Positions 1 to 64,000 of a stretch of 64,000 nt of DNA are shown here, piece by piece (positions within the stretch are counted from its first letter, which is position 1; each line of letters begins with the position of its first letter). A model generated the notes under the pieces. That model was not told where the DNA came from. It searched no databases and was given only the letters and a program-made list of their open reading frames with translations. The stretch comes from a virus (taxonomy: Duplodnaviria > Caudoviricetes). The stretch lies in IMG/VR virus record IMGVR_UViG_3300030376_006284, positions 8,658 to 72,657 of that record; one strand, written 5' to 3'. The position numbers and the translations under genes are program-made.

Positions 1-1
1 C

Positions 2-3000
2 TATACCTACTTTTCCATCTGTGGCTATCTTTAATCTTTGTGATCCACCTACATAAAAATCTAAATTAGCTGACCCATCTGCTGCTAGTGAAATGTTAGT
101 AGAATCCTGATAAACCCTAAAGAATCTTGTGCCATCACCAGTTTTAAAACTACTTGTGCCAGAGGCACTTTGAACAGTTAATGTATTTGTTGGGGAAGTA
201 GTGCCTATTCCTACTTTACCGTCCTGCAAAACTGTTGCTAATGTATTGACTTGATTGTCATTTAATATATCTAACCGTCCGTTAGTTTGCACCTTGAGGG
301 AAATATCTTTAGATGAACCACTTTCTTTTAGAATTAAACGTGGAGTGGTGTTAGTGACCATAAAGTCACCATGCACATCAAGCTTAACCACTGGAGATGT
401 CGTGCCTATCCCTACGTTACCAGTACCAAAATAAGCCTTATCATTCTGTACTGTAAACCTATTAGTCATCATAAGGTCAGCCCCTACGGTGTCCGTTTGG
501 TTTGTGCTAGTTGTTAGAACATTAAATCCATTATGATTAATCTTTAGGAGTGTCTTATGTCCTGCAAAGTTATCGTAAGTAGATACAAAACCTGATGCGT
601 TATATTTTCCAGCAGCCCCATAGCCTATACATAACGATCCACTTGAATGTTCAGAACTGAATACGTTTAGATAATCATTTCCACTGTACGTCCTGACTAA
701 AAACTTTCCTCCAGTTGTAGATCCAACATGGGATAATTGAACAAATCCACCACTGTCAGCTTTTAATTGATTATTACTTCCTGTTGTAAGAATAACTTGT
801 CCCGAAGATCCTGATTCTAGAGTCAAACTTTGACCGCTTGAGAAATAACTAGATCTGACTTTTCTTGATGCCACACCACTACCGCTATCTACTCTAACAG
901 TTCCATTAACGTGAAGTGTTAAATCTGGGCTTGTAGTGTTTATACCAATTTTACCATCCTGTTGAATACGCACTCGCTCCTGCAAACTGCTGTTTGTGGC
1001 TCTAGTATGAAAGCGTAATTCTCCTCCAGATGTTGAATCTGTGGTTGTATTGTAAGCACCTATAAGAGCTATGTTCCTATTATTATGGTCTCCCCCTCTA
1101 GGTAAATATGCTAATCCAAACTTAGCTACGTCTGTTTGACCAGCAGTGAAATTACCTTCTAGCTTCATGTCACCCCTGACACTGCCATAAACATGTAGCT
1201 TATCTGTAGGACTTGTAGTTCCTATTCCTACATTACCATCGTGTTTTATAGTAGCCCTTATTACTCCTGCCGATCCAAGTTGCAATGCTGTGCCAGAAGC
1301 CGTAGAGGCTAAAACAGCAGCCCTAGCGATAGTACCACTCAGGTAACCAGTGCCACTTCCCTCTACGCCAAATAGTGCTTGAGATGTACCGCCACTAGTT
1401 TTAACAAGCATACCAGTTAGAGAAGAGGTGTCGTTACTACCTACAACCTCAGTGCCTGAATTATTAACAACTAATAACTTGGCATTTGATTGAATCTGCG
1501 AATTGTTGATTATGAACTTGTTTGTAGTTCCTCCATTCGCTCTAAACTGGATCTCTCCTGCGCTTGCTATTGAGGCATTAGTTGAGCCAAATGTAAATTC
1601 TAAGTTGGAAGCAGTGCCTCTCTCAAATTTAATAGTCGGCCCTGCTGAATCTACTACATGTAATGTGCGACTTGGGGTTGCAGTACCGATCCCTACTTTA
1701 CCATCATGCTGAACTCGCATTCTTTCAGCTATCGAAGCACCTGCTCTTGTGCTAAAGACTAAGTTTCCATTATAGCTCGATCCTGTGCCTGTTGTTACAG
1801 AGCCTATCTTAGCTGAGTTAGCTAAGTTCCCATCTTCATTAGCAGACCTAAATGTAATGATTGATGGCTCAGAAGCGGAAGCGTGTGCAGACAGAGTAAG
1901 CCCATCATATCCAAAATCTGTATGTGAGGCTCCATCATCTTGAGCAATGTCGAGTCTTGAAAGTGGAGAAGATGTTCCTATTCCTACGTTGCCATCAAAA
2001 GCTGTCCCATTTGAGTTACCAATTTGTAAAGTTCCTTGGTCATTATGTAAAGAACCTCTAACTCGCAAGCTATTTTGCACATAAGCTCCTTGACTAGAGT
2101 TAACATAAAAATAGTTGTACGGAACTGTTACTATACCATCATCTCTAATTGCAAAAAGCTCACCGTCATTATTATTCCTAACTCTTAACGCAGCTGTACT
2201 GCCTGTTCCTGCACCCTTTACTTCAAGTCTACAGTCTGGGTTAGTAACACCAATTCCCACTCTATTGGCTGTATCGACACGTAGCGTCTCAGAAAAAGTC
2301 CCATTAAGTACATGACCAAGACCTAAGTGTGCTTGCCCATCGTAACCATTATTGTAAGCCTGTATTGCTGCCCCATCAATATTTGAACCAGTGTTATTAT
2401 TAACCCTGAACATCATGCCGACCCTAGAGTCAGAAGCATTGGTTGGGTTATGTAAGTGTAGCGCAAAATTATCTGAACCTGCTGCAACAGTGTTCTCTAT
2501 GTGTAACTTTGCTGCTGGACTTGAAGGGCCAATTGCTAAGTTACCCGTTTGGGTAAGATGCATTGCTACTGCATTACCTGCATTAAACTTTATCCCATCA
2601 CTAGATGAACCATATATTTTCGCATTACTGTTACCAAAATTAATACCCTTATTGTCATTGAAAAGAACAACACCCGATGCGCTGAGATTTCCATCTTCCT
2701 TAATGGTTAAAGCTAGATCGCCAAGTTGATAATAATCATTTCCATCTCCCGCTGCTGTATCATGATTATCTACATAAAATTTAATAGCTTTTGGCGCAGA
2801 ATGAATTGTGTCGCTACCTGCGCCAGCGCCTTCTAAAAGTATTAAAGAATCAAAGTAAGATGCAGTTCCTGAAGTAACCGCCCCAGCTGACATTTTTAAT
2901 CCAGCTCCAAGAGCTTGGGCTGTGCTTATTCTATCATGTTTAACAGATAAGAAAACTCTACCATCAATATTATTGCCATCATTATGTACAAATAAAGGCT

Positions 3001-6000
3001 CTGCTGGTTGATTTGCTAGTGAAGTAGCATTTGCTATTATTTCTAATTTTTGTGATGGAGCAGATGTTCCTATACCAACATTACCAGCTTGCGAACCACC
3101 ACCAACAGTCATACGAATGGCATCATTTGTTACAAAATTTATGTTATTGTAAGCACCACTAGTTTGTGTTCCGTGATTTATTAAATTTGTATCTGAGTAA
3201 GTTCCATATAGGCTGCCACCACCACTTGAAACTTGCTCAAGACTTGCAGTTGATCCCACATTAGTCCCTGATCTTATGGTCATAAAACCACTACCAGTAT
3301 TACCAGTTGGATTATGGTCGATATGGAAACATCTAGTTTGAGTATTAGCTGCACTAGGTACTTCAATCTCTAATGGTGTGTCAGGACTCGCTGTGCCTAT
3401 GCCTACCTTACCATTAGTATCTATTTTAAAAATGTTTGTCCTAGAATTATTAGATCCAGTCTTTAAAGTGAAATCATAAACAGCGACATTTCCATGACCA
3501 TTTGAATCACACCAAATGTTTAGCTGATTTCCTACATCGGTATAATTTCCGCTAATGTAAAGCCCCCCACTAAACGAAGCCCCAGCAGACGTAGTAGAAA
3601 GCTTGAGGGCATTATCGTGATAGAGCTGTACTGCTCCATTTGGTATGGCTATAACACCTTTCTCACTTGTGTTGACTAAAAGCTCTACATTAGCTCCTCC
3701 TGTATTTCTAATTAATAAATGTTTTCCTTGATCTACTGAAGAAATGTAATTATTAAAGCCAGACTCAAAAAGCTCTAAATTACCTGCTGTGGTAATTGTG
3801 GTAGAGGTCATCTTTCCAGTGACAGTGATACCTCCTGCATCTGTGGTGAATTTCTGCGAATTATTGTGCCTAATTTTTACCGCTCCATCTTTATAACAGG
3901 CAATCGCAGTTTCCCCATATACACCGTCAGAGTCATTGAAACCTAGTGCTAAAGTGCTACCTGCCGTAATCTGAAATTCATTCGGCCCTGTGTAAGCAAT
4001 ACGACCCCTCACATTGTCATGCCAGAGGCTCAGATCATTATGAGTTCCTAAAGTTAGCTCCACATGATCTCTAAGGTTTAACCTGTCTTCTGACTGATCC
4101 CATGTTAGATAACGATCTGAAGTATCCCCATAGAAAACGACATCATGTCCTGTTCCATTCTCCCCAACTATAATCCCTTGATTAAAGTGCCATGAGTCAG
4201 TTGAGTTTGACCAGTTGATTGTGTAATCACTAGTACCTTTAAGAGTAATACCACCACCATCAGCAGTTAAATCTGTTGGGGTAGCAACAGAACCTAATTC
4301 AATGTTCTTATCATCAACAGAAACAGTTGTACTGTTTATCGTTGTGGTCGTTCCTTGGACAGTTAAACCTCCCGAAATAATAACATTTCCAGAAAAGGTG
4401 GATGCTAAATTAGCTATAGCTAATCTTTCTACACCCCCTGTATAAAACTTTAAATAGTTAGAACCATTACTTCCTTGGATTCTAGCATTAGCACTACCAA
4501 ACTGCACATAATGAGCAGAGCTAAGTTTTAAATTTGATGAGGCTATTGTTAGGTCTTGATAAAAAGCTGAACCATTTGCATCTAGTATTGCGATAGTACC
4601 AGAACTATTTTGGAAAGTATAACCACTCCCAGTTGTTGAGCTTGTAAAAATATGACTAGACCCACTAACGGCAGGTATGATATCTAAATGTCTAGAGTTT
4701 ACGCTTTCCTCTATCCTTAACCGATCCCCCTTTATGTGTAGCTTATGGTCTGGAGTCGCTGTTCCTATGCCTACTTTGTTATCTTGAGCAGTTCCACCTG
4801 AATTTACCCCAAGCATAATGTCATACCCAGACCCAGCAGCATTATAAATTCTTAAATCATTACCAGCATGGTTGAAAAACCATTTGTTTGCATTATCTGC
4901 TCTTCCTAACCTTAAAGAATGTGTACTCCCATTTGGTGCATCTAAAAGAGTTTCCCCAGCGACTTCAAGTTTGAATGAAGAGCTTCCAGTGCCGATACTT
5001 ACACTACCTCCAAAATAGTTTCTCATATCAGCATTCAACTGATAGACGCCATAAGGAGTATTAGTTTGAGTACCTGAAGTTATATCTCCGATATATAAAC
5101 CATACGTATTAGTTATTGTATGACCTGTGTTTTCAAATGCGGTTAAAGAACCGTGTGCAACAGAATATCCTATCCAATTAGTGATAGTACCGTTTCCAGA
5201 TAATTCTGTATGAGTATTATAATGAGCTACGTTATTTATTTGCCCACTACCTGAAGTGTGGACTCTACTCAAATGGTTTTTTAAGTTAGTTGCCGTTCCT
5301 GTAGAACTAACTGTTGTCATCACTTGTTGATGAAGTGAATTTTGAAAACTACCTCCTGTGCCTGTCAGGGTAAGGTTATTTTGTATTGCATACATTGCGC
5401 TACTTTGCGTACTAGTAGCGGTTGTTGTGGCGGTTGATTTGATTGTGGCTGTTGCTATCGATCCTGATTGTGTTTGAGAATCTAATATATCTAATTTAGC
5501 GGCTGGAGTTGTAGTTCCTATTCCAACATTACCACCCAAAGGGTTTAGTTGCAGATCGTAGTTATTACTATTCACTACAGAATGACTTTGAATCCATCCA
5601 GCGCCACTACTTGAAACGCCCATTTCTATCCCGTAGGATCCTGCGGAGTTTGAAACTAGGAAAGCTCCAGCAGCATTAGAAGCTGTTGCATCATCGTCAG
5701 AATCATAACCAGCCACATGTAAAGTAGTTCTGGGTGTGGCGTGTCCAACTCCCACTCTCCTCAGTTGATCTATAAAGAATGTCTCTACATCCCCTGAAGC
5801 GTTACTTTGTATGAAAGAGTATTTACCGTAGTTTGTGTTGTCCCTTGAGGTGAAATATAAGGTTGTGCCAGCTCTCTGTACTTTGCTGAACTGATTTGTC
5901 CCATCTGAATCCTGTAACCTAATTGTTGCTGTTGTTCCAGAAATGTGTAAGTCATCAGCAGGGGCATCTGTTCCTATACCAACATCCATGTTTAGGATGT

Positions 6001-6541
6001 TGAACTCTTGAGTGCCAGCAGCGTTGTGCTTGAACTCAAAACCATGATTGTTTATATCAGAGTGAAATTCTAAGTTTCCTGTGGAATTATTTCTGCCAAT
6101 GGTAAATGCGTCCGTCTCAGTTCCTCCGCTTACATAGGAAAATCCTATCTGATGAGAAAGGTTGTTTGAAGCATCACTTAAATTTAATAACGAAGAAGGT
6201 GTTGTAGTTCCAATACCTACGTTACCAGAACTAGCAATACGAACTCGCTCGTCAGCGTTAGTCCAAAACCTTAAAGAGTTATCACTGTGTTGATATCTTA
6301 TTCTTCCTATATCAGCGTCAGCTGAGTCTCCAAAAACAATTTGCCCTGCACTAGTTCCATCCCCTGATATTATACATATACCAGAGTTAGCAGGATTAGA
6401 AATTGTAAGGGGTTGGGAAGTACTTAAAGTCGGTATTGTAGTTGAACCACCTGATACGTGTAAAAGTGATGCAGGACTCGCAATATTTATTCCGATATTG
6501 CCTCTTAGATTTTGGATTGCTGGTATAGTTTTGTCTGCCAT
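2..6541 (-). CDS. Giant tail fibre protein, at least 2180 aa, truncated by the window edge (absent from the ORF track)
   Basis: ATG at 6541 (MADKTIPAIQNLRGNIGINIASP...), 1 nt after the stop of the upstream fibre. I read the frame open to position 2 (...KIATDGKVGI). About 18 G[NK]VGIGTxxP..KL[HDE]V repeats; rich in Gly/Ser/Thr/Asn. Confidence 0.85.
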   Translation of the reverse strand, partial: MADKTIPAIQNLRGNIGINIASPASLLHVSGGSTTIPTLSTSQPLTISNPANSGICIISGDGTSAGQIVFGDSADADIGRIRYQHSDNSLRFWTNADERVRIASSGNVGIGTTTPSSLLNLSDASNNLSHQIGFSYVSGGTETDAFTIGRNNSTGNLEFHSDINNHGFEFKHNAAGTQEFNILNMDVGIGTDAPADDLHISGTTATIRLQDSDGTNQFSKVQRAGTTLYFTSRDNTNYGKYSFIQSNASGDVETFFIDQLRRVGVGHATPRTTLHVAGYDSDDDATASNAAGAFLVSNSAGSYGIEMGVSSSGAGWIQSHSVVNSNNYDLQLNPLGGNVGIGTTTPAAKLDILDSQTQSGSIATATIKSTATTTATSTQSSAMYAIQNNLTLTGTGGSFQNSLHQQVMTTVSSTGTATNLKNHLSRVHTSGSGQINNVAHYNTHTELSGNGTITNWIGYSVAHGSLTAFENTGHTITNTYGLYIGDITSGTQTNTPYGVYQLNADMRNYFGGSVSIGTGSSSFKLEVAGETLLDAPNGSTHSLRLGRADNANKWFFNHAGNDLRIYNAAGSGYDIMLGVNSGGTAQDNKVGIGTATPDHKLHIKGDRLRIEESVNSRHLDIIPAVSGSSHIFTSSTTGSGYTFQNSSGTIAILDANGSAFYQDLTIASSNLKLSSAHYVQFGSANARIQGSNGSNYLKFYTGGVERLAIANLASTFSGNVIISGGLTVQGTTTTINSTTVSVDDKNIELGSVATPTDLTADGGGITLKGTSDYTINWSNSTDSWHFNQGIIVGENGTGHDVVFYGDTSDRYLTWDQSEDRLNLRDHVELTLGTHNDLSLWHDNVRGRIAYTGPNEFQITAGSTLALGFNDSDGVYGETAIACYKDGAVKIRHNNSQKFTTDAGGITVTGKMTSTTITTAGNLELFESGFNNYISSVDQGKHLLIRNTGGANVELLVNTSEKGVIAIPNGAVQLYHDNALKLSTTSAGASFSGGLYISGNYTDVGNQLNIWCDSNGHGNVAVYDFTLKTGSNNSRTNIFKIDTNGKVGIGTASPDTPLEIEVPSAANTQTRCFHIDHNPTGNTGSGFMTIRSGTNVGSTASLEQVSSGGGSLYGTYSDTNLINHGTQTSGAYNNINFVTNDAIRMTVGGGSQAGNVGIGTSAPSQKLEIIANATSLANQPAEPLFVHNDGNNIDGRVFLSVKHDRISTAQALGAGLKMSAGAVTSGTASYFDSLILLEGAGAGSDTIHSAPKAIKFYVDNHDTAAGDGNDYYQLGDLALTIKEDGNLSASGVVLFNDNKGINFGNSNAKIYGSSSDGIKFNAGNAVAMHLTQTGNLAIGPSSPAAKLHIENTVAAGSDNFALHLHNPTNASDSRVGMMFRVNNNTGSNIDGAAIQAYNNGYDGQAHLGLGHVLNGTFSETLRVDTANRVGIGVTNPDCRLEVKGAGTGSTAALRVRNNNDGELFAIRDDGIVTVPYNYFYVNSSQGAYVQNSLRVRGSLHNDQGTLQIGNSNGTAFDGNVGIGTSSPLSRLDIAQDDGASHTDFGYDGLTLSAHASASEPSIITFRSANEDGNLANSAKIGSVTTGTGSSYNGNLVFSTRAGASIAERMRVQHDGKVGIGTATPSRTLHVVDSAGPTIKFERGTASNLEFTFGSTNASIASAGEIQFRANGGTTNKFIINNSQIQSNAKLLVVNNSGTEVVGSNDTSSLTGMLVKTSGGTSQALFGVEGSGTGYLSGTIARAAVLASTASGTALQLGSAGVIRATIKHDGNVGIGTTSPTDKLHVYGSVRGDMKLEGNFTAGQTDVAKFGLAYLPRGGDHNNRNIALIGAYNTTTDSTSGGELRFHTRATNSSLQERVRIQQDGKIGINTTSPDLTLHVNGTVRVDSGSGVASRKVRSSYFSSGQSLTLESGSSGQVILTTGSNNQLKADSGGFVQLSHVGSTTGGKFLVRTYSGNDYLNVFSSEHSSGSLCIGYGAAGKYNASGFVSTYDNFAGHKTLLKINHNGFNVLTTSTNQTDTVGADLMMTNRFTVQNDKAYFGTGNVGIGTTSPVVKLDVHGDFMVTNTTPRLILKESGSSKDISLKVQTNGRLDILNDNQVNTLATVLQDGKVGIGTTSPTNTLTVQSASGTSSFKTGDGTRFFRVYQDSTNISLAADGSANLDFYVGGSQRLKIATDGKVGI

Positions 6542-6542
6542 T

Positions 6543-9500
6543 TTATGTTACGGATAATGCGTCTCCCATGATGTGATAACACAGTCTTCCTGATATTGAT
6601 TCGGTAGTATCGGAGACTGCTTGGAATTGTATTGTAAAATTGTTCGGTGAACCTCCTGCTGTAGAAGGGTCAACTATCTTAGCTGCAATAGAATCGGAAG
6701 CTAAGTTATCTTGTTGTGTTAGTATAATTCCTGGCTCATTGTACCCTGTATCTCCTGCATTCTGTATAAGAAATTCACCGACATAAGCCAATGAGCTATG
6801 ATTACCCCAATTACCTGTTATGAATACTTTAACGTGGCAAGCGGTATGGTGTGCTAAACTAACTGTTAGTCCTGTCGTAAAGCTGTGAGTTATTGTGTAA
6901 GCTTTACTGCCTATTAAATGTCCGTTAGTTGATGAGTAGCCGACTCTAGCACCGCCTCTAACATCTAACTCCTCTGCTGGTGACGTTAGTCCTATTCCTA
7001 CTTTATCTTGAGATGCGTCTACATATAGTGTGTCTGTATCAACATAGAAATCGCTGCTTGAATTAAATCCTCCAATAGTCGCATTACCCTTTCTGAAATA
7101 AATAGCCCGACTAGATTCACTGTTTAAAAATACATCCCCAGAAGAACTCTGCAATAAAGCGTAACCACTTGTAGAAGCTCTTTGTAAATGAGCAAATCCT
7201 GCATGATCACTAAATCCCATGTGTCCAACTTGCGATCTACCTATTTGTGCGGATACATCTGTGTTTGTTCCTACTTCAAGGACTTGAGTTGGTGTAATCC
7301 ATGCGCTATTACCTACACTTAATTTTGTATAAACTCTTGTAGTGTTTGATATATCTACTGTACTCTGTAGATCAGTATGTCCTGTAATTTTTCCTGTTCC
7401 TGCTACATGTAGTTTTGCACTAGGACTTGTATCCCCTATGCCTACGTTACCATCACTAAGAATCCTTATAGCCTCTGTAGTTGCAGTGCTATTCCCTGTA
7501 AAGAAAGCTAAGTGAGTTGCAGCAGATGACCCTCCATCTACGGCATATAATCCTGCAAATTCCTCTCCAGTGTTACCCATTGATATACCACCGATAAGGT
7601 TGCCATTAGCATTGTGTGCATTTGTGAAGCTGAGCTTTGCCCCAATCGAAGTAGTAGCAATGGTTTTAGTGATGGCTGTAACAGGAGTTCCCTGTTGGCT
7701 TATTGCTGCTGCACTAAGATGGAGAGGGCTTGATGGGGCAGTATTAATCCCTAAGTACCTTGTAGTGTCTACTATTTGAAGAGCTATTGCACCATTAGAT
7801 TGCAGTCCATCTTTTATGACGAAATCATTACTAGCATGTTGACCCATGAACCAATTATGTCCAACTTTGTACCCTTGATATTGTTGATTTGTTGAACTAG
7901 TAATAAACCAAGCCCCTGCCCCCGTTGATTCACATTTAATTACTACATCATTTTCACTACCGCTAACATGAAGTTTTTCTGCTGGGGTTGCTGTTCCTAT
8001 ACCAACTCTTGGCCCATCACTCACTGTCCCATGGACTGTCATTCCAAGCCTCTGTACCCCAGATGTGGACTTAACATAGAACTTTAAGTCAGTGCGTAAT
8101 GCACTTGCATTGGAATCTAAATCTATCTTCCCCCAGTTCTGTTGAGCGGCATTATAGTCTTGGGCAAACTGAATCCTGTTTAAAGTTGTATTTGCTACAT
8201 TATTCGACCCATCTCTATGTAGGGTTAGGATGTTGGCTGCATCAGTAGTCGAAACTTGGAGTTTTGTTGCAGGGCTTGTAGTACCTATGCCTACGTTACC
8301 ACCAGATTTTAAAACTAAAGTGTTTTCATTAGAAGTCCCACCTAAAACTAATCCGTGTCCATTTAAATCATAAATATCTGGGTTAGTAAATGAACTTGAT
8401 GATCTAGTAAATCCAGCAGCATAAAAATTGTTTCCTGCACTTGTATCTTGGATAAATCTAGCGGCAACAATATTACCATCTACATCTAACTTTTGAGCTG
8501 GACTAACTGTTCCTATGCCTACATTGCCTCCGTTCTTTATGTAGAAAACAGAAGTGCCATCATCTTGAAAATCTATTACTGGCTGTACTCCTTTTTGATT
8601 AACAATAACAGCAGGGCCAGTTCCGTCATTCGTTACTAAAAGCTGTTCAGTGGTGCTGACATCTGTGTCTATTATAGTGAACGTGCCTGTAGTAGAAATG
8701 TCTCCTTGTACTGTAAGATCTCCTGCCAGAACAACAGGCCCAACAGGTATATCTATACGCCCATCATTCCTTATGCTAAACAAGCTAGTGTTTGATGAAT
8801 TTCTAACCAAGAACCCGTATGCCAAACTATCGCTTGTTCCGCCTTTTACTTCTAATCTTGTATTTGTGGCAGCAGCTCCTACCCCTAAATTACCTCCTGC
8901 TATATAGCTATTACCAGTAGCATTAATTGATACTGTGTTTACACCCGATGAATTGTTAATTGTTAACTGACCATGATCACTTGATACTCCAAGGTTAATA
9001 ACCTGTATTCCAGAACTATTGAGTCTTGAAATTGTTCCTTTGACTGAAAGCAAATGAGGAACCGTAGTCGTGCCAATACCTACGTTACCATTTTCCTCAA
9101 TCCGCATCCTTTCATTTTGAATAGTCTGAAATCTAAGTCTTCCAGTTCCACCAGTGCTATAGGTTGAGTTGATGTAAGCACCGTCTGCATCAGCCCCTGC
9201 TAAAAATCTATTATTACGTACAGAGTCACTGTCAAATAAAGTTAAAGTCGCACCTGCACCTGTACTTGTCCTAATGTTTCCGTTAACTTCTAATTTTGCT
9301 ACGGGGCTATTAGTCCCTATACCTACGTTTCCGCCAGTCTGGATCGTAAACCTGTCACCCGTTGAGCCATGTTCCCTAATTGTGAAATCAGAGTTAACTC
9401 CATTATTAGTAACTTTGAAGGCATACCCCCTATTTGGGTAACTAGCGTTCTTAACACCTAAATATAAACCATCACTACCACTGTCCGTAAATATAGCAGC

Positions 9501-12164
9501 CGTGCCAGTTACAGATTGGTTTCCATTAGAGCCTACTGTGTACTTATCTACTTGTAGCTTTGACCCACCAACATCTGTAGTAAGCATTGAGGTTCCTATA
9601 CCCACCTTGCCCCCTCCAGTTGTCATGAATATATTCCCTCCCCCTGCTGCCATGAATATATTATGGGTGCTTAGAGAATTCAGATATAATGCCCCATGAG
9701 AATTTGCAATTGATGACTTACCTTCAATATGTCGGACACTCATGTATCCATTAAGAGAACCACCTACACTTAATATATTATTGCTTGATGAAGAGTTTCT
9801 GCTTTCAACAGTGACAAGACCACCAGCAGCTATACTTAATGCAGTTACTCCTGTAGTTCTAACCTTGATACCACTAGCTGTACCTGTACCAGCAGCTTCA
9901 GTTCCTATCTCCAAGAAGCTAGAAGCATGCTTAAAGAAAGATCGCTCATAATTATTATCATCTGTATAGGTTTCGTATAACTCAATCTTTGTGGCTGTTG
10001 TTTTACCATTAAGAACTAAAGTTCCTGTAGAAGAGAGTGTAGCAGTAGGAATACTATTACTCGGAGTACCTGCTGTATTTAAGAACTCCCACCCTTTATT
10101 AGCAGTGCCAGTTGTGGCTTTCCATGTTCCACCATAGTTTCGGAACTGTCCTGTTGTAGCACTATAAACATTTCCTGTAGAAAAAATTCCACCAGAGGTG
10201 AAATAAGCTCTCTGTACCCCATCAACAGCAATATTAAACGTTGATGAAGTTGCGTAGATACCCGTGTTGGTTTCTGAAGTGAAGGCTAACGCAGGTGCAG
10301 ATACACTGCCGTCAGGAATTCTTAATCCTTTGGCAAAGACATTCTTTTCAATCGCTCCATTTAATTGAATGTATGTTGTCGCAGTACCACTTCCATTGTC
10401 AGCCGATAAGAAAATACTTTGGTCTGCAATCGTTTGTCTTATATGTAAAGCCCCAGTGCCTGTTTGATTTATGTAACTCGCTGATCCATCATGTTTGATT
10501 TGGAGGTCAGCGTCACTTCCTAACTGAAGGACTTTGGTATCATTGAGCTTTAGGTTGCCTGTCATCGTCCCTCCTGCGAGGGGAAGGATTCCTGCTTCCG
10601 CTAAAGTTTTGTTATGCCAAGCACCTGAATTATAAACAATTAACTCTCCGTCACCGACAGATGACAACATAACGTCATCTAAAAGAGAAAGATGTTTTGT
10701 GTCTGTCCAAGGGACGTTTACAAACATCTCCTCTGATGAGAGTTCTACTGGATAATTCTTACCATTTTCAGTATACCCTATTTTAACTCCGCCTCTCGCA
10801 CCACTAGTAGCTAGAGGTAAAACATAATTATTAGCATCAGTAGCTCCTGTATACCCAAGGTTAGCTAAAGTAAGTGTTCTTTTAGTTATACCAGTTACAT
10901 GTCCTGATGTATCAGATGTAAAAGAAGCTAAAACTTCGTTAGAAGCTAACGTAAGTCCTCTTTGAGTATGTGATGGATGTACATAATTATTAGCATCAGT
11001 AGCTCCAGTATATCCAAGATTAGCTAAAGTAAGTGTTCTTTTAGTTATACCAGTTACATGTCCAGATGTATCAGATGTAAAAGAAGCTAAAACTTCGTTA
11101 GAAGCTAACGTAAGCCCTCTTTGAGTGTGTGTTGGGTGAACGTACTTGTTAGCATCAGGATCTCCAGTATACCCAAGGTTAGCTAAAGTAAGTGTTCTCT
11201 TTGTTATACCAGTTACATGTCCAGATGTATCAGATGTAAAAGAAGCTAAAACTTCGTTAGAAGCTAACGTAAGACCTCTTTGAGTGTGCGTTGGGTGTAC
11301 ATAACTATTAGAATTAGATAGTACAAAAGCTGTAGTTGCTAACTGTGTAGTGTTAGTACCTGCACTAGCTGTAGGTGCAGTTGGTGTTCCTGTAAGAGCA
11401 GGACTCGCTAAAGGTGCTTTAAGGGCTATTGAATTGGTTAAAGTAGCTGCTAAAGTAGGATTACTTCCTAAAGATGTCTGAATTTCTACAAGAGTATCTA
11501 GAGCAGGGCCAGCTCCACCAATAAGATTATTTATCGCTGTGCCTACAAACTCTGTAGACGCAATACGTGTACTATTATTACCTGCTACTTGGGTAGGAGC
11601 TGTCGGATTCCCTGTAAAAACAGGGTTAGTAAACATCGTGCCCTTAGACTCATTAGTAACATTTCCTAAGTTGACTTGAGTAGCGGTGACACTATGAGGA
11701 TTACTAGTATCGCTAGTATGAGAAGTAAGTGATGAAGTAGAAGCAATTCCTGCTTCAGACAAAGTTTGGTTTAACCATTTAGAAGAGGAGGTATCATATT
11801 GTATAATCTCATTATCTCCCAGAGATGTGAAGTTAACATCATCCATCTCAGCTAGAGTATTCTCTAGCGTAATTGCACTATTAACAAACGCAGTAGTCGC
11901 TATCTGAGTCGTATTAGTTCCCGCAGAAGCTGTTGGTGCCGTAGGAGTGCCTGTAAATATTGGGCTCTCTTTAGGGGCTAGTTTGCTCTCTATTGTTAAA
12001 CTTGCTGTAGATGGGGCAACTGTTACCGCAACTAAGCTAGATGTGCTTTCAGGAGATGTTAAAGTGCCTCCTGTCGCAGAAGTTACACTTAATGTGCTTG
12101 CTGCGGGTGGTGTGACGGTAACCGTATTGACCGTCTGTGAAACAGTAGCTTCTTCATTCGCCAT
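6543..12164 (-). CDS. Long tail fibre protein (1873 aa)
   Basis: N-terminal P[IV]FTGTPTAPT..AGTNTTQIATTAFV fibre repeats (x3), a 3x53-aa tandem repeat, and about 10 GNVGIGT-type repeats. Confidence 0.85.
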   Translation of the reverse strand: MANEEATVSQTVNTVTVTPPAASTLSVTSATGGTLTSPESTSSLVAVTVAPSTASLTIESKLAPKESPIFTGTPTAPTASAGTNTTQIATTAFVNSAITLENTLAEMDDVNFTSLGDNEIIQYDTSSSKWLNQTLSEAGIASTSSLTSHTSDTSNPHSVTATQVNLGNVTNESKGTMFTNPVFTGNPTAPTQVAGNNSTRIASTEFVGTAINNLIGGAGPALDTLVEIQTSLGSNPTLAATLTNSIALKAPLASPALTGTPTAPTASAGTNTTQLATTAFVLSNSNSYVHPTHTQRGLTLASNEVLASFTSDTSGHVTGITKRTLTLANLGYTGDPDANKYVHPTHTQRGLTLASNEVLASFTSDTSGHVTGITKRTLTLANLGYTGATDANNYVHPSHTQRGLTLASNEVLASFTSDTSGHVTGITKRTLTLANLGYTGATDANNYVLPLATSGARGGVKIGYTENGKNYPVELSSEEMFVNVPWTDTKHLSLLDDVMLSSVGDGELIVYNSGAWHNKTLAEAGILPLAGGTMTGNLKLNDTKVLQLGSDADLQIKHDGSASYINQTGTGALHIRQTIADQSIFLSADNGSGTATTYIQLNGAIEKNVFAKGLRIPDGSVSAPALAFTSETNTGIYATSSTFNIAVDGVQRAYFTSGGIFSTGNVYSATTGQFRNYGGTWKATTGTANKGWEFLNTAGTPSNSIPTATLSSTGTLVLNGKTTATKIELYETYTDDNNYERSFFKHASSFLEIGTEAAGTGTASGIKVRTTGVTALSIAAGGLVTVESRNSSSSNNILSVGGSLNGYMSVRHIEGKSSIANSHGALYLNSLSTHNIFMAAGGGNIFMTTGGGKVGIGTSMLTTDVGGSKLQVDKYTVGSNGNQSVTGTAAIFTDSGSDGLYLGVKNASYPNRGYAFKVTNNGVNSDFTIREHGSTGDRFTIQTGGNVGIGTNSPVAKLEVNGNIRTSTGAGATLTLFDSDSVRNNRFLAGADADGAYINSTYSTGGTGRLRFQTIQNERMRIEENGNVGIGTTTVPHLLSVKGTISRLNSSGIQVINLGVSSDHGQLTINNSSGVNTVSINATGNSYIAGGNLGVGAAATNTRLEVKGGTSDSLAYGFLVRNSSNTSLFSIRNDGRIDIPVGPVVLAGDLTVQGDISTTGTFTIIDTDVSTTEQLLVTNDGTGPAVIVNQKGVQPVIDFQDDGTSVFYIKNGGNVGIGTVSPAQKLDVDGNIVAARFIQDTSAGNNFYAAGFTRSSSSFTNPDIYDLNGHGLVLGGTSNENTLVLKSGGNVGIGTTSPATKLQVSTTDAANILTLHRDGSNNVANTTLNRIQFAQDYNAAQQNWGKIDLDSNASALRTDLKFYVKSTSGVQRLGMTVHGTVSDGPRVGIGTATPAEKLHVSGSENDVVIKCESTGAGAWFITSSTNQQYQGYKVGHNWFMGQHASNDFVIKDGLQSNGAIALQIVDTTRYLGINTAPSSPLHLSAAAISQQGTPVTAITKTIATTSIGAKLSFTNAHNANGNLIGGISMGNTGEEFAGLYAVDGGSSAATHLAFFTGNSTATTEAIRILSDGNVGIGDTSPSAKLHVAGTGKITGHTDLQSTVDISNTTRVYTKLSVGNSAWITPTQVLEVGTNTDVSAQIGRSQVGHMGFSDHAGFAHLQRASTSGYALLQSSSGDVFLNSESSRAIYFRKGNATIGGFNSSSDFYVDTDTLYVDASQDKVGIGLTSPAEELDVRGGARVGYSSTNGHLIGSKAYTITHSFTTGLTVSLAHHTACHVKVFITGNWGNHSSLAYVGEFLIQNAGDTGYNEPGIILTQQDNLASDSIAAKIVDPSTAGGSPNNFTIQFQAVSDTTESISGRLCYHIMGDALSVT
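10822..11304 (-). repeat. Three near-identical 159-bp (53-aa) in-frame tandem repeats in the tail fibre
   Basis: YVHPTHTQRGLTLASNEVLASFTSDTSGHVTGITKRTLTLANLGYTG..DAN; units begin at 10822, 10981 and 11140; differences are mostly synonymous. Confidence 0.95.
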
Positions 12165-12637
12165 TAGATAATCTCTGGTATTATATCAAAAGTTAATCGG
12201 AAAGAGTTGATAACTTCGTCAGTAGTTGCTTCACTACCATCAGGTGCAACGTCAGTGATTTTTAAATCGCCAAAGATAGTAATTTTTTCATTAGGAAGCG
12301 CATCAGAATCTGCGGTGTCAAAATGCAATGTGATGTTTGCGTTAGCTGTGTTAGAAGCTCCTACGTTAGGAAATCTAATCCTCCCCGATGTTGATTGTAA
12401 AGATGATGAAGAAGCTGACGCTGCTGTATCTGTCGTAGTTAAAGTATCTACAACTTCTCCCTGAACAGAATTATTTGTTTTCCTCCTAAGAACTAATGAA
12501 GCTTTATGCCTAAATTTTTTAGGAGCAGAACCAAGAGTCGTAGCATTAAAAAAGTTTTTAGTATATGTCTCCCCCGAAGGGATATACTTTATATCTACTT
12601 GAGTCTGCTGACCCCTCTTAATCTCTATGTTAGCCAT
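12164..12637 (-). CDS. Hypothetical virion protein, possibly a fibre adaptor
   Basis: 157 aa, beta-rich; stop overlaps the fibre start codon. Confidence 0.55.
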   Translation of the reverse strand: MANIEIKRGQQTQVDIKYIPSGETYTKNFFNATTLGSAPKKFRHKASLVLRRKTNNSVQGEVVDTLTTTDTAASASSSSLQSTSGRIRFPNVGASNTANANITLHFDTADSDALPNEKITIFGDLKITDVAPDGSEATTDEVINSFRLTFDIIPEII

Positions 12638-12639
12638 GA

Positions 12640-12951
12640 TTACTTAGAAGCGTGATAGCAAAGAACTGTGCCTGATCGTAAAGTCACTTTGGAAAATTGA
12701 CCATATAGAGTTGTTCCAACAGGAACAGTTACTCCATCAGCGGCAGAATCACTTCTAAGAAGCATCTTACCATCCGTTCCTGAAACGTCCGTTAACTCGC
12801 CCCACGTAGTTGCATTAGTTCCATGCCCATCAAAGACAGCCGCTTCAATAACGAGAATTGCACATATATCCTTGGTAACCGAGTCAGTCCCTGTTAACAT
12901 GGTAGCCCCTGCTTCTCCGTATATTCCTTTTAATGTTCTGTTTTCAGCCAT
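12640..12951 (-). CDS. Hypothetical small virion protein
   Basis: 103 aa, tightly packed in the structural operon. Confidence 0.55.
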   Translation of the reverse strand: MAENRTLKGIYGEAGATMLTGTDSVTKDICAILVIEAAVFDGHGTNATTWGELTDVSGTDGKMLLRSDSAADGVTVPVGTTLYGQFSKVTLRSGTVLCYHASK

Positions 12952-12981
12952 AATATAATTTTTTGTTTAGTTGTTAAATTG

Positions 12982-14037
12982 TTAGTACATCCCTAACATA
13001 CCACCACCTACGCCATTGGGGGCTATGTTTAAAGTGGGTTTAGCAGTCCCCCTATAAGAGTCAGTGTCTGATTCTAAAAGTTGGGTTACTAAACCCCAAT
13101 GATACTCTGCTCTTTGGGCATCCCCATTATCTTCTCCCAGTTTACCTAAAAGAGCGTGTTTTATAATTGCATTAGATGGAATGTGAATTAAATCATGAGC
13201 ACTGTCGCAATCTACCCATCTTCTTTTCAAAAGTAAATGTGCCGTTGAGGTATTATTTGTACCTCCTACCCTAAATCTTCTGTACCTCGATACTCCATTT
13301 CTTGAATTAATTTCTGCGAGCATTAAATCTTTTGTACTGTCTGTAGTTATGCTTTCTCCAGCTACCCCCTGATATTCCGCAACAACAATTATAGGATGAT
13401 CCGCTTCCATGTCAGACCAAGTAATAGACACAATGTCTGTAACATCGGTATCTGCTACTAAAGCAAGTTCAAATCCAGCAGCGTCTCCTGTTGAAAAAGA
13501 ATTTTTAAAATCATGAGTAACTTCTGTATAAGAAGATAACTCTAGTTTTGTTTCTGGATGAACTACACCGTGGTGATTTGTTGCATCACTGTGTTGCCTA
13601 TACCTAATGGTTATTTTTCCTAGTTCAGGTCTAGCGTTAAAAGGGCCTTTTAAAGAAGAATATTTTATTGTATACTGGCTGCCTGATACTAAATCCCTGT
13701 ACGTTGGAGCATATCCATCATCAATAAAAGAACTTAAAATAGTATCATCTTGATCATTAGTCCCAAAAAATTTGTAGTCGTGCCATAAAGATCTTGTAGG
13801 TAACGGGCTATTATCTAGTATACCCGCTACTAATGAATCGGTTTCTGGGGGCAATGATATGTATTCATCTTTAGCACTTTGGGAATGTTCTAAAAGCATT
13901 TCCCGCCAATAGCCCATTTTATATATTCTGGGCATTATTTCATTTAAAGCTTCCCAAAAATCAGAAGGGGAAGCATTAGATGCATCTAAATACTTTTTAT
14001 GAGTAGTCTCTAATTGCTGGGTAGTTAATGCTGGCAC
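12982..14037 (-). CDS. Putative head-tail adaptor / tail tubular protein
   Basis: 351 aa; helical N- and C-termini (EALNEIMPRI...; IPSNAIIKHALLG...AEYHWGLV) and position fit a podovirus neck protein. Function is inferred. Confidence 0.45.
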   Translation of the reverse strand: MPALTTQQLETTHKKYLDASNASPSDFWEALNEIMPRIYKMGYWREMLLEHSQSAKDEYISLPPETDSLVAGILDNSPLPTRSLWHDYKFFGTNDQDDTILSSFIDDGYAPTYRDLVSGSQYTIKYSSLKGPFNARPELGKITIRYRQHSDATNHHGVVHPETKLELSSYTEVTHDFKNSFSTGDAAGFELALVADTDVTDIVSITWSDMEADHPIIVVAEYQGVAGESITTDSTKDLMLAEINSRNGVSRYRRFRVGGTNNTSTAHLLLKRRWVDCDSAHDLIHIPSNAIIKHALLGKLGEDNGDAQRAEYHWGLVTQLLESDTDSYRGTAKPTLNIAPNGVGGGMLGMY

Positions 14038-14082
14038 AATACACTAAATATAAGAGGAATTGTGTTTAATTCAAGCTGTCAA

Positions 14083-14778
14083 CTAGTCCCATATTTTATA
14101 GGGGATTTCCGTGTTACTTACATCACTTATATTAGCACATTGCCCAGCTAGCCATTTAGGCGGGCAATACACGTTCCATGACTGTTTTCTGTGGGCTTCT
14201 TCTAACTGACCATCTACATGATAATCTTTTTTGCCTATATAGTCAGTAGCATTATTAATATGTGCATATACTTTTTTATAAATTTTACTGTTTAAAGCAT
14301 AAGCATGTGTCCTATTAGTACTTATAACCCTTTTAATTTCCGAGTTTTCAGTAGCTATTGGTTTCATTCTATGTTGGCCTCCCAAATATAATTGATCCCA
14401 ATCTTTAGGGATATTAGACAAAAAATTAAATATTAACTGGTAAGGGTCATCAATAAACTGCACATCATCTTCTAGTATAAGAATACTATCTATTCCGTGC
14501 GTCTCTCCTTTAATTTCTATCTCCATAATAGCATTTTCTATTATATTGCTGTGGGATTTAAAGCACCCCCACGCCCCAGCTCCCGCTAAAAAATAAGGAG
14601 GGCACGTTGTTTTATTTCCCATAATTGCTGGGTATACTATAACTTCATGCCTTTCTGCTAATCCGAGATCTTCTATATGTTTAAAAAATCTAGCTAATCG
14701 AACAGGTCTGTCAGGTCTATTAATAACATAGATGCGATCAAACCAATAACTAAGCTTTATATACTTAGGGTCTACCAT
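14083..14778 (-). CDS. Glycosyltransferase family 25
   Basis: IYVINRPDRPVR, GAWGCFKSH, ILILEDD, WDQLYLG and THAYAL motifs typical of GT25. Confidence 0.85.
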   Translation of the reverse strand: MVDPKYIKLSYWFDRIYVINRPDRPVRLARFFKHIEDLGLAERHEVIVYPAIMGNKTTCPPYFLAGAGAWGCFKSHSNIIENAIMEIEIKGETHGIDSILILEDDVQFIDDPYQLIFNFLSNIPKDWDQLYLGGQHRMKPIATENSEIKRVISTNRTHAYALNSKIYKKVYAHINNATDYIGKKDYHVDGQLEEAHRKQSWNVYCPPKWLAGQCANISDVSNTEIPYKIWD

Positions 14779-14787
14779 GCAGCCCCA

Positions 14788-15843
14788 TTATGTACTAGCT
14801 CTTGATATTAGTAAAGGAGTCCAGTTAATATTATCGTAAGTTATTTGCACAATAGATTTAAGGGAGCCTTCCGCAGCAGGGTAGGACTCTCCTATTTTTA
14901 CATAAAAGTAAGCCGTCCTATCAGCTTCAGATTCACCCCCTCTATCAAAATTAGTCATACTAGCTCCTTCGTTGTCTGATTCTAACTTAGGAAGTTGGTC
15001 GTCGTCTGAAAGCTCGTGAGCTTCTTTAGTTACAGCAGCATCTCTGTGGATTGTTACATCAGCAGCACTTATAGTAACCCCAGAAAGATCAACCGTATCA
15101 GATAAAACTATTTTCCATTTTAAAAAAATAGAACCAAATGTATCTCCAACAGGTAAGTCCATAGCATAAACCCCCGTGCCTTCCCCTAAATCATTTGTAA
15201 TTTCACCAAAACCGTTTGCCGACACATCTCTTAAAATCCCTTGTCCTTCCGTCTGCCCATGAACACACACAAACTTATCTACTGTTGAGGTTGAAGGTAC
15301 TAAATCGGGGATCTTGTGAAAGTGCCCATCAGAGGGACTATTAACTCCCCCAGTACTACCTCCTAAATTATGTTGGTGGTCGGTGTCGGGGTATGATCCA
15401 CCAGAAGAATAAACACTTCCAGTATAGTCAGTAAGACTGTGGGTATGAGCACTTTCAGTGTGTGTTTTTGAATTAGTGCCTGAACTATTCGCAGACGTGC
15501 TATAAGCAGTAGTCGTTTTAGTATCACTTTGAATTATTGTTTTAAAAGTATTAATACAATATCGTAAATAACCTTTATATAAACGAGTCCTAGGGCTTCC
15601 TGAAGAATCTACAAATCTTTCTAATTTAAAAGGATGAACAGGAGTTACACTCCCTAACCCAGAACCTGAACCACTAGATGCACCTGAACCATTAAAAGAA
15701 GTGTACGGAGAATGCTCGTAGTTTGCATCAAATATATTGTGTTGAAACTCACCGTAGGGGTTATCAACTAGATTAAGTTCTGTTAGGCTTGACCCAGCAG
15801 ATTCTTTTACATCTCCTCTACCACTAGCATCAATATCCGCCAT
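14788..15843 (-). CDS. Virion protein with HxH motifs (needle/spike-like)
   Basis: AHTHSL, DHQHNL and GHFHKI within a Ser/Gly/Thr-rich segment. Confidence 0.5.
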   Translation of the reverse strand: MADIDASGRGDVKESAGSSLTELNLVDNPYGEFQHNIFDANYEHSPYTSFNGSGASSGSGSGLGSVTPVHPFKLERFVDSSGSPRTRLYKGYLRYCINTFKTIIQSDTKTTTAYSTSANSSGTNSKTHTESAHTHSLTDYTGSVYSSGGSYPDTDHQHNLGGSTGGVNSPSDGHFHKIPDLVPSTSTVDKFVCVHGQTEGQGILRDVSANGFGEITNDLGEGTGVYAMDLPVGDTFGSIFLKWKIVLSDTVDLSGVTISAADVTIHRDAAVTKEAHELSDDDQLPKLESDNEGASMTNFDRGGESEADRTAYFYVKIGESYPAAEGSLKSIVQITYDNINWTPLLISRAST

Positions 15844-15844
15844 G

Positions 15845-17326
15845 TTATGTAGAAGCTACAGGTTTATAGGCAGTTATCTTTTCCCTCAAAAACCCTCCTC
15901 TATAAGGTCTCTGTGAATCCGCTATTATAATAGTGTCAGGCCAATCTACATGATTTGTCTTTAAAAACAGCCAGCGAGTTCCTATATAATTGTATACAGG
16001 GTGGTTGCTCCCTGTTGTAGCTGTAACCAAAATTTGGTTATGTAAAGTAGGAGGTACGTTTACCGTTGCTATAGGAGTCTGAAATACTAACGGCTCAGGA
16101 AGCATTGGATTTATTGTTCCTATATGAGTGTGCCCTCCGTCTTGAGAAGTAGACGTAGGAAAACCAGTATCAGAGTCTGTCCAATACAATTGAACTAATA
16201 CTTTTGTAGGGCCGCTATAGGCACCTCTTTTATAGATAGGATAAACTATGGTGTCGGTACCCCCGTCATTCCGTGTCCAATTTTCATCTGCAATTCGATC
16301 AAGAACAGCTGGCCAAGTATAATTTTGATACGTAGTATAAGATCGAATTAACTTATTAGCATCTGTCTTAACAACTTCTTTTTCAGAAATAGAATACCAG
16401 TTGTCTGACAACTGCCTACCTTCACAAAGAATACCAAATTTATTAGACCCGCCACCATCTATTAACTTAGATCCAAAAAAAGGAATAGAGCCTTGAGCAG
16501 TAGCTTCGTTCCCTAAAGCAAAAACTTGAGAGGTGTTCTTAGAAGGATCTGTCGGTAAGGTTGTGTCTGATTCCCCAAACACTGTAGTTTTTACAGGTAG
16601 CTCATCTTTATGAAAAATTGTTTGTTTGGAGCGAAGAGCAAAATTAAACTCTGCATCCACGTCCGTCCCACGAATAGGAATCTTTTTTATAAAAACCCGC
16701 TGCTCTACAACATATAAAGAATCCAAAGTCTCATCTCCTGAACGAACTTGTCTTCTTTCAAATAAAATATAATCAGTGTCAAATTTAACTCCATTTGTTC
16801 TAGTTGCTAGAATAGCCTCTCCACTAGAGTCTGTACCTGCCAAAACGGTTCCTGAAAAGGGAGTTAAGTCTGTATCGCCCGAAGGCATGTAAGTATTATT
16901 ATCTTTCTTCTGACCTAAGTTTAATAAAGCTTCGGTATCAACGGATGTATTGTAACCTATTTTAGGAGAGTTGGTTTCGTAGCTGCTACGAAGAGTTACA
17001 TACGTTCTGACCACAGTATCATACAAAGGATTAGATCCTCCCGCAGCTTGGAACTCCCAGTTATAGTCGTCTTGACTAGCCCTGTCTTTTACATAATACC
17101 AGTATTGAAACTGGCCTTGATCTTCATCAGCATTTTTAATTAAAGCTAATTTAAAGTCAGGAAACTTATCTGTGTTAGGATGATTAGACCCATAAGCGCT
17201 ATCACTTATAGTTTCGGCAGACCCCGCTTTTCTGCTAACGTCAACAACTTCAACGACAACTAAATCCGCTACTTTTGGAGTTGCGAACTCAAATACCCGT
17301 TGTCTTCTGTTCGGGGATGTTGCCAT
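15845..17326 (-). CDS. Hypothetical tail structural protein (493 aa)
   Basis: Long ORF in the structural operon with gaps of 1-3 nt to its neighbours. Confidence 0.55.
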   Translation of the reverse strand: MATSPNRRQRVFEFATPKVADLVVVEVVDVSRKAGSAETISDSAYGSNHPNTDKFPDFKLALIKNADEDQGQFQYWYYVKDRASQDDYNWEFQAAGGSNPLYDTVVRTYVTLRSSYETNSPKIGYNTSVDTEALLNLGQKKDNNTYMPSGDTDLTPFSGTVLAGTDSSGEAILATRTNGVKFDTDYILFERRQVRSGDETLDSLYVVEQRVFIKKIPIRGTDVDAEFNFALRSKQTIFHKDELPVKTTVFGESDTTLPTDPSKNTSQVFALGNEATAQGSIPFFGSKLIDGGGSNKFGILCEGRQLSDNWYSISEKEVVKTDANKLIRSYTTYQNYTWPAVLDRIADENWTRNDGGTDTIVYPIYKRGAYSGPTKVLVQLYWTDSDTGFPTSTSQDGGHTHIGTINPMLPEPLVFQTPIATVNVPPTLHNQILVTATTGSNHPVYNYIGTRWLFLKTNHVDWPDTIIIADSQRPYRGGFLREKITAYKPVAST

Positions 17327-17329
17327 TTA

Positions 17330-17878
17330 TTATGTCTTGCCTAAGAAAATTCCGTGTAGTTTATCTCCAGATGCACTAAACGTAAAAGTAACTGTGCCAG
17401 AAGAAGCCTCCCATCTTGGAATAAATAAAGCGGATCTTGGAACTCTAACTCCTACAGTAGTCCCTACTCCTGAGTTAAAAGTAACTGTGCCATAAACAGG
17501 GTTTGAAGCAGCAATCGCAATGTTTCCTGTATTAGTTGCTTCAGTTTCATAATATATAGCTACAATCTTATCATCTACAGATGGACTTTGACCGTCAGGA
17601 AGATGCACTTCATCCCCATTAGCATCCCGTGCAATAGCTCCTGAAGGTTGATTTATGTAAGCATTCCCAGTGGTATTTGTTAACTGATTTGTAGCTAAGT
17701 TCCATGTTGTTACATTACCATTAGCGGCTGCTTCTATAGTAAACTCATACATGTAATCGGCATCGTCCGAACTAAGCACGGTTGTGTTCGTACCACCGAG
17801 TGGAATATTCCCCCTAATCCCTGTTGAGGTAAGGTTAGCAGATAATTGCTGAACTAAGTTTAAAGAGGTAAGTGCCAT
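17330..17878 (-). CDS. Hypothetical beta-rich virion protein (182 aa)
   Basis: Composition and operon context. Confidence 0.55.
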   Translation of the reverse strand: MALTSLNLVQQLSANLTSTGIRGNIPLGGTNTTVLSSDDADYMYEFTIEAAANGNVTTWNLATNQLTNTTGNAYINQPSGAIARDANGDEVHLPDGQSPSVDDKIVAIYYETEATNTGNIAIAASNPVYGTVTFNSGVGTTVGVRVPRSALFIPRWEASSGTVTFTFSASGDKLHGIFLGKT

Positions 17879-17879
17879 A

Positions 17880-18359
17880 TTAAGCCATATAAGAATTACC
17901 TGCTTCAGGCGTAACAGCAGGAGCCGTCATTGTAGCTTCTTCAGAAGGAACCATTCCCTTATACACACGCAATGCAAAGTCAGTCATGGACATTTCACCA
18001 TCTTTCAACCTACTAGCCATTTCTGGGTTTTGATCCAGAGTGCTCTCTATTACAGATAACTGAGTCTGGTGCTTTTGATTGTTTGGATCATAGTCTTGCC
18101 TGTAAACAATTCTAAATAATTGCATCAATAAACCTTGATCAGGAACGTCTGTTTCTGGTTCCTCCTCAGCCATTTCATCTACAGAGGGTTCCATTTCATC
18201 AGGCATAGCAATATCCTGCTCAGGCATTTCTAAATCAGACAAAGTATCATCTACTTTATCAACCATGCTCATTTCTTGTCCAGAGTCAGCAGCTTCTGCT
18301 TCAGCAGCCGCCATACCCTCTTCATCGTATTTAAATTTCTTTTTTCCTACAGTTGGCAT
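17880..18359 (-). CDS. Acidic hypothetical protein
   Basis: Probable start ATG 18359 (MPTVGKKKFKY), rather than the TTG at 18380 that abuts the terminator. Confidence 0.6.
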   Translation of the reverse strand: MPTVGKKKFKYDEEGMAAAEAEAADSGQEMSMVDKVDDTLSDLEMPEQDIAMPDEMEPSVDEMAEEEPETDVPDQGLLMQLFRIVYRQDYDPNNQKHQTQLSVIESTLDQNPEMASRLKDGEMSMTDFALRVYKGMVPSEEATMTAPAVTPEAGNSYMA

Positions 18360-18377
18360 AATAAATAATTGGTTGTA

Positions 18378-18425
18378 CAAAAATAACCCCGATCCCCTAC
18401 TTTATCAAGAGGATCGGGGGTTATT
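18378..18425 (-). terminator. Intrinsic terminator after the capsid-associated gene
   Basis: AATAACCCCGATCC / GGATCGGGGGTTATT stem, followed by a T run on the minus strand. Confidence 0.7.
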
Positions 18426-18445
18426 GTGATTTGTTATGTTACTGA

Positions 18446-19024
18446 TTAATCAAAAACAGGAACAAGTGTTGCAAAATCAGCAGGAACAAGAATGTTCGCT
18501 AATATAATACAACTACCAGCAGTAGCTGTGTCTAGATTAGCTCCAGTGGCAGTCAAAGTAAAACTCAAAGACTGACTAGACCCAACAACATGACCTCCTG
18601 TTTCTTCCTCATCATCAAGTTTAGCACCCGTGTTTTTAGTTAGTAAGGCAGTGGAATTTTCCATCTCGAAAGCCGCAACAAACCCATTAGGGTCAGCAGT
18701 TACTCCTACGTCAATTACATAACTAGAAATAGAAGGGCCATCAAAGTTTGAAGAAACCATGACAGCACAATCAGTTACTATTGATCCTTCTACTAAAGAA
18801 AGAAGGTTAACTTCACCAGATCCAGTGGCCGCTTTTGCAGCAGAGGCGGAGTCAAAGTCAATGCGGAAAGCATGACTAAAACCAAAGGTTGCTAGAGCAG
18901 CAGGAAGTTTACGTACTTTTGAACCTCCACGCCCTGAAGCGGAAGAATCAGAAATAGCAATTAAGTCGTTGGCAGCTACGGCAGCATTTGTAGGTAGTGT
19001 GGATAAATCATCTAAAGTTGGCAT
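18446..19024 (-). CDS. Putative capsid decoration / minor capsid protein
   Basis: 192 aa, Ala/Ser/Gly-rich beta protein immediately downstream of the major capsid gene. Confidence 0.5.
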   Translation of the reverse strand: MPTLDDLSTLPTNAAVAANDLIAISDSSASGRGGSKVRKLPAALATFGFSHAFRIDFDSASAAKAATGSGEVNLLSLVEGSIVTDCAVMVSSNFDGPSISSYVIDVGVTADPNGFVAAFEMENSTALLTKNTGAKLDDEEETGGHVVGSSQSLSFTLTATGANLDTATAGSCIILANILVPADFATLVPVFD

Positions 19025-19053
19025 AATTTTTTAATAATTAAAATTAATATTAT

Positions 19054-19081
19054 GTGGGGTTCCTTTTTACGGGAACCCCAC
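19054..19081 (-). terminator. Hairpin after the major capsid gene (partial terminator or mRNA-stabilising stem)
   Basis: Perfect 10-bp stem GTGGGGTTCC / GGAACCCCAC, 7 nt after the stop; weak U-tract. Confidence 0.6.
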
Positions 19082-19088
19082 TTTAGAA

Positions 19089-20480
19089 TTAAGCAGCAGG
19101 TGTAGTGCTTGTACGCTTAAACAATATGACGTAACCGAAGTTAGTCTTAATTGGCTTAGACGCAGAAGCCATAATACCTCTGAAGAAACCAATGGTTCCA
19201 TCTGGGTTTTTAACTACGTCAGGAATGTTAGTCCACTTGAAGTCACCCTTATAGTTAACAGGGTTAAATGACATTCCACTTACGTTAGTTATAGGTGCAG
19301 GAATCAAGGACTCCATCACGTTATCAACAAGTATGAAAGCTGCCTCATAGGCAGCAGTATCATAATCACCATTAACAGTAATCTTGTCATTAGTCTGATC
19401 ATGCTTATAAGGCTGTACCGCTACAAGCTTATCACTGTTAATCCCGCTGAAACGTGGTGCAAGGTCATCTATCAAGTGATAGAAACCTCTAAAGCTCTTC
19501 TCAACTCCTAATGGAGCAATGAGGTCAGAAACTTTAGCGTTATTGTAACGCACGTCATCACGGAATCCAGCTTCAGTCATCAACTGATATGATGCTTCAG
19601 ATGAGCAAACAATAGAGAATACAGGGCGACCATTTTCACGGCCGTATGCATTAGATCCTGCACCCGCTCTTACAAGCTTGAAGTAAATATCATCAAGAAG
19701 CTTGTTAGATATGTTTGCTGTAACATCAAGAACATTGTCCTCAGCTCCATCTCCAGAAGCGGCTCCGCCAGCGGTTCCCTCGGATGTGTCGTCCACATCA
19801 AGGTCTGTTAATGCAACACCTTCTTTACCACCAACGGTGACAGAAGAAGCAGTCTTAGCGTAAACGATGTTATCACACATCTTACCATACTCATCACGAT
19901 AGCGGCTTTCCCATGAGTTACGTGTTGACTCTTTAAGAAGATCCATGATTGCACGGAGTTGTTCAGTTCTGTGTGCAGTATAACGAAGTTCCTCTACGTT
20001 AATACGAGGAGATTCAATGATTGAACGCTCAAGGCTGTAAGTTTTAAGAGACTTAGTGAAGTCAATTAAGTTAACATCTCCTGATGCAGCTCCTGATCCA
20101 TAATGAAAATCATCAGCTACACTACCACCAAGCACGTTTCCTGTCTGGTCTAGCTGACCTGCACTCATACCATTAACAGAAGTGCCGTGGGTAGTTCCCA
20201 TTGCTCTCCAGTTTGATCCGACTCCCACTGAGTCCGTCCCCGCAAGGTTTTTACCTTCTGCTTGTAAAGGAAGTGCACGATCATAAATGAGTGTGCTTAG
20301 TTGATATCCCATTCCCTCAGGAAATGTAGATTGTTTAATAAGGTCTATCCACGGTGAAGTGTGGAGAGTTGCCTTGTGAATATCTGCGCCAATTCTGTTG
20401 GCTTCTTGAGTCAATACAGCATCAATTGCTGCTGCTGCATCAGTCTCAAATGTGTTTGGTAGTGCAAAGTCTACGGCCAT
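19089..20480 (-). CDS. Major capsid protein (463 aa)
   Basis: Size, position downstream of portal and scaffold, own promoter and structured leader, downstream hairpin. Confidence 0.75.
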   Translation of the reverse strand: MAVDFALPNTFETDAAAAIDAVLTQEANRIGADIHKATLHTSPWIDLIKQSTFPEGMGYQLSTLIYDRALPLQAEGKNLAGTDSVGVGSNWRAMGTTHGTSVNGMSAGQLDQTGNVLGGSVADDFHYGSGAASGDVNLIDFTKSLKTYSLERSIIESPRINVEELRYTAHRTEQLRAIMDLLKESTRNSWESRYRDEYGKMCDNIVYAKTASSVTVGGKEGVALTDLDVDDTSEGTAGGAASGDGAEDNVLDVTANISNKLLDDIYFKLVRAGAGSNAYGRENGRPVFSIVCSSEASYQLMTEAGFRDDVRYNNAKVSDLIAPLGVEKSFRGFYHLIDDLAPRFSGINSDKLVAVQPYKHDQTNDKITVNGDYDTAAYEAAFILVDNVMESLIPAPITNVSGMSFNPVNYKGDFKWTNIPDVVKNPDGTIGFFRGIMASASKPIKTNFGYVILFKRTSTTPAA

Positions 20481-20564
20481 TTTATTTGTTTCTAAATTTA
20501 AGTTAAGTTAAGTTAAGGCAGACCACTCCATATCGCTGGATTGTGGTCTATTTCAAAGTTAATT

Positions 20565-20659
20565 GAATCTTGACTAGAACTATTTAAGGCTAGAGCAACC
20601 GCAAAATTCTTAGTGCGTTTTAGGTCTGAACTAATTAATGGCTAGAGCAACCGACCTTA
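20565..20659 (-). ncRNA. Candidate tandem cis-regulatory RNA motif in the capsid 5' UTR
   Basis: Two copies of CGGUUGCUCUAGCC-N-UAGUUC, each enclosed by a different complementary stem. Confidence 0.55.
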
Positions 20660-20668
20660 GACATCAGA

Positions 20669-20697
20669 AACTTAACCTTAAATATTAAGGTATGCAA
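20669..20697 (-). promoter_or_regulatory. Sigma70-like promoter of the capsid gene with a palindromic spacer
   Basis: TTGCAT-17-TAAGTT; the spacer is ACCTTAA-TAT-TTAAGGT. Confidence 0.55.
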
Positions 20698-20711
20698 ACT
20701 ACTATTTTAAA

Positions 20712-20727
20712 TGTTCCACATGGAACA
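20712..20727. promoter_or_regulatory. parS-like palindrome
   Basis: TGTTCCACATGGAACA matches the bacterial parS consensus TGTTNCACGTGNAACA at 15/16 positions; intergenic. Confidence 0.6.
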
Positions 20728-20732
20728 CCAAC

Positions 20733-20933
20733 CTACGAAGAAGCGAGTGCGCTTTCGACAGCCTGTTGGAAGGAAGGGTCTTTACCTTCCATGTCTAGTT
20801 CGTCCTCATGGACTAACCCTAGTTCTTTAAAAATAAGATGTTCTTCATGAGAATCAGCCATCATGCTTTTACCTGTTTTAGGCTCAAACATTAAATGAGG
20901 CTTGAAATCTTCTTTTCCTTTTCCTTTTTTCAT
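20733..20933 (-). CDS. Small hypothetical phage protein
   Basis: KPHLMFEPKTGK...HEEHL; tightly coupled to its neighbours. Confidence 0.6.
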   Translation of the reverse strand: MKKGKGKEDFKPHLMFEPKTGKSMMADSHEEHLIFKELGLVHEDELDMEGKDPSFQQAVESALASS

Positions 20934-20934
20934 T

Positions 20935-20991
20935 TTAATATGGTTTAGGCTTAGGCTTAGGCTTTGGTTTTTTTGGTTTATTATATCTCAT
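20935..20991 (-). CDS. 18-aa Lys/Pro peptide MRYNKPKKPKPKPKPKPY (below ORF-track cutoff)
   Basis: ATGA overlap with the upstream stop and a 1-nt gap to the next ATG; fills the gap exactly. Confidence 0.55.
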   Translation of the reverse strand: MRYNKPKKPKPKPKPKPY

Positions 20992-21179
20992 GACATTCTT
21001 GATCTACGGCTTGCTGCTCTCAATTCTTTCTTTTGTCCCTTTGTATACTTAGCTGTCTTTGCCGCATCTTTAAAATCTTGTGCTGAAGGAGCTCCTTTAG
21101 AGTTAGGTTTCCTCATCTTTTCTCCGCTTCCAGCTTTTATTCGTTTTCTTTTTTTGTGTATGTTTTCGTATAAACTCAT
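20988..21179 (-). CDS. Small highly basic protein
   Basis: MSLYENIHKKRKRIKAGSGEKMRKPNSKGAP; Lys/Arg-rich. Confidence 0.7.
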   Translation of the reverse strand: MSLYENIHKKRKRIKAGSGEKMRKPNSKGAPSAQDFKDAAKTAKYTKGQKKELRAASRRSRMS

Positions 21180-21180
21180 T

Positions 21181-21489
21181 TTACCATTTTACTTTGTTAG
21201 CCCAGTAGGCTGCTGACATTTTTCCTTTTTTAATATTCTTTCCGTGTCTTGCTTTAAAAGATTTACGTTTCATCTTCATTCTACGTGATTCACCTGCTTT
21301 TGGTTTACCTGCTGTCTTAGCCCCCTTCTGACCAAACCTGATTACCTTTATTTTATCTCCTTCTTTAGCTAAAACAATATGGCTTTTTTTAGGGTGTGAT
21401 GGTGTTCCCTTGGCTTTATTAAAACCTGCAAAGGTTTCTCCTCTATATTTTATTTTTCCAGAAGGTAGCCTTTTAAATTTTCCCGCCAT
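21181..21489 (-). CDS. Small basic phage protein (DUF6321-like)
   Basis: KVIRFGQ...RKSFKARH...SAAYWANKVKW; family recalled from motif, not searched. Confidence 0.65.
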   Translation of the reverse strand: MAGKFKRLPSGKIKYRGETFAGFNKAKGTPSHPKKSHIVLAKEGDKIKVIRFGQKGAKTAGKPKAGESRRMKMKRKSFKARHGKNIKKGKMSAAYWANKVKW

Positions 21490-21490
21490 C

Positions 21491-21796
21491 TTAATCTACA
21501 TCAGGGTCATCTGCTCTTAGTTTTCTACGCACAGGTGCCCTCTTTTTAGGGTCTATTTGTTTACTTTTGCCCATTGCTTTAACCTCATCTATTTCAGGTA
21601 CTTTTTGGAACTTTAGTTTTCCACCCATCTCTTCTGGTAAATTTTTCTTCTTAACCTTCATAGACCGTGGATCTCTTGGCCCCCGAAATTGCTCAGACTT
21701 TTCGTACTTACGGATTTTTTTACCTGTCCGTTTTTTATTTTTAGCATTCTTTAGTGCTTGCTTTAAAACTCTTTTTGCTCCTTTTAATTCAGCCAT
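21491..21796 (-). CDS. Small basic protein
   Basis: 101 aa, Lys/Arg-rich; promoter directly upstream. Confidence 0.6.
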   Translation of the reverse strand: MAELKGAKRVLKQALKNAKNKKRTGKKIRKYEKSEQFRGPRDPRSMKVKKKNLPEEMGGKLKFQKVPEIDEVKAMGKSKQIDPKKRAPVRRKLRADDPDVD

Positions 21797-21818
21797 GCCT
21801 TAAATATATACTAATTTT

Positions 21819-22031
21819 TCATTGAGACAATCGCTTGTTTTCAATACGCTCCCACACCCCGTCCTCGGCTAGATGTTGCGATTTTAAAGAATCGTGAGGG
21901 CTATAACCCCATTTTTTTAAGTGGTATAAAGTTTTTTCCACTCCCTCCCTGTACAGAGAGCACCTTATCCTGCAACGGATAAGGTCTAAAGATTTCTCTC
22001 TATACAGTTGCTCCCAGTCTGGGGAGGGCAT
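21819..22031 (-). CDS. Hypothetical protein
   Basis: 70 aa, 2-nt gap to the upstream gene. Confidence 0.45.
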   Translation of the reverse strand: MPSPDWEQLYREKSLDLIRCRIRCSLYREGVEKTLYHLKKWGYSPHDSLKSQHLAEDGVWERIENKRLSQ

Positions 22032-22033
22032 AT

Positions 22034-22231
22034 CTATTCCTTTATATCTAAACCTATGCAGAATTTAGGAGGGAGGACTTTTGCGTTAACCTCTAAAGAG
22101 ACTTTCACAGGTTCTCCACTGCCATTATCTGTAAAAGGTACGTTAATACCTGCTCCAGTGTTTAATGTACTACAAGAAACACCGCAGAATAGAACTGGAA
22201 TGACACACAATAATAATGCGATTTTTTTCAT
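22034..22231 (-). CDS. Small putative lipoprotein
   Basis: MKK + hydrophobic stretch + GVSC lipobox-like signal. Confidence 0.55.
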   Translation of the reverse strand: MKKIALLLCVIPVLFCGVSCSTLNTGAGINVPFTDNGSGEPVKVSLEVNAKVLPPKFCIGLDIKE

Positions 22232-22248
22232 ATATTTGTTTGGTTTAG

Positions 22249-23424
22249 TTAACCCCCACCAAGGGCTGCTTCAATTGCAGAAGCAAAATCTAAATTGTTT
22301 TTAGCAGCAGAGCTACCAGAAACTTGTCCAGACATGTTAGGTTCCGCTGTTTCGTAGTCAGCAAGTCTATCTGTAAGGGAATCATTTTCTTTTACAGTTT
22401 GGAAATATTCCTTTATCAACGTAGGTAGCAATTGAGCCGCTACAGAGTTGTAGGCAAAATCAACAGGATGTATTACATTTGGCGATTCTTTATACGCTTT
22501 TTCTTTAATTGCTTCCATATCTACTCCTTCAATGCCTTTTAAAAAAGGTAGTTTTTCAGACACCCTGTCTATTACATTTTGAGTAACCGCTTGTCTGTGT
22601 TTTAACTCTTCTGCTGCGATAGCATTACTTTTTTCCTCTTCTAGTAATTTAGCTTCTCCTAAGGCTTCTTCTGCATTCTTGTGAAGTTCTTCTCTTTTTT
22701 CAAGAATAGGTTCAATCTCTTCTATTGCTCTAAATATTTTGACTTTATCTCTATCAGAAGCTCCATGAAAAATATCAGATATTTTTTCGTCTTGTTCTTC
22801 TATAGAATCTGTATCTAAAGCATCTAAAATATTATCAGGATCAACTTCATACTTTTCAGCCAAACTATTTAAAGTATCAAAAACAACCTCCAAAGGCTCA
22901 GAGACTGATGTTTTATAAGCTTCTGTGTTTTCTAAATCATTAAAAGATTGTTGCCTCTCGTATTCAGCTAACTTTTCCTGCATCTGAGAAAAATCTTCAT
23001 TCTCAGACAAGCCTTTCATTTCAGAAATCTGTTGCTCTTTTTCTTTTACCGCTTGTTGAAGTTGTTCAAGTTCGCTTCTATTTGTTTTTAATTCAGTCTT
23101 TAATTGTTTAAACCTATTAGCTGCCTTAGGAGTCCACTCCTCTCCTACATCTTCCGTCAAACTTTCTAAAGGATCAGGGGTTACTTCTTCTGATTTTGTT
23201 TCAGTTTCTTTTGGTTCGGACTGGGCTTCGGGCTCTGGCTGGGCCTCAGGCTGGGACTCAGGCTCTGGTTGGGCCTCAGGCTGGGTTTGTTCGTCTCCAG
23301 CCCCGCTTAGTGCTTGTTCTATCGCATCAAAAAAAGAAGCACCCTCAGACTCGTTACTTTGAGCTGGAATGTTTTCTATTGTTGTTGGCCCGTCTATTGT
23401 TGTTGTATCTGAATGTGTTTCCAT
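22249..23424 (-). CDS. Putative capsid scaffolding protein
   Basis: Very acidic, coiled-coil-like, QPEAQPEPES repeats (~23215-23285), located between portal and capsid genes. Confidence 0.65.
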   Translation of the reverse strand: METHSDTTTIDGPTTIENIPAQSNESEGASFFDAIEQALSGAGDEQTQPEAQPEPESQPEAQPEPEAQSEPKETETKSEEVTPDPLESLTEDVGEEWTPKAANRFKQLKTELKTNRSELEQLQQAVKEKEQQISEMKGLSENEDFSQMQEKLAEYERQQSFNDLENTEAYKTSVSEPLEVVFDTLNSLAEKYEVDPDNILDALDTDSIEEQDEKISDIFHGASDRDKVKIFRAIEEIEPILEKREELHKNAEEALGEAKLLEEEKSNAIAAEELKHRQAVTQNVIDRVSEKLPFLKGIEGVDMEAIKEKAYKESPNVIHPVDFAYNSVAAQLLPTLIKEYFQTVKENDSLTDRLADYETAEPNMSGQVSGSSAAKNNLDFASAIEAALGGG

Positions 23425-23720
23425 TCTTCCTGTACTTGTGTTTTATTTTCAGTTCTATATTTAGTTAACTTATAGAGATCATTGAAAGCGTCACGGTACC
23501 CTGCGCTCCAAGCGTAACGTTGACTAGTTGTAACTGGATCGGAACCGATTCCTCCGTTGGTGGGGCCTGATATTTCCTTGAGGATAGCAATTGCCGTCTG
23601 CAAAGCCTCAGATCCCAAGATTTCACGCAACTCTTCAACTTTTTTGACATCCTTAAACCATAAATCTAATGGTATAGGAAGGGAAATTATTTTTCTAGAT
23701 GTTACTTTTTTATTAGCCAC
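23394..23720 (-). CDS. Hypothetical portal-adjacent protein
   Basis: 108 aa, helical (AWSAGYRDAFNDL), between portal and scaffold. Confidence 0.55.
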   Translation of the reverse strand: MANKKVTSRKIISLPIPLDLWFKDVKKVEELREILGSEALQTAIAILKEISGPTNGGIGSDPVTTSQRYAWSAGYRDAFNDLYKLTKYRTENKTQVQEEWKHIQIQQQ

Positions 23721-23727
23721 TTATGAC

Positions 23728-25941
23728 TTATGACATATCCTGCTGCATTTTCAAGACATTTTCTGCATCTCTCATCGCTTGCTCTTGGTCAAACTTTGCT
23801 TTCTTTAATTGTAAGTCTAAATTAGCTTTTTCTTGAGCCATTTGCATCTTTAACTGATGCTCTTGAATTTTAGTCTGCATTTCGCTTCCTCCTTCAGATT
23901 CTTGTCCTTGCGACTGAGATGCTTCTCTTTGCATCTTTTGAACCTGCTTAGACGTGTTATTAATCATCTCTTCAGCAAACTGTAAAACTTGTTTAGTTTC
24001 TCCAATTAACCCTTCGGCAGCAGGGTCACCTGCAAGCTGCTGCACCGTTTCAGAAATATGCTGATAATAAGATTGTAAAGCTGGTAAAGACGAAACTGGG
24101 TCTGCGGCTCCTGCGTTAAGTTGCTCTATTATCTGCATCAAAGCAGGTGCGTGAATTTGTAAGTGAGCTCCATGCATTTCATTTGAAATAACTGGTATTG
24201 GAGTCCCCTCAGAAAGTTGTTGGTTTTCCAATATGGCTATCTTGTTATCTACAGTCTCCCTGTCTACATCTACGTTTGGTGCATACCTATCAGCTAAGTC
24301 ATGGCCTACACGAGTAGCCACTATATCACGAGTAAGATTTTTACGACCAACTTCATCAAAAGAACCTGAAATTGCTTGTAACTCTCTAAGAGCCACTAAT
24401 CTATTTGCATAAGAACCATTACCTATAGACCTAACAGCTTTCGTTCTATCTAGGTCTAAAGACTTAACAAATTCAACGGGAACACCCCTGTTAAAACATC
24501 TAGTGTAAAAATCATCAAGATCCCTATCCCTCTTCTTACTACTCACTATTCTGCGTACAATTTCTCGCAATAAACGATTCCATGATGCATAAAACAGATT
24601 AAGGGATGCACCAGACAATCTAGTCTGCACATCCATGTCTGCTACAACCTGCATCTGATTCTTGTACGGTGAACTCTGTTGGCCGTAAGTACTCACGGTA
24701 TCAGTGTTCATTGCCAACTGATTAGATATGTCGTTCAGGGCTGGTTGTACAGCTGTGCTTAAATTTGGTGCAGCTTTCTCTATAATGTTAACATTGGGGG
24801 AGAGCACGGCATATGCTCCATAATAAGTGAACCCTAATTCATCTAGCGCCCTCTGGCTCTCTGGTTGGATCATAACTGCCGAACCCAGCATCGCTCCATC
24901 CACCATCTGACAACGTAATCGATTACTTGTCTGAATGTGGTTAAAGATCCGATGTCCTAACCCCCTGATAGAATGGTATGTCCCATTACTACCTGTGCCA
25001 TATGTGAACAAAACGTATGCTTGTTCTGGCTTGTCGTACCTGCTTAGCTTTTGGTACATAAAAGTTTTAGGTGATTCTTCCGCAGAAATGTAATGACTTA
25101 CACTCCCATCCATTTCCCTCACCCAATAATGCAACACCGCTACCGTAGGGTTCTGATGCCCTTCGTAAATGTCGTTGTTTTTTAGTTGGGCTTGTAAAGA
25201 TTCCCAGTTATTTCCAACTGTAGTATTATTTCTTGAGGAAGTAGTGGCGTTTTTAAGAATAACTCTTTTTACTTCTTCCACATCCCAACCGACTTTTTCA
25301 GCCGCTTCAGGGTTTTTAATAAAAGCATACAATTCATGCAGTAAATAGTTTCTCCTACCCACTGCTACATCAATACAGTTTTCATTAGAAGGTGTTTGCC
25401 TCGGTATTAAAATATCAGCAAAAGAGCCTATTTTAAACCTCCACTCCTCTGGATTATCAAAATACGAAAAAGCCACTCCGTGTTTAATAAAAGTAGTACA
25501 CAGTCTTAAATAACTACTGTGAAACTCAGGCCAGCTCCGCAATAAATGAGTTATTTCTTCAGAAACAACATCTTCAAAATACCCAACTTCAGAAGGGTCT
25601 CCCATCGTACCCTTCACTTCTACAAGTTTCTCTAACGACGAATATAAATCAACATACGCTGAAAGGGATACATCAAGCAGTCTCTGGGCTTCACCAAAAT
25701 TTAAGTTAGTTTTTAATCCTTGCCCGCTAGCATTTAACGTTCCTTGATTATAAGGACTCGCCCCATCAAACATTGCGTCCACACGAGCACGGTTCACTGC
25801 TGACTTTTCATCCGCTTTTAATAAATTATTAAAAATAGCTAGGGCACTCTTTACATCTTTTAATCGAGACTTAACAGGTTTTCCCTTTTCGTCTAAAGAA
25901 CCTAAATCATTTAACGCTTCAATATCGTACTTTGTAGACAT
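23728..25941 (-). CDS. Portal protein
   Basis: ~737 aa from ATG 25941 (the track's TTG start lies inside a promoter); Gln-rich coiled-coil C-terminus like P22-type portals; position upstream of scaffold and capsid. Confidence 0.7.
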   Translation of the reverse strand: MSTKYDIEALNDLGSLDEKGKPVKSRLKDVKSALAIFNNLLKADEKSAVNRARVDAMFDGASPYNQGTLNASGQGLKTNLNFGEAQRLLDVSLSAYVDLYSSLEKLVEVKGTMGDPSEVGYFEDVVSEEITHLLRSWPEFHSSYLRLCTTFIKHGVAFSYFDNPEEWRFKIGSFADILIPRQTPSNENCIDVAVGRRNYLLHELYAFIKNPEAAEKVGWDVEEVKRVILKNATTSSRNNTTVGNNWESLQAQLKNNDIYEGHQNPTVAVLHYWVREMDGSVSHYISAEESPKTFMYQKLSRYDKPEQAYVLFTYGTGSNGTYHSIRGLGHRIFNHIQTSNRLRCQMVDGAMLGSAVMIQPESQRALDELGFTYYGAYAVLSPNVNIIEKAAPNLSTAVQPALNDISNQLAMNTDTVSTYGQQSSPYKNQMQVVADMDVQTRLSGASLNLFYASWNRLLREIVRRIVSSKKRDRDLDDFYTRCFNRGVPVEFVKSLDLDRTKAVRSIGNGSYANRLVALRELQAISGSFDEVGRKNLTRDIVATRVGHDLADRYAPNVDVDRETVDNKIAILENQQLSEGTPIPVISNEMHGAHLQIHAPALMQIIEQLNAGAADPVSSLPALQSYYQHISETVQQLAGDPAAEGLIGETKQVLQFAEEMINNTSKQVQKMQREASQSQGQESEGGSEMQTKIQEHQLKMQMAQEKANLDLQLKKAKFDQEQAMRDAENVLKMQQDMS

Positions 25942-25980
25942 GTGCTTAAATTTATATCTAAATAATAGTCCCAGCAAGGT

Positions 25981-26424
25981 CTAATAATCCCACGCTTCTT
26001 TCATCAGATCATCCACCTTTATTGTTTTCCTGTCTCCCGAAAAACTGTGCAGGGTTACATATGGTGTGTCTCGTATAAATCTTTGTTTAACCATGAAACA
26101 CTCGTTTGCTCCTTTACCCCTCTTGGGAGGGTCTACACAAAACACGGCTCCGTAATCAGTAATAGCGTACCGCTCCCAAAGAGGGATTAATTTTGCTCCC
26201 ATCTTGTTTAAGATGATGTCTGATGTGATTGTCCTCTTTTTTGGTTTAAATGTGTCCTCGGCCAATTTAGAAGCCTTAAGATATCTTCGTGACCCGTCAT
26301 CACAATACAAGTTTACATAGGACACCCCATTTTTAACGGAGGGTTTTAACAGCTTACCGTTGTTAAATATGTCGTGATCTTCGTTTATCTCGTACTTCTT
26401 AGCGTATGGTATTTGTTTCTTCAT
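25981..26424 (-). CDS. Tandem NUMOD4-like protein without an HNH nuclease motif
   Basis: KQIPYAKKYEINEDHDIFN...SYVNLY and KLIPLWERYAITDYGAVF...PYVTLH, two related units. Confidence 0.5.
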   Translation of the reverse strand: MKKQIPYAKKYEINEDHDIFNNGKLLKPSVKNGVSYVNLYCDDGSRRYLKASKLAEDTFKPKKRTITSDIILNKMGAKLIPLWERYAITDYGAVFCVDPPKRGKGANECFMVKQRFIRDTPYVTLHSFSGDRKTIKVDDLMKEAWDY

Positions 26425-26427
26425 AGT

Positions 26428-26544
26428 TTTAGGGGGTACCCCCCTTATATATAACTCTTCTTTAGTCCTCTCACACTTTCCACTGTACAGTAGAAACTGT
26501 GAGCACTATATATTAAAGCTTTCTGACCCCCCACCCCCCTCTGG
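26428..26544 (-). repeat. Dispersed ~120-bp structured element, copy 1
   Basis: Closely similar to 51335-51459; GGTACC palindrome, long central hairpin, C6-A-C6 tract. Confidence 0.9.
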
Positions 26545-26550
26545 TTCCTT

Positions 26551-26579
26551 ACGATATCTCGGCTCCCTTAGTATTGCAA
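26551..26579 (-). promoter_or_regulatory. Sigma70-like promoter pointing into element copy 1
   Basis: TTGCAA-17-TATCGT, 6 nt before the element boundary. Confidence 0.5.
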
Positions 26580-26689
26580 ACTTTTTATCTAAATATTATA
26601 TACTATTATTATGAGCGGTAACCGCTTATTTAACCTAATTTTAAAAAGAGCGGTACCTTTTTTGAGCGACCGCTTATTAAAGATAGAGC

Positions 26690-26800
26690 ACCCCACCACA
26701 AAAATGGGATTTTCCATTAATTTTTTTATAAAGGTGTATATATGTAGGAGGATCTGCCACGAAAACTCCCACCCCCACCCGTGGCGTCATAACTTCCTAC
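26690..26800. other. Probable genome terminus / packaging-site region
   Basis: Strand switch; A/T tracts followed by CCCACCCCCACCC inside a GCCACG/CGTGGC inverted repeat; heptamer arrays and small early genes follow. Confidence 0.4.
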
Positions 26801-26887
26801 AATATGCGTAATGCTTAGTCCTGATTCCTGTACAACTGTATGACTCTCAGTGAGTAACGAACACCACCCGCTGATTCCTATGCTTTT

Positions 26888-27032
26888 TTCAGTGTTCATT
26901 GTTCAGTATTCAGTGAGCGGTGCTGATATCTGAAACGCTAGAGCCAGATTCATATTGATACATTCCAAGCTGAGCCCTGTACACCGTACCCTGTTTAATG
27001 AATCCTGAGCCCTGAGCACTGAGCCCTGTAAA
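26888..27032. repeat. Heptamer arrays
   Basis: Four TTCA[GT]T[GA] units at 26888-26915 and nine in-phase degenerate CTGAGCC/CTGTACA units at 26970-27032. Confidence 0.8.
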
Positions 27033-27147
27033 GTTAATCATATATGTCTAATAAGTTTATCTTAATTAACTGTTGAGTTGTAGAGCTCAGCTAGTACTAT
27101 TACTTGAGGGGATGATCCCCTAACAAACAACTAAACACCAAATTATC

Positions 27148-27525
27148 ATGAAAGAAAAAACGAAAGCAAAGCCCACTGTTTACTTAGAAGTTTATGAGTC
27201 TACTCGCTACGAAGTATTCTTTGACAAAGAGGAGAACGACTTTGAGTCATTAGGTATTAACGGATGCCCTATAGGCTCAAGTGGGCTGAGTGTGGCTGAC
27301 GCTATAGAGGATCTATTCACAAGAACTAACTACAATTGCTTTACAGAATTTGAAGCCTACGGAGAAAATTCTAATGATATCTTTGTTGGATATCATGAGG
27401 AGGTAGATGAAGAAGATAGGATAGGAACGCTAGTAGGAGAAGATAACCGCTTAAATCACGGGCACAAACGCTTGAAGTACTACCAGATTAAAAGGAATGA
27501 AGTTGGCCGTTTAGTTTGGAATTAA
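27148..27525 (+). CDS. Early hypothetical protein
   Basis: 125 aa, acidic; AACAAACAACTAAACA leader. Confidence 0.65.
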   Translation: MKEKTKAKPTVYLEVYESTRYEVFFDKEENDFESLGINGCPIGSSGLSVADAIEDLFTRTNYNCFTEFEAYGENSNDIFVGYHEEVDEEDRIGTLVGEDNRLNHGHKRLKYYQIKRNEVGRLVWN

Positions 27526-27556
27526 TTAACTCAACAAACAACTAAACAACGAAATT

Positions 27557-27793
27557 ATGAATACAATAAAACGTGGTGACTTTGTCGCCTTTAATTATGG
27601 AGCCTTAGAATGTGAGAGAACATTGTTTGGTACAGTAACTAAAATCGTAGCTTGTGACACTGTACAGGTTAGCAACGTAATCACCCAAGCCTGTGCCCCT
27701 TTTGTCGGCCGACTTGAGGTGAACATAGGTAACGTAGTAAACCGCTTCGATAACAACACCTCAGACTGGGGCTCTAACAATTCAGAAGTATGA
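27557..27793 (+). CDS. Early hypothetical protein (SH3/KOW-like start)
   Basis: IKRGDFV...GTVTKI; same leader motif as 27148. Confidence 0.6.
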   Translation: MNTIKRGDFVAFNYGALECERTLFGTVTKIVACDTVQVSNVITQACAPFVGRLEVNIGNVVNRFDNNTSDWGSNNSEV

Positions 27794-27975
27794 AGTATAA
27801 ATTTAAAGACGGTAAGCTTATGCGTACGGCTAAGGAAACGAAATACTTCAGTGCGACATGCAACTTAAGTTTCACTGGTAGCAGTTCAGAAGACGTAACT
27901 GAGCAGTTACTTAAGTATTTGAATGACTCGGTAAAGTCTGGCGACCTATCGCCTTGGTTTATTATTGAGGAGTGA
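27790..27975 (+). CDS. Early hypothetical protein
   Basis: ATGA overlap with the previous gene. Confidence 0.5.
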   Translation: MKYKFKDGKLMRTAKETKYFSATCNLSFTGSSSEDVTEQLLKYLNDSVKSGDLSPWFIIEE

Positions 27976-28069
27976 GCACTGAACACTGCACCCTGTTCAA
28001 TGCAGGGTGCACACTTCAGCTCTTACAATTAGAACTGATAAACAAACAACGAAAAACAAAATATACATT

Positions 28070-29239
28070 ATGAAAATAGAAAATGAACAAGCCGTATTAA
28101 CTCCAAGATCAAGTAGCAAAAATGCCGCTGTTAGACCCTTGGATAAATTGTTTGAACAGATCTCTCGTAAGCGAGTTGACCTGATTGGTCACTCCTCACA
28201 AATGAGATTTGATTGGAGCAATGATATGAAGCGGTTCACCTTTAACTTGTCTAACACTGATGCAAGTAAGCCTCAATTTGAGTTCCCAACTAACCGTCAC
28301 TTCAATAAGAAGATGTACGGTAAGTTAGCTAAAGGACTCAGCACACTAAGCGATCATTTGGTATCAACTGATCAAACACCGTTGCTCACTCAGATTGTTA
28401 ACGAGCAATTCGAGAGGGACTCTAGAAAGTTCTTAGTTAGATCTCAGCAGAATGAAGCTGGGCTCTTTATAGCTAGAGCATTCTGCGGTGATACTTATAA
28501 GCCAATAGATGATGATCTTATTCTTGAAACTATGCTACCAGTAATTGAAGAGCATGATACCGAGTACGTGATCTTAGGAGGCCGTTGCACTATGGAACGG
28601 ACTTACTTTAACATCGTCACAAAGAATCCTGTGGTAGTTATGCCAACGGCAAACGGTGATAGGGAGGTTCATTTAGGTACTAGTATTTCAAATAGCGGTA
28701 CTGGCGATGGTAAGTTTAAGAACTGCTTTTTTGCGTGTGACGCTTATTGCCTTAACGGCCTCCGTTTTGGTGAAAAGGCTCATATGGAATTTAGCCAAGT
28801 GCATAGGGGTTCTAAGATCTCTCAAGAGTACGGCCAGTTACAAGCGGATAGCTTTCGTAAGGCCGAGCTAGCTTCACTGAGAACACTCATAGCTGACGCT
28901 ACTAGAGCGGCACTTGATCCTAAGAAGCATGCAGAGTTCGCTGAGATCCTTAGGCAGTCACATCAGTCACAAGTTACTGGTGATCCTATACAGGTTGTTA
29001 AAAGGATTGGTGCTGAGAATAAGTTCTCAGACATCGAGACTAAGATAGCTGAATTGGCCATGCAAAATGAAGAGCCTAATTTGTACGGTGTACAGGCCGC
29101 AGTGACTCGCATGGCTCAGGAGGTTGAGTCCTTCAGCCGTAGAGTTGAGCTAGAGGAGCTTGCAGGAAAGTTGATAACACTTCCTACTGCCAAGCGTGAT
29201 TCTTTATTAGCAACTGAAGCGACTGAGTTAGTAAGCTAA
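28070..29239 (+). CDS. DUF932/DUF945-like protein
   Basis: RAFCGDTYKPID, ISNSGTGDG and CLNG motifs; ATG 28070 follows an AACAAACAAC leader. Confidence 0.7.
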   Translation: MKIENEQAVLTPRSSSKNAAVRPLDKLFEQISRKRVDLIGHSSQMRFDWSNDMKRFTFNLSNTDASKPQFEFPTNRHFNKKMYGKLAKGLSTLSDHLVSTDQTPLLTQIVNEQFERDSRKFLVRSQQNEAGLFIARAFCGDTYKPIDDDLILETMLPVIEEHDTEYVILGGRCTMERTYFNIVTKNPVVVMPTANGDREVHLGTSISNSGTGDGKFKNCFFACDAYCLNGLRFGEKAHMEFSQVHRGSKISQEYGQLQADSFRKAELASLRTLIADATRAALDPKKHAEFAEILRQSHQSQVTGDPIQVVKRIGAENKFSDIETKIAELAMQNEEPNLYGVQAAVTRMAQEVESFSRRVELEELAGKLITLPTAKRDSLLATEATELVS

Positions 29240-29586
29240 TGGCACGGTCTGGAAGTTACTTAATTAGAGTTGGGACGGAGTGGGCTTTAATTAGCCGACT
29301 CTGTCCTGACTTTGAGATCCCTTTCCCTAGTCGTAAGTCTGCACTAACATATGCAAAATCAATTGGTTGGGCTGTTGTTAGGAGACAATCTTGGGATAGG
29401 ATCACAGCTCTAGACTTAGAAACTCTAGAGCCCCTCACACTTGAGGAGCGCCAAATAGTGCGCTCAGGTTTAGATAGGATAAAAAAGTTAAGGAAGGCTC
29501 GCAAGTTTGTTAGTCCGTTAGGGTTGGCACCTGTACTTAACTATTTTATAAAGCGAACTTTAAAAGATATCCAACCGTGGTTATGA
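29239..29586 (+). CDS. Early hypothetical protein
   Basis: TAATG overlap with the previous gene. Confidence 0.55.
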   Translation: MARSGSYLIRVGTEWALISRLCPDFEIPFPSRKSALTYAKSIGWAVVRRQSWDRITALDLETLEPLTLEERQIVRSGLDRIKKLRKARKFVSPLGLAPVLNYFIKRTLKDIQPWL

Positions 29587-29759
29587 AAAAAGCAAAATTG
29601 TATAAGTTCACTTTCTATGGAGCCCCCTCGCATTGGTGCGAGTCGGAGCCCACTGCAAAGGAGATAAGCGAAAAAATAGAGGAGTCACTATCCTATGTTG
29701 ATGAGCTTAATCAGGTGACCAAAGTTCAGGTCACTAAGCAGTCTGTAAAGGATTGCTAA
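29583..29759 (+). CDS. Early hypothetical protein
   Basis: ATGA overlap; ends just before the terminator. Confidence 0.5.
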   Translation: MKKAKLYKFTFYGAPSHWCESEPTAKEISEKIEESLSYVDELNQVTKVQVTKQSVKDC

Positions 29760-29777
29760 ATTAAACACTGAACACTG

Positions 29778-29812
29778 AGCGGTGTACCTGTAATGGGTGC
29801 ACCGCTTTTTTT
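29778..29812 (+). terminator. Intrinsic terminator ending the early region
   Basis: AGCGGTGTACCTG-TAA-TGGGTGCACCGCT followed by a T run. Confidence 0.85.
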
Positions 29813-30078
29813 GTGTTTTTAAACTGCCTGAGAATCGCCTGTATGGATTTATCCTGTACTGTGGGCTTGTTTATTTGATTCTGGAGGGGTTTAAAATAGC
29901 CCTTAAAAGGCTCTTATTAATATATGGCTAATACTTACCTAATAATTACTGCCTCAATTCCTAAGCGATTTATGAGGCAGTTTTAGTTTTAAAAAAATTT
30001 ATATATTTTCCTTTTAACGTATGAATGCCACCCCATTTTTGAACTTGCGTTAAAATTATAGAAAGATTAGAGTTAAGT

Positions 30079-30294
30079 ATGCAGATAATTAGGGAAGTCT
30101 TTCCAAATAATATGCCCTTTATGATAGAGGGTATAATAGATAATGAAGGAATAGTAGAACCTGACTCTGTGAAAATGTTCCCTATAATTTCACCACCAGA
30201 GATGCCCGCTTTTGTGGGGGAGCCTTTTCATTTAAAGAACAATAACTTAGCTAAGAGGTTAAACCATATTTTACATAAAAATGATATTACATAA
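30079..30294 (+). CDS. Hypothetical protein, probably leaderless
   Basis: TTGCGT-17-TAGAGT-5-ATG. Confidence 0.5.
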   Translation: MQIIREVFPNNMPFMIEGIIDNEGIVEPDSVKMFPIISPPEMPAFVGEPFHLKNNNLAKRLNHILHKNDIT

Positions 30295-30589
30295 AAAGAC
30301 ATCGTCGGCACATATATTAGATGCTTTATCTAGCGTTTCGGGCTACTCGACAGAAGATTTAAAAAGCGGAACACGAGATGCGGCTGTGTGTCAGTGGCGG
30401 CATTTAGGAATGTTTGCGGCACGGGCTAGGGGGTACACTTTGGTAGAGGTGGGCAAGATGTTTAATAGACATTTTTCTACAGTTATTATGGCTGAAAAGA
30501 AAGTAAACCAACACAAGAGCAGCGTAAAAGATACTCTTGAGTCTTTGAATGAACACATAGACAACTATGCAAACAGCAACAAAACCTAA
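30281..30589 (+). CDS. DnaA C-terminal (domain IV)-like HTH protein
   Basis: EDLKSGTR...WRHLGMFAAR...TLVEVGKMFNRHFSTVIMAEKKV follows the Bac_DnaA_C pattern. Confidence 0.8.
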   Translation: MILHKKTSSAHILDALSSVSGYSTEDLKSGTRDAAVCQWRHLGMFAARARGYTLVEVGKMFNRHFSTVIMAEKKVNQHKSSVKDTLESLNEHIDNYANSNKT

Positions 30590-30845
30590 CGTAGTCAGGG
30601 AAGTATTATTAAAGCTAGAGAAACCTGAACAGGGGCCTTATGAAAGCATATGTATGTATGCTCAGACAGGCTCAGGAGAAGACAATTATGCAGTGGTAGC
30701 CCACTCTTACATACCAAATATTGAATCTAAATTCGATGTGGTTCTGTATAAAGGGCCTGATAAAGCTGCTGCTATAACTAGTTTTTATGAGATGGTTCTA
30801 CGAGAACCTAAAAATAATTCAAATAATATTGACGACGAGCTTTAA
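30567..30845 (+). CDS. Hypothetical protein
   Basis: 92 aa, overlaps the previous gene. Confidence 0.5.
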   Translation: MQTATKPNVVREVLLKLEKPEQGPYESICMYAQTGSGEDNYAVVAHSYIPNIESKFDVVLYKGPDKAAAITSFYEMVLREPKNNSNNIDDEL

Positions 30846-31005
30846 TTATATATCTTCAACGTACGCTACTGATAATACAGAGGGACTTAAATGCGTCCCC
30901 CTCGTGGAGAAAGGTTTTACTTCGTTGTTCCTTTCCCATGATGAGCCCTGTACACTGTACCATGATCTATGAGGGGTTTAAAATGTATGGTGTACGGGGT
31001 TCTAC

Positions 31006-34000
31006 TTAATCAAGACTCCTAAGGAGTGATCCACCCATACTATCTTTGTAGGCATCTATAACTCTTTGTCTTCTTATGTCTAAGTTTCTGTCTGACAAGT
31101 AATCCTTTATACCTTGTCCTTCGTTTTGGAAGTCTTCAGTGGTTATGTATCCCTTGGCTACTATATCTACTAAACTTTTTCTAAGTCTAGCTCCTTTCAT
31201 TATATCTTTAACAGCTGTTTCACCTAAAGCTTTTGAGTAAACTAAGTAAGCAGCACGAGCATCTTTCAAAGCTGCTTCCATCGCTTGGTATTCCCTGCTA
31301 ATAATTTTTTGAACTTGTTTATTTTGATAACCTTTTTCTTCGTTAAGGAGTACATTCTTTCTGGAGAGTTCACCATACAACCCGCCTTGGATTTCTTTGA
31401 AGCGTCTCCTTGCTAATTGTTCTAACTGAAGTGCGTGGAATTTAACAGGAGTTATATGTCTAAAGAACTCCCCTTCAGGACTGTAGTATGGAGAGCCCAT
31501 GAATGTTCTAGCATCCTCTCCTGTTTTGTAGTCGGCATCTCCTGTTGCTTTAATTATTTTTCTAGCGGCAGTTAATGAAGGAGGCTCTAAACCTTTTTCA
31601 TAAATGTACTTTAACTTCAACTGAAGAGCATCGGGTGAATACTCAGTGTAGATTTCTCTGCCTGTGTTAGCGTCTTCATTAAATACGAACACGTCCATCA
31701 TTGCGGAGAACATAATTTGCTCGTTTAAGAATGTGTTTAATAAGTAGTCTGTAGTCAAAGCTTCTATTGCTTTTTTAGGTTCACCCCTTACTGCACTCTC
31801 AAAACCCCGCATTAGGGAATCTAAGATTGGAGACATAGGATGGACATAACTGAAACTCATGGAGTTTAGTTGCCCGTTTTGTCTGACATAAAGTAAGTTT
31901 TGGATTCTTGACCACTTAGGACTGCCTTCTCTAAATTCTCTTTCGTCCTCGTCGTTTAGGTTAGTTACAAACAACTGAACAAGTTTTGGAATTGCCATAT
32001 ACAAAACAAAGTTTGTTCCTATAAATCCGTTGGCTCTTCGTTTACCTCTTGCCTGTATGATAGGGTTCTCACTTTTCTGTTCGGCTCTTGCCTGACGTGG
32101 GATATTAGTCATCAGTCTTGGGTTTTCACCTATGAACCTAGCAAACGGAGCTGTAATAACTCTGACCACAGGGAACTCTGCAAAGAACTTTACGATAGGA
32201 GCGCTTTGACTTCTAGACTGTTGCGTTTTCAAAATGATATCACCAGCAAGGGCATCAACCTCTGCATTAGTCATGTCTTTGTACATGTCATTTCTATTGG
32301 CCTCTATTGAGTCTTGTCTAGCGGCTAAGATAGTTTGCTTTTCATATTCAAAAGCAACAATTTTCATAGCGTTATCTAATGCTAAAACCAAAGCTTGCGC
32401 TTTCTTGGAAGCGATACTTCCAGTACCCGCTATCATGCCAGCGGCCTTTAACAAAGTCTTTTCTTGTACACTTCCTTCTGGGAACAACTTGCTTTTAAAC
32501 TTTTCTGCTCTGGATGGGTCTTGTAAGTTATCAATTTCTAATTGAATATCTTCGGCATCACGTTCTCTTGATATGGAAAAGCCTTTACTTCCCCCTAACA
32601 AATCTCGCAACAACGCATAGTTAACACCTCCATCTAAAACTCCTAAAGTAGAAAGCTGTGCGTAATAACCCATGCTACCCCTATCGGCAGAATCGTTTTG
32701 AGTATAGCTTCTCTTATTAAATACTCCTGAAGGGAACACTTGCCTTTTAATTTCTGAACCAAGCTGTGGGATATAACCTGCTAACTCACTTGCAGGTAAA
32801 CCATTTTGACTTAAGAATAAGAAAGAACCTAAAACCTGTCTCTCATAGAAGGGTACTGAACCCGCTGTTTTAGATACAAGACTCAATCCAGATATCTGAG
32901 CTAATATATTCTCTGCTTGTTCAGCAAAGTTTAAATCTTTTGCTCTTTCAGGATTAAGTATAGACCTTATGTAACTAGCTACCTCAGGATGCGCTAACAA
33001 GTTACCTTTTTCCTCAACAGAACCATCTTCTGTTTTAACTCTGTAATTAATTAGAGGATCAGTGTTTGGTGGTTTTCTTGTTGGTGCTTCTTTAGCAGTG
33101 CCATCAGGATTAAACTTAACTTTAAAAGCTCCTAATTTTGTGGTTCCCTCAGAACCCGCAACTTCAGCAACATCGCTATCCGAAGATGTAGTTTTGCTGA
33201 CCTCTTCATAATCTTTATATGGATTAGGTCTGTCAAACTTCTTAGCTCTAGCGGTTTCCTCAGCTATCTTTTCTTGAGTTACTAACCACCCTGCTTTTAT
33301 TCCTTCACTAACAATACGATCTTTAAGAGCTAGTTTAGAAGCCAACCCTCCAAGATTTATTACTGTTCTGTATAAGATATCTAAGTTAGATTCTTCTTTA
33401 AACTCTCCAAGAGCAGCTCTCATTCCCTCAGGTAAATTGCCCCTCCTCTTAAAACTATCTACACCGTAGTCACCTTCGTAACTTTTTAAGAACTCTTCCA
33501 ATGCTTGTTGAGCTAAGTCATCGTTAGACTCTAGCTCTGCCTGAGCTTCGATGTTTGCCATCTCCTTTGTAAGGCCCCCTTCTTTTATAAGGTGCTCAAC
33601 TCTTTGAGCTTTCCAATGTGTTGCAAAGTAATCTAAGGCTAAGTCTCTTGCATCTTTGTGTACCTCTTTATTTAAGAACTCATTAGCCCACTCGCCTTTC
33701 TTGTAGGTAAATATTCTGTATTGTTTTGTTAAATACAATTGGAGACCAGCACCTATTCTAAGTTTAAGATCAGGGGCCGTGAATGAAATTATGTCAGCTA
33801 CCTCAGAAGATAAAGTGTCAGCTAACTTTCTTAAAGAAACTATATGGTCTGCCAATTCTGGAGAATCATTTCTTATTATTGCTATAGATTGGTTTTGCTT
33901 TCTTTTAGCTGCTTTAATAGCTTCTGTTCTCGCTTTAGATTTAGCAGTTTCTCGATTATTAAAGGCATCTAAGAATGCTTTTTCTTTTTCTTCAGCAGTT

Positions 34001-37000
34001 AACTCTTCATTCGTGTTTACACCATCCAGTTCGTTAAGATAATCTTCTTGAATCTGTGCAAGTATTTCTTCGGGAGCATTTAAATCAGTTGATCCAGTAG
34101 CATCCATGATAACCTGAGAAGGTATCTCTTTACCTGCTTGCACATAAACAGAATTAAGTAAGTCATCTGTTGTGTTTTTGTAAGCTAAAACTTTATTTCC
34201 AATAGTAGATTTAAAGAAGTTAGATCTTTCTATGTATCTTCTTAACTTTCTTTCGTTAGGCCCAAAGAAAAGACTCCAATACTTACCCCCTTTTTTCCAT
34301 TCAGGGTGTGCCTTCGATCTGTACAATAAACGCTGTAAGTATTTAACTCCCCTTGAATCCTCCATTACAGGTATATCTGCTCTCAATATGTCAGTGAGCA
34401 TATTCCATGATTCAGTAGCTTCTAAATACTCAGGAGCTTCCGTAGGATCTTTCGTGTGGATCTTAGTTCTTTGGTCGTCAGGGAAAAATTTATCTTTTAT
34501 AATTTGGTGTTCTTTAAGTAAATCTTCGTAACGCAAACCTGTACTTTCGATCTGATCTTTCCATACTCTTTCTGATCCACTTGGTGACCCCAGTAGTCCT
34601 AAAGAAGACTCAAGATCGGTGATAGTTTTGTGGTATTTGTAGAGAGGATGACGCTGACCCAAGATAGTTTCCATCCTGTGGAAGATAGCGTTTCCTATAC
34701 GACCTTCTTGTATGTCTTCGTCTGCACTGTGTGGTACTCTTAAAGATTCTACAACAAAAGGATGAGCTTCTTTAAGATCAGACATTAACATGAATCGAAC
34801 CTGATCTTTTTCAATCGAAACAAGATCATATGAAAAAGGTACGTGGTTGTCGTTTTCTGACTCTGCGTTTATTCTTTCTTCTTCTAAGTGTGCTTCTAAT
34901 CTAAGTTTGGCTTGTTCATATTGTTCTTTCTTAACTTTGTTAGAAGGTTTCTCCAGAATAGAGTAACCGTCTTCAATAGCTTCAGAAGAAATATATAAAC
35001 CTCCTACTTGTTTACCTGCAAGGGATGACCAATTATTTTCTGGCTGTGCACTGATCCGTGTACGCTGTATAGGTGGATCGTTATTTACTTCGTTTGCTTT
35101 GAAGGTTCTTCCGACAATCGCTTCAAGAACTGTAATACCTCTGTTGGTTTCTTGGACTTCGTCTGGTGAAACGCTTTTTCCAAAATTTTGTTCAACGATT
35201 TCCCCTCGGCTCCGTACTTCTCTGCCACGTACATTGTTAGGTTCAGCGAACGTGTTAACGAATTTGTTTGCTTGTAGCTCTGCGTTAAGAAATTTAGTGC
35301 TTCCTTTAACAAACTTTTTTCTGAGTGTTTTAATGCTTTCATATTTATTTATAATTAAGTCTTGTATTAACCTATTACTCTCTTCAAAGATAGGATTCAT
35401 TTGAGAGTGATAAGCCCTAACCGCTGAAAAAGGATAAGTAAATCCTGCTCCCTCGTTTCTTTGTCCTACGTGATTAACTTCATGTAAAATTATATCAGTC
35501 AAAAAGGCAGCTAGTCCTTCTACTCCGACATCTTCATTTAACTCTCCGTCTTCAGTAAAGTTCAATGAACCGTATACAGGATTAACTAAAATTACACGAG
35601 GGTTTATGCCAGTGTTTACTCCTCCCCAGTTTTTAGAAAGAGCAGATCCATAATGGTAGCTAACCCCTTTGAAGTTAGGATCATTCTCAGCATCCGCTTT
35701 TGCAAAATTTCTCAAAGCTAACCCAACATCATCATTAGAACTTAAAGAATTATCATTCTCATAAAAATCATATTTGTATACACCTAAGAATTGATCTGCA
35801 ATGTTATTAACAATACTTGCGAAATCGTTCATGAGTTCTGTTTCAGATGGATCGAGATCGAAGTCTAAATTGTTGTAAACAATGGGGACGCTTGGTCTCG
35901 CCTCATTACCATCAACGCCACTTATAATAGAAAATTCTTCCTTGAATTTTTGTTTAAAATATTCCCTTCCATATTTCCTAACAACATTGTGTACCTCTTC
36001 TTCTACAGGATGGTTATCGTCAGAAGATGTTTTCCCACTCCATTGGGGAGAAAATTTTTCTCTAGTATTACCAAAAGGATAATCCATGCTATCCGCAGGT
36101 ACCCTTGGTTTTATATTTACTTTTATATTATATGGAACACGTTGTTTTTGTACGGAAGGAGTGCCCGTTACAAATTGAAAGAGACCATTTGAATAGTATT
36201 CAATTGATTTATTGCTAATACTTTGACCGATAGGAGAATCACCTTCTGTCAGAAAAGGTATATTAGCACCTTCTTTATCAAGATCACCTATTTCGTATGC
36301 GAAAATATCAATGTCTGCTTGAAGAGTACGCACACTTGTTTTTTCATAACCATTGTTTTCTATATTATCTAAGGAAAGCGTGTTACGCATTGAGCGTTCA
36401 TTAATTAATAGAAGCTGTCTTTTTTCGTCGAGTATATTTTTATGAAATGAAGGAGCACTTAAGTAAACACTTTCTCCGTCTATTTCCTTAGGGAACTTCA
36501 TCCAAATTTGTGTGCCTGACGGAGCATCTACTTTCCGTGAAGAAATTTCAAATGGCTTTTTGCTTATTAAAGTTTTATTATCCACTTTAACAGTTGACTC
36601 AACTCCGTCCCTAACAGTCTTAACAAATATCTCTTGGGCTGCACGAAGCATTGAAATTTTAGCAAGGCCAAATCCTCCAGAAGGATTATCAGATTCTTTA
36701 TAACTTCCTCCCAAAGTAAAGTAAGCAGATTTAATTATTTCGGGGGACATACCTATTCCATTATCTCTGATGTATACCCACTGTTTATCATCAACAACTT
36801 TTCCTTTTTTAAGATCGTTTACGATAGTTTCTAAAAGTTCTGGGGGAGCAGATACCTCTTCAGTCCAGCTCGCTGGTTGAATCCTCTCCCCCCATTTCCA
36901 AGGCTTTTGATCAGGGTCTGGAACTTTTATACTGTCTCCTTGATTCCATAGCCCGTACTCAATTTGAGGTTGAGAATTAGATTCTATCCAAATTTGTGGG

Positions 37001-40000
37001 TTCTGGTTTTCTAAATCTTTGATTGCGTCATAGGAATTTTGAATACTTTCTTTATATACTATATCCTTTAATTGGCTGTCATACATTTTAGGGCCTAACA
37101 ATGCGAAGATCCTTTCTACGTCCACATCAAAAGTTGCTGACAATTCTTCAGATACATTTTCTTCGGCTTGTTTCTTTTCAGAAAACATTTGAGAAAAAGT
37201 TTTGTCTCCTCTGATTTTAGTAAACTGTTTAAGATCCTTATCAGACTCCAAGTCACCACCGAACTCACTTAAGTAAGGAACCATATAATTCCTAAGAAAA
37301 TTCTTTAAAGATTCTCCACCTAAAGATCTGGGTTTTTGCCTAGCTTTAATGGTAGTTGGTTTTAAAGAGTTGGGTTTACCTGTAATTTTTTCTACTGCTT
37401 GTACAGCTTCTTCGCCTGTCCAATTTCCTTTTACAACAAGATCAACTTTCCTTGGAGGCTCAACTGCTTTAGCTTCTTTAATAATATTTTCAGGGACATT
37501 ATCTTCTATAAGTTTTATAATATTAGAATCAGCTTTACCCTTTAAATATGGGGTAAAAAAGTTCTGCATAAAATCTTTAAAAGATTTCCCACCTATCTTA
37601 CGAATGGTCGTGTATGGTTTTCCAAGAGGGGGAGTTTTAGATGAATTAGGTTTACCTGTAATTTTTTCTATGGCCTTGATAGCATCTTCTCCTGAAAAAT
37701 TATTTCTTATATATCTTTCAAGCTGTACATGCCCTCCAAGCCTAAATGTATTTGTGTAGGAAGTCGAAGAAGCTCCTTTAATAATTTCAGGGGGGACATT
37801 ACTTTCAATTAATTTCCTAAGTTCTTGTAACTTCTTTGGAGTAAAATATTCTGCTGATGCTTCGGCTTCTTTCTGAATATCGTAAATAGTTTGCCTTTTA
37901 TTACGCAGATCTCCTGAACGTATTTTAGAGTACTGTAGTCCCTGTTCCGAATCCGCAGCCACATTTGCCCCAGCCGCAAAAGGCTTTTCAATTAACACAG
38001 CTTCTGGGTTAATTTTTACATCAAAAGTTTTTGATCCTTTAATATTTACTATAGCTTCTGGCAAAACTTCTTTAACAAAAGCATTAAGACTTTCACTGTT
38101 GAAACCTTTTTGAAAACTATTTTTAGTTACGATTTCAGCAGGGCCTACCACTTTAAGACCTTTAGTATTAAATACATCAAGTACACTACGAGCAGTTACT
38201 ACTGCCTTGCCTCCTTCTTTTAGAGATTTATAAATGTCTTGTAAAATCTCAACCCTTTCATCAGCCGTGGCAACGTTCATAACTACGTTGTTTATAATAA
38301 AATCTTGAGACTCAGCGGGCGGGTTCTTTTTAAGAGTAGGAGCAACAGATCCTTCTGCATCTTGGAAATAAGGTTCCAAAGAATTAAATGCAAAATCTGT
38401 TCCCCATTTTCCTCCCATCTTTCCTCCCTTACGTACATAACTATTTTTAGAAAGTTCTTCTAGAGCGGGAGAGCCTAAACCTTTCCCTGAGCCCCAATCC
38501 AAAATGTTAAACGTGTAGTCTTTAGATAATTTACCTCTAACTATATCCGTAACAGATTCTCTTTTGTACGTTTCCTCAGCTGTTTTCTCAATGAAATCCC
38601 ACAAGTTTCTATATGTTTCAACCGTATTAGGGCGTTGGGTGTTTTTACTATCTTCTTGTTTTAAATTATAGTTCTTATCTAAGAACTCTCTTGTAGCATG
38701 GGGTTTGTTTAACCCCAACGCTTCTATACGTAAAATGCCATACTTAGGATCAGCGTCAGCAACCCTCTGAGGATTTGGTGACTTAACTTTTTTCTGTGCC
38801 TTTAATGCCTTTGCTTCTTTTATTGCTGCTTTGGCCCCCGACGTAGTAGCCCATTGCTCTGCTGTGTATAGCTCAGGATCAACATACCTATTCATTGACG
38901 CTACTTCTAAAGCAGCTTTTACTGTTGAGCTCAGAAGAGACTCTCGAATAGGAACTCCTCTTGAAGAGACATAGTCTGGGTTTAATCTAAAATTGTTAAT
39001 AAGATCTGTTATAAGATCAACGAACTTATCCCAAAGACTTTTGCTCTCTCCTTCTGCATCAGCCTCAGGATCACGAATAGACATTAACCATTCTTGAAAC
39101 TCAATATTAGAAAAAGATTCTGTAACAAATTCGTCTATATTTCCTAACCCATAAAAATTAGATTTGGAAGTAGGATTGAAGTTACTCATAGCCGACGTAG
39201 CATAAGTAGTTCTTTTAGTTGGCGCATCAAAACCAAAGCTTCCTTTTTTTAAGAGATAAGTGTCTCCGTAATCTATTGCTGTTAAGTAAAGCTTGAGTAT
39301 ATCCCGTATAGGCTGAGGTGTGTTCTCATCTTCGGATACTTTTTTATACCCATTCTTTAATGCTTTTTTATCTAAGTTTCTTCTCGGAAGTTTACTTTCA
39401 ATAAATTTATCAAACTGCCTTTGGGTAGCTTGGTGCATAATCTCATGGATTACAGTTGATGGGGGCACACCTTTTAATATAAACTTGGCTATTGTTTTTA
39501 CTTTTGTTTTATCGGATGCAAAATTTTTGCCTTCATTAAGAAAAAATTCAGTGTTAGTAAAATCTTCAACATAATTCCACCCAATAATTTTTTGAAGTTC
39601 GGGTTTCTTTTTAAAGTTAAGATGATCCTCATCAGTACTTTCTCTATCCCCTGCATAATATTTTACAAACCTTTCAAGAATAATTTTTTGTTCGTCTGAA
39701 AGATCAGAATAATCTCCGTAATCATTTATGTCAGGTGTTTCATCGAACGCAGAGTAATTATCGTTTTCATATTCTAACCCTTTTTTTATTCCGTCCCAAT
39801 TTAGTATCGCATCTATTGGGTGTTTAAATTTTGAGTGCAGCCATTCTTTAACTGTAAGTGTTTCTAATTTTTGTGTAGCACTTTCTTTTATAGCGTTTGG
39901 GTAATCAGAAGGAACATTAAGTGTCTCTTTGTTGCCTAAGAAAACCCCACGATCAGGACTTGAGTAAGAATGATCTCTTTCAGATCTTCTAACTCGGACA

Positions 40001-43000
40001 TTTAAAAGATCGTCGGAAAAAGTTTCGAGTAAAGTCTGAGCCATTTCTTTAAATATAGTAGGCTCTCCAGTCTTAACATTTTTAGTATTAACTACGGTTT
40101 CTAAAATGTTTCTTATATTTGTATTTAATTTGTCATCTACAGAAACCATAGCTGAACCACGCTCGTCGACTCTTGATGCGTAATCGTAGGGATTCCGCAA
40201 TGTGTTTTCTACTTGAGCTAACCTATTTAAGTCGTCATCAACAGGAACTTCTTCGTATTTAAGATCATCCTGAAGTGGTGCGAGCCTCAAAGTTAAAGGC
40301 ATTACACTCCCCCCTTCATATCTAACTGGAGACAAATCTTTTATTTCTTCAGCTAGAGATTCGTTATAAGAATCCTCCCCTACATCAAAAACTATTTCTG
40401 CTTCTTCTCCATAGAATCTCCTTGCAGTTTCTAGTCCTGCTCCTGAAAGATAATAAGGTTCTGTCGTACCGCTTCTGATTGTAACTAATAGAGAGCCATC
40501 TTCTTTTATAACTTCAGTTACAAGAAGAAACTCTTGAAGCCCTAACGCTCTTGAAATATATATAGAAGGAGAAGGAGTAAATGCATATTTGTTGGCGGGT
40601 GTTAGTATAAAATCTCTGCTTAATTTGTTTTCTCCTTTAAGTAAATCATCTCCTTTTGGGTTTTTTACAACTTCAATATCTCGTTCAATACCACCCTTTC
40701 TAAAATCAGGAGCTTGAAAAGTAAATGAATTGGGTATCCTTTTCTCTGCTTGGTCGGAAGCTTCTCTCAATAAATTAAATAATTGATCTGCGTGTCTTTG
40801 TATATTTTTAGTGTTAGCTAATTTTTTGTATTTAGCGTCTAAGTTTTGCCAAGATATAGAACTGAATTGTTTTGGTTTTTCTATACCTTTTTTAACTGTC
40901 AATGGAGCAGCTTGACCCCAGTCAGGTCTCCCTACCCCTATACCTCTTTTGAGGTTAGCTGAGTCTATCGTTTCGCTTACAGACAACGCTTCTTCTTCAG
41001 GCATTCCTTTCGCTTTAGAAGTCTGAACAAACTTTATTATATCTTCTTGAGCTTCTTCAAAAGTAATGTCTCCTAGTTCATAGCTATTCCATATTTCTGC
41101 TACTACCCTTACGTGGTTTTTATTGCTCTTCCATTTAGGGGGGAACAATTGTCTGACCGCTTCCCATGTTATTGATTGAACTTCTCTAACTAAATAGTTA
41201 GCTCCTGACAAATCGTTTTGGAAAGCTACTGATCTATATGCTTCAGCAAAAGCAGGATACAATCCGCTCAACCCTAAAGTAGCATCAGATGATGTACCCT
41301 TACCACCAAAGTTCTGAGTAACCTCAGTGCTATTTCCACTGACAGGTTTTAATAAAAGAGCAGCTATGGCGTGTGTGTCCATAGTAACATGACCCGAAGT
41401 ATTTGAAGGGTCTGCGATGTTATTGTAAAAAGAACGGACTTTATGCATGAGCCCCAGTTCTTTAGATACAGACTCCATCTCTTGATCTTGAGAAGCTTCT
41501 AGTATTCTAATAGACTTCTCTATAGTAGAGTAACTACCCCACGCTATAGAACGAGGCTTACCTTTGTCTGATAAAGTAGGTCTATCTAAGATAGCTCCAT
41601 CAGGTCTAATAACATTAAAAGTCTTAGGATCTCTAAAGGATGCGTTTGCCGTAGCTTCAGAGAACATTCTTACAAATCGAGCTTGTAGTGCTTCTTTGCT
41701 GTAAGAAACTTTTTTACCTTTAAAATTAAAAGATATAGGTTGTATGTCTTTAAGTGCTTTACCTCTTAATCCAAGATTTAATATCTTAGCTTCTTTGTCT
41801 CTTTTGTCTTTAGCTTTCTGGCTGTCCCAATTATTAAATTGAAGTATGCCCTCGCTGTCTGTTGCGTGGTTTCCTTCGTCATCATATACAGGAGTTGCGT
41901 TGCCTTCATAATAAGAATTACCATTTTTATCTGTTTTTAATTCTGGCTCTCCCGCTCTTTTTAAAAAGTTATTAGCCATAGATGAATCAAAAACATATCC
42001 CTGACGAGCAGTGAATATATGCATTATCCGCTCTGCTAAAGCGACGTTCATGTACCAGTCTTTTTGTGGGCTATTAACAGCTAGAATAGCGGATGATTGC
42101 TCCAAAGAAATATTGTAAGCATCAGCAAACCTGTTGGCTATTAAGTTTGCACCATCATACCAAAGAGAAGCAAACACTCTCAAGTCTTGAGGGAACATCC
42201 TTATAAGCATGCCTAAGTTCTTAGTAGCTACATCATTTAAAGAAGAATAAATTCTGTCTGCTTGTTCTATTGGATAAGCTTTTTCAGCTTTTGCTAAAGC
42301 TTTTAGCTTAGAGGACAGTCTATCTGTTTTAGTTTTAAGGTCTGCACTAAACTTAGTAAGTTGATTTTCTTTTTTCTTAATTGCTTCTAGCTTAACAATT
42401 AAACTTTTAGCTCCTACCCTAACAGGTTTTCCGTCTTTAATATCTTGAGCCAACTCTTCAATAATGTCTACTGCCTTCGCAGACGATATTTTTATTTCAG
42501 ATCTAAGGACTTTAGGTTTGCTATACTCTTTAAGAGCACTGTTCATAACAGTCTTAGCTGCTCTAACATTGCCTTTTAGTCTGGCTCCTTTGCGTAATAA
42601 ATCTTCTATCTTAGAATTTAATTCCTCAATAAGAATAGCTGGTTTACTTTCTTCTAAAAGCACAGACTCAATCTCTGCTTTTTGTTCTTCTAAAGCTTTT
42701 GCTCTATCGCTGTTGCCTACAGCAGAAGCTTTCCTAATTTCAGCATTTATATTTTTAACTTCTTTCCTAACAGAAGCTCTTAAATTTTTCTTAGCTCGTG
42801 TAAGAGAAGTTCTTAATCTCTTAACATCTGAGTTCAGTTTATTTGAAGCTTTCTCAGAATCTTTAAAAGATTGTCTTGCTTCGTCAGCCCTTTCTTTTCT
42901 CTCAGGTTTAAGTTGATCTGATTTTTCTTTTACTTTGAAACTTATTAAATCGCTTACAAGTTTCTTTTTAGATTGTGCTATGTCTTGTATAGCTTCTTCT

Positions 43001-46000
43001 TTTTTAATCTCTGCTTTGTCTACAGGATTTTTAGCCTTCCTTACTTTTTCTAGTAAAGGATCTCCTGAAAATTCTTTTGCAACTATAGGGAAGTTCAAAA
43101 GAACAAGTGCATTCTTTTTGTACGCTTCAGGATTTAATCTTAAAGATGCTAGATCTACCTGATTGTTTGGGTCAGCTCCCTGACCTTCTGTTCCTTTTGC
43201 AGAGGGACTCCTTGTACCTACAGTCTTGCCAACAACAACGTTTCTCTTTACTTCTTCAGGATCTATTTCTGACATCCACTCCTCTCGCTCTTCTTCCTCT
43301 GGAGCGACTGTGTTTATCTCATTGCCTATTAAAGTGTTTTGTTTTCCATAAACTCCTAAGTCTATATCTAAATCATCTAATTGTGTAGGGTCAGGTTTCC
43401 TACGGAATCCTTGTCTAGCTGCTTTAAACTCACTAGCTATTTTGTTAACAGCTATTTCAAAATAAGGCCCCATCTTAGAATCTTTGTTGAGTTGATTTTT
43501 AGATCTAATCCTACCCATCAAAAAGTTCTCTATGTATTTTTTATACAAAGATAGTATTCCTTGGTTATCTTTAATCTTTAGCCAATCAAAATCAGTTTCT
43601 GTAGATCCTCGTCTACTAACCAAAGAAACATGTTTTCTTACAAGCTCTTCAAATAAATATTCTTCTAAGCTTTCTTTAATAGATCTGTTCTTATTATTTA
43701 TTTCTACACCTTCGGGTAAGTCTAAATACTCAGGCTGACCCATACGTAAATACGTTATTACTTTTTCAACGGGGTACCCTTTTATAGGCTCATTGTATTC
43801 TTTAGCCATTCTGATGAGAGCGTTAGCTCCTAACTTGTCAGCGTTGACAAGTTCTTCTATGGCGTTTTGCCTTTCTTTGTATGTTAAAGTTTCCCAAGAT
43901 ATTTGATGAATTAATTCTTCATCAATAGCTAGATTTATTATAGCTTTACCAGCAGCTGGTTTGTTCTGCGCTAGCAAATCTTTCACCATTTCAGAATTAA
44001 TGCCTATAGCTTTTCTAGCAGAGTCGTACCAAGCAACATAAGGCTCTCCATTACTTTCGTAAGCTTGAGTTCCTTCTCTTAATAATCTCCTCTTTACAGA
44101 GCGTAAGATTTTATCTGCTAAACGAGATTGTTTTTTGATAGCTTTATCTTTTATGTCGGGAGCTTCTTCAGCTTCATCAGGGTCTATGTCGGCTACGCCT
44201 TCTTTTGTAGGCTCAACAACTTCTTCTGGAGAAGATATAGAAGATAACTGAACATCTAAATCTGTTTGGTCTTGGACTTCGGGGTTAACATTTGATACGG
44301 GCAGCCCATCCAAAAGACGAATACCTAAACCTTTATCCGCTAATTGTTCTATGTGTGAAGCTATTTTTTCTTTGACAGGATCAGACAGTCTTCCTATTCT
44401 GACTCCTACAGGATCAGCTTCTTTAAGAGCTACTATATCTTCTTCTGTTAAACTTCTGCTAAAATCAACAGACTTCGGAACTGCCAATAAAACAGGGGGT
44501 TGTCCTTGTCTTATCTTAATAACAAAAGCTACGTTATTTCCATCAAATTCTCCCTCTAGTATCATCCTTGAAAATAAAGGATTCTGAAGTATAGCTTCTC
44601 TTAAAGGAGACAAATCGTCATCGGTTCTTACATCACTTAAATCTACAGCTACAGAGTTAGTTGAAGAAACTAAAGCTACTTTAGTATTGGCATCAGAATT
44701 ATAATCTGACCCTTCCTCAAGTAATAAGTTATTTACTTTTGTAGGTTCTATTAAATTAGGATTAGTGCTATTAACTATAGATACTCCTTCTACATATGTC
44801 TGCGCTTCATCTATGCTCAGTCCTTCGATGACGACAGTATCCCCTGTGTCTTGGTTAAAACCGTGAACTACTCCAGCTTTTTCAGGTTGGGGTACATTAA
44901 AGTCTAAACTTTTTACGATTGGGATATCTAGAGAAGGGGCAGAAGAAACGTTTACTACTTGAGGTATAGATGTTTGAGAGGCAACTGGTATATCTTCTAA
45001 AGACTCTACTCCTTCAACACCCTCTACGCCTTGCTCGCCTTGAGCTCCCTCTACGCTTTCGTTGTTTTCAATTATTTTACTGAACTCTTCAGGAGTAATC
45101 TTTTCTAACTCAGTAAAAAACTCTGAAGTTAACTTATCGGATATGTTGTTGATGTACTCTCTAATAACTGGTCTAAAAGTATCTTGTGCAGTTTTAACAG
45201 CAGCTCTTAAATAATCTAATATATCTAAGAGTTTTTCTTTCACTGAATTTGATAATGCTCCTCCCCGTGCTTTACCTCCCCATGCAGATTTTTCTACCTC
45301 TTTAGTACCTCCTAATAATTCAAATTGAACCAGTGAATTAATATGGGCAGTAACTAGTATTTCTTTATCTGTTACTTTACTTTCTAGCCCTTCAACAAGA
45401 TCTTCTCCTAAAACAAAAGAAGCAGCTCTGTCTCTTTCGTAAGGGCTCATCTCTTCATAGATTGCTGTTCTTTCTCTGGTTATAAAATCTTTAAGGCTAA
45501 GAGTCCCTGTAGATTCTTGATCTAAAAGTAAAAATTTATTTCTGCTAGATACTAATTCAAAAGCAGCAGCCATTGATTCGACAAAAGAACTTTTAACAAA
45601 CTTAGACCTTCTTGCTTTAGGAATAGAGGAAGATGTTTCCGCTATGTTACTTGTGTTTAAAACCAAAACAACTTTTCCTTCATTGGTAATATCAACGAAA
45701 TATTCATTACCAGTTAGGCTCTGATACTTTTCAGATTCAGGGTCTATGTCTAAACCTAACTGTATCAGTGTATCTTCTGACGGGTCAGTGACTACTGTTA
45801 CGTCATTGTTTTTTAAGCTTACCCTATTTTGATCTACAAAAGTATCTACTGCTAATTGGATTCCTTCTTGCTTGGCTAGTTGATCAGCTTGGTCTTTTAC
45901 GTTTGGAAGCAGAGGATAATCTACTATTTCTACAAGAGAAGACTCCTGCCTATCATTTACTTTTTTCTTCCTAACACTAACTCTAGCTACGCTAGCATCT

Positions 46001-49000
46001 TTAGTATAAGCTACACGAACTTCTCCAGAACCATCTTTAGGCACATACTCTACTTGATATAAGTTAGAGCCTTCTTTTGTTTCTATCTCCGACATTCCTG
46101 TAATGTCTTCTGCTAAAACCGTTACTACTTCTTCAGGATCTCTATCTGCATCAATAACAGTATTGGCAGTAGTAGTCATATTAAAAGAACCTGCTGGTGC
46201 TACAGGGTCTTTAACAAAACCAGAAAGAAGCTGTCTCCTGTTTTGTTCTAAAACTTCAGCTGTCATAGGAGCTCCATTCTCCCGCAGTGCTGCTGCTTTT
46301 TCATTAATCTCTGCGGCTTCAGCTATAACCTCATCAACAGCTTCTCTATATACTGCTTCTGTTATTGCTGACTCATCAGGGCCTAGCTTTAATTTACTTT
46401 TAACTTTGGCTGCTAAAGTAGCTATTGCGGGTATGCCTCCTCCCATGAACCCCCCTAAGACAGCAGCGTGTATTGTATTAGCCATCCTGTCTCCGAAAGA
46501 AATGTTTTCATTTAAAACTTTCTGATCAACAAAGCTTCCCAAAAACTCATCTAGTCCCTCCTCTATACTTTCAGGAAGCACGTACTTTCTAAAAGCGAAT
46601 GGTAATTTTTTTGTAACTAATCCAGTAAGTCCGTGAGCAATAGACTTGCTTAAACCTTCTCTTCCTGTCTTAGCCGCAACCTCTGCTACTATTCTATTTA
46701 ATAAAGAATTTCCTGCTTTATCTGTAGCAGAAGACATTTTGATAAGCTCTTTATAACTAGCTCTTGCGTGTCTAATGCCCTTAATATCGTGAATGGTTCT
46801 CATTCTTTTAGCACCAAAGGATTCAACACTTCCTTTTCCTGCTACAGAAAATCCAACAGTGATCCCAGCAGTAATTAAACCTCTAAAGAGAGCACCCCCT
46901 AAAGCGGCTTTTCTCTTTTCCTCATAAGTCATAGAGTCAGGCATCGCATCCATGTAAGTGTAATAAGACATGCTTGCTGATCTAACTCCTGCGGGAGCTC
47001 CTACACTAAAAGCAACTCTTCCTAAATCTGTAAGCTTGTTTGTTTTACCTCCTGATATTGCAGTTAAGTCGTCAACAAGTTTTGTTATAACGTTAGTAGA
47101 TGATCCCTTCAACGGAACTAACCCATCTTTATCAAGGATAAGACGAGTGGCTTTATCTTTTAAAAGTTTAGAATCTGTAGTTAAAAAAGCATCTCTTAAG
47201 GCTCTACTTGTAGCAGCGTTTGAAGATATCGTATACCCTTTTGAAGCAAGTTGCTTTGTTAAAAGTTTAGTGGTTCCTTTTTTAAGGCCCGCTGAAATTC
47301 CTCCAGTCAGTGCAATATCAACACCCACTTCAGGAAGTATGTTAAATGCTTCTAAAATTTTACCATCTTCCCCAAACAAAGCTGCTAGCTCTTTTCTTTT
47401 ACTAACCCGCTGTCTTGCTTTTTCATAATTGTAATAAGCTCCTTCGCTGCCCAAAAGAGCCCCTAATCCAAAAACTACGGAGAGCCCTCCATCTACAGTC
47501 CCTTTTATTGCGGCTTCCCCGTAAGCAAGTAGCTCACTATAGTTGTCTTCATCAGCTAAAAAGTCGTCGAGTATTTCATACTTCTTTTTATCTGTTGAAC
47601 TTTTTAAGTTTTCTTCAAGATACTTTGTCCAACTTTTATATATTTGCCTACCTCCCCTACCTGCTTCTGTAATTAACCTAACAGAATCGTTATAAGTATT
47701 ATTTAAATAATCTTTTCTTGATTCTTTTAAGAACTTTTTTTCCTGCTCGTTTAACTCAGGGTGCTGGGCTACAGCTTTTTCAAAAACATTTCTGTTTAGC
47801 ATTAACTGAGGGTGAGCAGATATACCAAAGTCAGCAAACTTCCTAATATTTAAATGTCTTTGCTTGTCATCTTTAAAATAATTTAAAGCTCCTGAGTTGT
47901 TTAACGCAGAACCCACTACATGAAACATACTATCTAGTATCTCCTCATCAGAAGAATCCTTTAATGAAGGCACAGCGGCCCTTAAAGAACCCGCTATTTT
48001 TTTAGGGTTCGTTAAAAACTCACGCTCTTCTTCGTTTAATCTACTAATTAATCTATCGGCATTAATAGTTAGGGGGTCTAAAGGCATCCTATTTCTAAAA
48101 ATATTTTCTCGCCCACTGCCCAAGCCAGAATAATTAATAGCCGTATCAAACCTATCACCTACAGAGCCTTTAAAGGATGCTTTAAAAGCATCAGAAAATA
48201 AACCTTTAACAGGAACAAAATAATCTGTAGCGGTAACTGCATCTACAGCAGCTTTTTCTTTTAACTCTAAATCGTTTAAACGAACTAAAATTTCTATTGC
48301 AGATAACGCTTTGCTAGCCTCAACATTTTGTTGGGCTAATTCACTCATAACCTTTCTGCGCTCCGAGTCTCCTGTGAATCTCGCTCTAAAATCATAAAGA
48401 TCGTCAGGCCCTACCCTATCAAAGCCCTCCTGTTCTTTAATATTATTAGCCGCAGTTCTCAGCTGTACTAATTTATCTTGTACTGCTGTTACGTTTTTAT
48501 TAGTTCTTTGTATCTCATCTACTGTCTTTTTGAAATCCCCATAAAACTGCAACTGCGGGGCTATGCGTAATAAATCTCCTTTTGAAACAGCTCCACTATC
48601 TAAAGCATTATTGAAAGCATTTTTAAAGTTTGGAAATTTACTTGTAAGGAATTGTGTAGAAGCAACGTTAACTTGTCTTTTACCTTCCTCATCATAGTAC
48701 GAAGAAAAAGGCAACCTATTCTCAGAAAACTCACCCGTAACTTCTCTCTTCAAAGAATCAAAGTGATCACGAGACGCAGCGTATACTTGATCTTCTTGAG
48801 ATAAATTTTCTCCTACAGGTTTTCTTTTAGAAAAAGGAGTTTGGTTTTCTTTATCTTCACCATAAAGATCAACATGGTGCGCTTTAAAAAAATCTACTTT
48901 ATCTTGATCATGGATATTAGGATTAAAAGTGTTTAACTTTTCATACAAAGCAGCTTCTTTTTCAAAAGGAACATCATCAGAAAACAGTGAGAGTTTATAA

Positions 49001-49263
49001 TCGTTGAAATTTTGTGCTCTCTCTGGGTCTATTGATTTAGCGTGTTCAAAAGAAGCACTCATTATTCCATCAAATCTATTTTGATCGAAGTCTCCTGAGT
49101 CTATTGCATCTACCGTGTAATCAAAAACATAGTCTAGATATTGATCATAAGACCCTCCTTGCCATGTTTTTAGTTTTTGTTTAGTCCCCCACTGTAAAGA
49201 CTTACCTGTAGTATCTTTATTTGAAGAAGGGAGAAAGTCAGAAAAATTAATGTTTTCAGCCAT
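31006..49263 (-). CDS. Giant polyvalent internal virion (ejection) protein, 6085 aa
   Basis: Single open frame; last of three genes of increasing size downstream of terminase. Central HExxH, SAM-binding, GHKL and glycosylase-like motifs; helical C-terminus. Confidence 0.8.
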   Translation of the reverse strand: MAENINFSDFLPSSNKDTTGKSLQWGTKQKLKTWQGGSYDQYLDYVFDYTVDAIDSGDFDQNRFDGIMSASFEHAKSIDPERAQNFNDYKLSLFSDDVPFEKEAALYEKLNTFNPNIHDQDKVDFFKAHHVDLYGEDKENQTPFSKRKPVGENLSQEDQVYAASRDHFDSLKREVTGEFSENRLPFSSYYDEEGKRQVNVASTQFLTSKFPNFKNAFNNALDSGAVSKGDLLRIAPQLQFYGDFKKTVDEIQRTNKNVTAVQDKLVQLRTAANNIKEQEGFDRVGPDDLYDFRARFTGDSERRKVMSELAQQNVEASKALSAIEILVRLNDLELKEKAAVDAVTATDYFVPVKGLFSDAFKASFKGSVGDRFDTAINYSGLGSGRENIFRNRMPLDPLTINADRLISRLNEEEREFLTNPKKIAGSLRAAVPSLKDSSDEEILDSMFHVVGSALNNSGALNYFKDDKQRHLNIRKFADFGISAHPQLMLNRNVFEKAVAQHPELNEQEKKFLKESRKDYLNNTYNDSVRLITEAGRGGRQIYKSWTKYLEENLKSSTDKKKYEILDDFLADEDNYSELLAYGEAAIKGTVDGGLSVVFGLGALLGSEGAYYNYEKARQRVSKRKELAALFGEDGKILEAFNILPEVGVDIALTGGISAGLKKGTTKLLTKQLASKGYTISSNAATSRALRDAFLTTDSKLLKDKATRLILDKDGLVPLKGSSTNVITKLVDDLTAISGGKTNKLTDLGRVAFSVGAPAGVRSASMSYYTYMDAMPDSMTYEEKRKAALGGALFRGLITAGITVGFSVAGKGSVESFGAKRMRTIHDIKGIRHARASYKELIKMSSATDKAGNSLLNRIVAEVAAKTGREGLSKSIAHGLTGLVTKKLPFAFRKYVLPESIEEGLDEFLGSFVDQKVLNENISFGDRMANTIHAAVLGGFMGGGIPAIATLAAKVKSKLKLGPDESAITEAVYREAVDEVIAEAAEINEKAAALRENGAPMTAEVLEQNRRQLLSGFVKDPVAPAGSFNMTTTANTVIDADRDPEEVVTVLAEDITGMSEIETKEGSNLYQVEYVPKDGSGEVRVAYTKDASVARVSVRKKKVNDRQESSLVEIVDYPLLPNVKDQADQLAKQEGIQLAVDTFVDQNRVSLKNNDVTVVTDPSEDTLIQLGLDIDPESEKYQSLTGNEYFVDITNEGKVVLVLNTSNIAETSSSIPKARRSKFVKSSFVESMAAAFELVSSRNKFLLLDQESTGTLSLKDFITRERTAIYEEMSPYERDRAASFVLGEDLVEGLESKVTDKEILVTAHINSLVQFELLGGTKEVEKSAWGGKARGGALSNSVKEKLLDILDYLRAAVKTAQDTFRPVIREYINNISDKLTSEFFTELEKITPEEFSKIIENNESVEGAQGEQGVEGVEGVESLEDIPVASQTSIPQVVNVSSAPSLDIPIVKSLDFNVPQPEKAGVVHGFNQDTGDTVVIEGLSIDEAQTYVEGVSIVNSTNPNLIEPTKVNNLLLEEGSDYNSDANTKVALVSSTNSVAVDLSDVRTDDDLSPLREAILQNPLFSRMILEGEFDGNNVAFVIKIRQGQPPVLLAVPKSVDFSRSLTEEDIVALKEADPVGVRIGRLSDPVKEKIASHIEQLADKGLGIRLLDGLPVSNVNPEVQDQTDLDVQLSSISSPEEVVEPTKEGVADIDPDEAEEAPDIKDKAIKKQSRLADKILRSVKRRLLREGTQAYESNGEPYVAWYDSARKAIGINSEMVKDLLAQNKPAAGKAIINLAIDEELIHQISWETLTYKERQNAIEELVNADKLGANALIRMAKEYNEPIKGYPVEKVITYLRMGQPEYLDLPEGVEINNKNRSIKESLEEYLFEELVRKHVSLVSRRGSTETDFDWLKIKDNQGILSLYKKYIENFLMGRIRSKNQLNKDSKMGPYFEIAVNKIASEFKAARQGFRRKPDPTQLDDLDIDLGVYGKQNTLIGNEINTVAPEEEEREEWMSEIDPEEVKRNVVVGKTVGTRSPSAKGTEGQGADPNNQVDLASLRLNPEAYKKNALVLLNFPIVAKEFSGDPLLEKVRKAKNPVDKAEIKKEEAIQDIAQSKKKLVSDLISFKVKEKSDQLKPERKERADEARQSFKDSEKASNKLNSDVKRLRTSLTRAKKNLRASVRKEVKNINAEIRKASAVGNSDRAKALEEQKAEIESVLLEESKPAILIEELNSKIEDLLRKGARLKGNVRAAKTVMNSALKEYSKPKVLRSEIKISSAKAVDIIEELAQDIKDGKPVRVGAKSLIVKLEAIKKKENQLTKFSADLKTKTDRLSSKLKALAKAEKAYPIEQADRIYSSLNDVATKNLGMLIRMFPQDLRVFASLWYDGANLIANRFADAYNISLEQSSAILAVNSPQKDWYMNVALAERIMHIFTARQGYVFDSSMANNFLKRAGEPELKTDKNGNSYYEGNATPVYDDEGNHATDSEGILQFNNWDSQKAKDKRDKEAKILNLGLRGKALKDIQPISFNFKGKKVSYSKEALQARFVRMFSEATANASFRDPKTFNVIRPDGAILDRPTLSDKGKPRSIAWGSYSTIEKSIRILEASQDQEMESVSKELGLMHKVRSFYNNIADPSNTSGHVTMDTHAIAALLLKPVSGNSTEVTQNFGGKGTSSDATLGLSGLYPAFAEAYRSVAFQNDLSGANYLVREVQSITWEAVRQLFPPKWKSNKNHVRVVAEIWNSYELGDITFEEAQEDIIKFVQTSKAKGMPEEEALSVSETIDSANLKRGIGVGRPDWGQAAPLTVKKGIEKPKQFSSISWQNLDAKYKKLANTKNIQRHADQLFNLLREASDQAEKRIPNSFTFQAPDFRKGGIERDIEVVKNPKGDDLLKGENKLSRDFILTPANKYAFTPSPSIYISRALGLQEFLLVTEVIKEDGSLLVTIRSGTTEPYYLSGAGLETARRFYGEEAEIVFDVGEDSYNESLAEEIKDLSPVRYEGGSVMPLTLRLAPLQDDLKYEEVPVDDDLNRLAQVENTLRNPYDYASRVDERGSAMVSVDDKLNTNIRNILETVVNTKNVKTGEPTIFKEMAQTLLETFSDDLLNVRVRRSERDHSYSSPDRGVFLGNKETLNVPSDYPNAIKESATQKLETLTVKEWLHSKFKHPIDAILNWDGIKKGLEYENDNYSAFDETPDINDYGDYSDLSDEQKIILERFVKYYAGDRESTDEDHLNFKKKPELQKIIGWNYVEDFTNTEFFLNEGKNFASDKTKVKTIAKFILKGVPPSTVIHEIMHQATQRQFDKFIESKLPRRNLDKKALKNGYKKVSEDENTPQPIRDILKLYLTAIDYGDTYLLKKGSFGFDAPTKRTTYATSAMSNFNPTSKSNFYGLGNIDEFVTESFSNIEFQEWLMSIRDPEADAEGESKSLWDKFVDLITDLINNFRLNPDYVSSRGVPIRESLLSSTVKAALEVASMNRYVDPELYTAEQWATTSGAKAAIKEAKALKAQKKVKSPNPQRVADADPKYGILRIEALGLNKPHATREFLDKNYNLKQEDSKNTQRPNTVETYRNLWDFIEKTAEETYKRESVTDIVRGKLSKDYTFNILDWGSGKGLGSPALEELSKNSYVRKGGKMGGKWGTDFAFNSLEPYFQDAEGSVAPTLKKNPPAESQDFIINNVVMNVATADERVEILQDIYKSLKEGGKAVVTARSVLDVFNTKGLKVVGPAEIVTKNSFQKGFNSESLNAFVKEVLPEAIVNIKGSKTFDVKINPEAVLIEKPFAAGANVAADSEQGLQYSKIRSGDLRNKRQTIYDIQKEAEASAEYFTPKKLQELRKLIESNVPPEIIKGASSTSYTNTFRLGGHVQLERYIRNNFSGEDAIKAIEKITGKPNSSKTPPLGKPYTTIRKIGGKSFKDFMQNFFTPYLKGKADSNIIKLIEDNVPENIIKEAKAVEPPRKVDLVVKGNWTGEEAVQAVEKITGKPNSLKPTTIKARQKPRSLGGESLKNFLRNYMVPYLSEFGGDLESDKDLKQFTKIRGDKTFSQMFSEKKQAEENVSEELSATFDVDVERIFALLGPKMYDSQLKDIVYKESIQNSYDAIKDLENQNPQIWIESNSQPQIEYGLWNQGDSIKVPDPDQKPWKWGERIQPASWTEEVSAPPELLETIVNDLKKGKVVDDKQWVYIRDNGIGMSPEIIKSAYFTLGGSYKESDNPSGGFGLAKISMLRAAQEIFVKTVRDGVESTVKVDNKTLISKKPFEISSRKVDAPSGTQIWMKFPKEIDGESVYLSAPSFHKNILDEKRQLLLINERSMRNTLSLDNIENNGYEKTSVRTLQADIDIFAYEIGDLDKEGANIPFLTEGDSPIGQSISNKSIEYYSNGLFQFVTGTPSVQKQRVPYNIKVNIKPRVPADSMDYPFGNTREKFSPQWSGKTSSDDNHPVEEEVHNVVRKYGREYFKQKFKEEFSIISGVDGNEARPSVPIVYNNLDFDLDPSETELMNDFASIVNNIADQFLGVYKYDFYENDNSLSSNDDVGLALRNFAKADAENDPNFKGVSYHYGSALSKNWGGVNTGINPRVILVNPVYGSLNFTEDGELNEDVGVEGLAAFLTDIILHEVNHVGQRNEGAGFTYPFSAVRAYHSQMNPIFEESNRLIQDLIINKYESIKTLRKKFVKGSTKFLNAELQANKFVNTFAEPNNVRGREVRSRGEIVEQNFGKSVSPDEVQETNRGITVLEAIVGRTFKANEVNNDPPIQRTRISAQPENNWSSLAGKQVGGLYISSEAIEDGYSILEKPSNKVKKEQYEQAKLRLEAHLEEERINAESENDNHVPFSYDLVSIEKDQVRFMLMSDLKEAHPFVVESLRVPHSADEDIQEGRIGNAIFHRMETILGQRHPLYKYHKTITDLESSLGLLGSPSGSERVWKDQIESTGLRYEDLLKEHQIIKDKFFPDDQRTKIHTKDPTEAPEYLEATESWNMLTDILRADIPVMEDSRGVKYLQRLLYRSKAHPEWKKGGKYWSLFFGPNERKLRRYIERSNFFKSTIGNKVLAYKNTTDDLLNSVYVQAGKEIPSQVIMDATGSTDLNAPEEILAQIQEDYLNELDGVNTNEELTAEEKEKAFLDAFNNRETAKSKARTEAIKAAKRKQNQSIAIIRNDSPELADHIVSLRKLADTLSSEVADIISFTAPDLKLRIGAGLQLYLTKQYRIFTYKKGEWANEFLNKEVHKDARDLALDYFATHWKAQRVEHLIKEGGLTKEMANIEAQAELESNDDLAQQALEEFLKSYEGDYGVDSFKRRGNLPEGMRAALGEFKEESNLDILYRTVINLGGLASKLALKDRIVSEGIKAGWLVTQEKIAEETARAKKFDRPNPYKDYEEVSKTTSSDSDVAEVAGSEGTTKLGAFKVKFNPDGTAKEAPTRKPPNTDPLINYRVKTEDGSVEEKGNLLAHPEVASYIRSILNPERAKDLNFAEQAENILAQISGLSLVSKTAGSVPFYERQVLGSFLFLSQNGLPASELAGYIPQLGSEIKRQVFPSGVFNKRSYTQNDSADRGSMGYYAQLSTLGVLDGGVNYALLRDLLGGSKGFSISRERDAEDIQLEIDNLQDPSRAEKFKSKLFPEGSVQEKTLLKAAGMIAGTGSIASKKAQALVLALDNAMKIVAFEYEKQTILAARQDSIEANRNDMYKDMTNAEVDALAGDIILKTQQSRSQSAPIVKFFAEFPVVRVITAPFARFIGENPRLMTNIPRQARAEQKSENPIIQARGKRRANGFIGTNFVLYMAIPKLVQLFVTNLNDEDEREFREGSPKWSRIQNLLYVRQNGQLNSMSFSYVHPMSPILDSLMRGFESAVRGEPKKAIEALTTDYLLNTFLNEQIMFSAMMDVFVFNEDANTGREIYTEYSPDALQLKLKYIYEKGLEPPSLTAARKIIKATGDADYKTGEDARTFMGSPYYSPEGEFFRHITPVKFHALQLEQLARRRFKEIQGGLYGELSRKNVLLNEEKGYQNKQVQKIISREYQAMEAALKDARAAYLVYSKALGETAVKDIMKGARLRKSLVDIVAKGYITTEDFQNEGQGIKDYLSDRNLDIRRQRVIDAYKDSMGGSLLRSLD

Positions 49264-49293
49264 TGGTTTTTATTTGGGAGCTGGAGTTGGGAC

Positions 49294-50670
49294 TTACTTT
49301 TTTGGAGTCTTTCCTTGTAAATTATCTAAGTCGCTTGTATTAACAGAGTTTGTCTGACCCTTTTCTTTTACACCAGAAGTTGTATTTAAAAATATAAGTC
49401 TAGCCGTAAGATTTCGGATTTCATCAGCTAACAATAAATATTGTTGCTTAACAACAACTTCTTTTTTTGTAGAAGGGTCTACTTTAACCCATTCTTTATT
49501 ATTTATTTTAGTCTTTAACGCTGTGACTTCTTTATCTATTTCAGATTTAGCAGAAGGAGGAAGAACACTACTGTACGTTTCTAATCCAGATAATAAACTT
49601 GTAAGCTTTACTTGAGCTGCGGTTTTTTCCTCAGGGACATCGTCTGATTCTAAAGGAATAGATGATTTCAATTCATTTATTATTGAATTTATGTCTTCTG
49701 TAATTTTAACGTTGGAAGCTAAAGATGCTTGATCTTTCCTAAACGTTTTAACCGCATTCAGTGCGTCCTTCAACTGATCTTGTTGAGATTTAGCAAAGTC
49801 AGGTACATGCCCTATAGATGCAGCCGTACTATTAATAAAGTTTTGTGTAGAAACCTCTCTAGAAAACTCACGATCTTCTTTCCTAGCTGCTCTTGATCTT
49901 TCGTACCTAATTTCACTTCCTGCTTGCTGCAAAGCAGCATTAACTGCACCTACTTGATTGTCATCCAACATAAACTTAGATCCTATGATAGAAAGGTCAG
50001 CTATCGCTTTCTTTCTGTCTCGGTCTCGTTGAGCCACGTCCAAAGTGCCCGCAGTAAAATCTGTATCAATTTTTTGCATATCTGTATTAAATTTTTGTAG
50101 TGCTCCTTGAACTTCATCTCTTTGGTTTAAAGCTTCTGTTTCTTGATTAAAATCTCTTTTAGCTTTATCAAGTCCTACTGCCCTAAGTTCTCCAAGCTGC
50201 TTTCCAGCTTGTAAGTTTTGCTCTGTAGATTTTATGGCTAACTCTTGATTCTTTAAATCTAAAACTCTTTTTTGTTCTGCGTCAGCAGCAGTCCCTGCTT
50301 TATCGAAGTCCTCAACAAACATACGCCTTATACCTTCTTTATCTTGAGCAGATAAGTTTGCAGCATTAACATCAGAAAACCATTGTCTTTTCAAAGGAGC
50401 TAAATCTTTTGCTCCTTCAAAAGCTCCGCTAGCATAGGCAGCTTTAAGTTGTTCTCCTTGCTGCATCAAAGAATTAGATTCTGGAGTAGCTACGTTAGGC
50501 TCATCCATTCTCATAAGCTCCCCTTGGAGTTTTAACCTTCGGCCTTCTGGAGTAAACTCTCCTATTCTTCTTGCAGCGCTCCTGAAACGTGCAGAACGTG
50601 GAGAAACGGTTCTACGTCTAGAAGACATAGATTGACCGAACGGGGTAGAAATTAAATCTTGGAGGCCCAT
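49294..50670 (-). CDS. Putative internal virion protein (458 aa)
   Basis: Helical, Ala/Gln/Lys-rich; directly precedes the giant protein. Confidence 0.5.
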   Translation of the reverse strand: MGLQDLISTPFGQSMSSRRRTVSPRSARFRSAARRIGEFTPEGRRLKLQGELMRMDEPNVATPESNSLMQQGEQLKAAYASGAFEGAKDLAPLKRQWFSDVNAANLSAQDKEGIRRMFVEDFDKAGTAADAEQKRVLDLKNQELAIKSTEQNLQAGKQLGELRAVGLDKAKRDFNQETEALNQRDEVQGALQKFNTDMQKIDTDFTAGTLDVAQRDRDRKKAIADLSIIGSKFMLDDNQVGAVNAALQQAGSEIRYERSRAARKEDREFSREVSTQNFINSTAASIGHVPDFAKSQQDQLKDALNAVKTFRKDQASLASNVKITEDINSIINELKSSIPLESDDVPEEKTAAQVKLTSLLSGLETYSSVLPPSAKSEIDKEVTALKTKINNKEWVKVDPSTKKEVVVKQQYLLLADEIRNLTARLIFLNTTSGVKEKGQTNSVNTSDLDNLQGKTPKK

Positions 50671-50671
50671 A

Positions 50672-51262
50672 TTATTTATTTTTATTAGCTGCTTTTTCTT
50701 TTTTCCTTTTTGCTGCTGCCGCAGCGTACTTGTCTATCATAGCTTGCTGCCTTCCCTCTATATTAGCAGAAGCTATTCCCATTATTGTGTTTTCTCCTAT
50801 GCGATTAGGAAACGCTTCATCATATTCTTTTTGCCTTTGTTCAGGAGTCCTTTCTTGTCTAGCTCCTGCTCTTTTACTTCTAGCTTCTATTTGTTCTTCG
50901 TAACGTGCTTGAGCATCTTTTTTCCTCTTATTCCTTCTAGACATCATTCTATCCCTAAAAAGGTTTACATTTGGTTTTTCAGCGTTTACATCTTGAGTAA
51001 TACTAGTTACAAATTTTGGGTTTTGAATATCAAATCGCCTTACATCTTGTTCAGGTTTTTGGATATTTAAGGGCTTAATAGAATTAAGTCTTGTACGAGG
51101 AGCACTTAAAGGGGCAATAGCTGGATCAGAACCTTTACCTATAACTTCAGGCTGTCCCATCTCAATGGAGCTGTTTTCGTAACCTTTTAAAAATTCAGTA
51201 GGAGAAAGCTTTTGATCCTCTTTTAGTTTTTTCTTGCGACGAAGAAAGTCAAATATAGCCAT
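50672..51262 (-). CDS. Putative internal virion protein (196 aa, basic)
   Basis: First gene of the operon; TTGACT-16-TAAATT upstream. Confidence 0.5.
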   Translation of the reverse strand: MAIFDFLRRKKKLKEDQKLSPTEFLKGYENSSIEMGQPEVIGKGSDPAIAPLSAPRTRLNSIKPLNIQKPEQDVRRFDIQNPKFVTSITQDVNAEKPNVNLFRDRMMSRRNKRKKDAQARYEEQIEARSKRAGARQERTPEQRQKEYDEAFPNRIGENTIMGIASANIEGRQQAMIDKYAAAAAKRKKEKAANKNK

Positions 51263-51334
51263 GTTATAAAAATATTAGTAAAATTTAAAATACCTTAATA
51301 ATTTAAATTCATAGTAAATAAAGTCAAAAGTTCA

Positions 51335-51459
51335 TTTAGAGGTACCCCCTATATATAAACTCTCTTTAGATCCTCTCACACTTTCCACTGTGTGTACTTT
51401 GTATTACAGTAGAAAATGTGAGCAGTGTAATATAAACTTTATACCCCTCCCCCCTCTGG
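51335..51459 (-). repeat. Dispersed ~120-bp structured element, copy 2
   Basis: Direct repeat of 26428-26544 with a 14-nt insertion at the hairpin apex; begins right after the terminase stop. Confidence 0.9.
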
Positions 51460-51460
51460 C

Positions 51461-53224
51461 TTAATCTGCAAGAACCTGAGCACTTAACATACCCGTAAGA
51501 TTTTTAATAGATTTTTGAGACCCTGATTGTGTTACTCCTTGAGCATTAGGAGGTTCGGCTGCAACTAATCCTAATCTCTGGCGAGCAACATCGATGCAAA
51601 GGAAAGCAGCATCCGCTACGTCTGGCGATTTTCCTAAGCGAGATTTAAACTCAGGCTTTGATTCTATCTTCATTTTTAAAGATCCTGACTTGTACATTTC
51701 AAACCTCCTGCCTGTCATTTCACTTGCCAGTTCATTAGATATACCAAACAATTGTTTTGTCCTCATTAACTCCTTACCAGCAAACCACAACTCACTACAC
51801 CTGTTTGAATATAGCTCTGTACCAATTAATTTAGAATTGACAGACACTCTTTTCTCAGAAGGTTTACCTCCGAATGATACCCTTAAAATATTTAAAAGAC
51901 CTTCTGCTTCGATTATGTCGCAAAAAGGATTCCCAGCACCCGTCGAGTCCACCGCTAGATTTGCAGGATCAATCTTCCTCTTCTCCAGTTCCGTCCGTAA
52001 CATCTTCACGATCTGGTATGAACGAGGCACCGCTGTGTTGGTGGCATCGTCCAAAAGGGGGATAGAATCTTTTAGTTCACACACATACTGACCACTTAAA
52101 TCATACCCAACTAACCCTGTATAAAGAATACACCTATCTCCTCCATTACTAAAAGCAGGGTCAAGACCTGCACACGGTATAGGGTTCCCTTTCCACTGTA
52201 CAGTGTTCATTGAACCTGAACGACTTATACCTGATTCAGAGTATATTGTTTCCTCTTCGTCGTTTTCAAAGAAAACAGCAGACACCATTCGTTTATATCC
52301 TCTAGAATCAGGGCCTAATAAATCCCTGTCTTCTTGTAATTTTTCTTCTGTGGGCAACCAAGGATATATTGTTTTTCCTGCTATAATGTTGGGTGATCTT
52401 TCTCCATCTAATCTCAAGTATCTCCCTCCGTATTTTGTTTTCCATTCGTCTGCATCAATAGGAACAGAGTCCCACCCGTCTTCAGGCTGCGCCCAAACTC
52501 CAAAAGCATCGTACCTTGAAGCAGGGTTACTCATACCAATAAGCTTAAAACTTGGGTTTTTAGACAAGTTAGTAAGACCTGCTTGCAAAATACTTTCACT
52601 AAGTTCACTAAGCTCGTCAGCTACCACCAGCACGTTTTTTTGTTTAATTCCTATAAATTTACCAACTGCTGTCTTTTCTTTGCTTTTTTCACAAGCTATT
52701 AAACTAAGCCCTGCTTTTTCTATAAGGGTTCCTTTTTCGTTTATATAAGCTACGTTTCCTATTGAATCCCGTATCCTGAACGGTGCACCATTTATAACGT
52801 TTAGTAAGGTGATCACTGAACCCCATATCCTTTTTCGTGCTTCCCGCAACGTGGTTGATGTTAAAAGAACCAGTGTATCCCTTGGAGCAGCTAACCAACA
52901 GACAATAGCATAAGCAGCCATTGTGTGTGATTTACCTGAAGAAGCAGCACCTCCCACTGCTAAGTATTTATTTCCAAGAGCTGCTTTAATCATAGAGGTA
53001 GCCCACGGATGCCTAACCATAAGTTTTTCAGGAAGCTCATCGTTGTTCCAAAGCTCATCACAAATTCTCCAAAAATAATACTCTTTAGCATTTAAATTTT
53101 TATGCTTACCAAAACCATATAGTAAAGCAGTAAGTGTATTTGTTGGTGGAATGTATAAACCCCCTACGCAAATTTTTTGAGTTTTAGAATCAAGGTAAGG
53201 TTCAAATTTGTTAATACTAGCCAT
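51461..53224 (-). CDS. terL: Terminase large subunit
   Basis: Walker A GAASSGKS, Walker B VVADE, GMSNP, nuclease motifs GLDPAF..GGD and SPDVADA. Confidence 0.9.
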   Translation of the reverse strand: MASINKFEPYLDSKTQKICVGGLYIPPTNTLTALLYGFGKHKNLNAKEYYFWRICDELWNNDELPEKLMVRHPWATSMIKAALGNKYLAVGGAASSGKSHTMAAYAIVCWLAAPRDTLVLLTSTTLREARKRIWGSVITLLNVINGAPFRIRDSIGNVAYINEKGTLIEKAGLSLIACEKSKEKTAVGKFIGIKQKNVLVVADELSELSESILQAGLTNLSKNPSFKLIGMSNPASRYDAFGVWAQPEDGWDSVPIDADEWKTKYGGRYLRLDGERSPNIIAGKTIYPWLPTEEKLQEDRDLLGPDSRGYKRMVSAVFFENDEEETIYSESGISRSGSMNTVQWKGNPIPCAGLDPAFSNGGDRCILYTGLVGYDLSGQYVCELKDSIPLLDDATNTAVPRSYQIVKMLRTELEKRKIDPANLAVDSTGAGNPFCDIIEAEGLLNILRVSFGGKPSEKRVSVNSKLIGTELYSNRCSELWFAGKELMRTKQLFGISNELASEMTGRRFEMYKSGSLKMKIESKPEFKSRLGKSPDVADAAFLCIDVARQRLGLVAAEPPNAQGVTQSGSQKSIKNLTGMLSAQVLAD

Positions 53225-53268
53225 AGTAAGTTGATATTTACATATAATTCTAGTATATATAAAGGGTA

Positions 53269-53856
53269 TTGTCTAAGAGATCTAAAAAGTCAAAACTGCT
53301 AAAGAAAGCAATCGAATTGTATAACGAAGATTATACGCTGGTGAATATTGCTAAAGAGTTAGATATAAATACATCTACTTTACGGAGATGGTTACGAGCA
53401 GAAGGCGTAGAACCCAAAACAAACTCGCATAGCGCAAACCCAAAGCCTGATGATATTGATCCTTTGCAAACTGCTCTAGACGAAAACTTAGATAAAAAGA
53501 CTCACGAAGCTATCAAGCTAGCAAAACTAGAAGCTAGAGCAGAAGAAGAAAAAGCAATACTAGAAATATCAGAAGCTAAGAATAGCCCTGCTGAAAAATA
53601 CCAAAGCTATGTCGCTGCTTCTGCTATTAAGCTTCTTAGAGATAATTTAAAGAACTTAAGAGGGCCAAGAACTATTAGAGAGTTAAGTGAACTAGATCAA
53701 TTGATCAGGCGTAATTTAAATATAGATAACAAAGGAGGTTCGGGACAAGGGTTACAAATTGATATTAATATTTTAAATAACACAAAAGCTGATTTGGGAG
53801 AGGGAGCTGTTAAAGTTAATCCTAAAAAAGTTATAGATGTTGATCCTGAAGATTAA
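53269..53856 (+). CDS. HTH protein, candidate terminase small subunit
   Basis: N-terminal HTH (TLVNIAKELDINTSTLRRWL), helical middle, IDINILN..KVIDV tail. Confidence 0.5.
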   Translation: MSKRSKKSKLLKKAIELYNEDYTLVNIAKELDINTSTLRRWLRAEGVEPKTNSHSANPKPDDIDPLQTALDENLDKKTHEAIKLAKLEARAEEEKAILEISEAKNSPAEKYQSYVAASAIKLLRDNLKNLRGPRTIRELSELDQLIRRNLNIDNKGGSGQGLQIDINILNNTKADLGEGAVKVNPKKVIDVDPED

Positions 53857-54101
53857 TGAAAGGACAAAAATTATTTTTCCCAGAAAAAGAAAAAGTAGAT
53901 AACCCTAAAGTTCTTGTTAGAGAAAACAAAGGTAATGATTTTTATTTTAGACAGGACTGTTTAGTTGGAAAGTACTACAGAGTTTTCCCCACTTCAGCTC
54001 ATGAAATTTTTTTATTACAAAGTTTAAGGAAAAACATAGACGTGTACTTGCCAGCAGATGAGTATGGAGGTTTAATTGTTTCTTCTGAGATCTTAGGTTA
54101 A
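53856..54101 (+). CDS. Hypothetical protein
   Basis: TAATG overlaps on both sides. Confidence 0.55.
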   Translation: MKGQKLFFPEKEKVDNPKVLVRENKGNDFYFRQDCLVGKYYRVFPTSAHEIFLLQSLRKNIDVYLPADEYGGLIVSSEILG

Positions 54102-54604
54102 TGACTATCGTCGGAATAGATAATGGGTTAGACGGAGGTTTAGTAGGGGTATCGTCTAGTACAGGAGACATTATAGATAAAACCCCAATGAAAACCTTGG
54201 AAAGGTATGGAAAACGAGAAGTAGATACATACAAAACGTATCAATGGATTTTAAGTTTAGATTCACCTCCTAAAGATTTATTTATAGCTATAGAAGAACC
54301 CTTAAGACATGCAAGATCGTCACAAGCCGTAAGATCTATGGCTTTATCTTTTGGTAAACTTTTAGGGTTGTGTGAAGTGCAAGGTTGGAAACACCGTTGC
54401 GTGGTGGTTAGAGACTGGCAACGATCCATGTTAGGAAAGTTTAGCAAAGGGCAATCTAAACAAAAAGCTTTGGAAATAGCTTTAAATATAGAGCCGTTAG
54501 AAAAATGGTTAAAAAGTAAGCGGGCTACAAAACCTCATGATGGAATGATAGACGCTTTCTTAATTGCTCATTATATAAAAAAACACGAATTTAATTTTTC
54601 TTAA
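54101..54604 (+). CDS. RuvC-like Holliday junction resolvase
   Basis: IVGIDNGLDGG, IAIEE, DGMIDAFLIA. Confidence 0.85.
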   Translation: MTIVGIDNGLDGGLVGVSSSTGDIIDKTPMKTLERYGKREVDTYKTYQWILSLDSPPKDLFIAIEEPLRHARSSQAVRSMALSFGKLLGLCEVQGWKHRCVVVRDWQRSMLGKFSKGQSKQKALEIALNIEPLEKWLKSKRATKPHDGMIDAFLIAHYIKKHEFNFS

Positions 54605-54648
54605 AAAAAGTTTGGACATGTTTATCTTCCTGTAGTATTAGGAAGTTA

Positions 54649-55962
54649 ATGAAAACTTTATATACTCCTCAACAAAAAGCAGCAGATCATTTTCTAGCTA
54701 GCTTAAAACAAGGGAAACACACTCTTGATACAAGCGAAGTAGGAACGGGCAAAACAGTGGTTGCCGCATACTTAGCTAAACAGTTGGGTATGCGTGTAGC
54801 CATTATTTGCCCTAAAGCTGTTATCCCTATGTGGGATAGGGAAATGATAGATATGGGGGTAGAGCCTGATTGCGTTATGAACTACGAACGAATACGCACA
54901 GGAAAAACTGCGTTTCTTTCTAAGAAAGGTAAGAAAATAATGAAGTGGCTTTTTGAAGAGCCAACGTTTGTTATATTTGATGAAGTTCATAAATGCAAAG
55001 GAGCATGGACTCAGAACGCTCAGTTACTAATAAGCCTTGTGAAACAAGCGGAAGAACACGGGCATCTAATTCACGCTATGTCTGCGACCGCAGCAGAAGA
55101 TCCTACTGAAATGAGAGCTTTAGGGTTTATGTTGCGGTTGCATGACTTAAATAAAAAACCTAATAGTTGGCAAGGATGGATGGAAGACAACGGATGCGCT
55201 GTCGATAATTGGGGCAAATGGAAACTTCTAAGTAGGAAACGATTGAAAGATGTACACTGCACAATGTACGGTGAACAAGGAGCCGCTTATAGGTTAACCA
55301 TCGAAGACTTTCCTGATTCGTTTAAAGAGAATAGAGTGTTTGTAGAACACCTAGAATTTAAAGACTCCAAAAAAATATTAGAAGCTTACGAAAATTATGG
55401 AGTAACTCCTTCTATAGTTTCAGAGTACTTGGAAAACGGTTCAGTTACTGACAATGAGTTTGATATTGTAAATATACTAAGAGCTAGACAATTAGCTGAG
55501 TCTTTAAAAGTTCATGATATAGTTGAAATGACGGAAGACTTAAAAGACCAAGATAAGTCTGTAGTTATTTTTGTGAATTTTAGGGACACCGCAGATGCCC
55601 TTACAGATAAACTGGGGTGTCCTAGCATCATAGGAGGTCAAAACCCGTATAGGAGACAAGCAATAATAGATGATTTTTCTCTAGACGAAGAAAGAGTATT
55701 GGTGGTTAATATAGCCGCTGGTGGAACAGGCTTGAGTTTGCACGACGTTATGGGGGACTACCCAAGAGTTGCTTTGATTAGCCCTACTTTTTCAGCCAAA
55801 GACTATATGCAAGCGTTAGGGAGGATACATAGGAACGGAGCAAAAAGCCATGCTTTACAAAAAATATTAGTTGCTGCGGGCAGTGTTGAAGAAACTGTTG
55901 TTACTTCTATCCAAGCTAAACTAGCTAATTTAAATACATTACATACAGGATCACATGACTGA
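54649..55962 (+). CDS. SF2 helicase
   Basis: VGTGKT, DEVH, SAT, GGTGLSL, QALGRIHR. Confidence 0.9.
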   Translation: MKTLYTPQQKAADHFLASLKQGKHTLDTSEVGTGKTVVAAYLAKQLGMRVAIICPKAVIPMWDREMIDMGVEPDCVMNYERIRTGKTAFLSKKGKKIMKWLFEEPTFVIFDEVHKCKGAWTQNAQLLISLVKQAEEHGHLIHAMSATAAEDPTEMRALGFMLRLHDLNKKPNSWQGWMEDNGCAVDNWGKWKLLSRKRLKDVHCTMYGEQGAAYRLTIEDFPDSFKENRVFVEHLEFKDSKKILEAYENYGVTPSIVSEYLENGSVTDNEFDIVNILRARQLAESLKVHDIVEMTEDLKDQDKSVVIFVNFRDTADALTDKLGCPSIIGGQNPYRRQAIIDDFSLDEERVLVVNIAAGGTGLSLHDVMGDYPRVALISPTFSAKDYMQALGRIHRNGAKSHALQKILVAAGSVEETVVTSIQAKLANLNTLHTGSHD

Positions 55963-57079
55963 AACACCAGACCACGGAAGCAGAGGACACGCAGAGTTTA
56001 GTCCATCAAGTTTAAAGTACGTAGCAGGGTGTGCAGGATATAAAAGCACTTCAGGCACAAACGCTGCTGCTGAAAAAGGCACCCGTATTCATGAGGCCCT
56101 AGAGGTAAGAGACCCCTCCGCTCTCCACGATGAAGAAGAGTTGGAAATTTATGAGCAGATAGTAAAAGACGAAGACGAATTTAATAAAAGTATATTTGGA
56201 GAATCTGAGTTTGAAGAAATGAACGAGATTCAAGTAACCGTTGATTTAGGTCAAACATCTACATGGGGGACTTGTGATAGGTTTTTAGTTAGGGGTGATA
56301 AAGCCATAATGGCCGACTACAAAACAGGCATATCTGTTATAGATTCCCCACGAAGTAATTGGCAAGCAAAAGCCTATACCTTAGGTGCGTTTCAAGCTTT
56401 TCCTGAAGTAGAAGAAATAATATTTGTTTTTTACATACCTGTTCGTAACGAAGTACTCCACGAAACTTTTACTAGAGATGACATTGCAGGACTAACAAAA
56501 CAACTTAATGATGTTATTTTAAAAGGACAAGAAGTTCGCCCTAAGTGGGATACAGGAGCCCCCGAACTAGATGAGCTATCTCCCTCTGTAAATTGTAGGT
56601 TTTGCATGTTTGAAGATAGATGCCCCGCATGTGGGGCTATTGCAGTAGAAGTTGCTCAACGGCTTTCTATGCTGCCTGATAAAGATGTGGACATATCAGA
56701 TCCTGATGATCCTGAAGTTCTAGAACAGTTATGGGTTGTGGCAAAGATTGTAAGTAACTGGGCTACACGTATAAAAGCCAAAGCGGTTGATGTTGCTAAA
56801 TCAGGAAAAGAGTTTCCTACTCTTAGGCTTAAATCAATGGGTTCTACTAGATCTTGCAAAGATAACAAAAAATTAATGGAGATTGCAGAAAAATATAGTT
56901 TATCTCCTGAAGAAATAATGGATACTGTGCGAATGCCTTTAGGAGCCATAGCAAAAGAAGTAAGTAGGAAAGCCCCTGACGGAGAAAAAGGGCAAGCAGC
57001 ACATGATTTTCTTGATGAGTTAGAGACAGAGGATGTGATTAGCTTTTCTGAAAAAAGGTATACACTATCTGAAAAATAA
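55955..57079 (+). CDS. Cas4-like PD-(D/E)XK exonuclease (DUF2800-like)
   Basis: FSPSS...C, GTRIH, GTCD, DYKTG, QAKAY, CRFC...C. Confidence 0.8.
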   Translation: MTETPDHGSRGHAEFSPSSLKYVAGCAGYKSTSGTNAAAEKGTRIHEALEVRDPSALHDEEELEIYEQIVKDEDEFNKSIFGESEFEEMNEIQVTVDLGQTSTWGTCDRFLVRGDKAIMADYKTGISVIDSPRSNWQAKAYTLGAFQAFPEVEEIIFVFYIPVRNEVLHETFTRDDIAGLTKQLNDVILKGQEVRPKWDTGAPELDELSPSVNCRFCMFEDRCPACGAIAVEVAQRLSMLPDKDVDISDPDDPEVLEQLWVVAKIVSNWATRIKAKAVDVAKSGKEFPTLRLKSMGSTRSCKDNKKLMEIAEKYSLSPEEIMDTVRMPLGAIAKEVSRKAPDGEKGQAAHDFLDELETEDVISFSEKRYTLSEK

Positions 57080-57138
57080 TTTTAAGAACAGAGGTTCTTA
57101 GAAACTAAATATAAAATATAAAATATAAAGTATAAAAT

Positions 57139-57813
57139 ATGAGTGCAGTTAAGCAAAAAAGTAAAAAAGAAGAAAGTGCAGAAATAGTTGCTAGTAAGGA
57201 CACAGCGTTGTGTGCTTCAGGCGATGGAGGTTTTGTTGTTTCTTTAGAGGATGTGGATGTTCCACGTTTGAACGTGATTCAAAAAATGAGTCAAATAGAT
57301 GGGCCTATCGGAGGCATTGTAATAGATAAAACAGATGTTCTTTTAGAAAAAGATGACCGAGTAGATGTTATCATAGGTCACACTAAAAAAGGATGGCGTG
57401 AAAACGTTCCTTTTGGCAGTGATGAAATGCCTAGAATGGCGTGGAGTGAAGCTGAAAGGTCAGACGTAGAAAATGATTCTGAATACGGTAAGATGGTTGT
57501 CTTCGCAGATATTACTCTTTTGATTCCTCAGCCAGAAGGTTCTGAAGACGACATCTACCAATATCCTATTGGAGACACTAATTATGCTCTTGGTGTAATT
57601 AACGTTAGTAAAGATGGATATAAGTTTACGTACAAAAAACTAAACACTTTTCAGCTATTTAATAGTGCGTTGCCTATTGCTGCTAAGGTTTGGTCTTTTG
57701 GGACAGAACTAATTACGAAGGGGCAGCACAGTTGGTTTATACCAACCTTAAAACCAACAAGCGAAAACTCTCCTGAGGAAGCAATAACCTTTAGTCAACT
57801 TTTAGGAAGCTAA
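57139..57813 (+). CDS. Putative ssDNA-binding / recombination protein
   Basis: DVDVPRLNVIQKMS start; lies between the exonuclease and polymerase. Confidence 0.45.
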   Translation: MSAVKQKSKKEESAEIVASKDTALCASGDGGFVVSLEDVDVPRLNVIQKMSQIDGPIGGIVIDKTDVLLEKDDRVDVIIGHTKKGWRENVPFGSDEMPRMAWSEAERSDVENDSEYGKMVVFADITLLIPQPEGSEDDIYQYPIGDTNYALGVINVSKDGYKFTYKKLNTFQLFNSALPIAAKVWSFGTELITKGQHSWFIPTLKPTSENSPEEAITFSQLLGS

Positions 57814-57817
57814 TAAT

Positions 57818-58147
57818 ATGGACGAAAAAGCACCACCATTTGTAGTCGATGATGAAGTCAACTCAGTTCAAATAACTGAAGATATGGAAGCTCACATAAA
57901 AGAGGTAGCTGAAAAAGCTATGGAAGTTAAGAAGAAAGAAGTGGTACATGAGGTGATAGAACAGCATTACCAAAGCTTACTTGATATCGAAAAAGACTTG
58001 GAAAATAAGGCTAATATTTTAAGAGACGAAAAAGATAAGATAACAACTCTTTTGCAGTTTTTTAATAAGTCTATGGATAAAAAAGTTGTTCCACCCTCTG
58101 GGAACACCGTTACCGAAATATCATCGGGTATTCCAAGTAAAGAGTAA
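57818..58147 (+). CDS. Hypothetical coiled-coil protein
   Basis: 109 aa, in operon. Confidence 0.55.
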   Translation: MDEKAPPFVVDDEVNSVQITEDMEAHIKEVAEKAMEVKKKEVVHEVIEQHYQSLLDIEKDLENKANILRDEKDKITTLLQFFNKSMDKKVVPPSGNTVTEISSGIPSKE

Positions 58148-58198
58148 TTTGCTACTCAGCAAGTGAGGGGGGTTTGTAGGAGTTCCTCCCTTATCAAA

Positions 58199-58233
58199 AG
58201 CCCTGATGATGTCGTGGGGGTGTCATCAGGGCT
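58199..58233 (+). promoter_or_regulatory. Strong hairpin upstream of the polymerase gene
   Basis: AGCCCTGATGAT / GTCATCAGGGCT stem, preceded by two smaller hairpins. Confidence 0.55.
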
Positions 58234-58252
58234 ACTTTACCCTAAAAATATT

Positions 58253-60046
58253 ATGAATACGTATGCTCTAGATTTTGAGTCTTATTATGACAAAAGTTGC
58301 TCTATTAGAATTTTAGGGCCTTTAGGTTATTTTTCTCATCCTGATTTTGATGCTTACCTTATAAGCGTAGTTGGAGACGATGGTTTTGTTTTTGTAGGCA
58401 ATCCTAGAGAATTTGATTGGTCTATGCTTGAGGGACAGCGAGTCCTTTCACACAACGCATCTTTTGACGAGACTTTATATTTTTATGGGGTAAAGGAAAA
58501 GTGGTGGGGTTCAGTAGATTTTAAAGAGTGGCATTGTACTGCGGATATGGCTGTTTGTTGTGGCCACCCAAGATCATTAAAAAAAGCCTCAGAAGAAGTT
58601 TTAAATATAGACCTTAGTAAAGAAACAAGAGATGCCATGAAAGGAAAAACTTGGTCATCTATGAGTGAAGAATTTAAAAAAGATGTCCTTGAGTACGCAA
58701 CACTAGACAGTGAATATTGTTTGCAGTTGTGGGATAAGTTGTCTCCTAAATGGTCTGATTTTGAAAGAGCTATTAGTTTGCTCAACAGAAGGTGTTCTCA
58801 AAGAGGACTCCCAATCGATTTAGAATTACTTAAAGAATCAAAAGACCACATTAATAAGCTTTTATTTGAAGTTGAAAACACAATACCGTGGATAGATAAC
58901 GCTCCAATATTATCTAGAAAAGCTTTTAATGCAGAGTGCAGAAAAGCAGGTGTCGAGCCTCCCGACAGTATGGCTATGACTAATCAGGAAGCAAACGAAT
59001 GGATAAAGAAACATGGTAAGAAGCATGTCTGGATTGAATCTGTTAGAAATTTTAGGAGAGTTAATTCGGTAAAAAGAAAACTAGAAAGTTTTGAGTATGC
59101 AACAATGCCTGACTTGCGGTTTTATGGAAACATAATGTATTTTGGAGCTTCTGTAACAGGGAGGTTTAGTGGTTCTGGTGGTAACTTAAATTTACAAAAC
59201 CTACCAAGAGGAGATTTGTTTGGGTGCAATTTAAGAAATTTAATTAAAGCACCTCAAGGTAAAAAATTAGTAGTTGTAGACCTATCACAAATTGAAGTAA
59301 GAACTTTGTGTTGGTTAGCTAAATCTAAAAGCATACTGGAAGACATAAAAAAAGCTGATGACATTTACGAAGTTTTTGCTATTGAGTTTGGTCTTTGGGA
59401 AAGCAGCAAAGGGCCTTTAAAAGACATTAAACCTGACATTAGACACAAAGTTAAAACAATGGTTTTAGGTTGTGGATATGGAGTAGGTTACAAAAAGTTT
59501 GCTTCAATTTCTGGGATGACTGAGGAGGAGGCTAAAGCGTCTGTTGATTTGTACAGAGAAAAAATGTTTAAGGTCGTTTCTTACTGGAGATCTTTAAATA
59601 AAGAACTTAAAGACGTAGCGAGTTCACCTTATGATTTTAATATACTTCTTCCTTCAGGAAGAGAACTAAAGTACGGAAGAATAAACTCAAGAACTACAGA
59701 AGTAGAGGATCTTGAAAAGAATGTTTCTATACAAAGGAAAGAGTATTTTGCAACAGTTGTAAAAAACTCTTCACGAAGAGCTGTAAAACTTTACGGAGGT
59801 TTATTGGCTGAAAACGCTTCACAGGCTTTGGCTAGAGATGTGTTTTGTGACTGTATGCTTAGGATAGCAGAAACAGGGCTTAATATAATATGCCATGTGC
59901 ACGATGAGGTAGTTATAGAAATAGAAGAAGATGAAGCAGAGAGAGCTTTAAAAGATGTAGTAAAAATAATGAAAACCCCTCCTTCTTGGATTCCAGATAT
60001 TCCTTTGGATGCAGAAGGTAAAGTTGTAGAAAGATACGAAAAATAA
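58253..60046 (+). CDS. polA: Family A DNA polymerase with 3'-5' exonuclease
   Basis: ExoI LDFES, ExoII HNASFD, TGRFS...NLQNLP, motif A DLSQIEVR, motif B KTMVLGCGYG, motif C HVHDE; probable start ATG 58253. Confidence 0.92.
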   Translation: MNTYALDFESYYDKSCSIRILGPLGYFSHPDFDAYLISVVGDDGFVFVGNPREFDWSMLEGQRVLSHNASFDETLYFYGVKEKWWGSVDFKEWHCTADMAVCCGHPRSLKKASEEVLNIDLSKETRDAMKGKTWSSMSEEFKKDVLEYATLDSEYCLQLWDKLSPKWSDFERAISLLNRRCSQRGLPIDLELLKESKDHINKLLFEVENTIPWIDNAPILSRKAFNAECRKAGVEPPDSMAMTNQEANEWIKKHGKKHVWIESVRNFRRVNSVKRKLESFEYATMPDLRFYGNIMYFGASVTGRFSGSGGNLNLQNLPRGDLFGCNLRNLIKAPQGKKLVVVDLSQIEVRTLCWLAKSKSILEDIKKADDIYEVFAIEFGLWESSKGPLKDIKPDIRHKVKTMVLGCGYGVGYKKFASISGMTEEEAKASVDLYREKMFKVVSYWRSLNKELKDVASSPYDFNILLPSGRELKYGRINSRTTEVEDLEKNVSIQRKEYFATVVKNSSRRAVKLYGGLLAENASQALARDVFCDCMLRIAETGLNIICHVHDEVVIEIEEDEAERALKDVVKIMKTPPSWIPDIPLDAEGKVVERYEK

Positions 60047-60047
60047 G

Positions 60048-62213
60048 ATGTTTAGATATATAAAAAACCTAAGAGATAAAAAAACAAAAAAGATTGAAGA
60101 CATTAGTAAACTGAAGTTACCCCCAGTACCTAAATTTAAGTCTAAGCCTGAGTACAAAAAATGGTGTAGCGACCCTAAGACTGATTCTTATTTTATTACT
60201 CTTCAAGAGGGGGACTGCCCTTCAGAAAGGATATCAGGTAAGAACCTCCTTAATATTTCTTATGGGTTGGCTATTGACTATGATGCTCCACCTGATTGGG
60301 AGTATATGCCTGAGCTACTAGAAGCTATAGATAAAAAATACACGCTGCCTCAATACATACACAAAACATTTTCTGGTTATATAAGAACCTTTTACCCTTT
60401 TGAAGAACAGGAAGGTTTAGCTATTCCTCATGAGGTATACCCTTTGTTTGCTAAAGAGCTTGGAAAAGTTTTAGGTGTTTCAAGATGTTTTGCAGGTTTA
60501 GATGTAGCTTCTTATGAAGCGGCTCAAGTTTTTCATTTATTTGAAGAGGTTCAAAAAGTTGGAAAACCTATAGACCCTAGCGTTTATAAACCTGTCTTAT
60601 TTAACTGCTTAATGAAAAAAGCTCCTACCTCTGGGGACACTAATATTCCTTTAGATAAAGTAGAAGAAGCTCTTAGGAGTAAGTACGAAAACTTTTCGTA
60701 TTGGGAGGAAGACTTTTCTCTAAAGGCTAGAGGCCCCCTGTTTTTTGTTGACCCTTTTAAGGACAGCGAAGGATGCATGGTTGTAGAGGATGGTATGGTG
60801 TGTTTTTCTACAAGAGCTCCAAAAAGCTTTATGTCTTGGAGAGATTTATTAGGAGATAAATTTATTCAAGAATACGAAGCAGAAAAGTACAGCGTACTTG
60901 ATGAAGAGTTTTGGTATTCAGGAAACAGTTACTATGCACTAGATGAAGGGCATCCTGTAACTATTTCAGAAAGGCTTTTGGCACTAGAGCTTCAAAGCAG
61001 GGGGTTTTCTAAAATTATAAAGCCTAATAAAAATATTAGTGAGGTAGATGCAGGGCTTCTTTCTATAGCTAAAAACAATAGAGTTCATGAAGTTGCACCC
61101 TGTATATGGCACACTGAACGAGTGGTCAGGTTTAACTCAAACAAAATACTTAATAGCCAAAACCTGATGCCTATCCAACCTTCAGAAATTAGAGACCCTA
61201 ATAAGTGTAAGTTTTTAATGAATTTTATAGAACAACTTTTTGATGAAGGGATTGATTATTTCTTTGCTTGGTGGAAACGTTTTTATGAATCAGTGTTGTA
61301 TCGAGTTATAGCTCAAGGGCAGTGTTTTATTATAGTAGGAGGGACTAACAAAGGTAAAACTTTGTTGTCCAATAAAATTATAGGAGCTTCAGTAGGGGGC
61401 TTTGCAGACGCTAGTGATTATATTGCAGGTAATACAACTTTTAATAAAGAGTTAGCGGCTAAAGCCCTTTGGGTTGTTGATGATACTGTAAGTGCTTCTT
61501 CTTTACAGGATCAAAGAAAAGCCACAGAAATCAATAAAAGGATTATAGCTAATCCAAAAATAGAAGTTAATGCTAAGTATTGCAATGCTGTTACTGTTCC
61601 TTGGACTGGGAGAATACTTATGACAACAAATAACGACGCAAATAGTTTGTCTGTCATTCCTGCAATGGATTCTAGTAATTCAGATAAAATACTAGCTGTT
61701 GCGGTAAGTAAAAATGCTTCTAGTAAGTTTCCTCCAAACCATGAATTGGAGGCCAAGATAGAAGAGGAATTACCTTACTTGTTAAGAGAACTTATAGAGA
61801 TGGAGATACCTAAAAGATTGCTTGGCAATGCGAGATACGGAGTAAAAGGATATATAGATCCAGCTATTGCAGATGCTTCTTATGACAACTCAAGTAGAAG
61901 TAGTATAGCGGAGTTGCTTGATTGGTTTTGTAAACGCAGTAGAGAACAAATGGATGTTGTTGAACCTTACTGGACTGGAACTTTGATAGAGCTGCAATCC
62001 CGAATGCTCCTATTAAACGACGGAAAACATTTAGGAATATCTTCTCAATTTGAAGTTCTTAGAAAAGGTATGAATAGTCTTGAAGAAGTAAGTAAGAAAA
62101 ATGACACTGTAAGACCTATAAGATCTATGGGGCAAGGAGGAGGTAAGTACTGGGTTATAGACCTTGACGAAAAGTATGACTTGGGAGACAGTACAGGAGT
62201 AGACCCGTTTTAA
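60048..62213 (+). CDS. Primase-helicase (PrimPol-like N-terminus, DUF5906/SF3-like helicase)
   Basis: IDYD and HKTFSG; Walker A GGTNKGKT, FNKEL, WVVDD, MTTN. Confidence 0.75.
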   Translation: MFRYIKNLRDKKTKKIEDISKLKLPPVPKFKSKPEYKKWCSDPKTDSYFITLQEGDCPSERISGKNLLNISYGLAIDYDAPPDWEYMPELLEAIDKKYTLPQYIHKTFSGYIRTFYPFEEQEGLAIPHEVYPLFAKELGKVLGVSRCFAGLDVASYEAAQVFHLFEEVQKVGKPIDPSVYKPVLFNCLMKKAPTSGDTNIPLDKVEEALRSKYENFSYWEEDFSLKARGPLFFVDPFKDSEGCMVVEDGMVCFSTRAPKSFMSWRDLLGDKFIQEYEAEKYSVLDEEFWYSGNSYYALDEGHPVTISERLLALELQSRGFSKIIKPNKNISEVDAGLLSIAKNNRVHEVAPCIWHTERVVRFNSNKILNSQNLMPIQPSEIRDPNKCKFLMNFIEQLFDEGIDYFFAWWKRFYESVLYRVIAQGQCFIIVGGTNKGKTLLSNKIIGASVGGFADASDYIAGNTTFNKELAAKALWVVDDTVSASSLQDQRKATEINKRIIANPKIEVNAKYCNAVTVPWTGRILMTTNNDANSLSVIPAMDSSNSDKILAVAVSKNASSKFPPNHELEAKIEEELPYLLRELIEMEIPKRLLGNARYGVKGYIDPAIADASYDNSSRSSIAELLDWFCKRSREQMDVVEPYWTGTLIELQSRMLLLNDGKHLGISSQFEVLRKGMNSLEEVSKKNDTVRPIRSMGQGGGKYWVIDLDEKYDLGDSTGVDPF

Positions 62214-62214
62214 A

Positions 62215-62493
62215 ATGGATAGAAAACAAATAGAGTCTTTTATAGAATTACACTCTCCAAATTCTTCTGTAATTCTAGCCGATGGTTTAGATGAAGCATT
62301 TATTGGGTTAGAACTTGAAAATGATCCTCCTAGAGCTGTCTATTCTATAGACAAATGTATTGATGTGTTAGCTCAAGAGATGACTTTAAAAGACGCAGAT
62401 GAGTACTTTTGGTATAACGTCGCAGGGTCTTTAGGGGAAGGGATGCCTTTATATATTAATACTCCCGATGGGGACGCTAGTCCTTACGAATAA
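62215..62493 (+). CDS. Conserved-type phage hypothetical protein
   Basis: LADGLDEAFIG...RAVYS...EYFWYNVAG. Confidence 0.65.
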   Translation: MDRKQIESFIELHSPNSSVILADGLDEAFIGLELENDPPRAVYSIDKCIDVLAQEMTLKDADEYFWYNVAGSLGEGMPLYINTPDGDASPYE

Positions 62494-63019
62494 AAGCATA
62501 AGGCAATTCTAAATCTTTTATTTTTATATGATAACCTGATGCCCTATATACAAACCCTTCTTCATCTGTTTCATTTTTCTTTTTAAAAGAAGCTTTTTTA
62601 AGAAAAGAATCTTTAGATATCCACCCTACTATCCAAACAAATCTTAAATCTTTGGATACTCTAGTAAAAAAATAAGTATCATTTGCTGGATCAAATTTTT
62701 TAGGGGCATTAACAGAGGCTACATAATGTTCTTTAGGAGAACTAGCGCAGCTTTTACTTTTTACTTCTATTTTATTTTTACCTTTTACTAAATCGTATTT
62801 AAACACTTTGTGGCCTACGTACTTAGATCTTGGTATAAATTTATTAACTGCTATCTCGCCTAAAAACCCGACCATTCTTCCCATGCCACGAGTAAAAGAG
62901 TTAGGAAGTATACCCATTTCATCACACCTGTCTTGAGCTAATTCGATATCAACTCCTTTTATTCTGTACCTTAATAGTCTTCCTTTTGTTTCTGAATCTT
63001 CTTCAACAAAATTTTTCAT
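62477..63019 (-). CDS. PD-(D/E)XK endonuclease-like protein
   Basis: GFLGEIAV, YDL, IEVKS, VGWIS; probable ATG 63019 (ATGA overlap). Confidence 0.6.
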   Translation of the reverse strand: MKNFVEEDSETKGRLLRYRIKGVDIELAQDRCDEMGILPNSFTRGMGRMVGFLGEIAVNKFIPRSKYVGHKVFKYDLVKGKNKIEVKSKSCASSPKEHYVASVNAPKKFDPANDTYFFTRVSKDLRFVWIVGWISKDSFLKKASFKKKNETDEEGFVYRASGYHIKIKDLELPYAFIRKD

Positions 63020-63315
63020 GCTTTGTATGTTTTTAAAAACGTTTCCCATGCAGGAAAAAATATTTCTTCCATGCATCGAACAACAGATTCTTGTTCATAT
63101 GATTCTAGCCAACCAACGCCACTTAATAGCAAACTGGCTTCCATCATTTCGTGTCTTATTGTATCTAATAAGATCTTACCTTTAATCTTCTTGTTAACTT
63201 GAATAAGTTTTTTGTCGTGGAAATATAAACCATATGGTGGGTCGTCATCTCCAAAAGGGACAGCCTCTACTTTTATTCGGTGTCCTGCAATAGCAATGGA
63301 TTTAGGAAGTTCCAC
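63016..63315 (-). CDS. Small zincin-like protein
   Basis: YGLY...IQVNK...TIRHEMMEA (HExxE variant of HExxH); probable GTG start at 63315. Confidence 0.55.
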   Translation of the reverse strand: MELPKSIAIAGHRIKVEAVPFGDDDPPYGLYFHDKKLIQVNKKIKGKILLDTIRHEMMEASLLLSGVGWLESYEQESVVRCMEEIFFPAWETFLKTYKA

Positions 63316-63316
63316 A

Positions 63317-63871
63317 TTACCACCTTTCAGAAAGATCTTTATACAATTCAATTCCTCCTGCTATTGACGTGGCTATTCCTTCCATACTTTTTAGTGCAAG
63401 CTCCCAATCCTCGTTATTACTACCAAAAAAAGGCTCTGCAATAACGGCTGGGCAGTGTGTTAACCTAAGAAAACCAGCTCCTCTGCTTCCCTTTTTACGC
63501 TCTTTAATTCCTCTGCTACGTAACTGAGGGAAACAATCTTCAAAGGAATCTCTTAAAGCACGAGCAAAGAGTCTTCCCTTTTCAGAAGTTTTCCAGTATA
63601 GCCACTCATGTCCTGTGGCAGAAGGAGTAGCAGCATTGAAATGTAGCTCAACTGCTGCTTCGACGGCATCATTACGAAGAGTTTTAGCGAGCCATTTCAT
63701 AGAACTCCAGTAACTAGTTCCCTTGTAGGTAGAGTAAATTTTATGGGGAGTCTTTAGATTTTCCCCAATCATGTCAGCCAGTTGGGAGTTATAGTCCCAT
63801 TCTGTGACTCCAGTTACAGAAGCTGCTCCTGAATCATTTGGTCGAGAGTGTCCTACGCATATCGCTATCAT
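63317..63871 (-). CDS. Endolysin, N-acetylmuramoyl-L-alanine amidase (Amidase_3)
   Basis: VGH, TEWDYN, ELHFNA, GHE, PAVIAEPFF. Confidence 0.9.
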   Translation of the reverse strand: MIAICVGHSRPNDSGAASVTGVTEWDYNSQLADMIGENLKTPHKIYSTYKGTSYWSSMKWLAKTLRNDAVEAAVELHFNAATPSATGHEWLYWKTSEKGRLFARALRDSFEDCFPQLRSRGIKERKKGSRGAGFLRLTHCPAVIAEPFFGSNNEDWELALKSMEGIATSIAGGIELYKDLSERW

Positions 63872-63998
63872 CTCCTATTATTATAGCACGTCTGTAGGAA
63901 TAATCACTATGGAACTTCTGTCCACGACCCATAAGGTTACCCTCTTTAAAAGGGTAATCGTACCCTTGAATTAGGGTAACTGTAGGCGGATCATATAT
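63834..63998 (-). CDS. 3' end of an upstream gene, truncated by the window
   Basis: Open frame ...IYDPPTVTLIQGYDYPFKEG...TLSTK* running off the edge. Confidence 0.45.
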   Translation of the reverse strand: MYDPPTVTLIQGYDYPFKEGNLMGRGQKFHSDYSYRRAIIIGDDSDMRRTLSTK

Positions 63999-64000
63999 TG

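Follow-up and report, generated by a model that had tools for sequence, protein, structure and literature searches.

A predicted tandem pseudoknot element in the capsid-message leader of uncultured aquatic phages

Leader elements that are repeated or pseudoknotted and are bound by the product of their own gene include the thrS operator and the leaders of ribosomal-protein messages, which mimic the tRNA or the rRNA site of the protein. Autogenous or assembly-linked control by a protein usually shows itself in the restriction of an element to one gene family, as in the ribosomal-protein leaders and in T4 gene 32. Small H-type pseudoknots also occur as aptamers, preQ1-I among them, in which the strand order is stem 1, a short loop, stem 2, the return of stem 1, an A-rich loop and the return of stem 2, and the put units of phage HK022 are plain stem-loops without a pseudoknot that lie in early operons and act in cis. 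The operator of gene 32 in phages T4 and RB69, as passages of one paper describe it, begins with a 5′ pseudoknot and continues with a little-structured stretch of more than 40 nt, in which the start site and short repeats rich in A and U are found (PMC535899). Fremin et al. (2023; PMC10690425) derived 10,006 candidate structured RNAs from viral contigs, and passages of that paper place five of these candidates upstream of the capsid family PHA00201.

The element that we describe here precedes the gene for a major capsid protein and is a new RNA family within this known general kind, the pseudoknotted mRNA-leader elements. It lies in a 64,000-nt stretch of viral DNA (hereafter, the window) that corresponds to bases 8658-72657 of a 72,657-bp virus record rated complete by CheckV. 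With the thrS operator and the ribosomal-protein leaders it has in common that structured, repeated or knotted elements stand in the leader of one gene. Like the T4 gene 32 operator, as far as the description in PMC535899 goes, it places a 5′ pseudoknot ahead of an unstructured, repeat-bearing start region (the repeats here being UUAAC/UUAAA), and like that operator it is tied to a single gene. It differs in having two knots, each in a stem of its own, and other fixed bases; in serving a capsid gene (HK97-like fold) rather than that of a single-strand DNA-binding protein, with a repressor that is only putative here; and in the greater distance to the start, about 85-135 nt in the sub-clade of the window. 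The candidates of Fremin et al. come from the same source, IMG/VR, and are the same kind of object, and our motif may be among the 10,006; five of theirs lie upstream of family PHA00201 (PMC10690425), whereas the capsid protein here has no family match.

Both units were read directly from the minus strand and are given here as RNA. Unit 1 (20657-20622) reads AGGUC-GGUUGCUCUAGCC-AUUAAU-UAGUUCA-GACCU and unit 2 (20609-20565) reads GAAUUUUGC-GGUUGCUCUAGCC-UUAAA-UAGUUCUA-GUCAAGAUUC, their limits being set by this reading together with comparison. The two units have in common the core GGUUGCUCUAGCC, an A/U linker and UAGUUC, each within an enclosing stem of its own, and their identity extends over 14 nt (20653-20640 and 20601-20588). 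These letters, the 14-nt identity and a third hairpin at 20549-20520 are as the first-pass annotation had given them. In the window, as in the full 72,657-bp record, the exact 13-mer core is present only twice, looser matches to it (up to three mismatches) are not in excess (13 versus 11.8 in shuffles), and a covariance model run over the whole record gave a significant score for units 1 and 2 only. Rfam 15 yielded no match in the whole window at the gathering score and none in 20440-20760 at E ≤ 10 with permissive filters, in keeping with the earlier statement that the motif resembled no familiar riboswitch or ribozyme. A tRNA/tmRNA scan found nothing. The exact 13-mer was absent as text from about 8.4 million papers and preprints, and literature searches by topic yielded no description of the element.

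By comparison among relatives, each unit is predicted to fold as a variable stem, P1, around an H-type pseudoknot, which consists of a 3-bp stem, P2, and of three bases of the P2 loop paired to the triplet before UUCUA. P2 has the form GGY/RCC, and its loop is a fixed GCU followed by the three knot-forming bases; their partner triplet sits just before the fixed UUC(U)A tail, and an A/U-rich linker bridges the two. The 13-mer had earlier been taken for a plain 5-bp hairpin; in the light of covariation, a 3-bp stem whose loop is knotted with UAG is the better reading. On the minus strand, P1 of unit 1 pairs 20657-20653 with 20626-20622 and P2 pairs 20652-20650 with 20642-20640 around the loop UGCU (20649-20646), while CUA (20645-20643) forms the pseudoknot with UAG (20633-20631), the linker spans 20639-20634 and the tail UUCA 20630-20627. 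The same parts of unit 2, on the same strand, are P1 (20609-20601 with 20574-20565, including one bulge), P2 (20600-20598 with 20590-20588, loop UGCU at 20597-20594), the pseudoknot of CUA (20593-20591) with UAG (20582-20580), the linker (20587-20583) and the tail UUCUA (20579-20575). A small hairpin, UUCAA...UUGAA, at 20552-20567 (minus strand) has its UUC in common with the 3′ strand of P1 of unit 2, and the two pairings may be mutually exclusive.

Enclosing stems that are unlike in sequence and still pair were part of the earlier reading, and this claim held when the 5′ and 3′ flanks of each unit were scored as a duplex and compared with flanks swapped between unrelated loci (69 distinct units 1 and 67 distinct units 2). 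Mean P1 energies were −9.08 kcal/mol for own flanks versus −3.63 kcal/mol for swapped flanks in unit 1, where 50 of the 69 units did better than at least 95% of swaps, and −8.04 versus −4.18 kcal/mol in unit 2, where 25 of the 67 did so. The flanks of the opposite strand paired worse (−7.83 for unit 1 and −7.04 for unit 2).

The 13-mer is almost invariant in the marine set of units, and the rare changes in it carry information on P2 and the pseudoknot. We placed 82 marine matches with a covariance model that holds the 3-bp P2 alone, so that the alignment was not fitted to the knot. P2 and pseudoknot cells were paired in 98.7% of cases versus 94.0% in shuffles (0 of 500 shuffles reached 98.7%), and sliding the partner left 6-43% paired. 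The variable pseudoknot pair, 24-38, was AU in 61 rows, GC in 11, CG in 1, UA in 1 and another combination in 1; one P2 pair was UG in 64 rows, CG in 4, UA in 4 and GC in 1, and another was GC in 72, CG in 3 and AU in 1. The motif is fixed as RNA of the capsid sense by this U·G pair, present in 64 of 77 rows, since the complementary strand would have an A·C mismatch in its place. The earlier remark that G-U pairs favor the minus strand is thus upheld, both by this pair and by the poorer pairing of the opposite strand.

A more distant, lake-type clade, the relatives of locus L023, carries one unit with a hairpin inserted in the linker, and we aligned 19 of its sequences with plain MAFFT. Their pseudoknot was 100% paired, with changes on both sides at all three pairs (CG/UA, CG/UA/UG and GC/AU), and P2 was 94.7% paired, one of its pairs being CG in 9 sequences and UA in 8. 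The linker hairpin, whose cap is a GNRA loop (often GAAA or GCAA), covaried at five of five pairs; P1 was 63% paired in the fixed register used. Pseudoknot triplets over all sets include CUA/UAG, CUG/CAG, CCG/CGG, CCA/UGG, UCG/CGA, UUA/UGA, CAC/GUG, CUC/GAG, CUU/AAG and UUGC/GCAA. What hardly changes is the GG...CC of P2, the loop GCU and the UUC(N)A after the knot, and about 20 bases are the same in phages that have only about 52% identity in the capsid protein and widely different G+C contents. Covariation in homologues, named beforehand as the check for this structure, was accordingly found in P1, P2 and the pseudoknot. Marine and lake-type units were counted separately, since the combined alignment (A5) was out of register and supplied neither counts nor a second model, and covariance model R1 was too sequence-specific for the lake-type units. 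A search by loose regular expression, with pseudoknot pairing as a requirement, was circular and matched sites in the loci by chance; it was dropped for the model-made and MAFFT alignments.

Nested folding energies of the single units were ordinary (−6.8 and −7.6 kcal/mol; z −0.52 and −0.54), as was that of the whole leader (z −1.45 sense, −1.35 antisense), and the case for the fold therefore rests on comparison and not on thermodynamics. With nested folds this weak, a partner may be needed to hold the units.

The gene downstream of the units is a 463-aa ORF (19089-20480, minus strand, ATG at 20480-20478) that matched no Pfam or PHROG family and had no relative by tblastn in 50,697 cultured-phage records. 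An AlphaFold2 model built with 38 homologues reached modest confidence (pLDDT 57.7, pTM 0.56). Foldseek returned no row for it at E ≤ 0.001, its top rows being phage capsids, and in VIA-align the N4 phage capsid scored best (Z 9.8; rmsd 5.4 Å, 213 residues) of 22 chains with Z ≥ 8, all entries listed being phage head structures. On this model-based evidence the ORF is accepted as a predicted HK97-fold major capsid protein. A profile search of the ORF against the PDB produced one sugar-kinase row at E 0.54, which we set aside as chance. Among the genes of the window are those for a family A DNA polymerase, a helicase, an exonuclease, a primase-like protein and the large terminase, a content that fits a tailed phage. 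Blastn of the leader and of the region against cultured phages left the leader unmatched; in the region, the small neighboring ORFs alone matched Roseobacter, Pelagibacter and Prochlorococcus phages. The window also holds very large ORFs, all on the minus strand, at 31006-49263 (6,085 aa), 2-6541 (more than 2,180 aa) and 6543-12164 (1,873 aa), the last of which has no Pfam match.

The tandem motif is strictly tied to this capsid gene. A protein-anchored search, with the capsid protein as query and blind to the RNA, collected 38 viral loci at 52-82% protein identity, and 36 of the 38 have the tandem motif upstream of the capsid gene; the exceptions are L023, with a diverged single unit, and L018, with a different leader. 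A capsid-profile scan of metagenomes recovered at least 488 relatives, and among the best 80 kept, all 62 loci with at least 330 nt of upstream DNA had two units before the capsid homologue. We also scanned IMG/VR for the pattern and obtained 87 stretches; in these and in the capsid-anchored loci, a capsid homologue follows unit 2 wherever there is enough downstream DNA, the seven loci without a capsid match ending within about 410 nt. Each of six genomes that are 98-100% complete gave exactly two significant matches to model R1, both in the capsid leader, and in none of the six did the model find the motif at any other gene. Two-copy matches in genome collections were contigs binned into metagenome-assembled genomes, with the capsid gene present. 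The carriers are a large, abundant and wholly uncultured group of aquatic phages, from ocean and lake.

Single-copy matches in bacterial genomes (a Methylophaga locus, Wolbachia and others) were rejected: they lacked a capsid gene and mostly also a flanking stem, and their count was not above chance (about 35). Six of them, L131, L135, L137, L139, L141 and L142, from Methylophaga and a related metagenome-assembled genome, are one orthologous locus with a single-copy 13-mer, AUAA and UAGUUC but no flanking stem and no capsid gene, which we take for an accidental match that was inherited. Motif-bearing contigs had been binned with metagenome-assembled genomes of Opitutae, Verrucomicrobiales, Blastopirellula and Acidimicrobiaceae, at best a faint hint at hosts. 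Lake-type leaders (L223-L250) have a second conserved block about 130-60 nt before the ATG, made of UUGAAGCU, GGCCYAUGCGCC and the hairpin GUCGCC-YGCUUCW-GCGAC, which may be a degenerate second unit or a different domain. The relatives of L018 (L268-L274), from which the motif is absent, have a conserved leader of a different kind, with a GUCCUGCCAAUGGGAC-type hairpin and a block CUGCGCUA, possibly a replacement element.

Upstream of the units, on the minus strand, stand a −35-like hexamer, TTGCAT (20692-20697, read directly), and, 17 nt after it, a −10-like hexamer, TAAGTT (20669-20674), which is weak in agreeing with the consensus at three of six positions; the consensus promoter scan missed the hexamers of the window. 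A promoter pattern was found in 70 of 124 distinct leaders of relatives, with TTGACA (39) and TTGCAT (19) as the main −35 sequences, and the distance from the end of the −10 to the GG of the core is 14-21 nt in 65 of these 70. The likely 5′ end of the capsid mRNA is a G at 20662, 7 nt after the −10, a spacing with which the end of RNA-library contigs agrees. The leader is covered by RNA-library contigs from three studies, which stop at 20662 or 11 nt inside: record 4 of X1 spans 20466-20662, record 18 of X4 spans 20457-20662 before continuing in unlike letters, and record 8 of X2, of which X3 is a duplicate, ends at 20651. In X1, X2 and X4 the contigs run across both units and on into the beginning of the coding sequence. 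These data are contigs and not reads, with DNA carry-over possible, so that a start at 20662 is a weak hint, and the gap in RNA-contig coverage at 20702-20775 carries no evidential weight. About 60 nt before unit 1 in L020, L027, L029 and L037, the terminator-like hairpin of the upstream block has the TTGACA −35 of the capsid promoter in its loop; in the window a weaker hairpin, at about 20728-20711, lies between a 66-aa ORF and the promoter.

These positions bear on where the motif stands in the message. The first-pass annotation had unit 1 begin at the +1, which needs correction, as its stem begins 5 nt after the likely +1 given by the contig end at 20662. A transcription start downstream of the motif, which it had named as the finding that would make the motif a DNA site, is not what the RNA contigs indicate: they end upstream of the motif, at 20662, a weak hint. 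Its broader description, of a tandem structured RNA that has the sense of the capsid gene and stands at the 5′ end of its message, is upheld. At the other end of the gene, 8 nt after the capsid stop codon, lies a strong hairpin (19081-19054, minus strand; dG −20 kcal/mol, z −5.6) that could be a 3′ stabilizer or a terminator; a G+C-rich hairpin follows the capsid stop in all 16 relatives inspected (L004-L039), with a U-run in some. With its promoter, structured leader, ORF and 3′ hairpin, the capsid gene looks like an expression unit of its own.

G makes up only 13% of the 45 nt that precede the AUG, and AAC, UAAC and UUAAC are enriched in this G-poor stretch, with 2.18 AAC per leader versus 0.97 in shuffles (102 distinct, mutually related leaders). 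The window has three UUAAC and one UUAAA in a G-poor tract before the start codon (20497-20516, minus strand) with no predicted structure. The UUAAC/UAAC start repeats are common to the marine, the lake-type and even the pseudoknot-less L268 clade, and one extra 5-nt repeat is present in one RNA contig and in L003/L033. The start was said to lack a Shine-Dalgarno sequence, and it does, but this is nothing special to the capsid gene, most genes of the phage being likewise without one: only 3 of 32 ORFs checked reached −5 kcal/mol or better. The missing Shine-Dalgarno sequence is thus genome-wide and lends no support to capsid-specific control; the host probably initiates translation largely without it.

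The third hairpin (20520-20549, minus strand; AGACCAC...GUGGUCU with inner UCCA/UGGA) is present and stable, as had been claimed (dG −15.7, z −5.0), but it is kept in a sub-clade only, is absent from many relatives and has few compensatory changes. Its five outer pairs are kept mostly via one-sided changes, the sequence of its 3′ arm, GGAGNGGUCU, being conserved more than compensation is, and RNAalifold gave a weak consensus of −2 kcal/mol with compensatory change in two of five pairs. It is terminator-like in a few relatives only, and many leaders have no structure after unit 2.

By analogy with the T4 gene 32 operator we lean, short of even confidence, toward the view that the units are an operator for a trans-acting protein that controls translation of the capsid message or its lifetime. 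A protein partner is favored because the RNA is tied to one gene family and because the layout resembles that of gene 32. The fixed bases would then be the recognition surface for the trans-acting factor, most likely a phage-made protein linked to head assembly, either the capsid protein itself or a partner. As in the gene 32 operator, the 5′ knot would nucleate binding, the unstructured, repeat-bearing start region lying after it. Binding at both units would control how long the message lasts, initiation at the G-poor, UUAAC-repeat start some 100 nt farther on, or both of these, and capsid output would be matched to assembly. Several observations count against this operator: the near-invariant core is no less suited to a universal ligand, or to a host machine, than to a phage protein that co-evolves with it, the short leaders of L020 and L039 have no structure linking the units to a start codon 50-70 nt away, and the window's own promoter is weak by consensus. 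Repression of its own message is not known for the capsid protein of any tailed DNA phage, and searches of the literature yielded no case.

The fit of the core to a universal ligand leads to an alternative that we consider unlikely, a tandem riboswitch. Each knot unit would then be the aptamer of some ion or small molecule that very different hosts share, and the pair would time or tune capsid synthesis. Fixed bases cluster around a small H-type pseudoknot in which every helix covaries, the same core recurs in AT-rich marine and GC-rich lake-type phages, the tandem layout would suit such a sensor, and the weak nested folds without ligand and the tolerance for a GNRA-capped hairpin in the linker point the same way. 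Size and strand order are those of the smallest pseudoknot aptamers. With preQ1-I the units share the strand order, the H-type knot with an A/U-rich linker, very short helices (3 bp each here), fixed junction bases and a size of about 35-45 nt. The H-type knot and the A-rich third loop thus indicate a shared topology and not membership: the preQ1-I model of Rfam gave no match at E ≤ 10, and the stem P1 and the UUC(U)A tail are additions here, with no evident expression platform. No queuosine genes were found among 10 proteins compared with Pfam and 10 with PHROGs (9 common to both), and the context is the capsid gene only. Against a riboswitch stand the restriction to one gene family, unlike known riboswitch classes, the lack of a clade-wide terminator or start-site-sequestering platform, the lack of an Rfam match even at E 10, and a gene context that suggests no ligand.

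A host machine as the target is also conceivable, and we give similarly little credence to a stabilizer or translation enhancer that acts independently of any phage factor, with the 5′ units blocking 5′-end-dependent decay or recruiting the host ribosome (for example via S1) to the start without a Shine-Dalgarno sequence, and the 3′ hairpin guarding the other end. The units lie within a few nucleotides of the likely 5′ end, the very stable hairpin after the stop codon recurs in each of the relatives inspected (16/16), the capsid is the protein needed in highest copy number, and the invariance of the sequence would be explained if the target were a conserved host machine. End protection, however, needs only a stem and not about 20 fixed bases with a knot; 5 nt are unpaired at the 5′ end in the window, a plain hairpin stands ahead of the unit in lake-type phages, and no other phage gene has the motif although most are also without a Shine-Dalgarno sequence.

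The conserved host enzyme could instead be RNA polymerase, and the nascent units would then bind it and make it resistant to termination over roughly 19 kb of structural genes, as put RNA does in HK022. Resemblance to put RNA is one of position, two adjacent structured units directly after a promoter, while the units here are pseudoknotted and those of put are plain stem-loops. A role of this kind would fit two structured units that directly follow a host-type promoter at the head of a long same-strand structural block, with a highly conserved target, and in several relatives the upstream transcription unit ends in a terminator-like hairpin at or inside the promoter. We consider it very improbable in view of the strong hairpin that directly follows the capsid gene and that in some relatives is a complete terminator, U-run included, which suggests a mostly single-gene message.

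Tandem self-cleaving ribozymes that process the 5′ end of the capsid message are a still slighter prospect: small ribozymes, which are common in phage DNA, are typically small knotted motifs with some 20 fixed bases, and cleavage could in principle have produced the contig ends near 20662 and 20651, but contigs of three studies span both units uncut (partial cleavage lying beyond what contigs can exclude), the end at 20662 fits the promoter spacing exactly, and no Rfam ribozyme family matched at E 10. Scarcely credible is a DNA-level site, a binding site of a regulator or an extruded hairpin: two identical 13-mers beside a promoter could be operator sites, but the flanking stems are unlike in sequence and still pair, the pseudoknot covaries, the U·G pair of P2 in 64 of 77 rows becomes an A·C mismatch on the other strand, and the likely start of the RNA is upstream of the units.

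Tailed phages make no other protein as heavily as that of the capsid, and little is known of how its output is set after transcription. The putative operator, or whichever of these roles the units have, gives the capsid message of an aquatic phage group a mark in the form of a sharply defined fold, with about 20 fixed bases and three covarying helices, that at about 45 nt is small enough for direct biochemistry and structure work. The fold is a handle for fishing its partner, be it a phage protein, a host machine or a small molecule, and it could be used as a sequence tag for the phage group in metagenomes and metatranscriptomes. If the units were riboswitches, they would be a new phage-borne class, a tandem H-type knot sensor of a universal metabolite, ion or signaling nucleotide, and abundant phages of oceans and lakes would time capsid production to the state of the infected cell.

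Follow-up and report, generated by a model that had tools for sequence, protein, structure and literature searches.

A short peptide recurs at the boundaries of exchangeable modules in a giant phage protein

INTRODUCTION

The MARTX toxins of Vibrio have conserved termini flanking variable effector modules, which are exchanged between strains and are freed by cutting within unstructured linkers. This cutting is the work of the toxin's own inositol-phosphate-activated cysteine protease, which cleaves after leucine. In the polymorphic toxins a short demarcation motif, VENN in CdiA and PxxxxDPxGL in Rhs proteins, lies where the constant region meets an exchangeable cassette, and that of Rhs is also a site of autoproteolysis. 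Prohead proteases of the T4 and phiKZ type act at sites that end in Glu at P1. The internal proteins of T4 and the ejection proteins of SPN3US and phiKZ-like phages are matured by such proteases (PMC5694885 and PMC10052503), and the likeness of interest here is that a short consensus marks where packaged and ejected proteins are cut as the head matures. The giant polyvalent proteins of phages are thought to be injected arsenals, and their organization, evolution and processing are standing questions.

Here we analyze a phage protein of 6085 amino acids, P0001. Like the polyvalent proteins, as portrayed in passages of PMC5512222 (Iyer et al. 2017), it unites many conflict-type domains in a single giant chain whose gene lies among late or structural genes, examples being a GHKL ATPase, HExxH modules and a methyltransferase-like module, with ART-PolyVal occurring in the homologs P0015 and L014. 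The boundaries of P0001 differ in bearing a conserved peptide, with the cargo set between conserved terminal modules; those passages describe no recurring junction motif, and the word 'linker' does not occur in the main text. With MARTX toxins P0001 shares conserved terminal regions around exchangeable modules, a resemblance of design and not homology. The motif is a different one, this is a phage protein and not a secreted toxin, and cleavage is here something that we infer. Pfam gave no match to a MARTX-type cysteine protease domain in the 6085 amino acids at E up to 0.1, and no sequence of a solved structure matched P0001 at that level. As with VENN and DPxGL, a short conserved peptide marks the border between constant and exchangeable parts, exactly where homology between relatives ends; those motifs occur at just one junction, ahead of a lone C-terminal toxin with its immunity gene, whereas P0001 has at least seven junctions. 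We rate the motif as a variant of known boundary motifs.

RESULTS

Layout of the giant protein

The window, the whole stretch of 64,000 nucleotides analyzed, belongs to a 72.7-kb phage contig encoding TerL and a tail fibre. The gene of P0001 shares its strand with the tail genes and is preceded by TerL and two further ORFs; in Roseobacter phage CRP-738 the gene for gp40, a DUF7178 protein, lies between portal and coat genes. P0001 had been called a virion protein, and its gene position alone suggests that status and delivery with the DNA. Its parts, all on the minus strand, are as follows.

31006..49263, minus strand: P0001, giant multi-module protein of the late operon, downstream of TerL
46264..48006, minus strand: N-terminal 'carrier' module, aa ~420-1000, common to 58-67 of 155 other giant metagenomic proteins
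43345..44232, minus strand: M1, helical module between J1 and J2, aa 1678-1973
40873..43323, minus strand: M2, long coiled coil and DUF7178 (Pfam PF23802, E 1.4e-17)
37939..40851, minus strand: M3, aa 2805-3775, with an uncharacterized part, the zincin-1 cassette and a methyltransferase-like part
37231..37917, minus strand: M4 cassette, aa 3783-4011, in whose place homologs and virome contigs have other cassettes
35071..37209, minus strand: M5 cassette, aa 4019-4731, with a GHKL ATPase and zincin-2
34477..35049, minus strand: M6, compact alpha/beta domain, aa ~4747-4928, with pLDDT block means mostly 70-89
31009..34455, minus strand: M7, C-terminal 'carrier' module, aa 4937-6085, with no motif copy

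P0001 has a conserved module at either terminus, and the cargo region between the two (aa ~1000-5000) is variable. A coverage map of 155 relatives shows aa 420-1000 and 5000-6000 to be common while the middle varies; the conserved terminal modules are common to at least 148 of the 155, and the core of M7 (aa ~5000-6000) to up to 138 of the 155 other giant proteins. Moderately hydrophobic 19-mers occur in the N-terminal carrier (aa 787-808 and 933-951); copies of the motif do not.

The cargo comprises several unrelated conflict-type enzymatic domains within the one phage polypeptide. M2 is the most conserved part of P0001 and is found as a unit in 79 other viral loci. The zincin-1 cassette of M3 spans aa ~3007-3521 with HEIMH at 39433-39447, and the methyltransferase-like part contains DWGSGKG; both lie below Pfam thresholds. 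In M5 a GHKL ATPase with its middle domain occupies aa ~4046-4443, where HATPase_c_3 scores 25.0 bits against a Pfam cutoff of 25, and the fold is confirmed by Foldseek (E 2.7e-7, Hsp90/GyrB) and VIA (Z 9.7-8.0); zincin-2 follows with HEVNH at 35470-35484. The two HExxH sites of P0001 are thus at aa 3273 and 4594. M5 is missing from P0008, P0010 and P0011, and allelically replaced in P0002. M6 has no relatives in the wider superfamily. No ART-PolyVal, MPTase-PolyVal or LPD family reaches the Pfam threshold in P0001; ART-PolyVal is found at E 4.2e-18 in the homolog P0015 and at E 6.5e-10 in the lineage-B protein of L014, and further Pfam accessions in the precomputed lists for P0018 and P0020 are ones that we take to be LPD families.

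Seven copies of the motif

The preliminary description had placed six copies of Q-[FYLR]-[ST]-[SKR]-I in P0001, and all six lie exactly where it put them (Q at aa 1672, 2799, 3777, 4013, 4733 and 4931). Its looser copy, EWMSEID (aa 1995-2001), is a conserved stretch but no copy of the motif; the true seventh is KQNTLIG, in the context G-K-Q-N-T-L-I-G (SKQSTLIG in homologs).

44233..44253, minus strand: J1, VQLSSIS, Q1672; the weakest copy, with Q and I lost in six homologs (ELSSG/E)
43324..43344, minus strand: J2, KQNTLIG, Q1975; missed earlier, with Q and I nearly invariant
40852..40872, minus strand: J3, KQFSSIS, Q2799; closes the DUF7178 module, with Q invariant
37918..37938, minus strand: J4, LQYSKIR, Q3777; a breakpoint in many homolog alignments, with a virome contig joint at 37952
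37210..37230, minus strand: J5, KQFTKIR, Q4013; a virome contig joint at 37230
35050..35070, minus strand: J6, IQRTRIS, Q4733; Q and I invariant
34456..34476, minus strand: J7, DQRTKIH, Q4931; neither Q nor I varies in alignment A2

The consensus is [acidic/Pro-rich]-h-Q-Phi-[ST]-[KS]-[IV]-[RGK]; over 90 instances position 4 is K in 24, S in 20, L in 10 and R in 6. An eighth loose match at Q2389 (LEQSSAIL) falls in a predicted helix inside the DUF7178 domain and was taken as chance. The beta-clamp-binding motif QL[SD]LF has Gln and then hydrophobic residues at positions 4 and 5, and was rejected since position 4 here is mostly K, S or R. A prohead-protease site was likewise rejected, there being no Glu at any conserved position and no prohead protease among the 12 neighbouring ORFs scanned.

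The strict pattern, although defined post hoc, occurs 6 times in P0001 against 0.075 expected, and none of 2000 shuffles reached 6 (maximum 2). A blind ranking of all a.b.c patterns in P0001 placed Q.T.I 18th and Q.S.I 75th. Pooled Q.[ST].I occurs 8 times where 1.66 are expected (p=3e-4), but the best patterns of 100 shuffled sequences had a median at least as good. Judged from P0001 by itself, the three-residue core Q-x-[ST]-x-I is thus only suggestive, being not significant after multiple testing. As to specificity, loose matches number 3 in all other ORFs of the 72.7-kb genome against 8 in P0001, and in 94 other proteins with the same C-terminal module there is no enrichment (164 observed, 191.5 expected). 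The weak ranking of the core within P0001 is what one would point to in arguing that the motif recurs by chance and was merely singled out by eye from a very long sequence. We give that reading next to no credence, as it is contradicted by the conservation of the motif at matching positions, by copies correctly predicted at junctions absent from P0001 and by replication in a second lineage.

Conservation within variable linkers

The core is kept at matching positions in 14 metagenomic homologs, amid otherwise variable linkers. Mean identity over 14 proteins (P0002 excluded) is 0.81 at core positions and 0.46 at 215 flanking linker positions, and none of 20000 permutations equalled this. Gln and Ile are invariant or nearly so at J2, J6 and J7, as is Gln at J3, while J1 is poorly conserved across homologs. 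Conservation alternates in an i/i+2/i+4 manner. Codons vary between copies and between phages (CAG/CAA, TCT/ACT/AGT/ACA, ATA/ATC); the signal is therefore at the level of protein and not DNA, and selection on the protein maintains the motif.

Each module of the cargo region ends in a flexible linker that holds the peptide. That the copies fall between domains, as first proposed, agrees with two AlphaFold2 models in which 7 of 7 lie in predicted coil with pLDDT <50, although the assignment as linker partly rests on models that are shallow and of low confidence (14 rows, mean pLDDT 48.5 and 57.6, ~48% of residues <50). The folded M6 domain is flanked by J6 and J7.

Module exchange at the motif

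Phages gain, lose and replace modules at, or a few residues from, copies of the motif. Of 596 internal ends of BLASTP alignments, 240 lie within 10 aa of a copy, against ~17 expected (1000 randomizations, mean 16.9, maximum 36), the proteins being related and the events thus not independent. No alignment ends inside the low-confidence loops of M5. Eleven novel segments absent from P0001 were found (P0009 dropped), 8 of them in the J4-J5 hot spot; a left copy lies within 15 aa in 6 of these 8 and within 20 aa in all 8, and a right copy is present in 6 of 7. Deletions in P0008, P0010 and P0011 leave exactly one hybrid copy. J2 lies ~25 aa ahead of the start of the mobile M2 module. Some boundaries in P0001 have no copy, namely the variable stretch at aa ~1400-1560 and the edges of zincin-1 at aa ~3007 and ~3521.

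The clearest allelic replacement is in P0002, which is 94.5-99% identical to P0001 in every segment but J5-J6, at 51.1%. Identity is perfect through KQFTKIRGD and 24% in the following 25-aa window; the drop from 95% to 51% comes two residues past that peptide, and identity returns to 98% ~10-14 aa ahead of J6. The J5-J6 module of P0002 is 97% identical to that of P0003, the rest of which is only 55% identical, so whole modules travel between phages with backbones only 55% identical. Virome contigs show the same behaviour. Those of runs X9 and X12 match 37952-47748 (the long X9 contig at 98.9%, the X12 contig spanning only 37952-38397 on that side), and both have 481 other letters in place of the 721 nt that run from 37952 to 37230, where J4 and J5 lie. 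X14 has a loose end at 37952, and one X9 contig is 99.7% identical over 31156-35110 and diverges 14 aa ahead of J6. The homologs are metagenome assemblies, and some mosaics could be assembly chimeras, against which stands the same J4-J5 joint in contigs from two runs and two studies.

The proposal that the motif is a swap point for cassettes is thus strongly supported by homolog breakpoints, allelic replacement and contig joints on or near the copies. Breakpoints would tend to favour linkers even if the motif had another role.

Might the motif have no function of its own, being a tail that cassettes inherited as duplication and recombination spread them, with linkers merely tolerating the joints? 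The near-alike copies of the J4-J5 hot spot, [LI]-x-Q-F-T-K-I-[RK]-G, are what common descent predicts; the ART cassette brings its own tail in both lineages, and such inheritance requires no DNA microhomology. We nonetheless consider it quite unlikely: the core stays fixed while adjacent linker residues drift and backbones are only 38-55% identical, the deletions noted above each retain a single hybrid copy, and J2, J3 and J7, at fixed positions with no observed swap, are among the best conserved.

Zincin cassettes and the motif

The preliminary description suggested that one of the protein's own zincin domains might cut at the motif. At least one HExxH is present in 13 of 15 lineage-A proteins, P0001 having two, and in 6 of 6 lineage-B proteins at aa ~1402-1456. 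The P1' preference of thermolysin-type zincins suits a hydrophobic residue, such as that at the conserved fifth position of the motif. Yet P0014 and P0015 have no HExxH and retain 6 and 7 loose copies, and this weakens the idea of self-cutting. Each zincin's cassette is moreover missing from other motif-bearing homologs, the second from P0008, P0010, P0011 and P0013 and the first from P0012, and both zincins fall below the Pfam family threshold. We regard cutting by P0001's own HExxH cassette as very unlikely, although autoproteolysis by such metallopeptidase domains has been proposed in a passage of PMC5512222.

DISCUSSION

The interpretation that we prefer, at a probability of about 0.4, is that P0001 consists of exchangeable modules with a recognition site at their boundaries, most likely read by a protease. 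The alternating conserved residues suggest a site read in extended conformation, and the reader would most likely be a maturation or processing protease, not necessarily any HExxH cassette. Recombinants may be viable only if every module retains its site, and this would explain the pile-up of breakpoints at the motif. Cleavage is plausible in view of the linker location, the i/i+2/i+4 conservation and the lineage-specific variants. More specifically, and tentatively, P0001 may be a phage polyprotein that a dedicated protease would cut at each boundary in the cargo, directly behind the final residue of h-[Q/R/A]-Phi-[ST]-[KR]-[I/A], freeing at least seven separate effectors in the capsid or after ejection. 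Any cassette ending in the local dialect could then be plugged in. Scans of 12 neighbouring ORFs, in which PHROGs and Pfam covered 10 each and overlapped on 8, recognized only TerL and the tail fibre, and no protease family.

A functional site that is never cut is somewhat unlikely by comparison. Such a site might serve as a strand on which a capsid, portal or chaperone partner docks. It might also work as a ratchet or in refolding: a host Hsp70-type binding site (hydrophobic flanked by basic), for instance, would help a protein of ~680 kDa to be threaded and refolded one module at a time during ejection. Linker location, alternating conservation and selection on the protein suit such a site equally, and many copies pair F, Y or I with K or R. 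Chaperone preferences are, however, less specific than an invariant Gln with Ser/Thr, and in the two 1200-aa AlphaFold2 models no copy is docked on a neighbouring domain, a weak negative as all have pLDDT <50. On the other side, passages of PMC5512222 note transfer without processing for the large virion RNA polymerase of N4 and for plasmid proteins such as ArdC, which favours an uncut site.

Whichever way it is read, the boundary peptide provides an experimental handle on organization and evolution and on processing, predicts the limits of functional units in proteins scarcely annotated by Pfam, and pinpoints residues for mutation and termini for mass spectrometry. If the protein is indeed a cleaved polyprotein, it would be a modular delivery platform for anti-host enzymes in a large uncultured group of marine phages.

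The motif has a variant in another, second lineage (L009, L010, L011, L013, L014 and L017). The six-residue layout is kept there with other letters, I-[AR]-[YLRFW]-S-[RK]-A, and [FYWRL]-S-[RK]-A occurs in 7-10 copies against 0.7-1.0 expected. Were P0001 and its relatives cleaved polyproteins, protease and site would co-evolve, and this would give the dialects Q-F-T-K-I and Y-S-R-A; the second dialect suggests a design rule of general validity in a family of >150 giant proteins that only metagenomes have revealed. Alignment ends fall within 10 aa of a copy in 105 of 172 cases (randomized mean 7.1, maximum 17). M2 has a copy on either side there, at the counterparts of J2 and J3, and the cassette tail ERFD-x5-I-[QR]-[RY]-S-[KR]-[IA] is present in both lineages.

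The junction motif in the giant protein

The giant protein P0001 (6085 aa, encoded on the minus strand at 31006–49263) carries six strict copies of the motif Q-[FYLR]-[ST]-[SKR]-I, all of them exactly where the preliminary description had placed them. The looser copy EWMSEID, which had been added to these, is a conserved stretch and not a copy; the real seventh is KQNTLIG at Q1975. The copies and the modules that follow them, all on the minus strand, are:

J1, Q at aa 1672 (VQLSSIS), followed by module M1
J2, Q at aa 1975 (KQNTLIG), followed by M2, a coiled coil with DUF7178
J3, Q at aa 2799 (KQFSSIS), followed by M3, which holds the zincin-1 cassette
J4, Q at aa 3777 (LQYSKIR), followed by M4
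J5, Q at aa 4013 (KQFTKIR), followed by M5, a GHKL ATPase with zincin-2
J6, Q at aa 4733 (IQRTRIS), followed by M6
J7, Q at aa 4931 (DQRTKIH), followed by M7, the C-terminal module

The strict five-position pattern, which was composed after the copies had been seen, occurs six times against 0.075 expected, a number reached in 0 of 2000 shuffles. A blind count of all a.b.c patterns finds eight examples of Q.[ST].I where 1.66 are expected; its p of 3e-4 equals the median best value from 100 shuffles. Judged from P0001 alone, the three-residue core Q-x-[ST]-x-I is suggestive, and no proof. Q2389, the eighth loose match, is probably due to chance; it lies where a helix of DUF7178 is predicted. There is no copy in the first 1671 or the last 1150 aa of P0001, and the other open reading frames of the genome have three loose matches, two of them in a duplicated gene.

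The copies had been described as falling between domains, and in two AlphaFold2 models made with 14-row alignments all seven are found in coil, within stretches of pLDDT <50. This is supportive rather than strong, because ∼48% of all modelled residues are also below pLDDT 50 (mean pLDDT 57.6 for aa 1650–2849 and 48.5 for aa 3760–4959). J6 and J7 bracket a folded domain at aa ∼4747–4928.

Conservation of the motif

The observation itself is real, and becomes stronger once relatives are added. A word-indexed search found 14 relatives of P0001, all metagenomic and of 3754–6299 aa, that are 44–87% identical to it by BLASTP and 38–92% in the multiple alignment A1. Matching junctions read Q-x-[ST]-x-[IV], for example QEQFTSIRW, SIQYSKIK, LDQFTKIRG, PVQDTQIRV and DPQDTIIGQ. 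Little or no variation is seen in the Q and I of J2, J6 and J7, and none in the Q of J3; the weak junction is J1, which reads ELSSG/E in six proteins. Over the seven junctions the three core positions have a mean identity of 0.81 versus 0.46 in 215 flanking positions, a difference reached in 0 of 20 000 permutations. The core residues form the main conserved island of the J4, J5 and J6 linkers, and the linkers of J2 and J3 are conserved along their whole length. That around J2 (window 43153–43410, aa 1952–2038), which contains EWMSEID and a GRTVGTRSPSAKG stretch, has a mean conservation of 0.75 yet is predicted to be disordered (pLDDT <50), and for this reason is likely to serve some separate function.

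At the seven copies, and at the matching copies in the viral loci L003, L004 and L005, the codons differ freely at synonymous positions. Hence a recombination sequence acting at the level of DNA is rejected, and it is the peptide that is conserved. A search for shorter homologs gave only four matches. The related protein P0021 does not speak for a split gene, as it looks like a C-terminal fragment starting inside the zincin-1 cassette.

Exchange of modules at the motif

Each cargo module ends in the motif, which is a boundary signal at the level of the peptide, and modules are exchanged there. The suggestion that it serves as a swap point for cassettes is upheld by the breakpoints between homologs, by a module shared between two distant relatives and by the joints of virome contigs. 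An all-against-all BLASTP comparison of the 15 proteins has 596 internal alignment ends, which are not independent events; 240 of them lie within 10 aa of a copy, where random placement gives a mean of 16.9 and a maximum of 36 in 1000 trials. The breakpoints fall into the following classes.

Breakpoint classes in P0001 coordinates
J4, J5 and J6: at motif copies
aa ∼2994–3007 and ∼3521–3524: edges of the zincin-1 cassette, with no copy in P0001
aa ∼1402–1469: low-complexity region, no motif

Three relatives (P0012, P0014 and P0015) lack the zincin-1 cassette and have one copy at the joint, and three others (P0008, P0010 and P0011) lack aa 3782–4694 and keep a single hybrid copy. Conversely, there are 11 segments that are missing from P0001, leaving out P0009, for which there was one BLAST alignment only so that its N-terminal 1654 aa were wrongly counted as novel. 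Eight of these segments lie in the J4–J6 hot spot. On their left side a copy is found within 15 aa in six and within 20 aa in all eight; on the right there is a copy in six of seven, the seventh being 27 aa off, and the eighth segment reaches the end of the protein. None of the three segments outside the hot spot (an N-terminus and two near aa 1400–1560) has a copy. The inserted cassettes include ART-PolyVal in P0015 (E 4.2e-18) and an ART-like domain, below threshold, in P0006. A ParB-like DGNHR domain can be seen by eye in P0007 and P0021, with no Pfam hit.

A clean exchange involves P0001 and its relative P0002. The five segments up to J5 are 97.4, 99.0, 98.2, 94.5 and 95.3% identical, that between J5 and J6 is 51.1% identical, and the two beyond J6 are 98.5 and 99.0% identical. 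Identity is perfect through KQFTKIRGD and returns ∼10–14 aa before IQRTRIS. The J5–J6 module of P0002 is 97% identical to that of P0003, while the rest of P0003 is only 55% identical to P0002. Thus a whole GHKL-plus-zincin module has passed between backbones that are only distantly related, and each of its ends is at a copy.

The same boundaries are visible in natural populations. The gene stretch was found in 20 sequencing runs from 12 studies, all marine metagenomes or viromes, and the contigs of four runs (X9, X12, X14 and X18) were compared with the gene. An X9 contig matches window 37952–47748 with 108 differences in 9797 nt, and an X12 contig matches 37952–38397, on the same side of the joint; in both, the 721 nt down to 37230 are replaced by 481 other letters. 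The first joint, 37952, precedes Q3777 of J4 by six codons, and the second, 37230, is the first base of the lysine codon opening KQFTKIR at J5. In an X9 contig the stretch 31156–35110 is matched with 13 differences over 3955 nt, and similarity is lost 14 codons ahead of Q4733 of J6; X18 has the same 35110–35200 joint, and X14 has loose ends at 37952 and 35110. Contig cover in these runs is low or absent over parts of 35269–37704; only joints and loose ends are counted as evidence, and such holes are not. Near-identical natural backbones are thus distinguished by their M4 cassette and by an M5 that has diverged, with J4, J5 and J6 as the boundaries. X18 is an RNA-library run, and its contigs of the gene are no demonstration of transcription.

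A wider family and a second dialect

How general is the motif? With the last 1150 aa of P0001 as query, a full HMMER scan retrieved 324 proteins (E up to 0.001); the majority are 1000–5500 aa long and carry the matched part at their C-terminus. Of 155 relatives 148 match P0001, almost only in aa ∼420–1000 and ∼5000–6000; this limitation to the two end modules indicates a carrier–cargo–carrier architecture. The N-terminal (window 46264–48006) and C-terminal (31264–34266) modules contain moderately hydrophobic 19-residue stretches (hydropathy 1.4–1.6). These modules may be carrier or ejection parts of the giant protein. The Q-form of the motif is not enriched in 94 family proteins of at least 1500 aa (164 observed, 191.5 expected).

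The coiled-coil-plus-DUF7178 module occurs in 79 viral loci. In L006–L023 the matches start at query residues 349–363 (one at 315), just after J2, and end at residues 1130–1172, at J3. Six of these loci, here termed lineage B (L009, L010, L011, L013, L014 and L017), have a second motif, [FYWRL]-S-[RK]-A, in 7–10 copies each against 0.7–1.0 expected. It is usually preceded by I-[AR], giving I-[AR]-[YLRFW]-S-[RK]-A, and is present on both flanks of the shared module. Among the 172 internal alignment ends of these proteins, 105 are within 10 aa of the second motif, where random placement gives 7.1 on average and at most 17; L009 and L010, for example, are 95% identical until IARSRA, with different cassettes beyond. 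P0148, found through the C-terminal family, has eight copies against 0.8 expected. Residue by residue the two dialects can be aligned as h-[Q / A/R]-Phi-[ST]-[KR]-[IV / A], the alternatives being those of P0001 with its homologs (lineage A) and of lineage B, and the ART cassette tail ERFD-x5-I-[QR]-[RY]-S-[KR]-[IA] is found in both lineages.

A possible reader of the motif

The conservation of alternate residues within a flexible linker suggests that the motif would be read as an extended strand. The most economical reader would be a protease that separates the modules, and cleavage at the motif is a good hypothesis on the basis of these sequences. The same data agree nearly as well with a role that involves no cutting, in which the motif would be a docking or chaperone site or an import ratchet. 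If the motif is cleaved, cutting by the protein's own zincins, as had been proposed, is disfavoured and unlikely to be required, for P0014 and P0015 have no HExxH yet keep the motif; P0001 has two HExxH sites, at aa 3273 and 4594, and HExxH is present in 6/6 lineage-B proteins. We found no evidence for the identity of the putative cutter.

The conserved positions do not fit the beta-clamp motif, the PCNA box, the signal-peptidase rule or the Bacteroidetes glycosylation sequon. Self-cleavage of the Nup98 type (a cut between Phe and Ser-Lys), to which there is a resemblance, was set aside as the domains that precede the copies are mutually unrelated. In overall design P0001 resembles the MARTX toxins, and its boundaries resemble the demarcation motifs of polymorphic toxins. 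Having a boundary motif turns the question of processing into a direct experiment.

In its main text, from which the word ‘linker’ is absent, the study of Iyer et al. 2017 (PMC5512222) proposes metallopeptidase autoproteolysis for polyvalent proteins, and gives P1 DdrB and DarA as processed and N4 vRNAP, ArdC and TraC1 as unprocessed. Full-text searches of the literature turned up no account of a junction motif in polyvalent proteins.

Domains of the giant protein and its genome

No other part of P0001 is nearly as conserved as DUF7178 (window 40915–42195, aa 2357–2783): dozens of its residues are invariant across the 15 proteins, several His, Asp and Glu among them. The pattern suggests an enzyme. 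DUF7178 (E 1.4e-17) and the GHKL ATPase, at threshold, are the only Pfam matches of P0001. The latter is backed by fold searches, by Foldseek (E 2.7e-7 to Hsp90) and by VIA (Z 9.7–8.0 to GRP94, ParE, MutL and MORC); the query was the model of aa 3760–4959, and its GHKL domain filled the results, leaving none for M6 or zincin-2. A sequence search of solved structures with the whole of P0001 gave no match, and in the ESM Atlas the best scores for M6 and a 458-aa upstream open reading frame were 0.86, below a meaningful level. M1 was considered as a degenerate zincin (EELIH), and comparison with the zincin region of lineage B showed no homology. The M4 cassette (37231–37917) has by eye two similar halves, each with EKITGKPNS, a repeat undetected by BLASTP self-comparison at E 1e-3; one such half is present once in P0012.

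The window is part of one 72 657-bp phage contig, of which the P0001 gene takes up a quarter. Upstream on the same strand are the large terminase gene (PHROG 2, E 3.3e-11) and then two small open reading frames, and farther downstream a tail-fibre protein is encoded among other late genes.

Further very large late genes
2–6541: 2354 aa in the full genome, running off the window
6543–12164: tail-fibre protein of 1873 aa; 13 PHROGs families matched, 10 annotated as tail or tail-collar fibre

The position of the P0001 gene is what suggests that P0001 is a virion protein. In the Roseobacter phage CRP-738 the gene of the 835-aa DUF7178 protein gp40 comes after those of TerS, TerL and the portal and a further small gene, and precedes that of the coat. 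A small island of plus-strand open reading frames (125, 410, 115 and 102 aa; window 27148–30589) separates the giant gene from the structural genes that come next in the long minus-strand late operon; the 410-aa frame has no Pfam family.

Among 50 697 GenBank phage records there was no tblastn match at E 1e-5 to TerL (587 aa), none to the C-terminal module of P0001 and no match to the 11 kb of window DNA at 34000–45000; aa 1–3000 of P0001 gave only three matches in GenBank phages, all to DUF7178. This phage is far from anything cultured, and from the missing TerL match and the dozen marine studies its lineage looks widespread yet uncultured.

A block of ∼4.1 kb encoding proteins of 627/607 and 721 aa is found near both contig ends, at window 58142–62234 (genome 66799–70891) and, outside the window, at genome 947–5034, with 83% nucleotide identity; a further 470 nt are repeated at 85.5% and 130 nt at 98.5%. 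The two copies could be paralogs that arose by duplication, or they could be the ends of one circularly permuted genome whose assembly mixed two strains.

Follow-up and report, generated by a model that had tools for sequence, protein, structure and literature searches.

Why would a domain resembling the non-methyltransferase end of a bacterial, phosphorothioation-associated methyltransferase reside inside a giant phage protein? The question arises from the window, by which we mean the whole 64,000-nucleotide stretch analysed here (positions 8,658 to 72,657 of IMG/VR record IMGVR_UViG_3300030376_006284, a member of the Caudoviricetes). The original prediction had placed a cleanly bounded module of this kind in the window and proposed that the phage may deliver it as a decoy or sensor aimed at phosphorothioate (PT)-linked Dnd/Ssp defence. 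The peptides on which that proposal was built are real, as translation of 34480-35046 contains GKQVGGLYIS, HPFVVESLRV, IFHRMETILGQRHPLYKYHKTITDLESSLGLL and GSERVW. They are encoded on the minus strand, while the plus strand of 34480-35045 holds many stops, and the in-frame segment comprises 189 aa (residues 4740-4928), one base more than the range first given. The features of the locus are as follows.

31006..49263, minus strand: P0001, a giant multi-domain open reading frame of 6085 aa that contains the module
38029..38541, minus strand: class-I SAM methyltransferase (about residues 3575-3745) with which the module presumably pairs
37921..37935, minus strand: junction motif QYSKI (residues 3777-3781), just past the methyltransferase and at the start of the cassette
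35185..37917, minus strand: cassette of ~910 aa (residues 3783-4693) between the methyltransferase and the module
35053..35067, minus strand: upstream junction motif QRTRI (residues 4733-4737)
34474..35052, minus strand: the module (residues 4738-4930 of P0001)
34459..34473, minus strand: downstream junction motif QRTKI (residues 4931-4935)

The clean boundaries that had been proposed were confirmed by two independent tests. Standalone proteins (156-193 aa, n=18) match the segment along its entire length, starting at the GK motif and running through the last helix (alignment A1), and the motif QRT[RK]I has just two occurrences among the 6085 residues of P0001, at residues 4733 and 4931, where it directly flanks the module. 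We take this pair, though not with certainty, to be the "junction motifs" of the original prediction. Equivalents of the form Q-x-[ST]-x-I are found in the full-length relatives of P0001, upstream as QDTQI in P0003 (6024 aa) and QGSSI in P0004 (5123 aa), and downstream as QDTII and QETAI, respectively. The AF2 model of the module is confident (pLDDT 93.8, pTM 0.88), and the module is a self-contained globular domain of ~190 residues within a giant phage multi-domain protein. Comparison with solved structures returned 0 matches when the A1 profile was run against PDB sequences (E<=10), none at E<=0.001 in a Foldseek search of the model against the PDB (best E 0.55), and none at Z>=5 in VIA-align against 48,161 chains, where the best score (Z 4.5) reflected only weak, partial overlaps with cystatin/NTF2-like folds. 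BFVD yielded a single match, to a 1232-aa chunk (E 8.8e-4), and the ESM Atlas no usable match for the module.

Direct family scans of the segment gave no match in Pfam, NCBIfam, PHROGs or PADLOC. A phmmer search against 1.84 billion representatives detected 33 matches at E<=1e-3, 18 of them at E<=1e-10, with the best standalone members reaching E 9e-20; 18 of the 33 relatives are standalone proteins, too short to hold a methyltransferase as well. The segment belongs to an unnamed domain family with the motifs GK..G..Y, HP....S, YHR, E..GLL and W. Among the 19 phage-type sequences of A1, H95, P96, H123 and E146 of the segment (residues 4834, 4835, 4862 and 4885 of the protein) are invariant and all are present in the window copy, and G11, K12, Y18, A23, R84, R124, G150 and W162 are nearly invariant. 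The pI of the module varies from 5.2 to 9.8 across the family, with the window copy at pI 5.2 and a net charge of -10.5. A generally basic, hence DNA-binding, module was considered and rejected because the charge is not consistently basic, and the pI spread together with the charge of the window copy does not suggest general DNA binding. A search for related loci with the A2 profile recovered only 2 viral and 5 metagenome loci, and none in viral contigs for the relatives P0034 or P0035.

Is the resemblance to the PT-associated methyltransferases, family TIGR04096 (dnd_rel_methyl), one of descent? The original prediction had named the lack of a significant profile hit as one result that would count against it, and by the simplest test that was formally the outcome, as hmmscan of the segment and of P0001 in pieces gave no TIGR04096 match at E<=1. 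The match was recovered by profile-profile alignment and a reciprocal HMM. With hhalign, a profile of 18 phage-type sequences from which bridging sequences had been left out (A4) aligned to a TIGR04096-like profile (A3) with 98.5% probability (E 3.2e-15, 140 columns, 19% identity). The match falls on A3 columns 322-467, which represent the C-terminal domain of TIGR04096-like proteins, and the GK..G..Y, HP, HR, E..GLL and W motifs of the two branches are in register. A profile without the bridging sequence matched all 13 of the TIGR04096-like or related targets that it was compared with, albeit weakly in two cases, and in the reciprocal search of 276 open reading frames in the window the segment was the sole match (E 8.2e-5, 16.3 bits; the next had E 1.1). 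In addition, two weak phmmer matches among ten that were scanned, P0033 and P0035, hit positions 316-476 of the 478 in TIGR04096 with E-values of 1e-21 and 6e-33, and two of the ten longer matches are named [quoted passage not shown] in their source. On these profile comparisons the module is a distant relative of the TIGR04096 C-terminal domain. The proposed resemblance is thus correct as distant homology, but not as a direct profile match.

A chance or compositional resemblance, in which the segment would be a linker or structural part unrelated to TIGR04096, could draw on the null direct scans and on a reciprocal score of just 16.3 bits. However, this reading is already contradicted by the 33 database relatives with the same boundaries, by the AF2 model, and by the hhalign match with all motifs in register, and we consider it extremely improbable. 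Most codon differences between the window and near-identical phage copies are also synonymous (9 versus 3 non-synonymous changes in one copy, 4 versus 2 in a second).

The homology to the C-terminal domain does not make P0001 a TIGR04096 protein. Members of that family are ~480 aa long, with an N-terminal class-I methyltransferase, a helical linker and the C-terminal domain (~316-478). Against the curated cut-off of 150 bits (the open reading frame of L068, a true member, scores 714 bits), P0001 does not belong to the family as a whole protein, and a family search of the whole phage genome gave no TIGR04096 match at E<=10, full-length or other. The likeness lies in a homologous domain accompanied by a class-I methyltransferase bearing "NV.NV...ER" and "FQK" motifs. 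In contrast, the phage module shares only 19% identity with its bacterial counterpart, lies ~1000 residues past the methyltransferase in a protein of 6085 aa, with the ~910-aa cassette in between, and is without the ~140-residue helical linker.

The bacterial family is indeed linked to dnd and ssp genes, as the original prediction had it. A PT gene (dnd, ssp or pbe) was found within 10 kb in 38 of the 44 loci flanked by more than 8 kb on both sides, and the loci with a methyltransferase open reading frame (n=79) included 53 with dnd-type neighbours, 17 with ssp-type neighbours and 12 with PbeA. A single scan of 185,579 species genomes detected at least 553 candidate TIGR04096 loci, and the searchable literature contains essentially nothing on these proteins. 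This neighbourhood is a property of the bacterial members, whereas the phage genome has no DndC match at E<=1. The nearest relatives with genomic context (L085 and L086) are surrounded by phage-like genes and no dnd, and no PT gene stands beside any phage-type copy whose context was seen.

In the phage genome (72,657 bp), the P0001 open reading frame takes up 25% of the sequence, and a large-terminase gene lies two open reading frames upstream on the same strand. A portal or capsid gene was not confirmed beside it in Pfam and PHROGs searches of 10 neighbouring open reading frames, and the open reading frames flanking P0001 had no Pfam or PHROG match. Searches of the region by megablast and tblastn found no match among 50,697 GenBank phage records, and the same was true of the relatives P0019 and P0006.

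The methyltransferase upstream of the module carries the motif I sequence ILDWGSGKG together with "VVMNV..ADER" and "SFQKGF", and shows a partial ArsM match (E 4.9e-4). Its similarity to the TIGR04096 methyltransferase is weak (10.7 bits), and an hhalign comparison of the P0001/P0003/P0004 methyltransferase alignment with the TIGR04096 methyltransferase region gave 97.1%, a value that stands without an unrelated class-I methyltransferase control. A DNA base methylase was considered for this enzyme and rejected, as the structural neighbours of the TIGR04096 methyltransferase are small-molecule, tRNA and cap methyltransferases; the TIGR04096 enzyme is like those acting on small molecules and tRNA and unlike DNA amino-methyltransferases. 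A complex prediction for the window methyltransferase (A6) and module (A1) gave a score of 0.00 and, being without controls, speaks neither for nor against binding.

Across the family, a class-I methyltransferase is present in one polypeptide with the module in 10 of the 33 phmmer relatives (P0007, P0019, P0029, P0034 and P0035 through Pfam; P0003, P0004, P0016, P0028 and P0031 through our own profile). In P0004 the module (3736-3971) comes straight after the methyltransferase (3557-3664). The order is reversed in the polyvalent protein P0031 (LPD38, ART-PolyVal), where a methyltransferase (2307-2405) comes straight after the module (2142-2259), and at L085 a standalone copy of the module lies 1.3 kb downstream of a methyltransferase open reading frame on the same strand. 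The full-length TIGR04096 model has a pTM of 0.84 across 492 residues, consistent with a fixed packing of the domains. Against a partnership, the methyltransferase of P0001 is not adjacent to the module, and the second standalone copy whose surroundings could be read, L086 (6.1 kb), has no methyltransferase nearby. P0004 has no counterpart of P0001 residues ~3783-4693, and on our preferred reading this cassette, in which a ~95-aa unit is repeated in tandem and which also carries a GHKL ATPase domain and an HEVNH motif, would have been inserted between the methyltransferase and the module in this phage. On the whole, the module seems to be regularly paired with a methyltransferase module of the same protein, and this partnership, not a free-standing decoy, is the strongest contextual signal.

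Our preferred reading, to which we give a probability of about 0.5, is that the module is an accessory domain, for recognition or for a second step, of a phage methyltransferase unit. Across bacteria and phages the domain repeatedly accompanies a single type of class-I SAM methyltransferase, fused after it, fused before it, encoded nearby, or embedded together with it in polyvalent proteins. In P0001 the module may cooperate physically with the upstream methyltransferase by providing substrate recognition or a coupled second step, and the pair would then modify a target in the infected cell, which the giant protein might reach by delivery with the virion. By analogy with the bacterial branch, which makes up the C-terminal domain of TIGR04096 methyltransferases encoded beside dnd, ssp and pbe, that target is plausibly tied to phosphorothioated DNA.

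The conserved residues also allow the module to be read as an enzyme in its own right, for instance a metal-dependent hydrolase or transferase that uses a His-His-Glu site. It would work on the methyltransferase's substrate, ahead of that enzyme or following it, or independently as a further effector of the polyvalent protein. A recognition surface fits the strict conservation of the two histidines and one glutamate no better than a catalytic or metal site does. The invariance of H95, P96, H123 and E146 is joined by near invariance of K12, R84 and R124, and the HP, HR and E..GLL motifs align with the TIGR04096 branch at 19% identity. The standalone relatives indicate that the module can work on its own polypeptide, and a confident fold without a solved relative makes an unrecognised active site possible. 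Conservation in the bacterial branch is less uniform: in 49 TIGR04096-like sequences (A7), the counterparts of P96, R124 and G11 (P391, R422 and G327) are invariant and those of H95, E146, G150 and W162 nearly so (>=90%), but the counterpart of H123, the histidine of the HRKE motif, is conserved in <90%. Furthermore, no enzyme family was matched in the sequence scans, and repeated fusion to one type of methyltransferase suggests dependence and not autonomy. We regard an autonomous enzyme as doubtful.

The decoy proposed at the outset can be put in a sharper form, in which the module would recognise PT-DNA or a component shared by the Dnd and Ssp systems and, alone or with the methyltransferase, would blind or misdirect PT-based immunity such as SspE, PbeABCD or DndFGH. 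The bacterial branch adjoins dndBCDE-type and sspBC-type gene sets, annotated as distinct, as well as PbeA, which points to their shared product, PT-DNA, and not to the proteins of one system, and the phage module is firmly homologous to that branch. DNA-mimic decoys are acidic, and the window copy is unusually so; however, the family also has basic members, and acidity does not characterise it as a whole. SspE is described as PT-stimulated (PMC8092258). The lack of dndC in the phage and of PT genes beside the phage-type copies whose context was seen weighs against this form of decoy, and the 19% identity means that ligand specificity may differ from that of the bacterial branch. There is also no sequence or fold similarity to solved structures, sulfur-binding domains included, an absence that does not exclude a PT reader. 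Overall, we consider a PT-directed reader or decoy unlikely. A narrower version, quite improbable in our view, makes the module a putative reader, with its own fold, of phosphorothioated DNA or of a Dnd/Ssp-common factor that together with its small-molecule-type methyltransferase would form a phage-delivered effector altering PT marks chemically or masking them, for example by S-methylation of the phosphorothioate. If it were true, PT-sensing immunity of the SspE, PbeABCD or DndFGH type would be disarmed, and the bacterial pair would tune or erase PT marks.

What is new here is the phage branch of an uncharacterised PT-linked domain, the TIGR04096 family itself being already known. TIGR04096 proteins are common and lie beside Dnd and Ssp clusters, yet their end domain has neither a Pfam family nor a solved relative, and the standalone ~170-aa copies and 370-aa fusions offer small, tractable proteins for studying the role of the bacterial PT-linked enzyme. 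The pairing with a methyltransferase in phages shows a portable functional unit that occurs as separate genes, in permuted fusions and in giant multi-effector proteins. Should the phage unit act on PT-DNA, it would counter backbone-modification immunity in a new way; even otherwise, both the accessory domain and its fold are new for a methyltransferase.

Finally, two known systems invite comparison. The sulfur-binding domain of ScoMcrA-type PT-dependent nucleases is an accessory domain linked to PT biology. If the module reads PT-DNA, this domain would be its counterpart in function, and the two are alike in being accessory domains of ~160-190 aa; the module has no sequence or fold match to PDB chains (E<=10; Foldseek, VIA), which does not exclude a relationship. 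The second comparison is with the polyvalent proteins of phages and conjugative elements, described with examples such as the DarB-type unit of LPD36, N6A-methylase and helicase (Iyer et al. 2017, PMC5512222). The available text of that survey and of a 2024 Dnd reappraisal does not mention the module's domain, although their supplements may list it. P0001 lacks the hallmark polyvalent Pfam domains (MuF, LPDs, ART-PolyVal, zincin MPTase and others) at E<=1, and it differs from the DarB-type unit in that its methyltransferase is not a [SDN]PP[FYW] DNA adenine methylase and its accessory domain is not LPD36. HExxH motifs in P0001 were spotted by eye. Like the polyvalent proteins, P0001 strings together unrelated modules, among them the methyltransferase, a GHKL ATPase (Pfam HATPase_c_3), DUF7178, HExxH motifs and the module itself, with gain or loss of the cassette between relatives, and it shares with them the theme of a methyltransferase with a dedicated accessory domain. 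The conserved Q-x-[ST]-x-I junctions and the gain or loss of the cassette between relatives also give a concrete starting point for tracing the assembly, and perhaps the processing, of giant polyvalent proteins.

The module lies on the minus strand, where all peptides quoted in the original prediction are present in the translation of the segment; the plus strand across 34480-35045 is closed in the translated frame. The segment is part of the giant open reading frame (ORF) P0001, in which the following features were located.

31006-49263, minus strand: P0001, a single ORF of 6085 aa containing the segment
34480-35046, minus strand, in frame: the segment, residues 4740-4928 of P0001
41992-42165, minus strand: match to DUF7178 / phrog_3842, residues 2367-2424 of P0001 (E 5e-18 and 9e-19)

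As the source record is a 72,657-bp IMG/VR virus rated 100% complete, this gene makes up a quarter of the genome. The large terminase gene, on the same strand, is located two ORFs upstream, genes for a helicase, a DNA polymerase and a primase lie nearby on the opposite strand, and the remaining neighboring ORFs had no match in PHROGs or Pfam. The DUF7178 match is the only other curated-family match within the first 3500 residues of P0001, and residues 933-952 form a single strongly hydrophobic stretch. Two further very large minus-strand ORFs, at 2-6541 (truncated by the window edge; at least 2180 aa) and 6543-12164 (1873 aa), had no Pfam match at E<=0.01 above noise; with the 6085-aa gene they take up nearly half of the window, which has a G+C content of 38.4% and no tRNA or tmRNA genes across positions 1-64000.

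Searching 1.84 billion representative proteins by phmmer with P0001 residues 4720-4950 yielded 33 matches at E<=1e-3, including the giant relatives P0003 (6024 aa, 66% identity over the module region) and P0004 (5123 aa, 53%). More than half (18/33) are standalone proteins of 156-193 aa, and several others are longer. In the phage-type alignment, the segment and the standalone proteins can be aligned from the N-terminal GK motif through the last helix, with H95, P96, H123 and E146 invariant and G11, K12, Y18, A23, R84, R124, G150 and W162 near-invariant (segment numbers; +4739 gives protein positions). The segment is a conserved, self-contained domain that evolves under purifying selection. 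The original prediction described this domain as non-catalytic; judging from the strict conservation of two histidines and one glutamate, it may in fact be catalytic. Standalone copies were also seen on two AT-rich contigs (regions L085 159-773 and 2062-2592, and L086 1050-1505), where the neighbors appear phage-like from their translations (a small methyltransferase with an “NVLNVI” motif, an SbcD-like phosphoesterase and a dCMP-deaminase-like ORF).

The resemblance to the DNA phosphorothioation (PT)-associated putative methyltransferase family TIGR04096, put forward in the original prediction, was not recovered by direct scans. Hmmscan of the 189-aa segment gave no match in NCBIfam (which includes TIGR04096), Pfam, PHROGs or PADLOC, P0001 being also scanned whole in three pieces; the TIGR04096 model found nothing at E<=10 in the whole phage genome; and tblastn and megablast against 50,697 GenBank phage records returned no match. 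Remote comparisons, however, did detect it. Two of ten phmmer matches scanned, P0033 and P0035, which rank among the weakest matches of the module, match TIGR04096 positions 316-476 of 478 (E 1.2e-21 and 5.7e-33). Searching longer proteins with the phage-type profile found ten, two of them named in their source as [quoted passage not shown]. Because circularity had to be removed, the profile was rebuilt without P0033, and it still matched 13/13 targets that are TIGR04096-like or related, along the entire domain, two of the matches being weak. Hhalign of the 18 phage-type sequences remaining without bridging hits against five TIGR04096-like proteins gave a probability of 98.5% (E 3.2e-15, 140 columns), with all motifs in register at columns 322-467 of the latter. 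In the reverse direction, 49 TIGR04096-like sequences supplied an HMM of the C-terminal domain, which was searched unfiltered against all 276 six-frame ORFs of the window and matched only the giant ORF, at the segment (E 8.2e-5; runner-up E 1.1). Taken together, these five results show that the module and the C-terminal domain of TIGR04096 are homologous, and the predicted resemblance is therefore real, as distant homology (19% identity) rather than membership.

The domain also travels with one kind of methyltransferase. A class-I methyltransferase is present in the same polypeptide in 10/33 phmmer matches, detected in P0007, P0019, P0029, P0034 and P0035 by Pfam Methyltransf_23 and in P0003, P0004, P0016, P0028 and P0031 by a profile built from those five; a further 18 matches are not long enough to contain one. 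The module precedes the methyltransferase in P0031, a polyvalent protein that has LPD38 and ART-PolyVal as well, and in small fusions of the phage type, follows it in TIGR04096 and P0004, and occurs on both sides of it in two bacterial proteins, P0036 (702 aa) and P0037 (676 aa). On metagenome contig L085, a 204-aa methyltransferase ORF with the same “NVLNVI” motif is followed 1.3 kb downstream by a standalone copy; on L086 no methyltransferase was found within 6.1 kb. P0001 carries its own methyltransferase, separated from the module by a cassette.

About residues 3575-3745 of P0001, minus strand: methyltransferase (ILDWGSGKG, “VVMNV..ADER”, “SFQKGF”)
35185-37917, minus strand: cassette of ~910 aa, residues 3783-4693, between methyltransferase and module in P0001 and P0003, absent from P0004
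37276-37845, minus strand: tandem ~95-residue repeat in the cassette, residues 3806-3996 (copies 39% identical, E 1e-19; EKITGKPNS)
36556-36783, minus strand: GHKL-type ATPase in the cassette, residues 4161-4236 (Pfam HATPase_c_3, E 2.4e-5)
Residues 1672, 1975, 2389, 2799, 3777, 4013, 4733 and 4931 of P0001, minus strand: Q-x-[ST]-x-I sites

The P0001 methyltransferase has a partial ArsM match and can be aligned with TIGR04096 methyltransferases, the hhalign score between the two types being 97.1%, a value without an unrelated-methyltransferase control. In BLASTP against P0001, P0004 lacks the region of residues ~3783-4693, so that its methyltransferase (3557-3664) directly meets its module (3736-3971); the pair therefore looks ancestral in this giant-protein lineage. 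That P0001 and P0003 have the cassette and P0004 does not shows that modules have been gained or lost between junction motifs. The only two QRT[RK]I sites of P0001, 4733 and 4931, stand on either side of the module, and the looser Q-x-[ST]-x-I, a pattern defined post hoc on data already seen, occurs eight times versus 1.65 +/- 1.23 in 300 shuffles (maximum 5). Site 3777 falls just past the methyltransferase and 4013 past the repeats; the pattern is retained at five of eight equivalent sites in P0003 (1975, 3777, 4013, 4733, 4931) and three of eight in P0004 (1975, 4733, 4931); and the cassette missing from P0004 extends roughly between junctions 3777 and 4733, where P0004 has a single junction. 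By this placement, retention and coincidence with cassette ends, the motifs mark module boundaries, and they may be recombination joints or processing (protease) sites. The tandem repeat had no family match, the ATPase domain also weakly matches the BbrUII/HgiDII restriction-enzyme family and RIIA PHROGs, and HEVNH at residue 4594 in the cassette and HEIMH (HExxH) at 3273 are motifs only, without a profile match.

An AlphaFold2 model of the module, built from the phage-type alignment (mean pLDDT 93.8, pTM 0.88), predicts a GK..Y beta-hairpin followed by a long helix, a three-stranded sheet and a four-helix C-terminal part. Foldseek against the PDB reached a best E of 0.55, VIA-align against 48,161 chains a best Z of 4.5 (none at Z>=5), and a PDB sequence search gave no matches at E<=10; BFVD held one unnamed viral chunk (E 8.8e-4), and in none of the relatives scanned is the domain covered by a Pfam family. 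The modeled fold is apparently new, with no convincing solved relative. A full-length TIGR04096 model (pLDDT 87.7, pTM 0.84) fits fixed packing between the domains; its structural neighbors are small-molecule, tRNA (Trm9, METTL6) and cap methyltransferases, aligned over the methyltransferase part only (TMq <= 0.24), and none of the matches listed is described as a DNA methyltransferase.

In order to place the bacterial branch, 185,579 species genomes were scanned, giving at least 600 pattern matches, 553 of those listed encoding relatives. The best-scoring 80 of the 553 loci, mostly from Planctomycetota and Cyanobacteriota and not a random sample, were kept, and flanking ORFs were clustered, each cluster being annotated and named from one representative. 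The representative methyltransferase ORF (from L068) scores 714 bits against TIGR04096. Among the best 80, DndC was found in 43 loci, DndE in 36 (usually on the same strand, ending <200 bp upstream), DndD in 32, a DGQHR/DndB-like protein in 23, SspC in 17, PbeA in 13 and SspB in 12; the “DndC” cluster member at ssp-type loci is probably a DndC-like SspD. At least one such neighbor accompanies 61/79 of these best-scoring loci with a methyltransferase ORF, and 38/44 of those flanked by >8 kb on both sides (35 dnd-type, 10 ssp-type, 7 PbeA), establishing the PT linkage of the bacterial branch. Across loci L003-L082, TIGR04096 genes follow dndBCDE and also stand divergently beside sspB-sspC-(dndC-like) clusters and near PbeA; the curated TIGR04096 name mentions dnd only. 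Two different PT-writing systems beside one family suggest that the family is tied to PT-DNA itself and not to the proteins of a single system. In the parts of the literature available, no more than a passing mention of the family was found, and the accessible portions of a paper on polyvalent proteins (PMC5512222) and of a 2024 Dnd reappraisal (PMC10853773) yielded no mention of the module domain or a TIGR04096-type methyltransferase.

The original prediction held that the phage module may be a decoy or sensor aimed at Dnd/Ssp defense. Given the Dnd-plus-Ssp linkage of the bacterial branch, a PT-related target is plausible. No evidence connects the phage copies themselves with PT, however: dndC is absent from the phage genome, and no PT genes were seen beside phage-type copies. 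We infer that the module and the upstream methyltransferase of P0001 would form one working unit, to which the module would contribute recognition or a coupled step. By analogy, P0001 would be a delivered or early-acting protein resembling polyvalent proteins. Its module and the other phage copies form a new branch, with a different architecture, within an uncharacterized PT-linked domain family.
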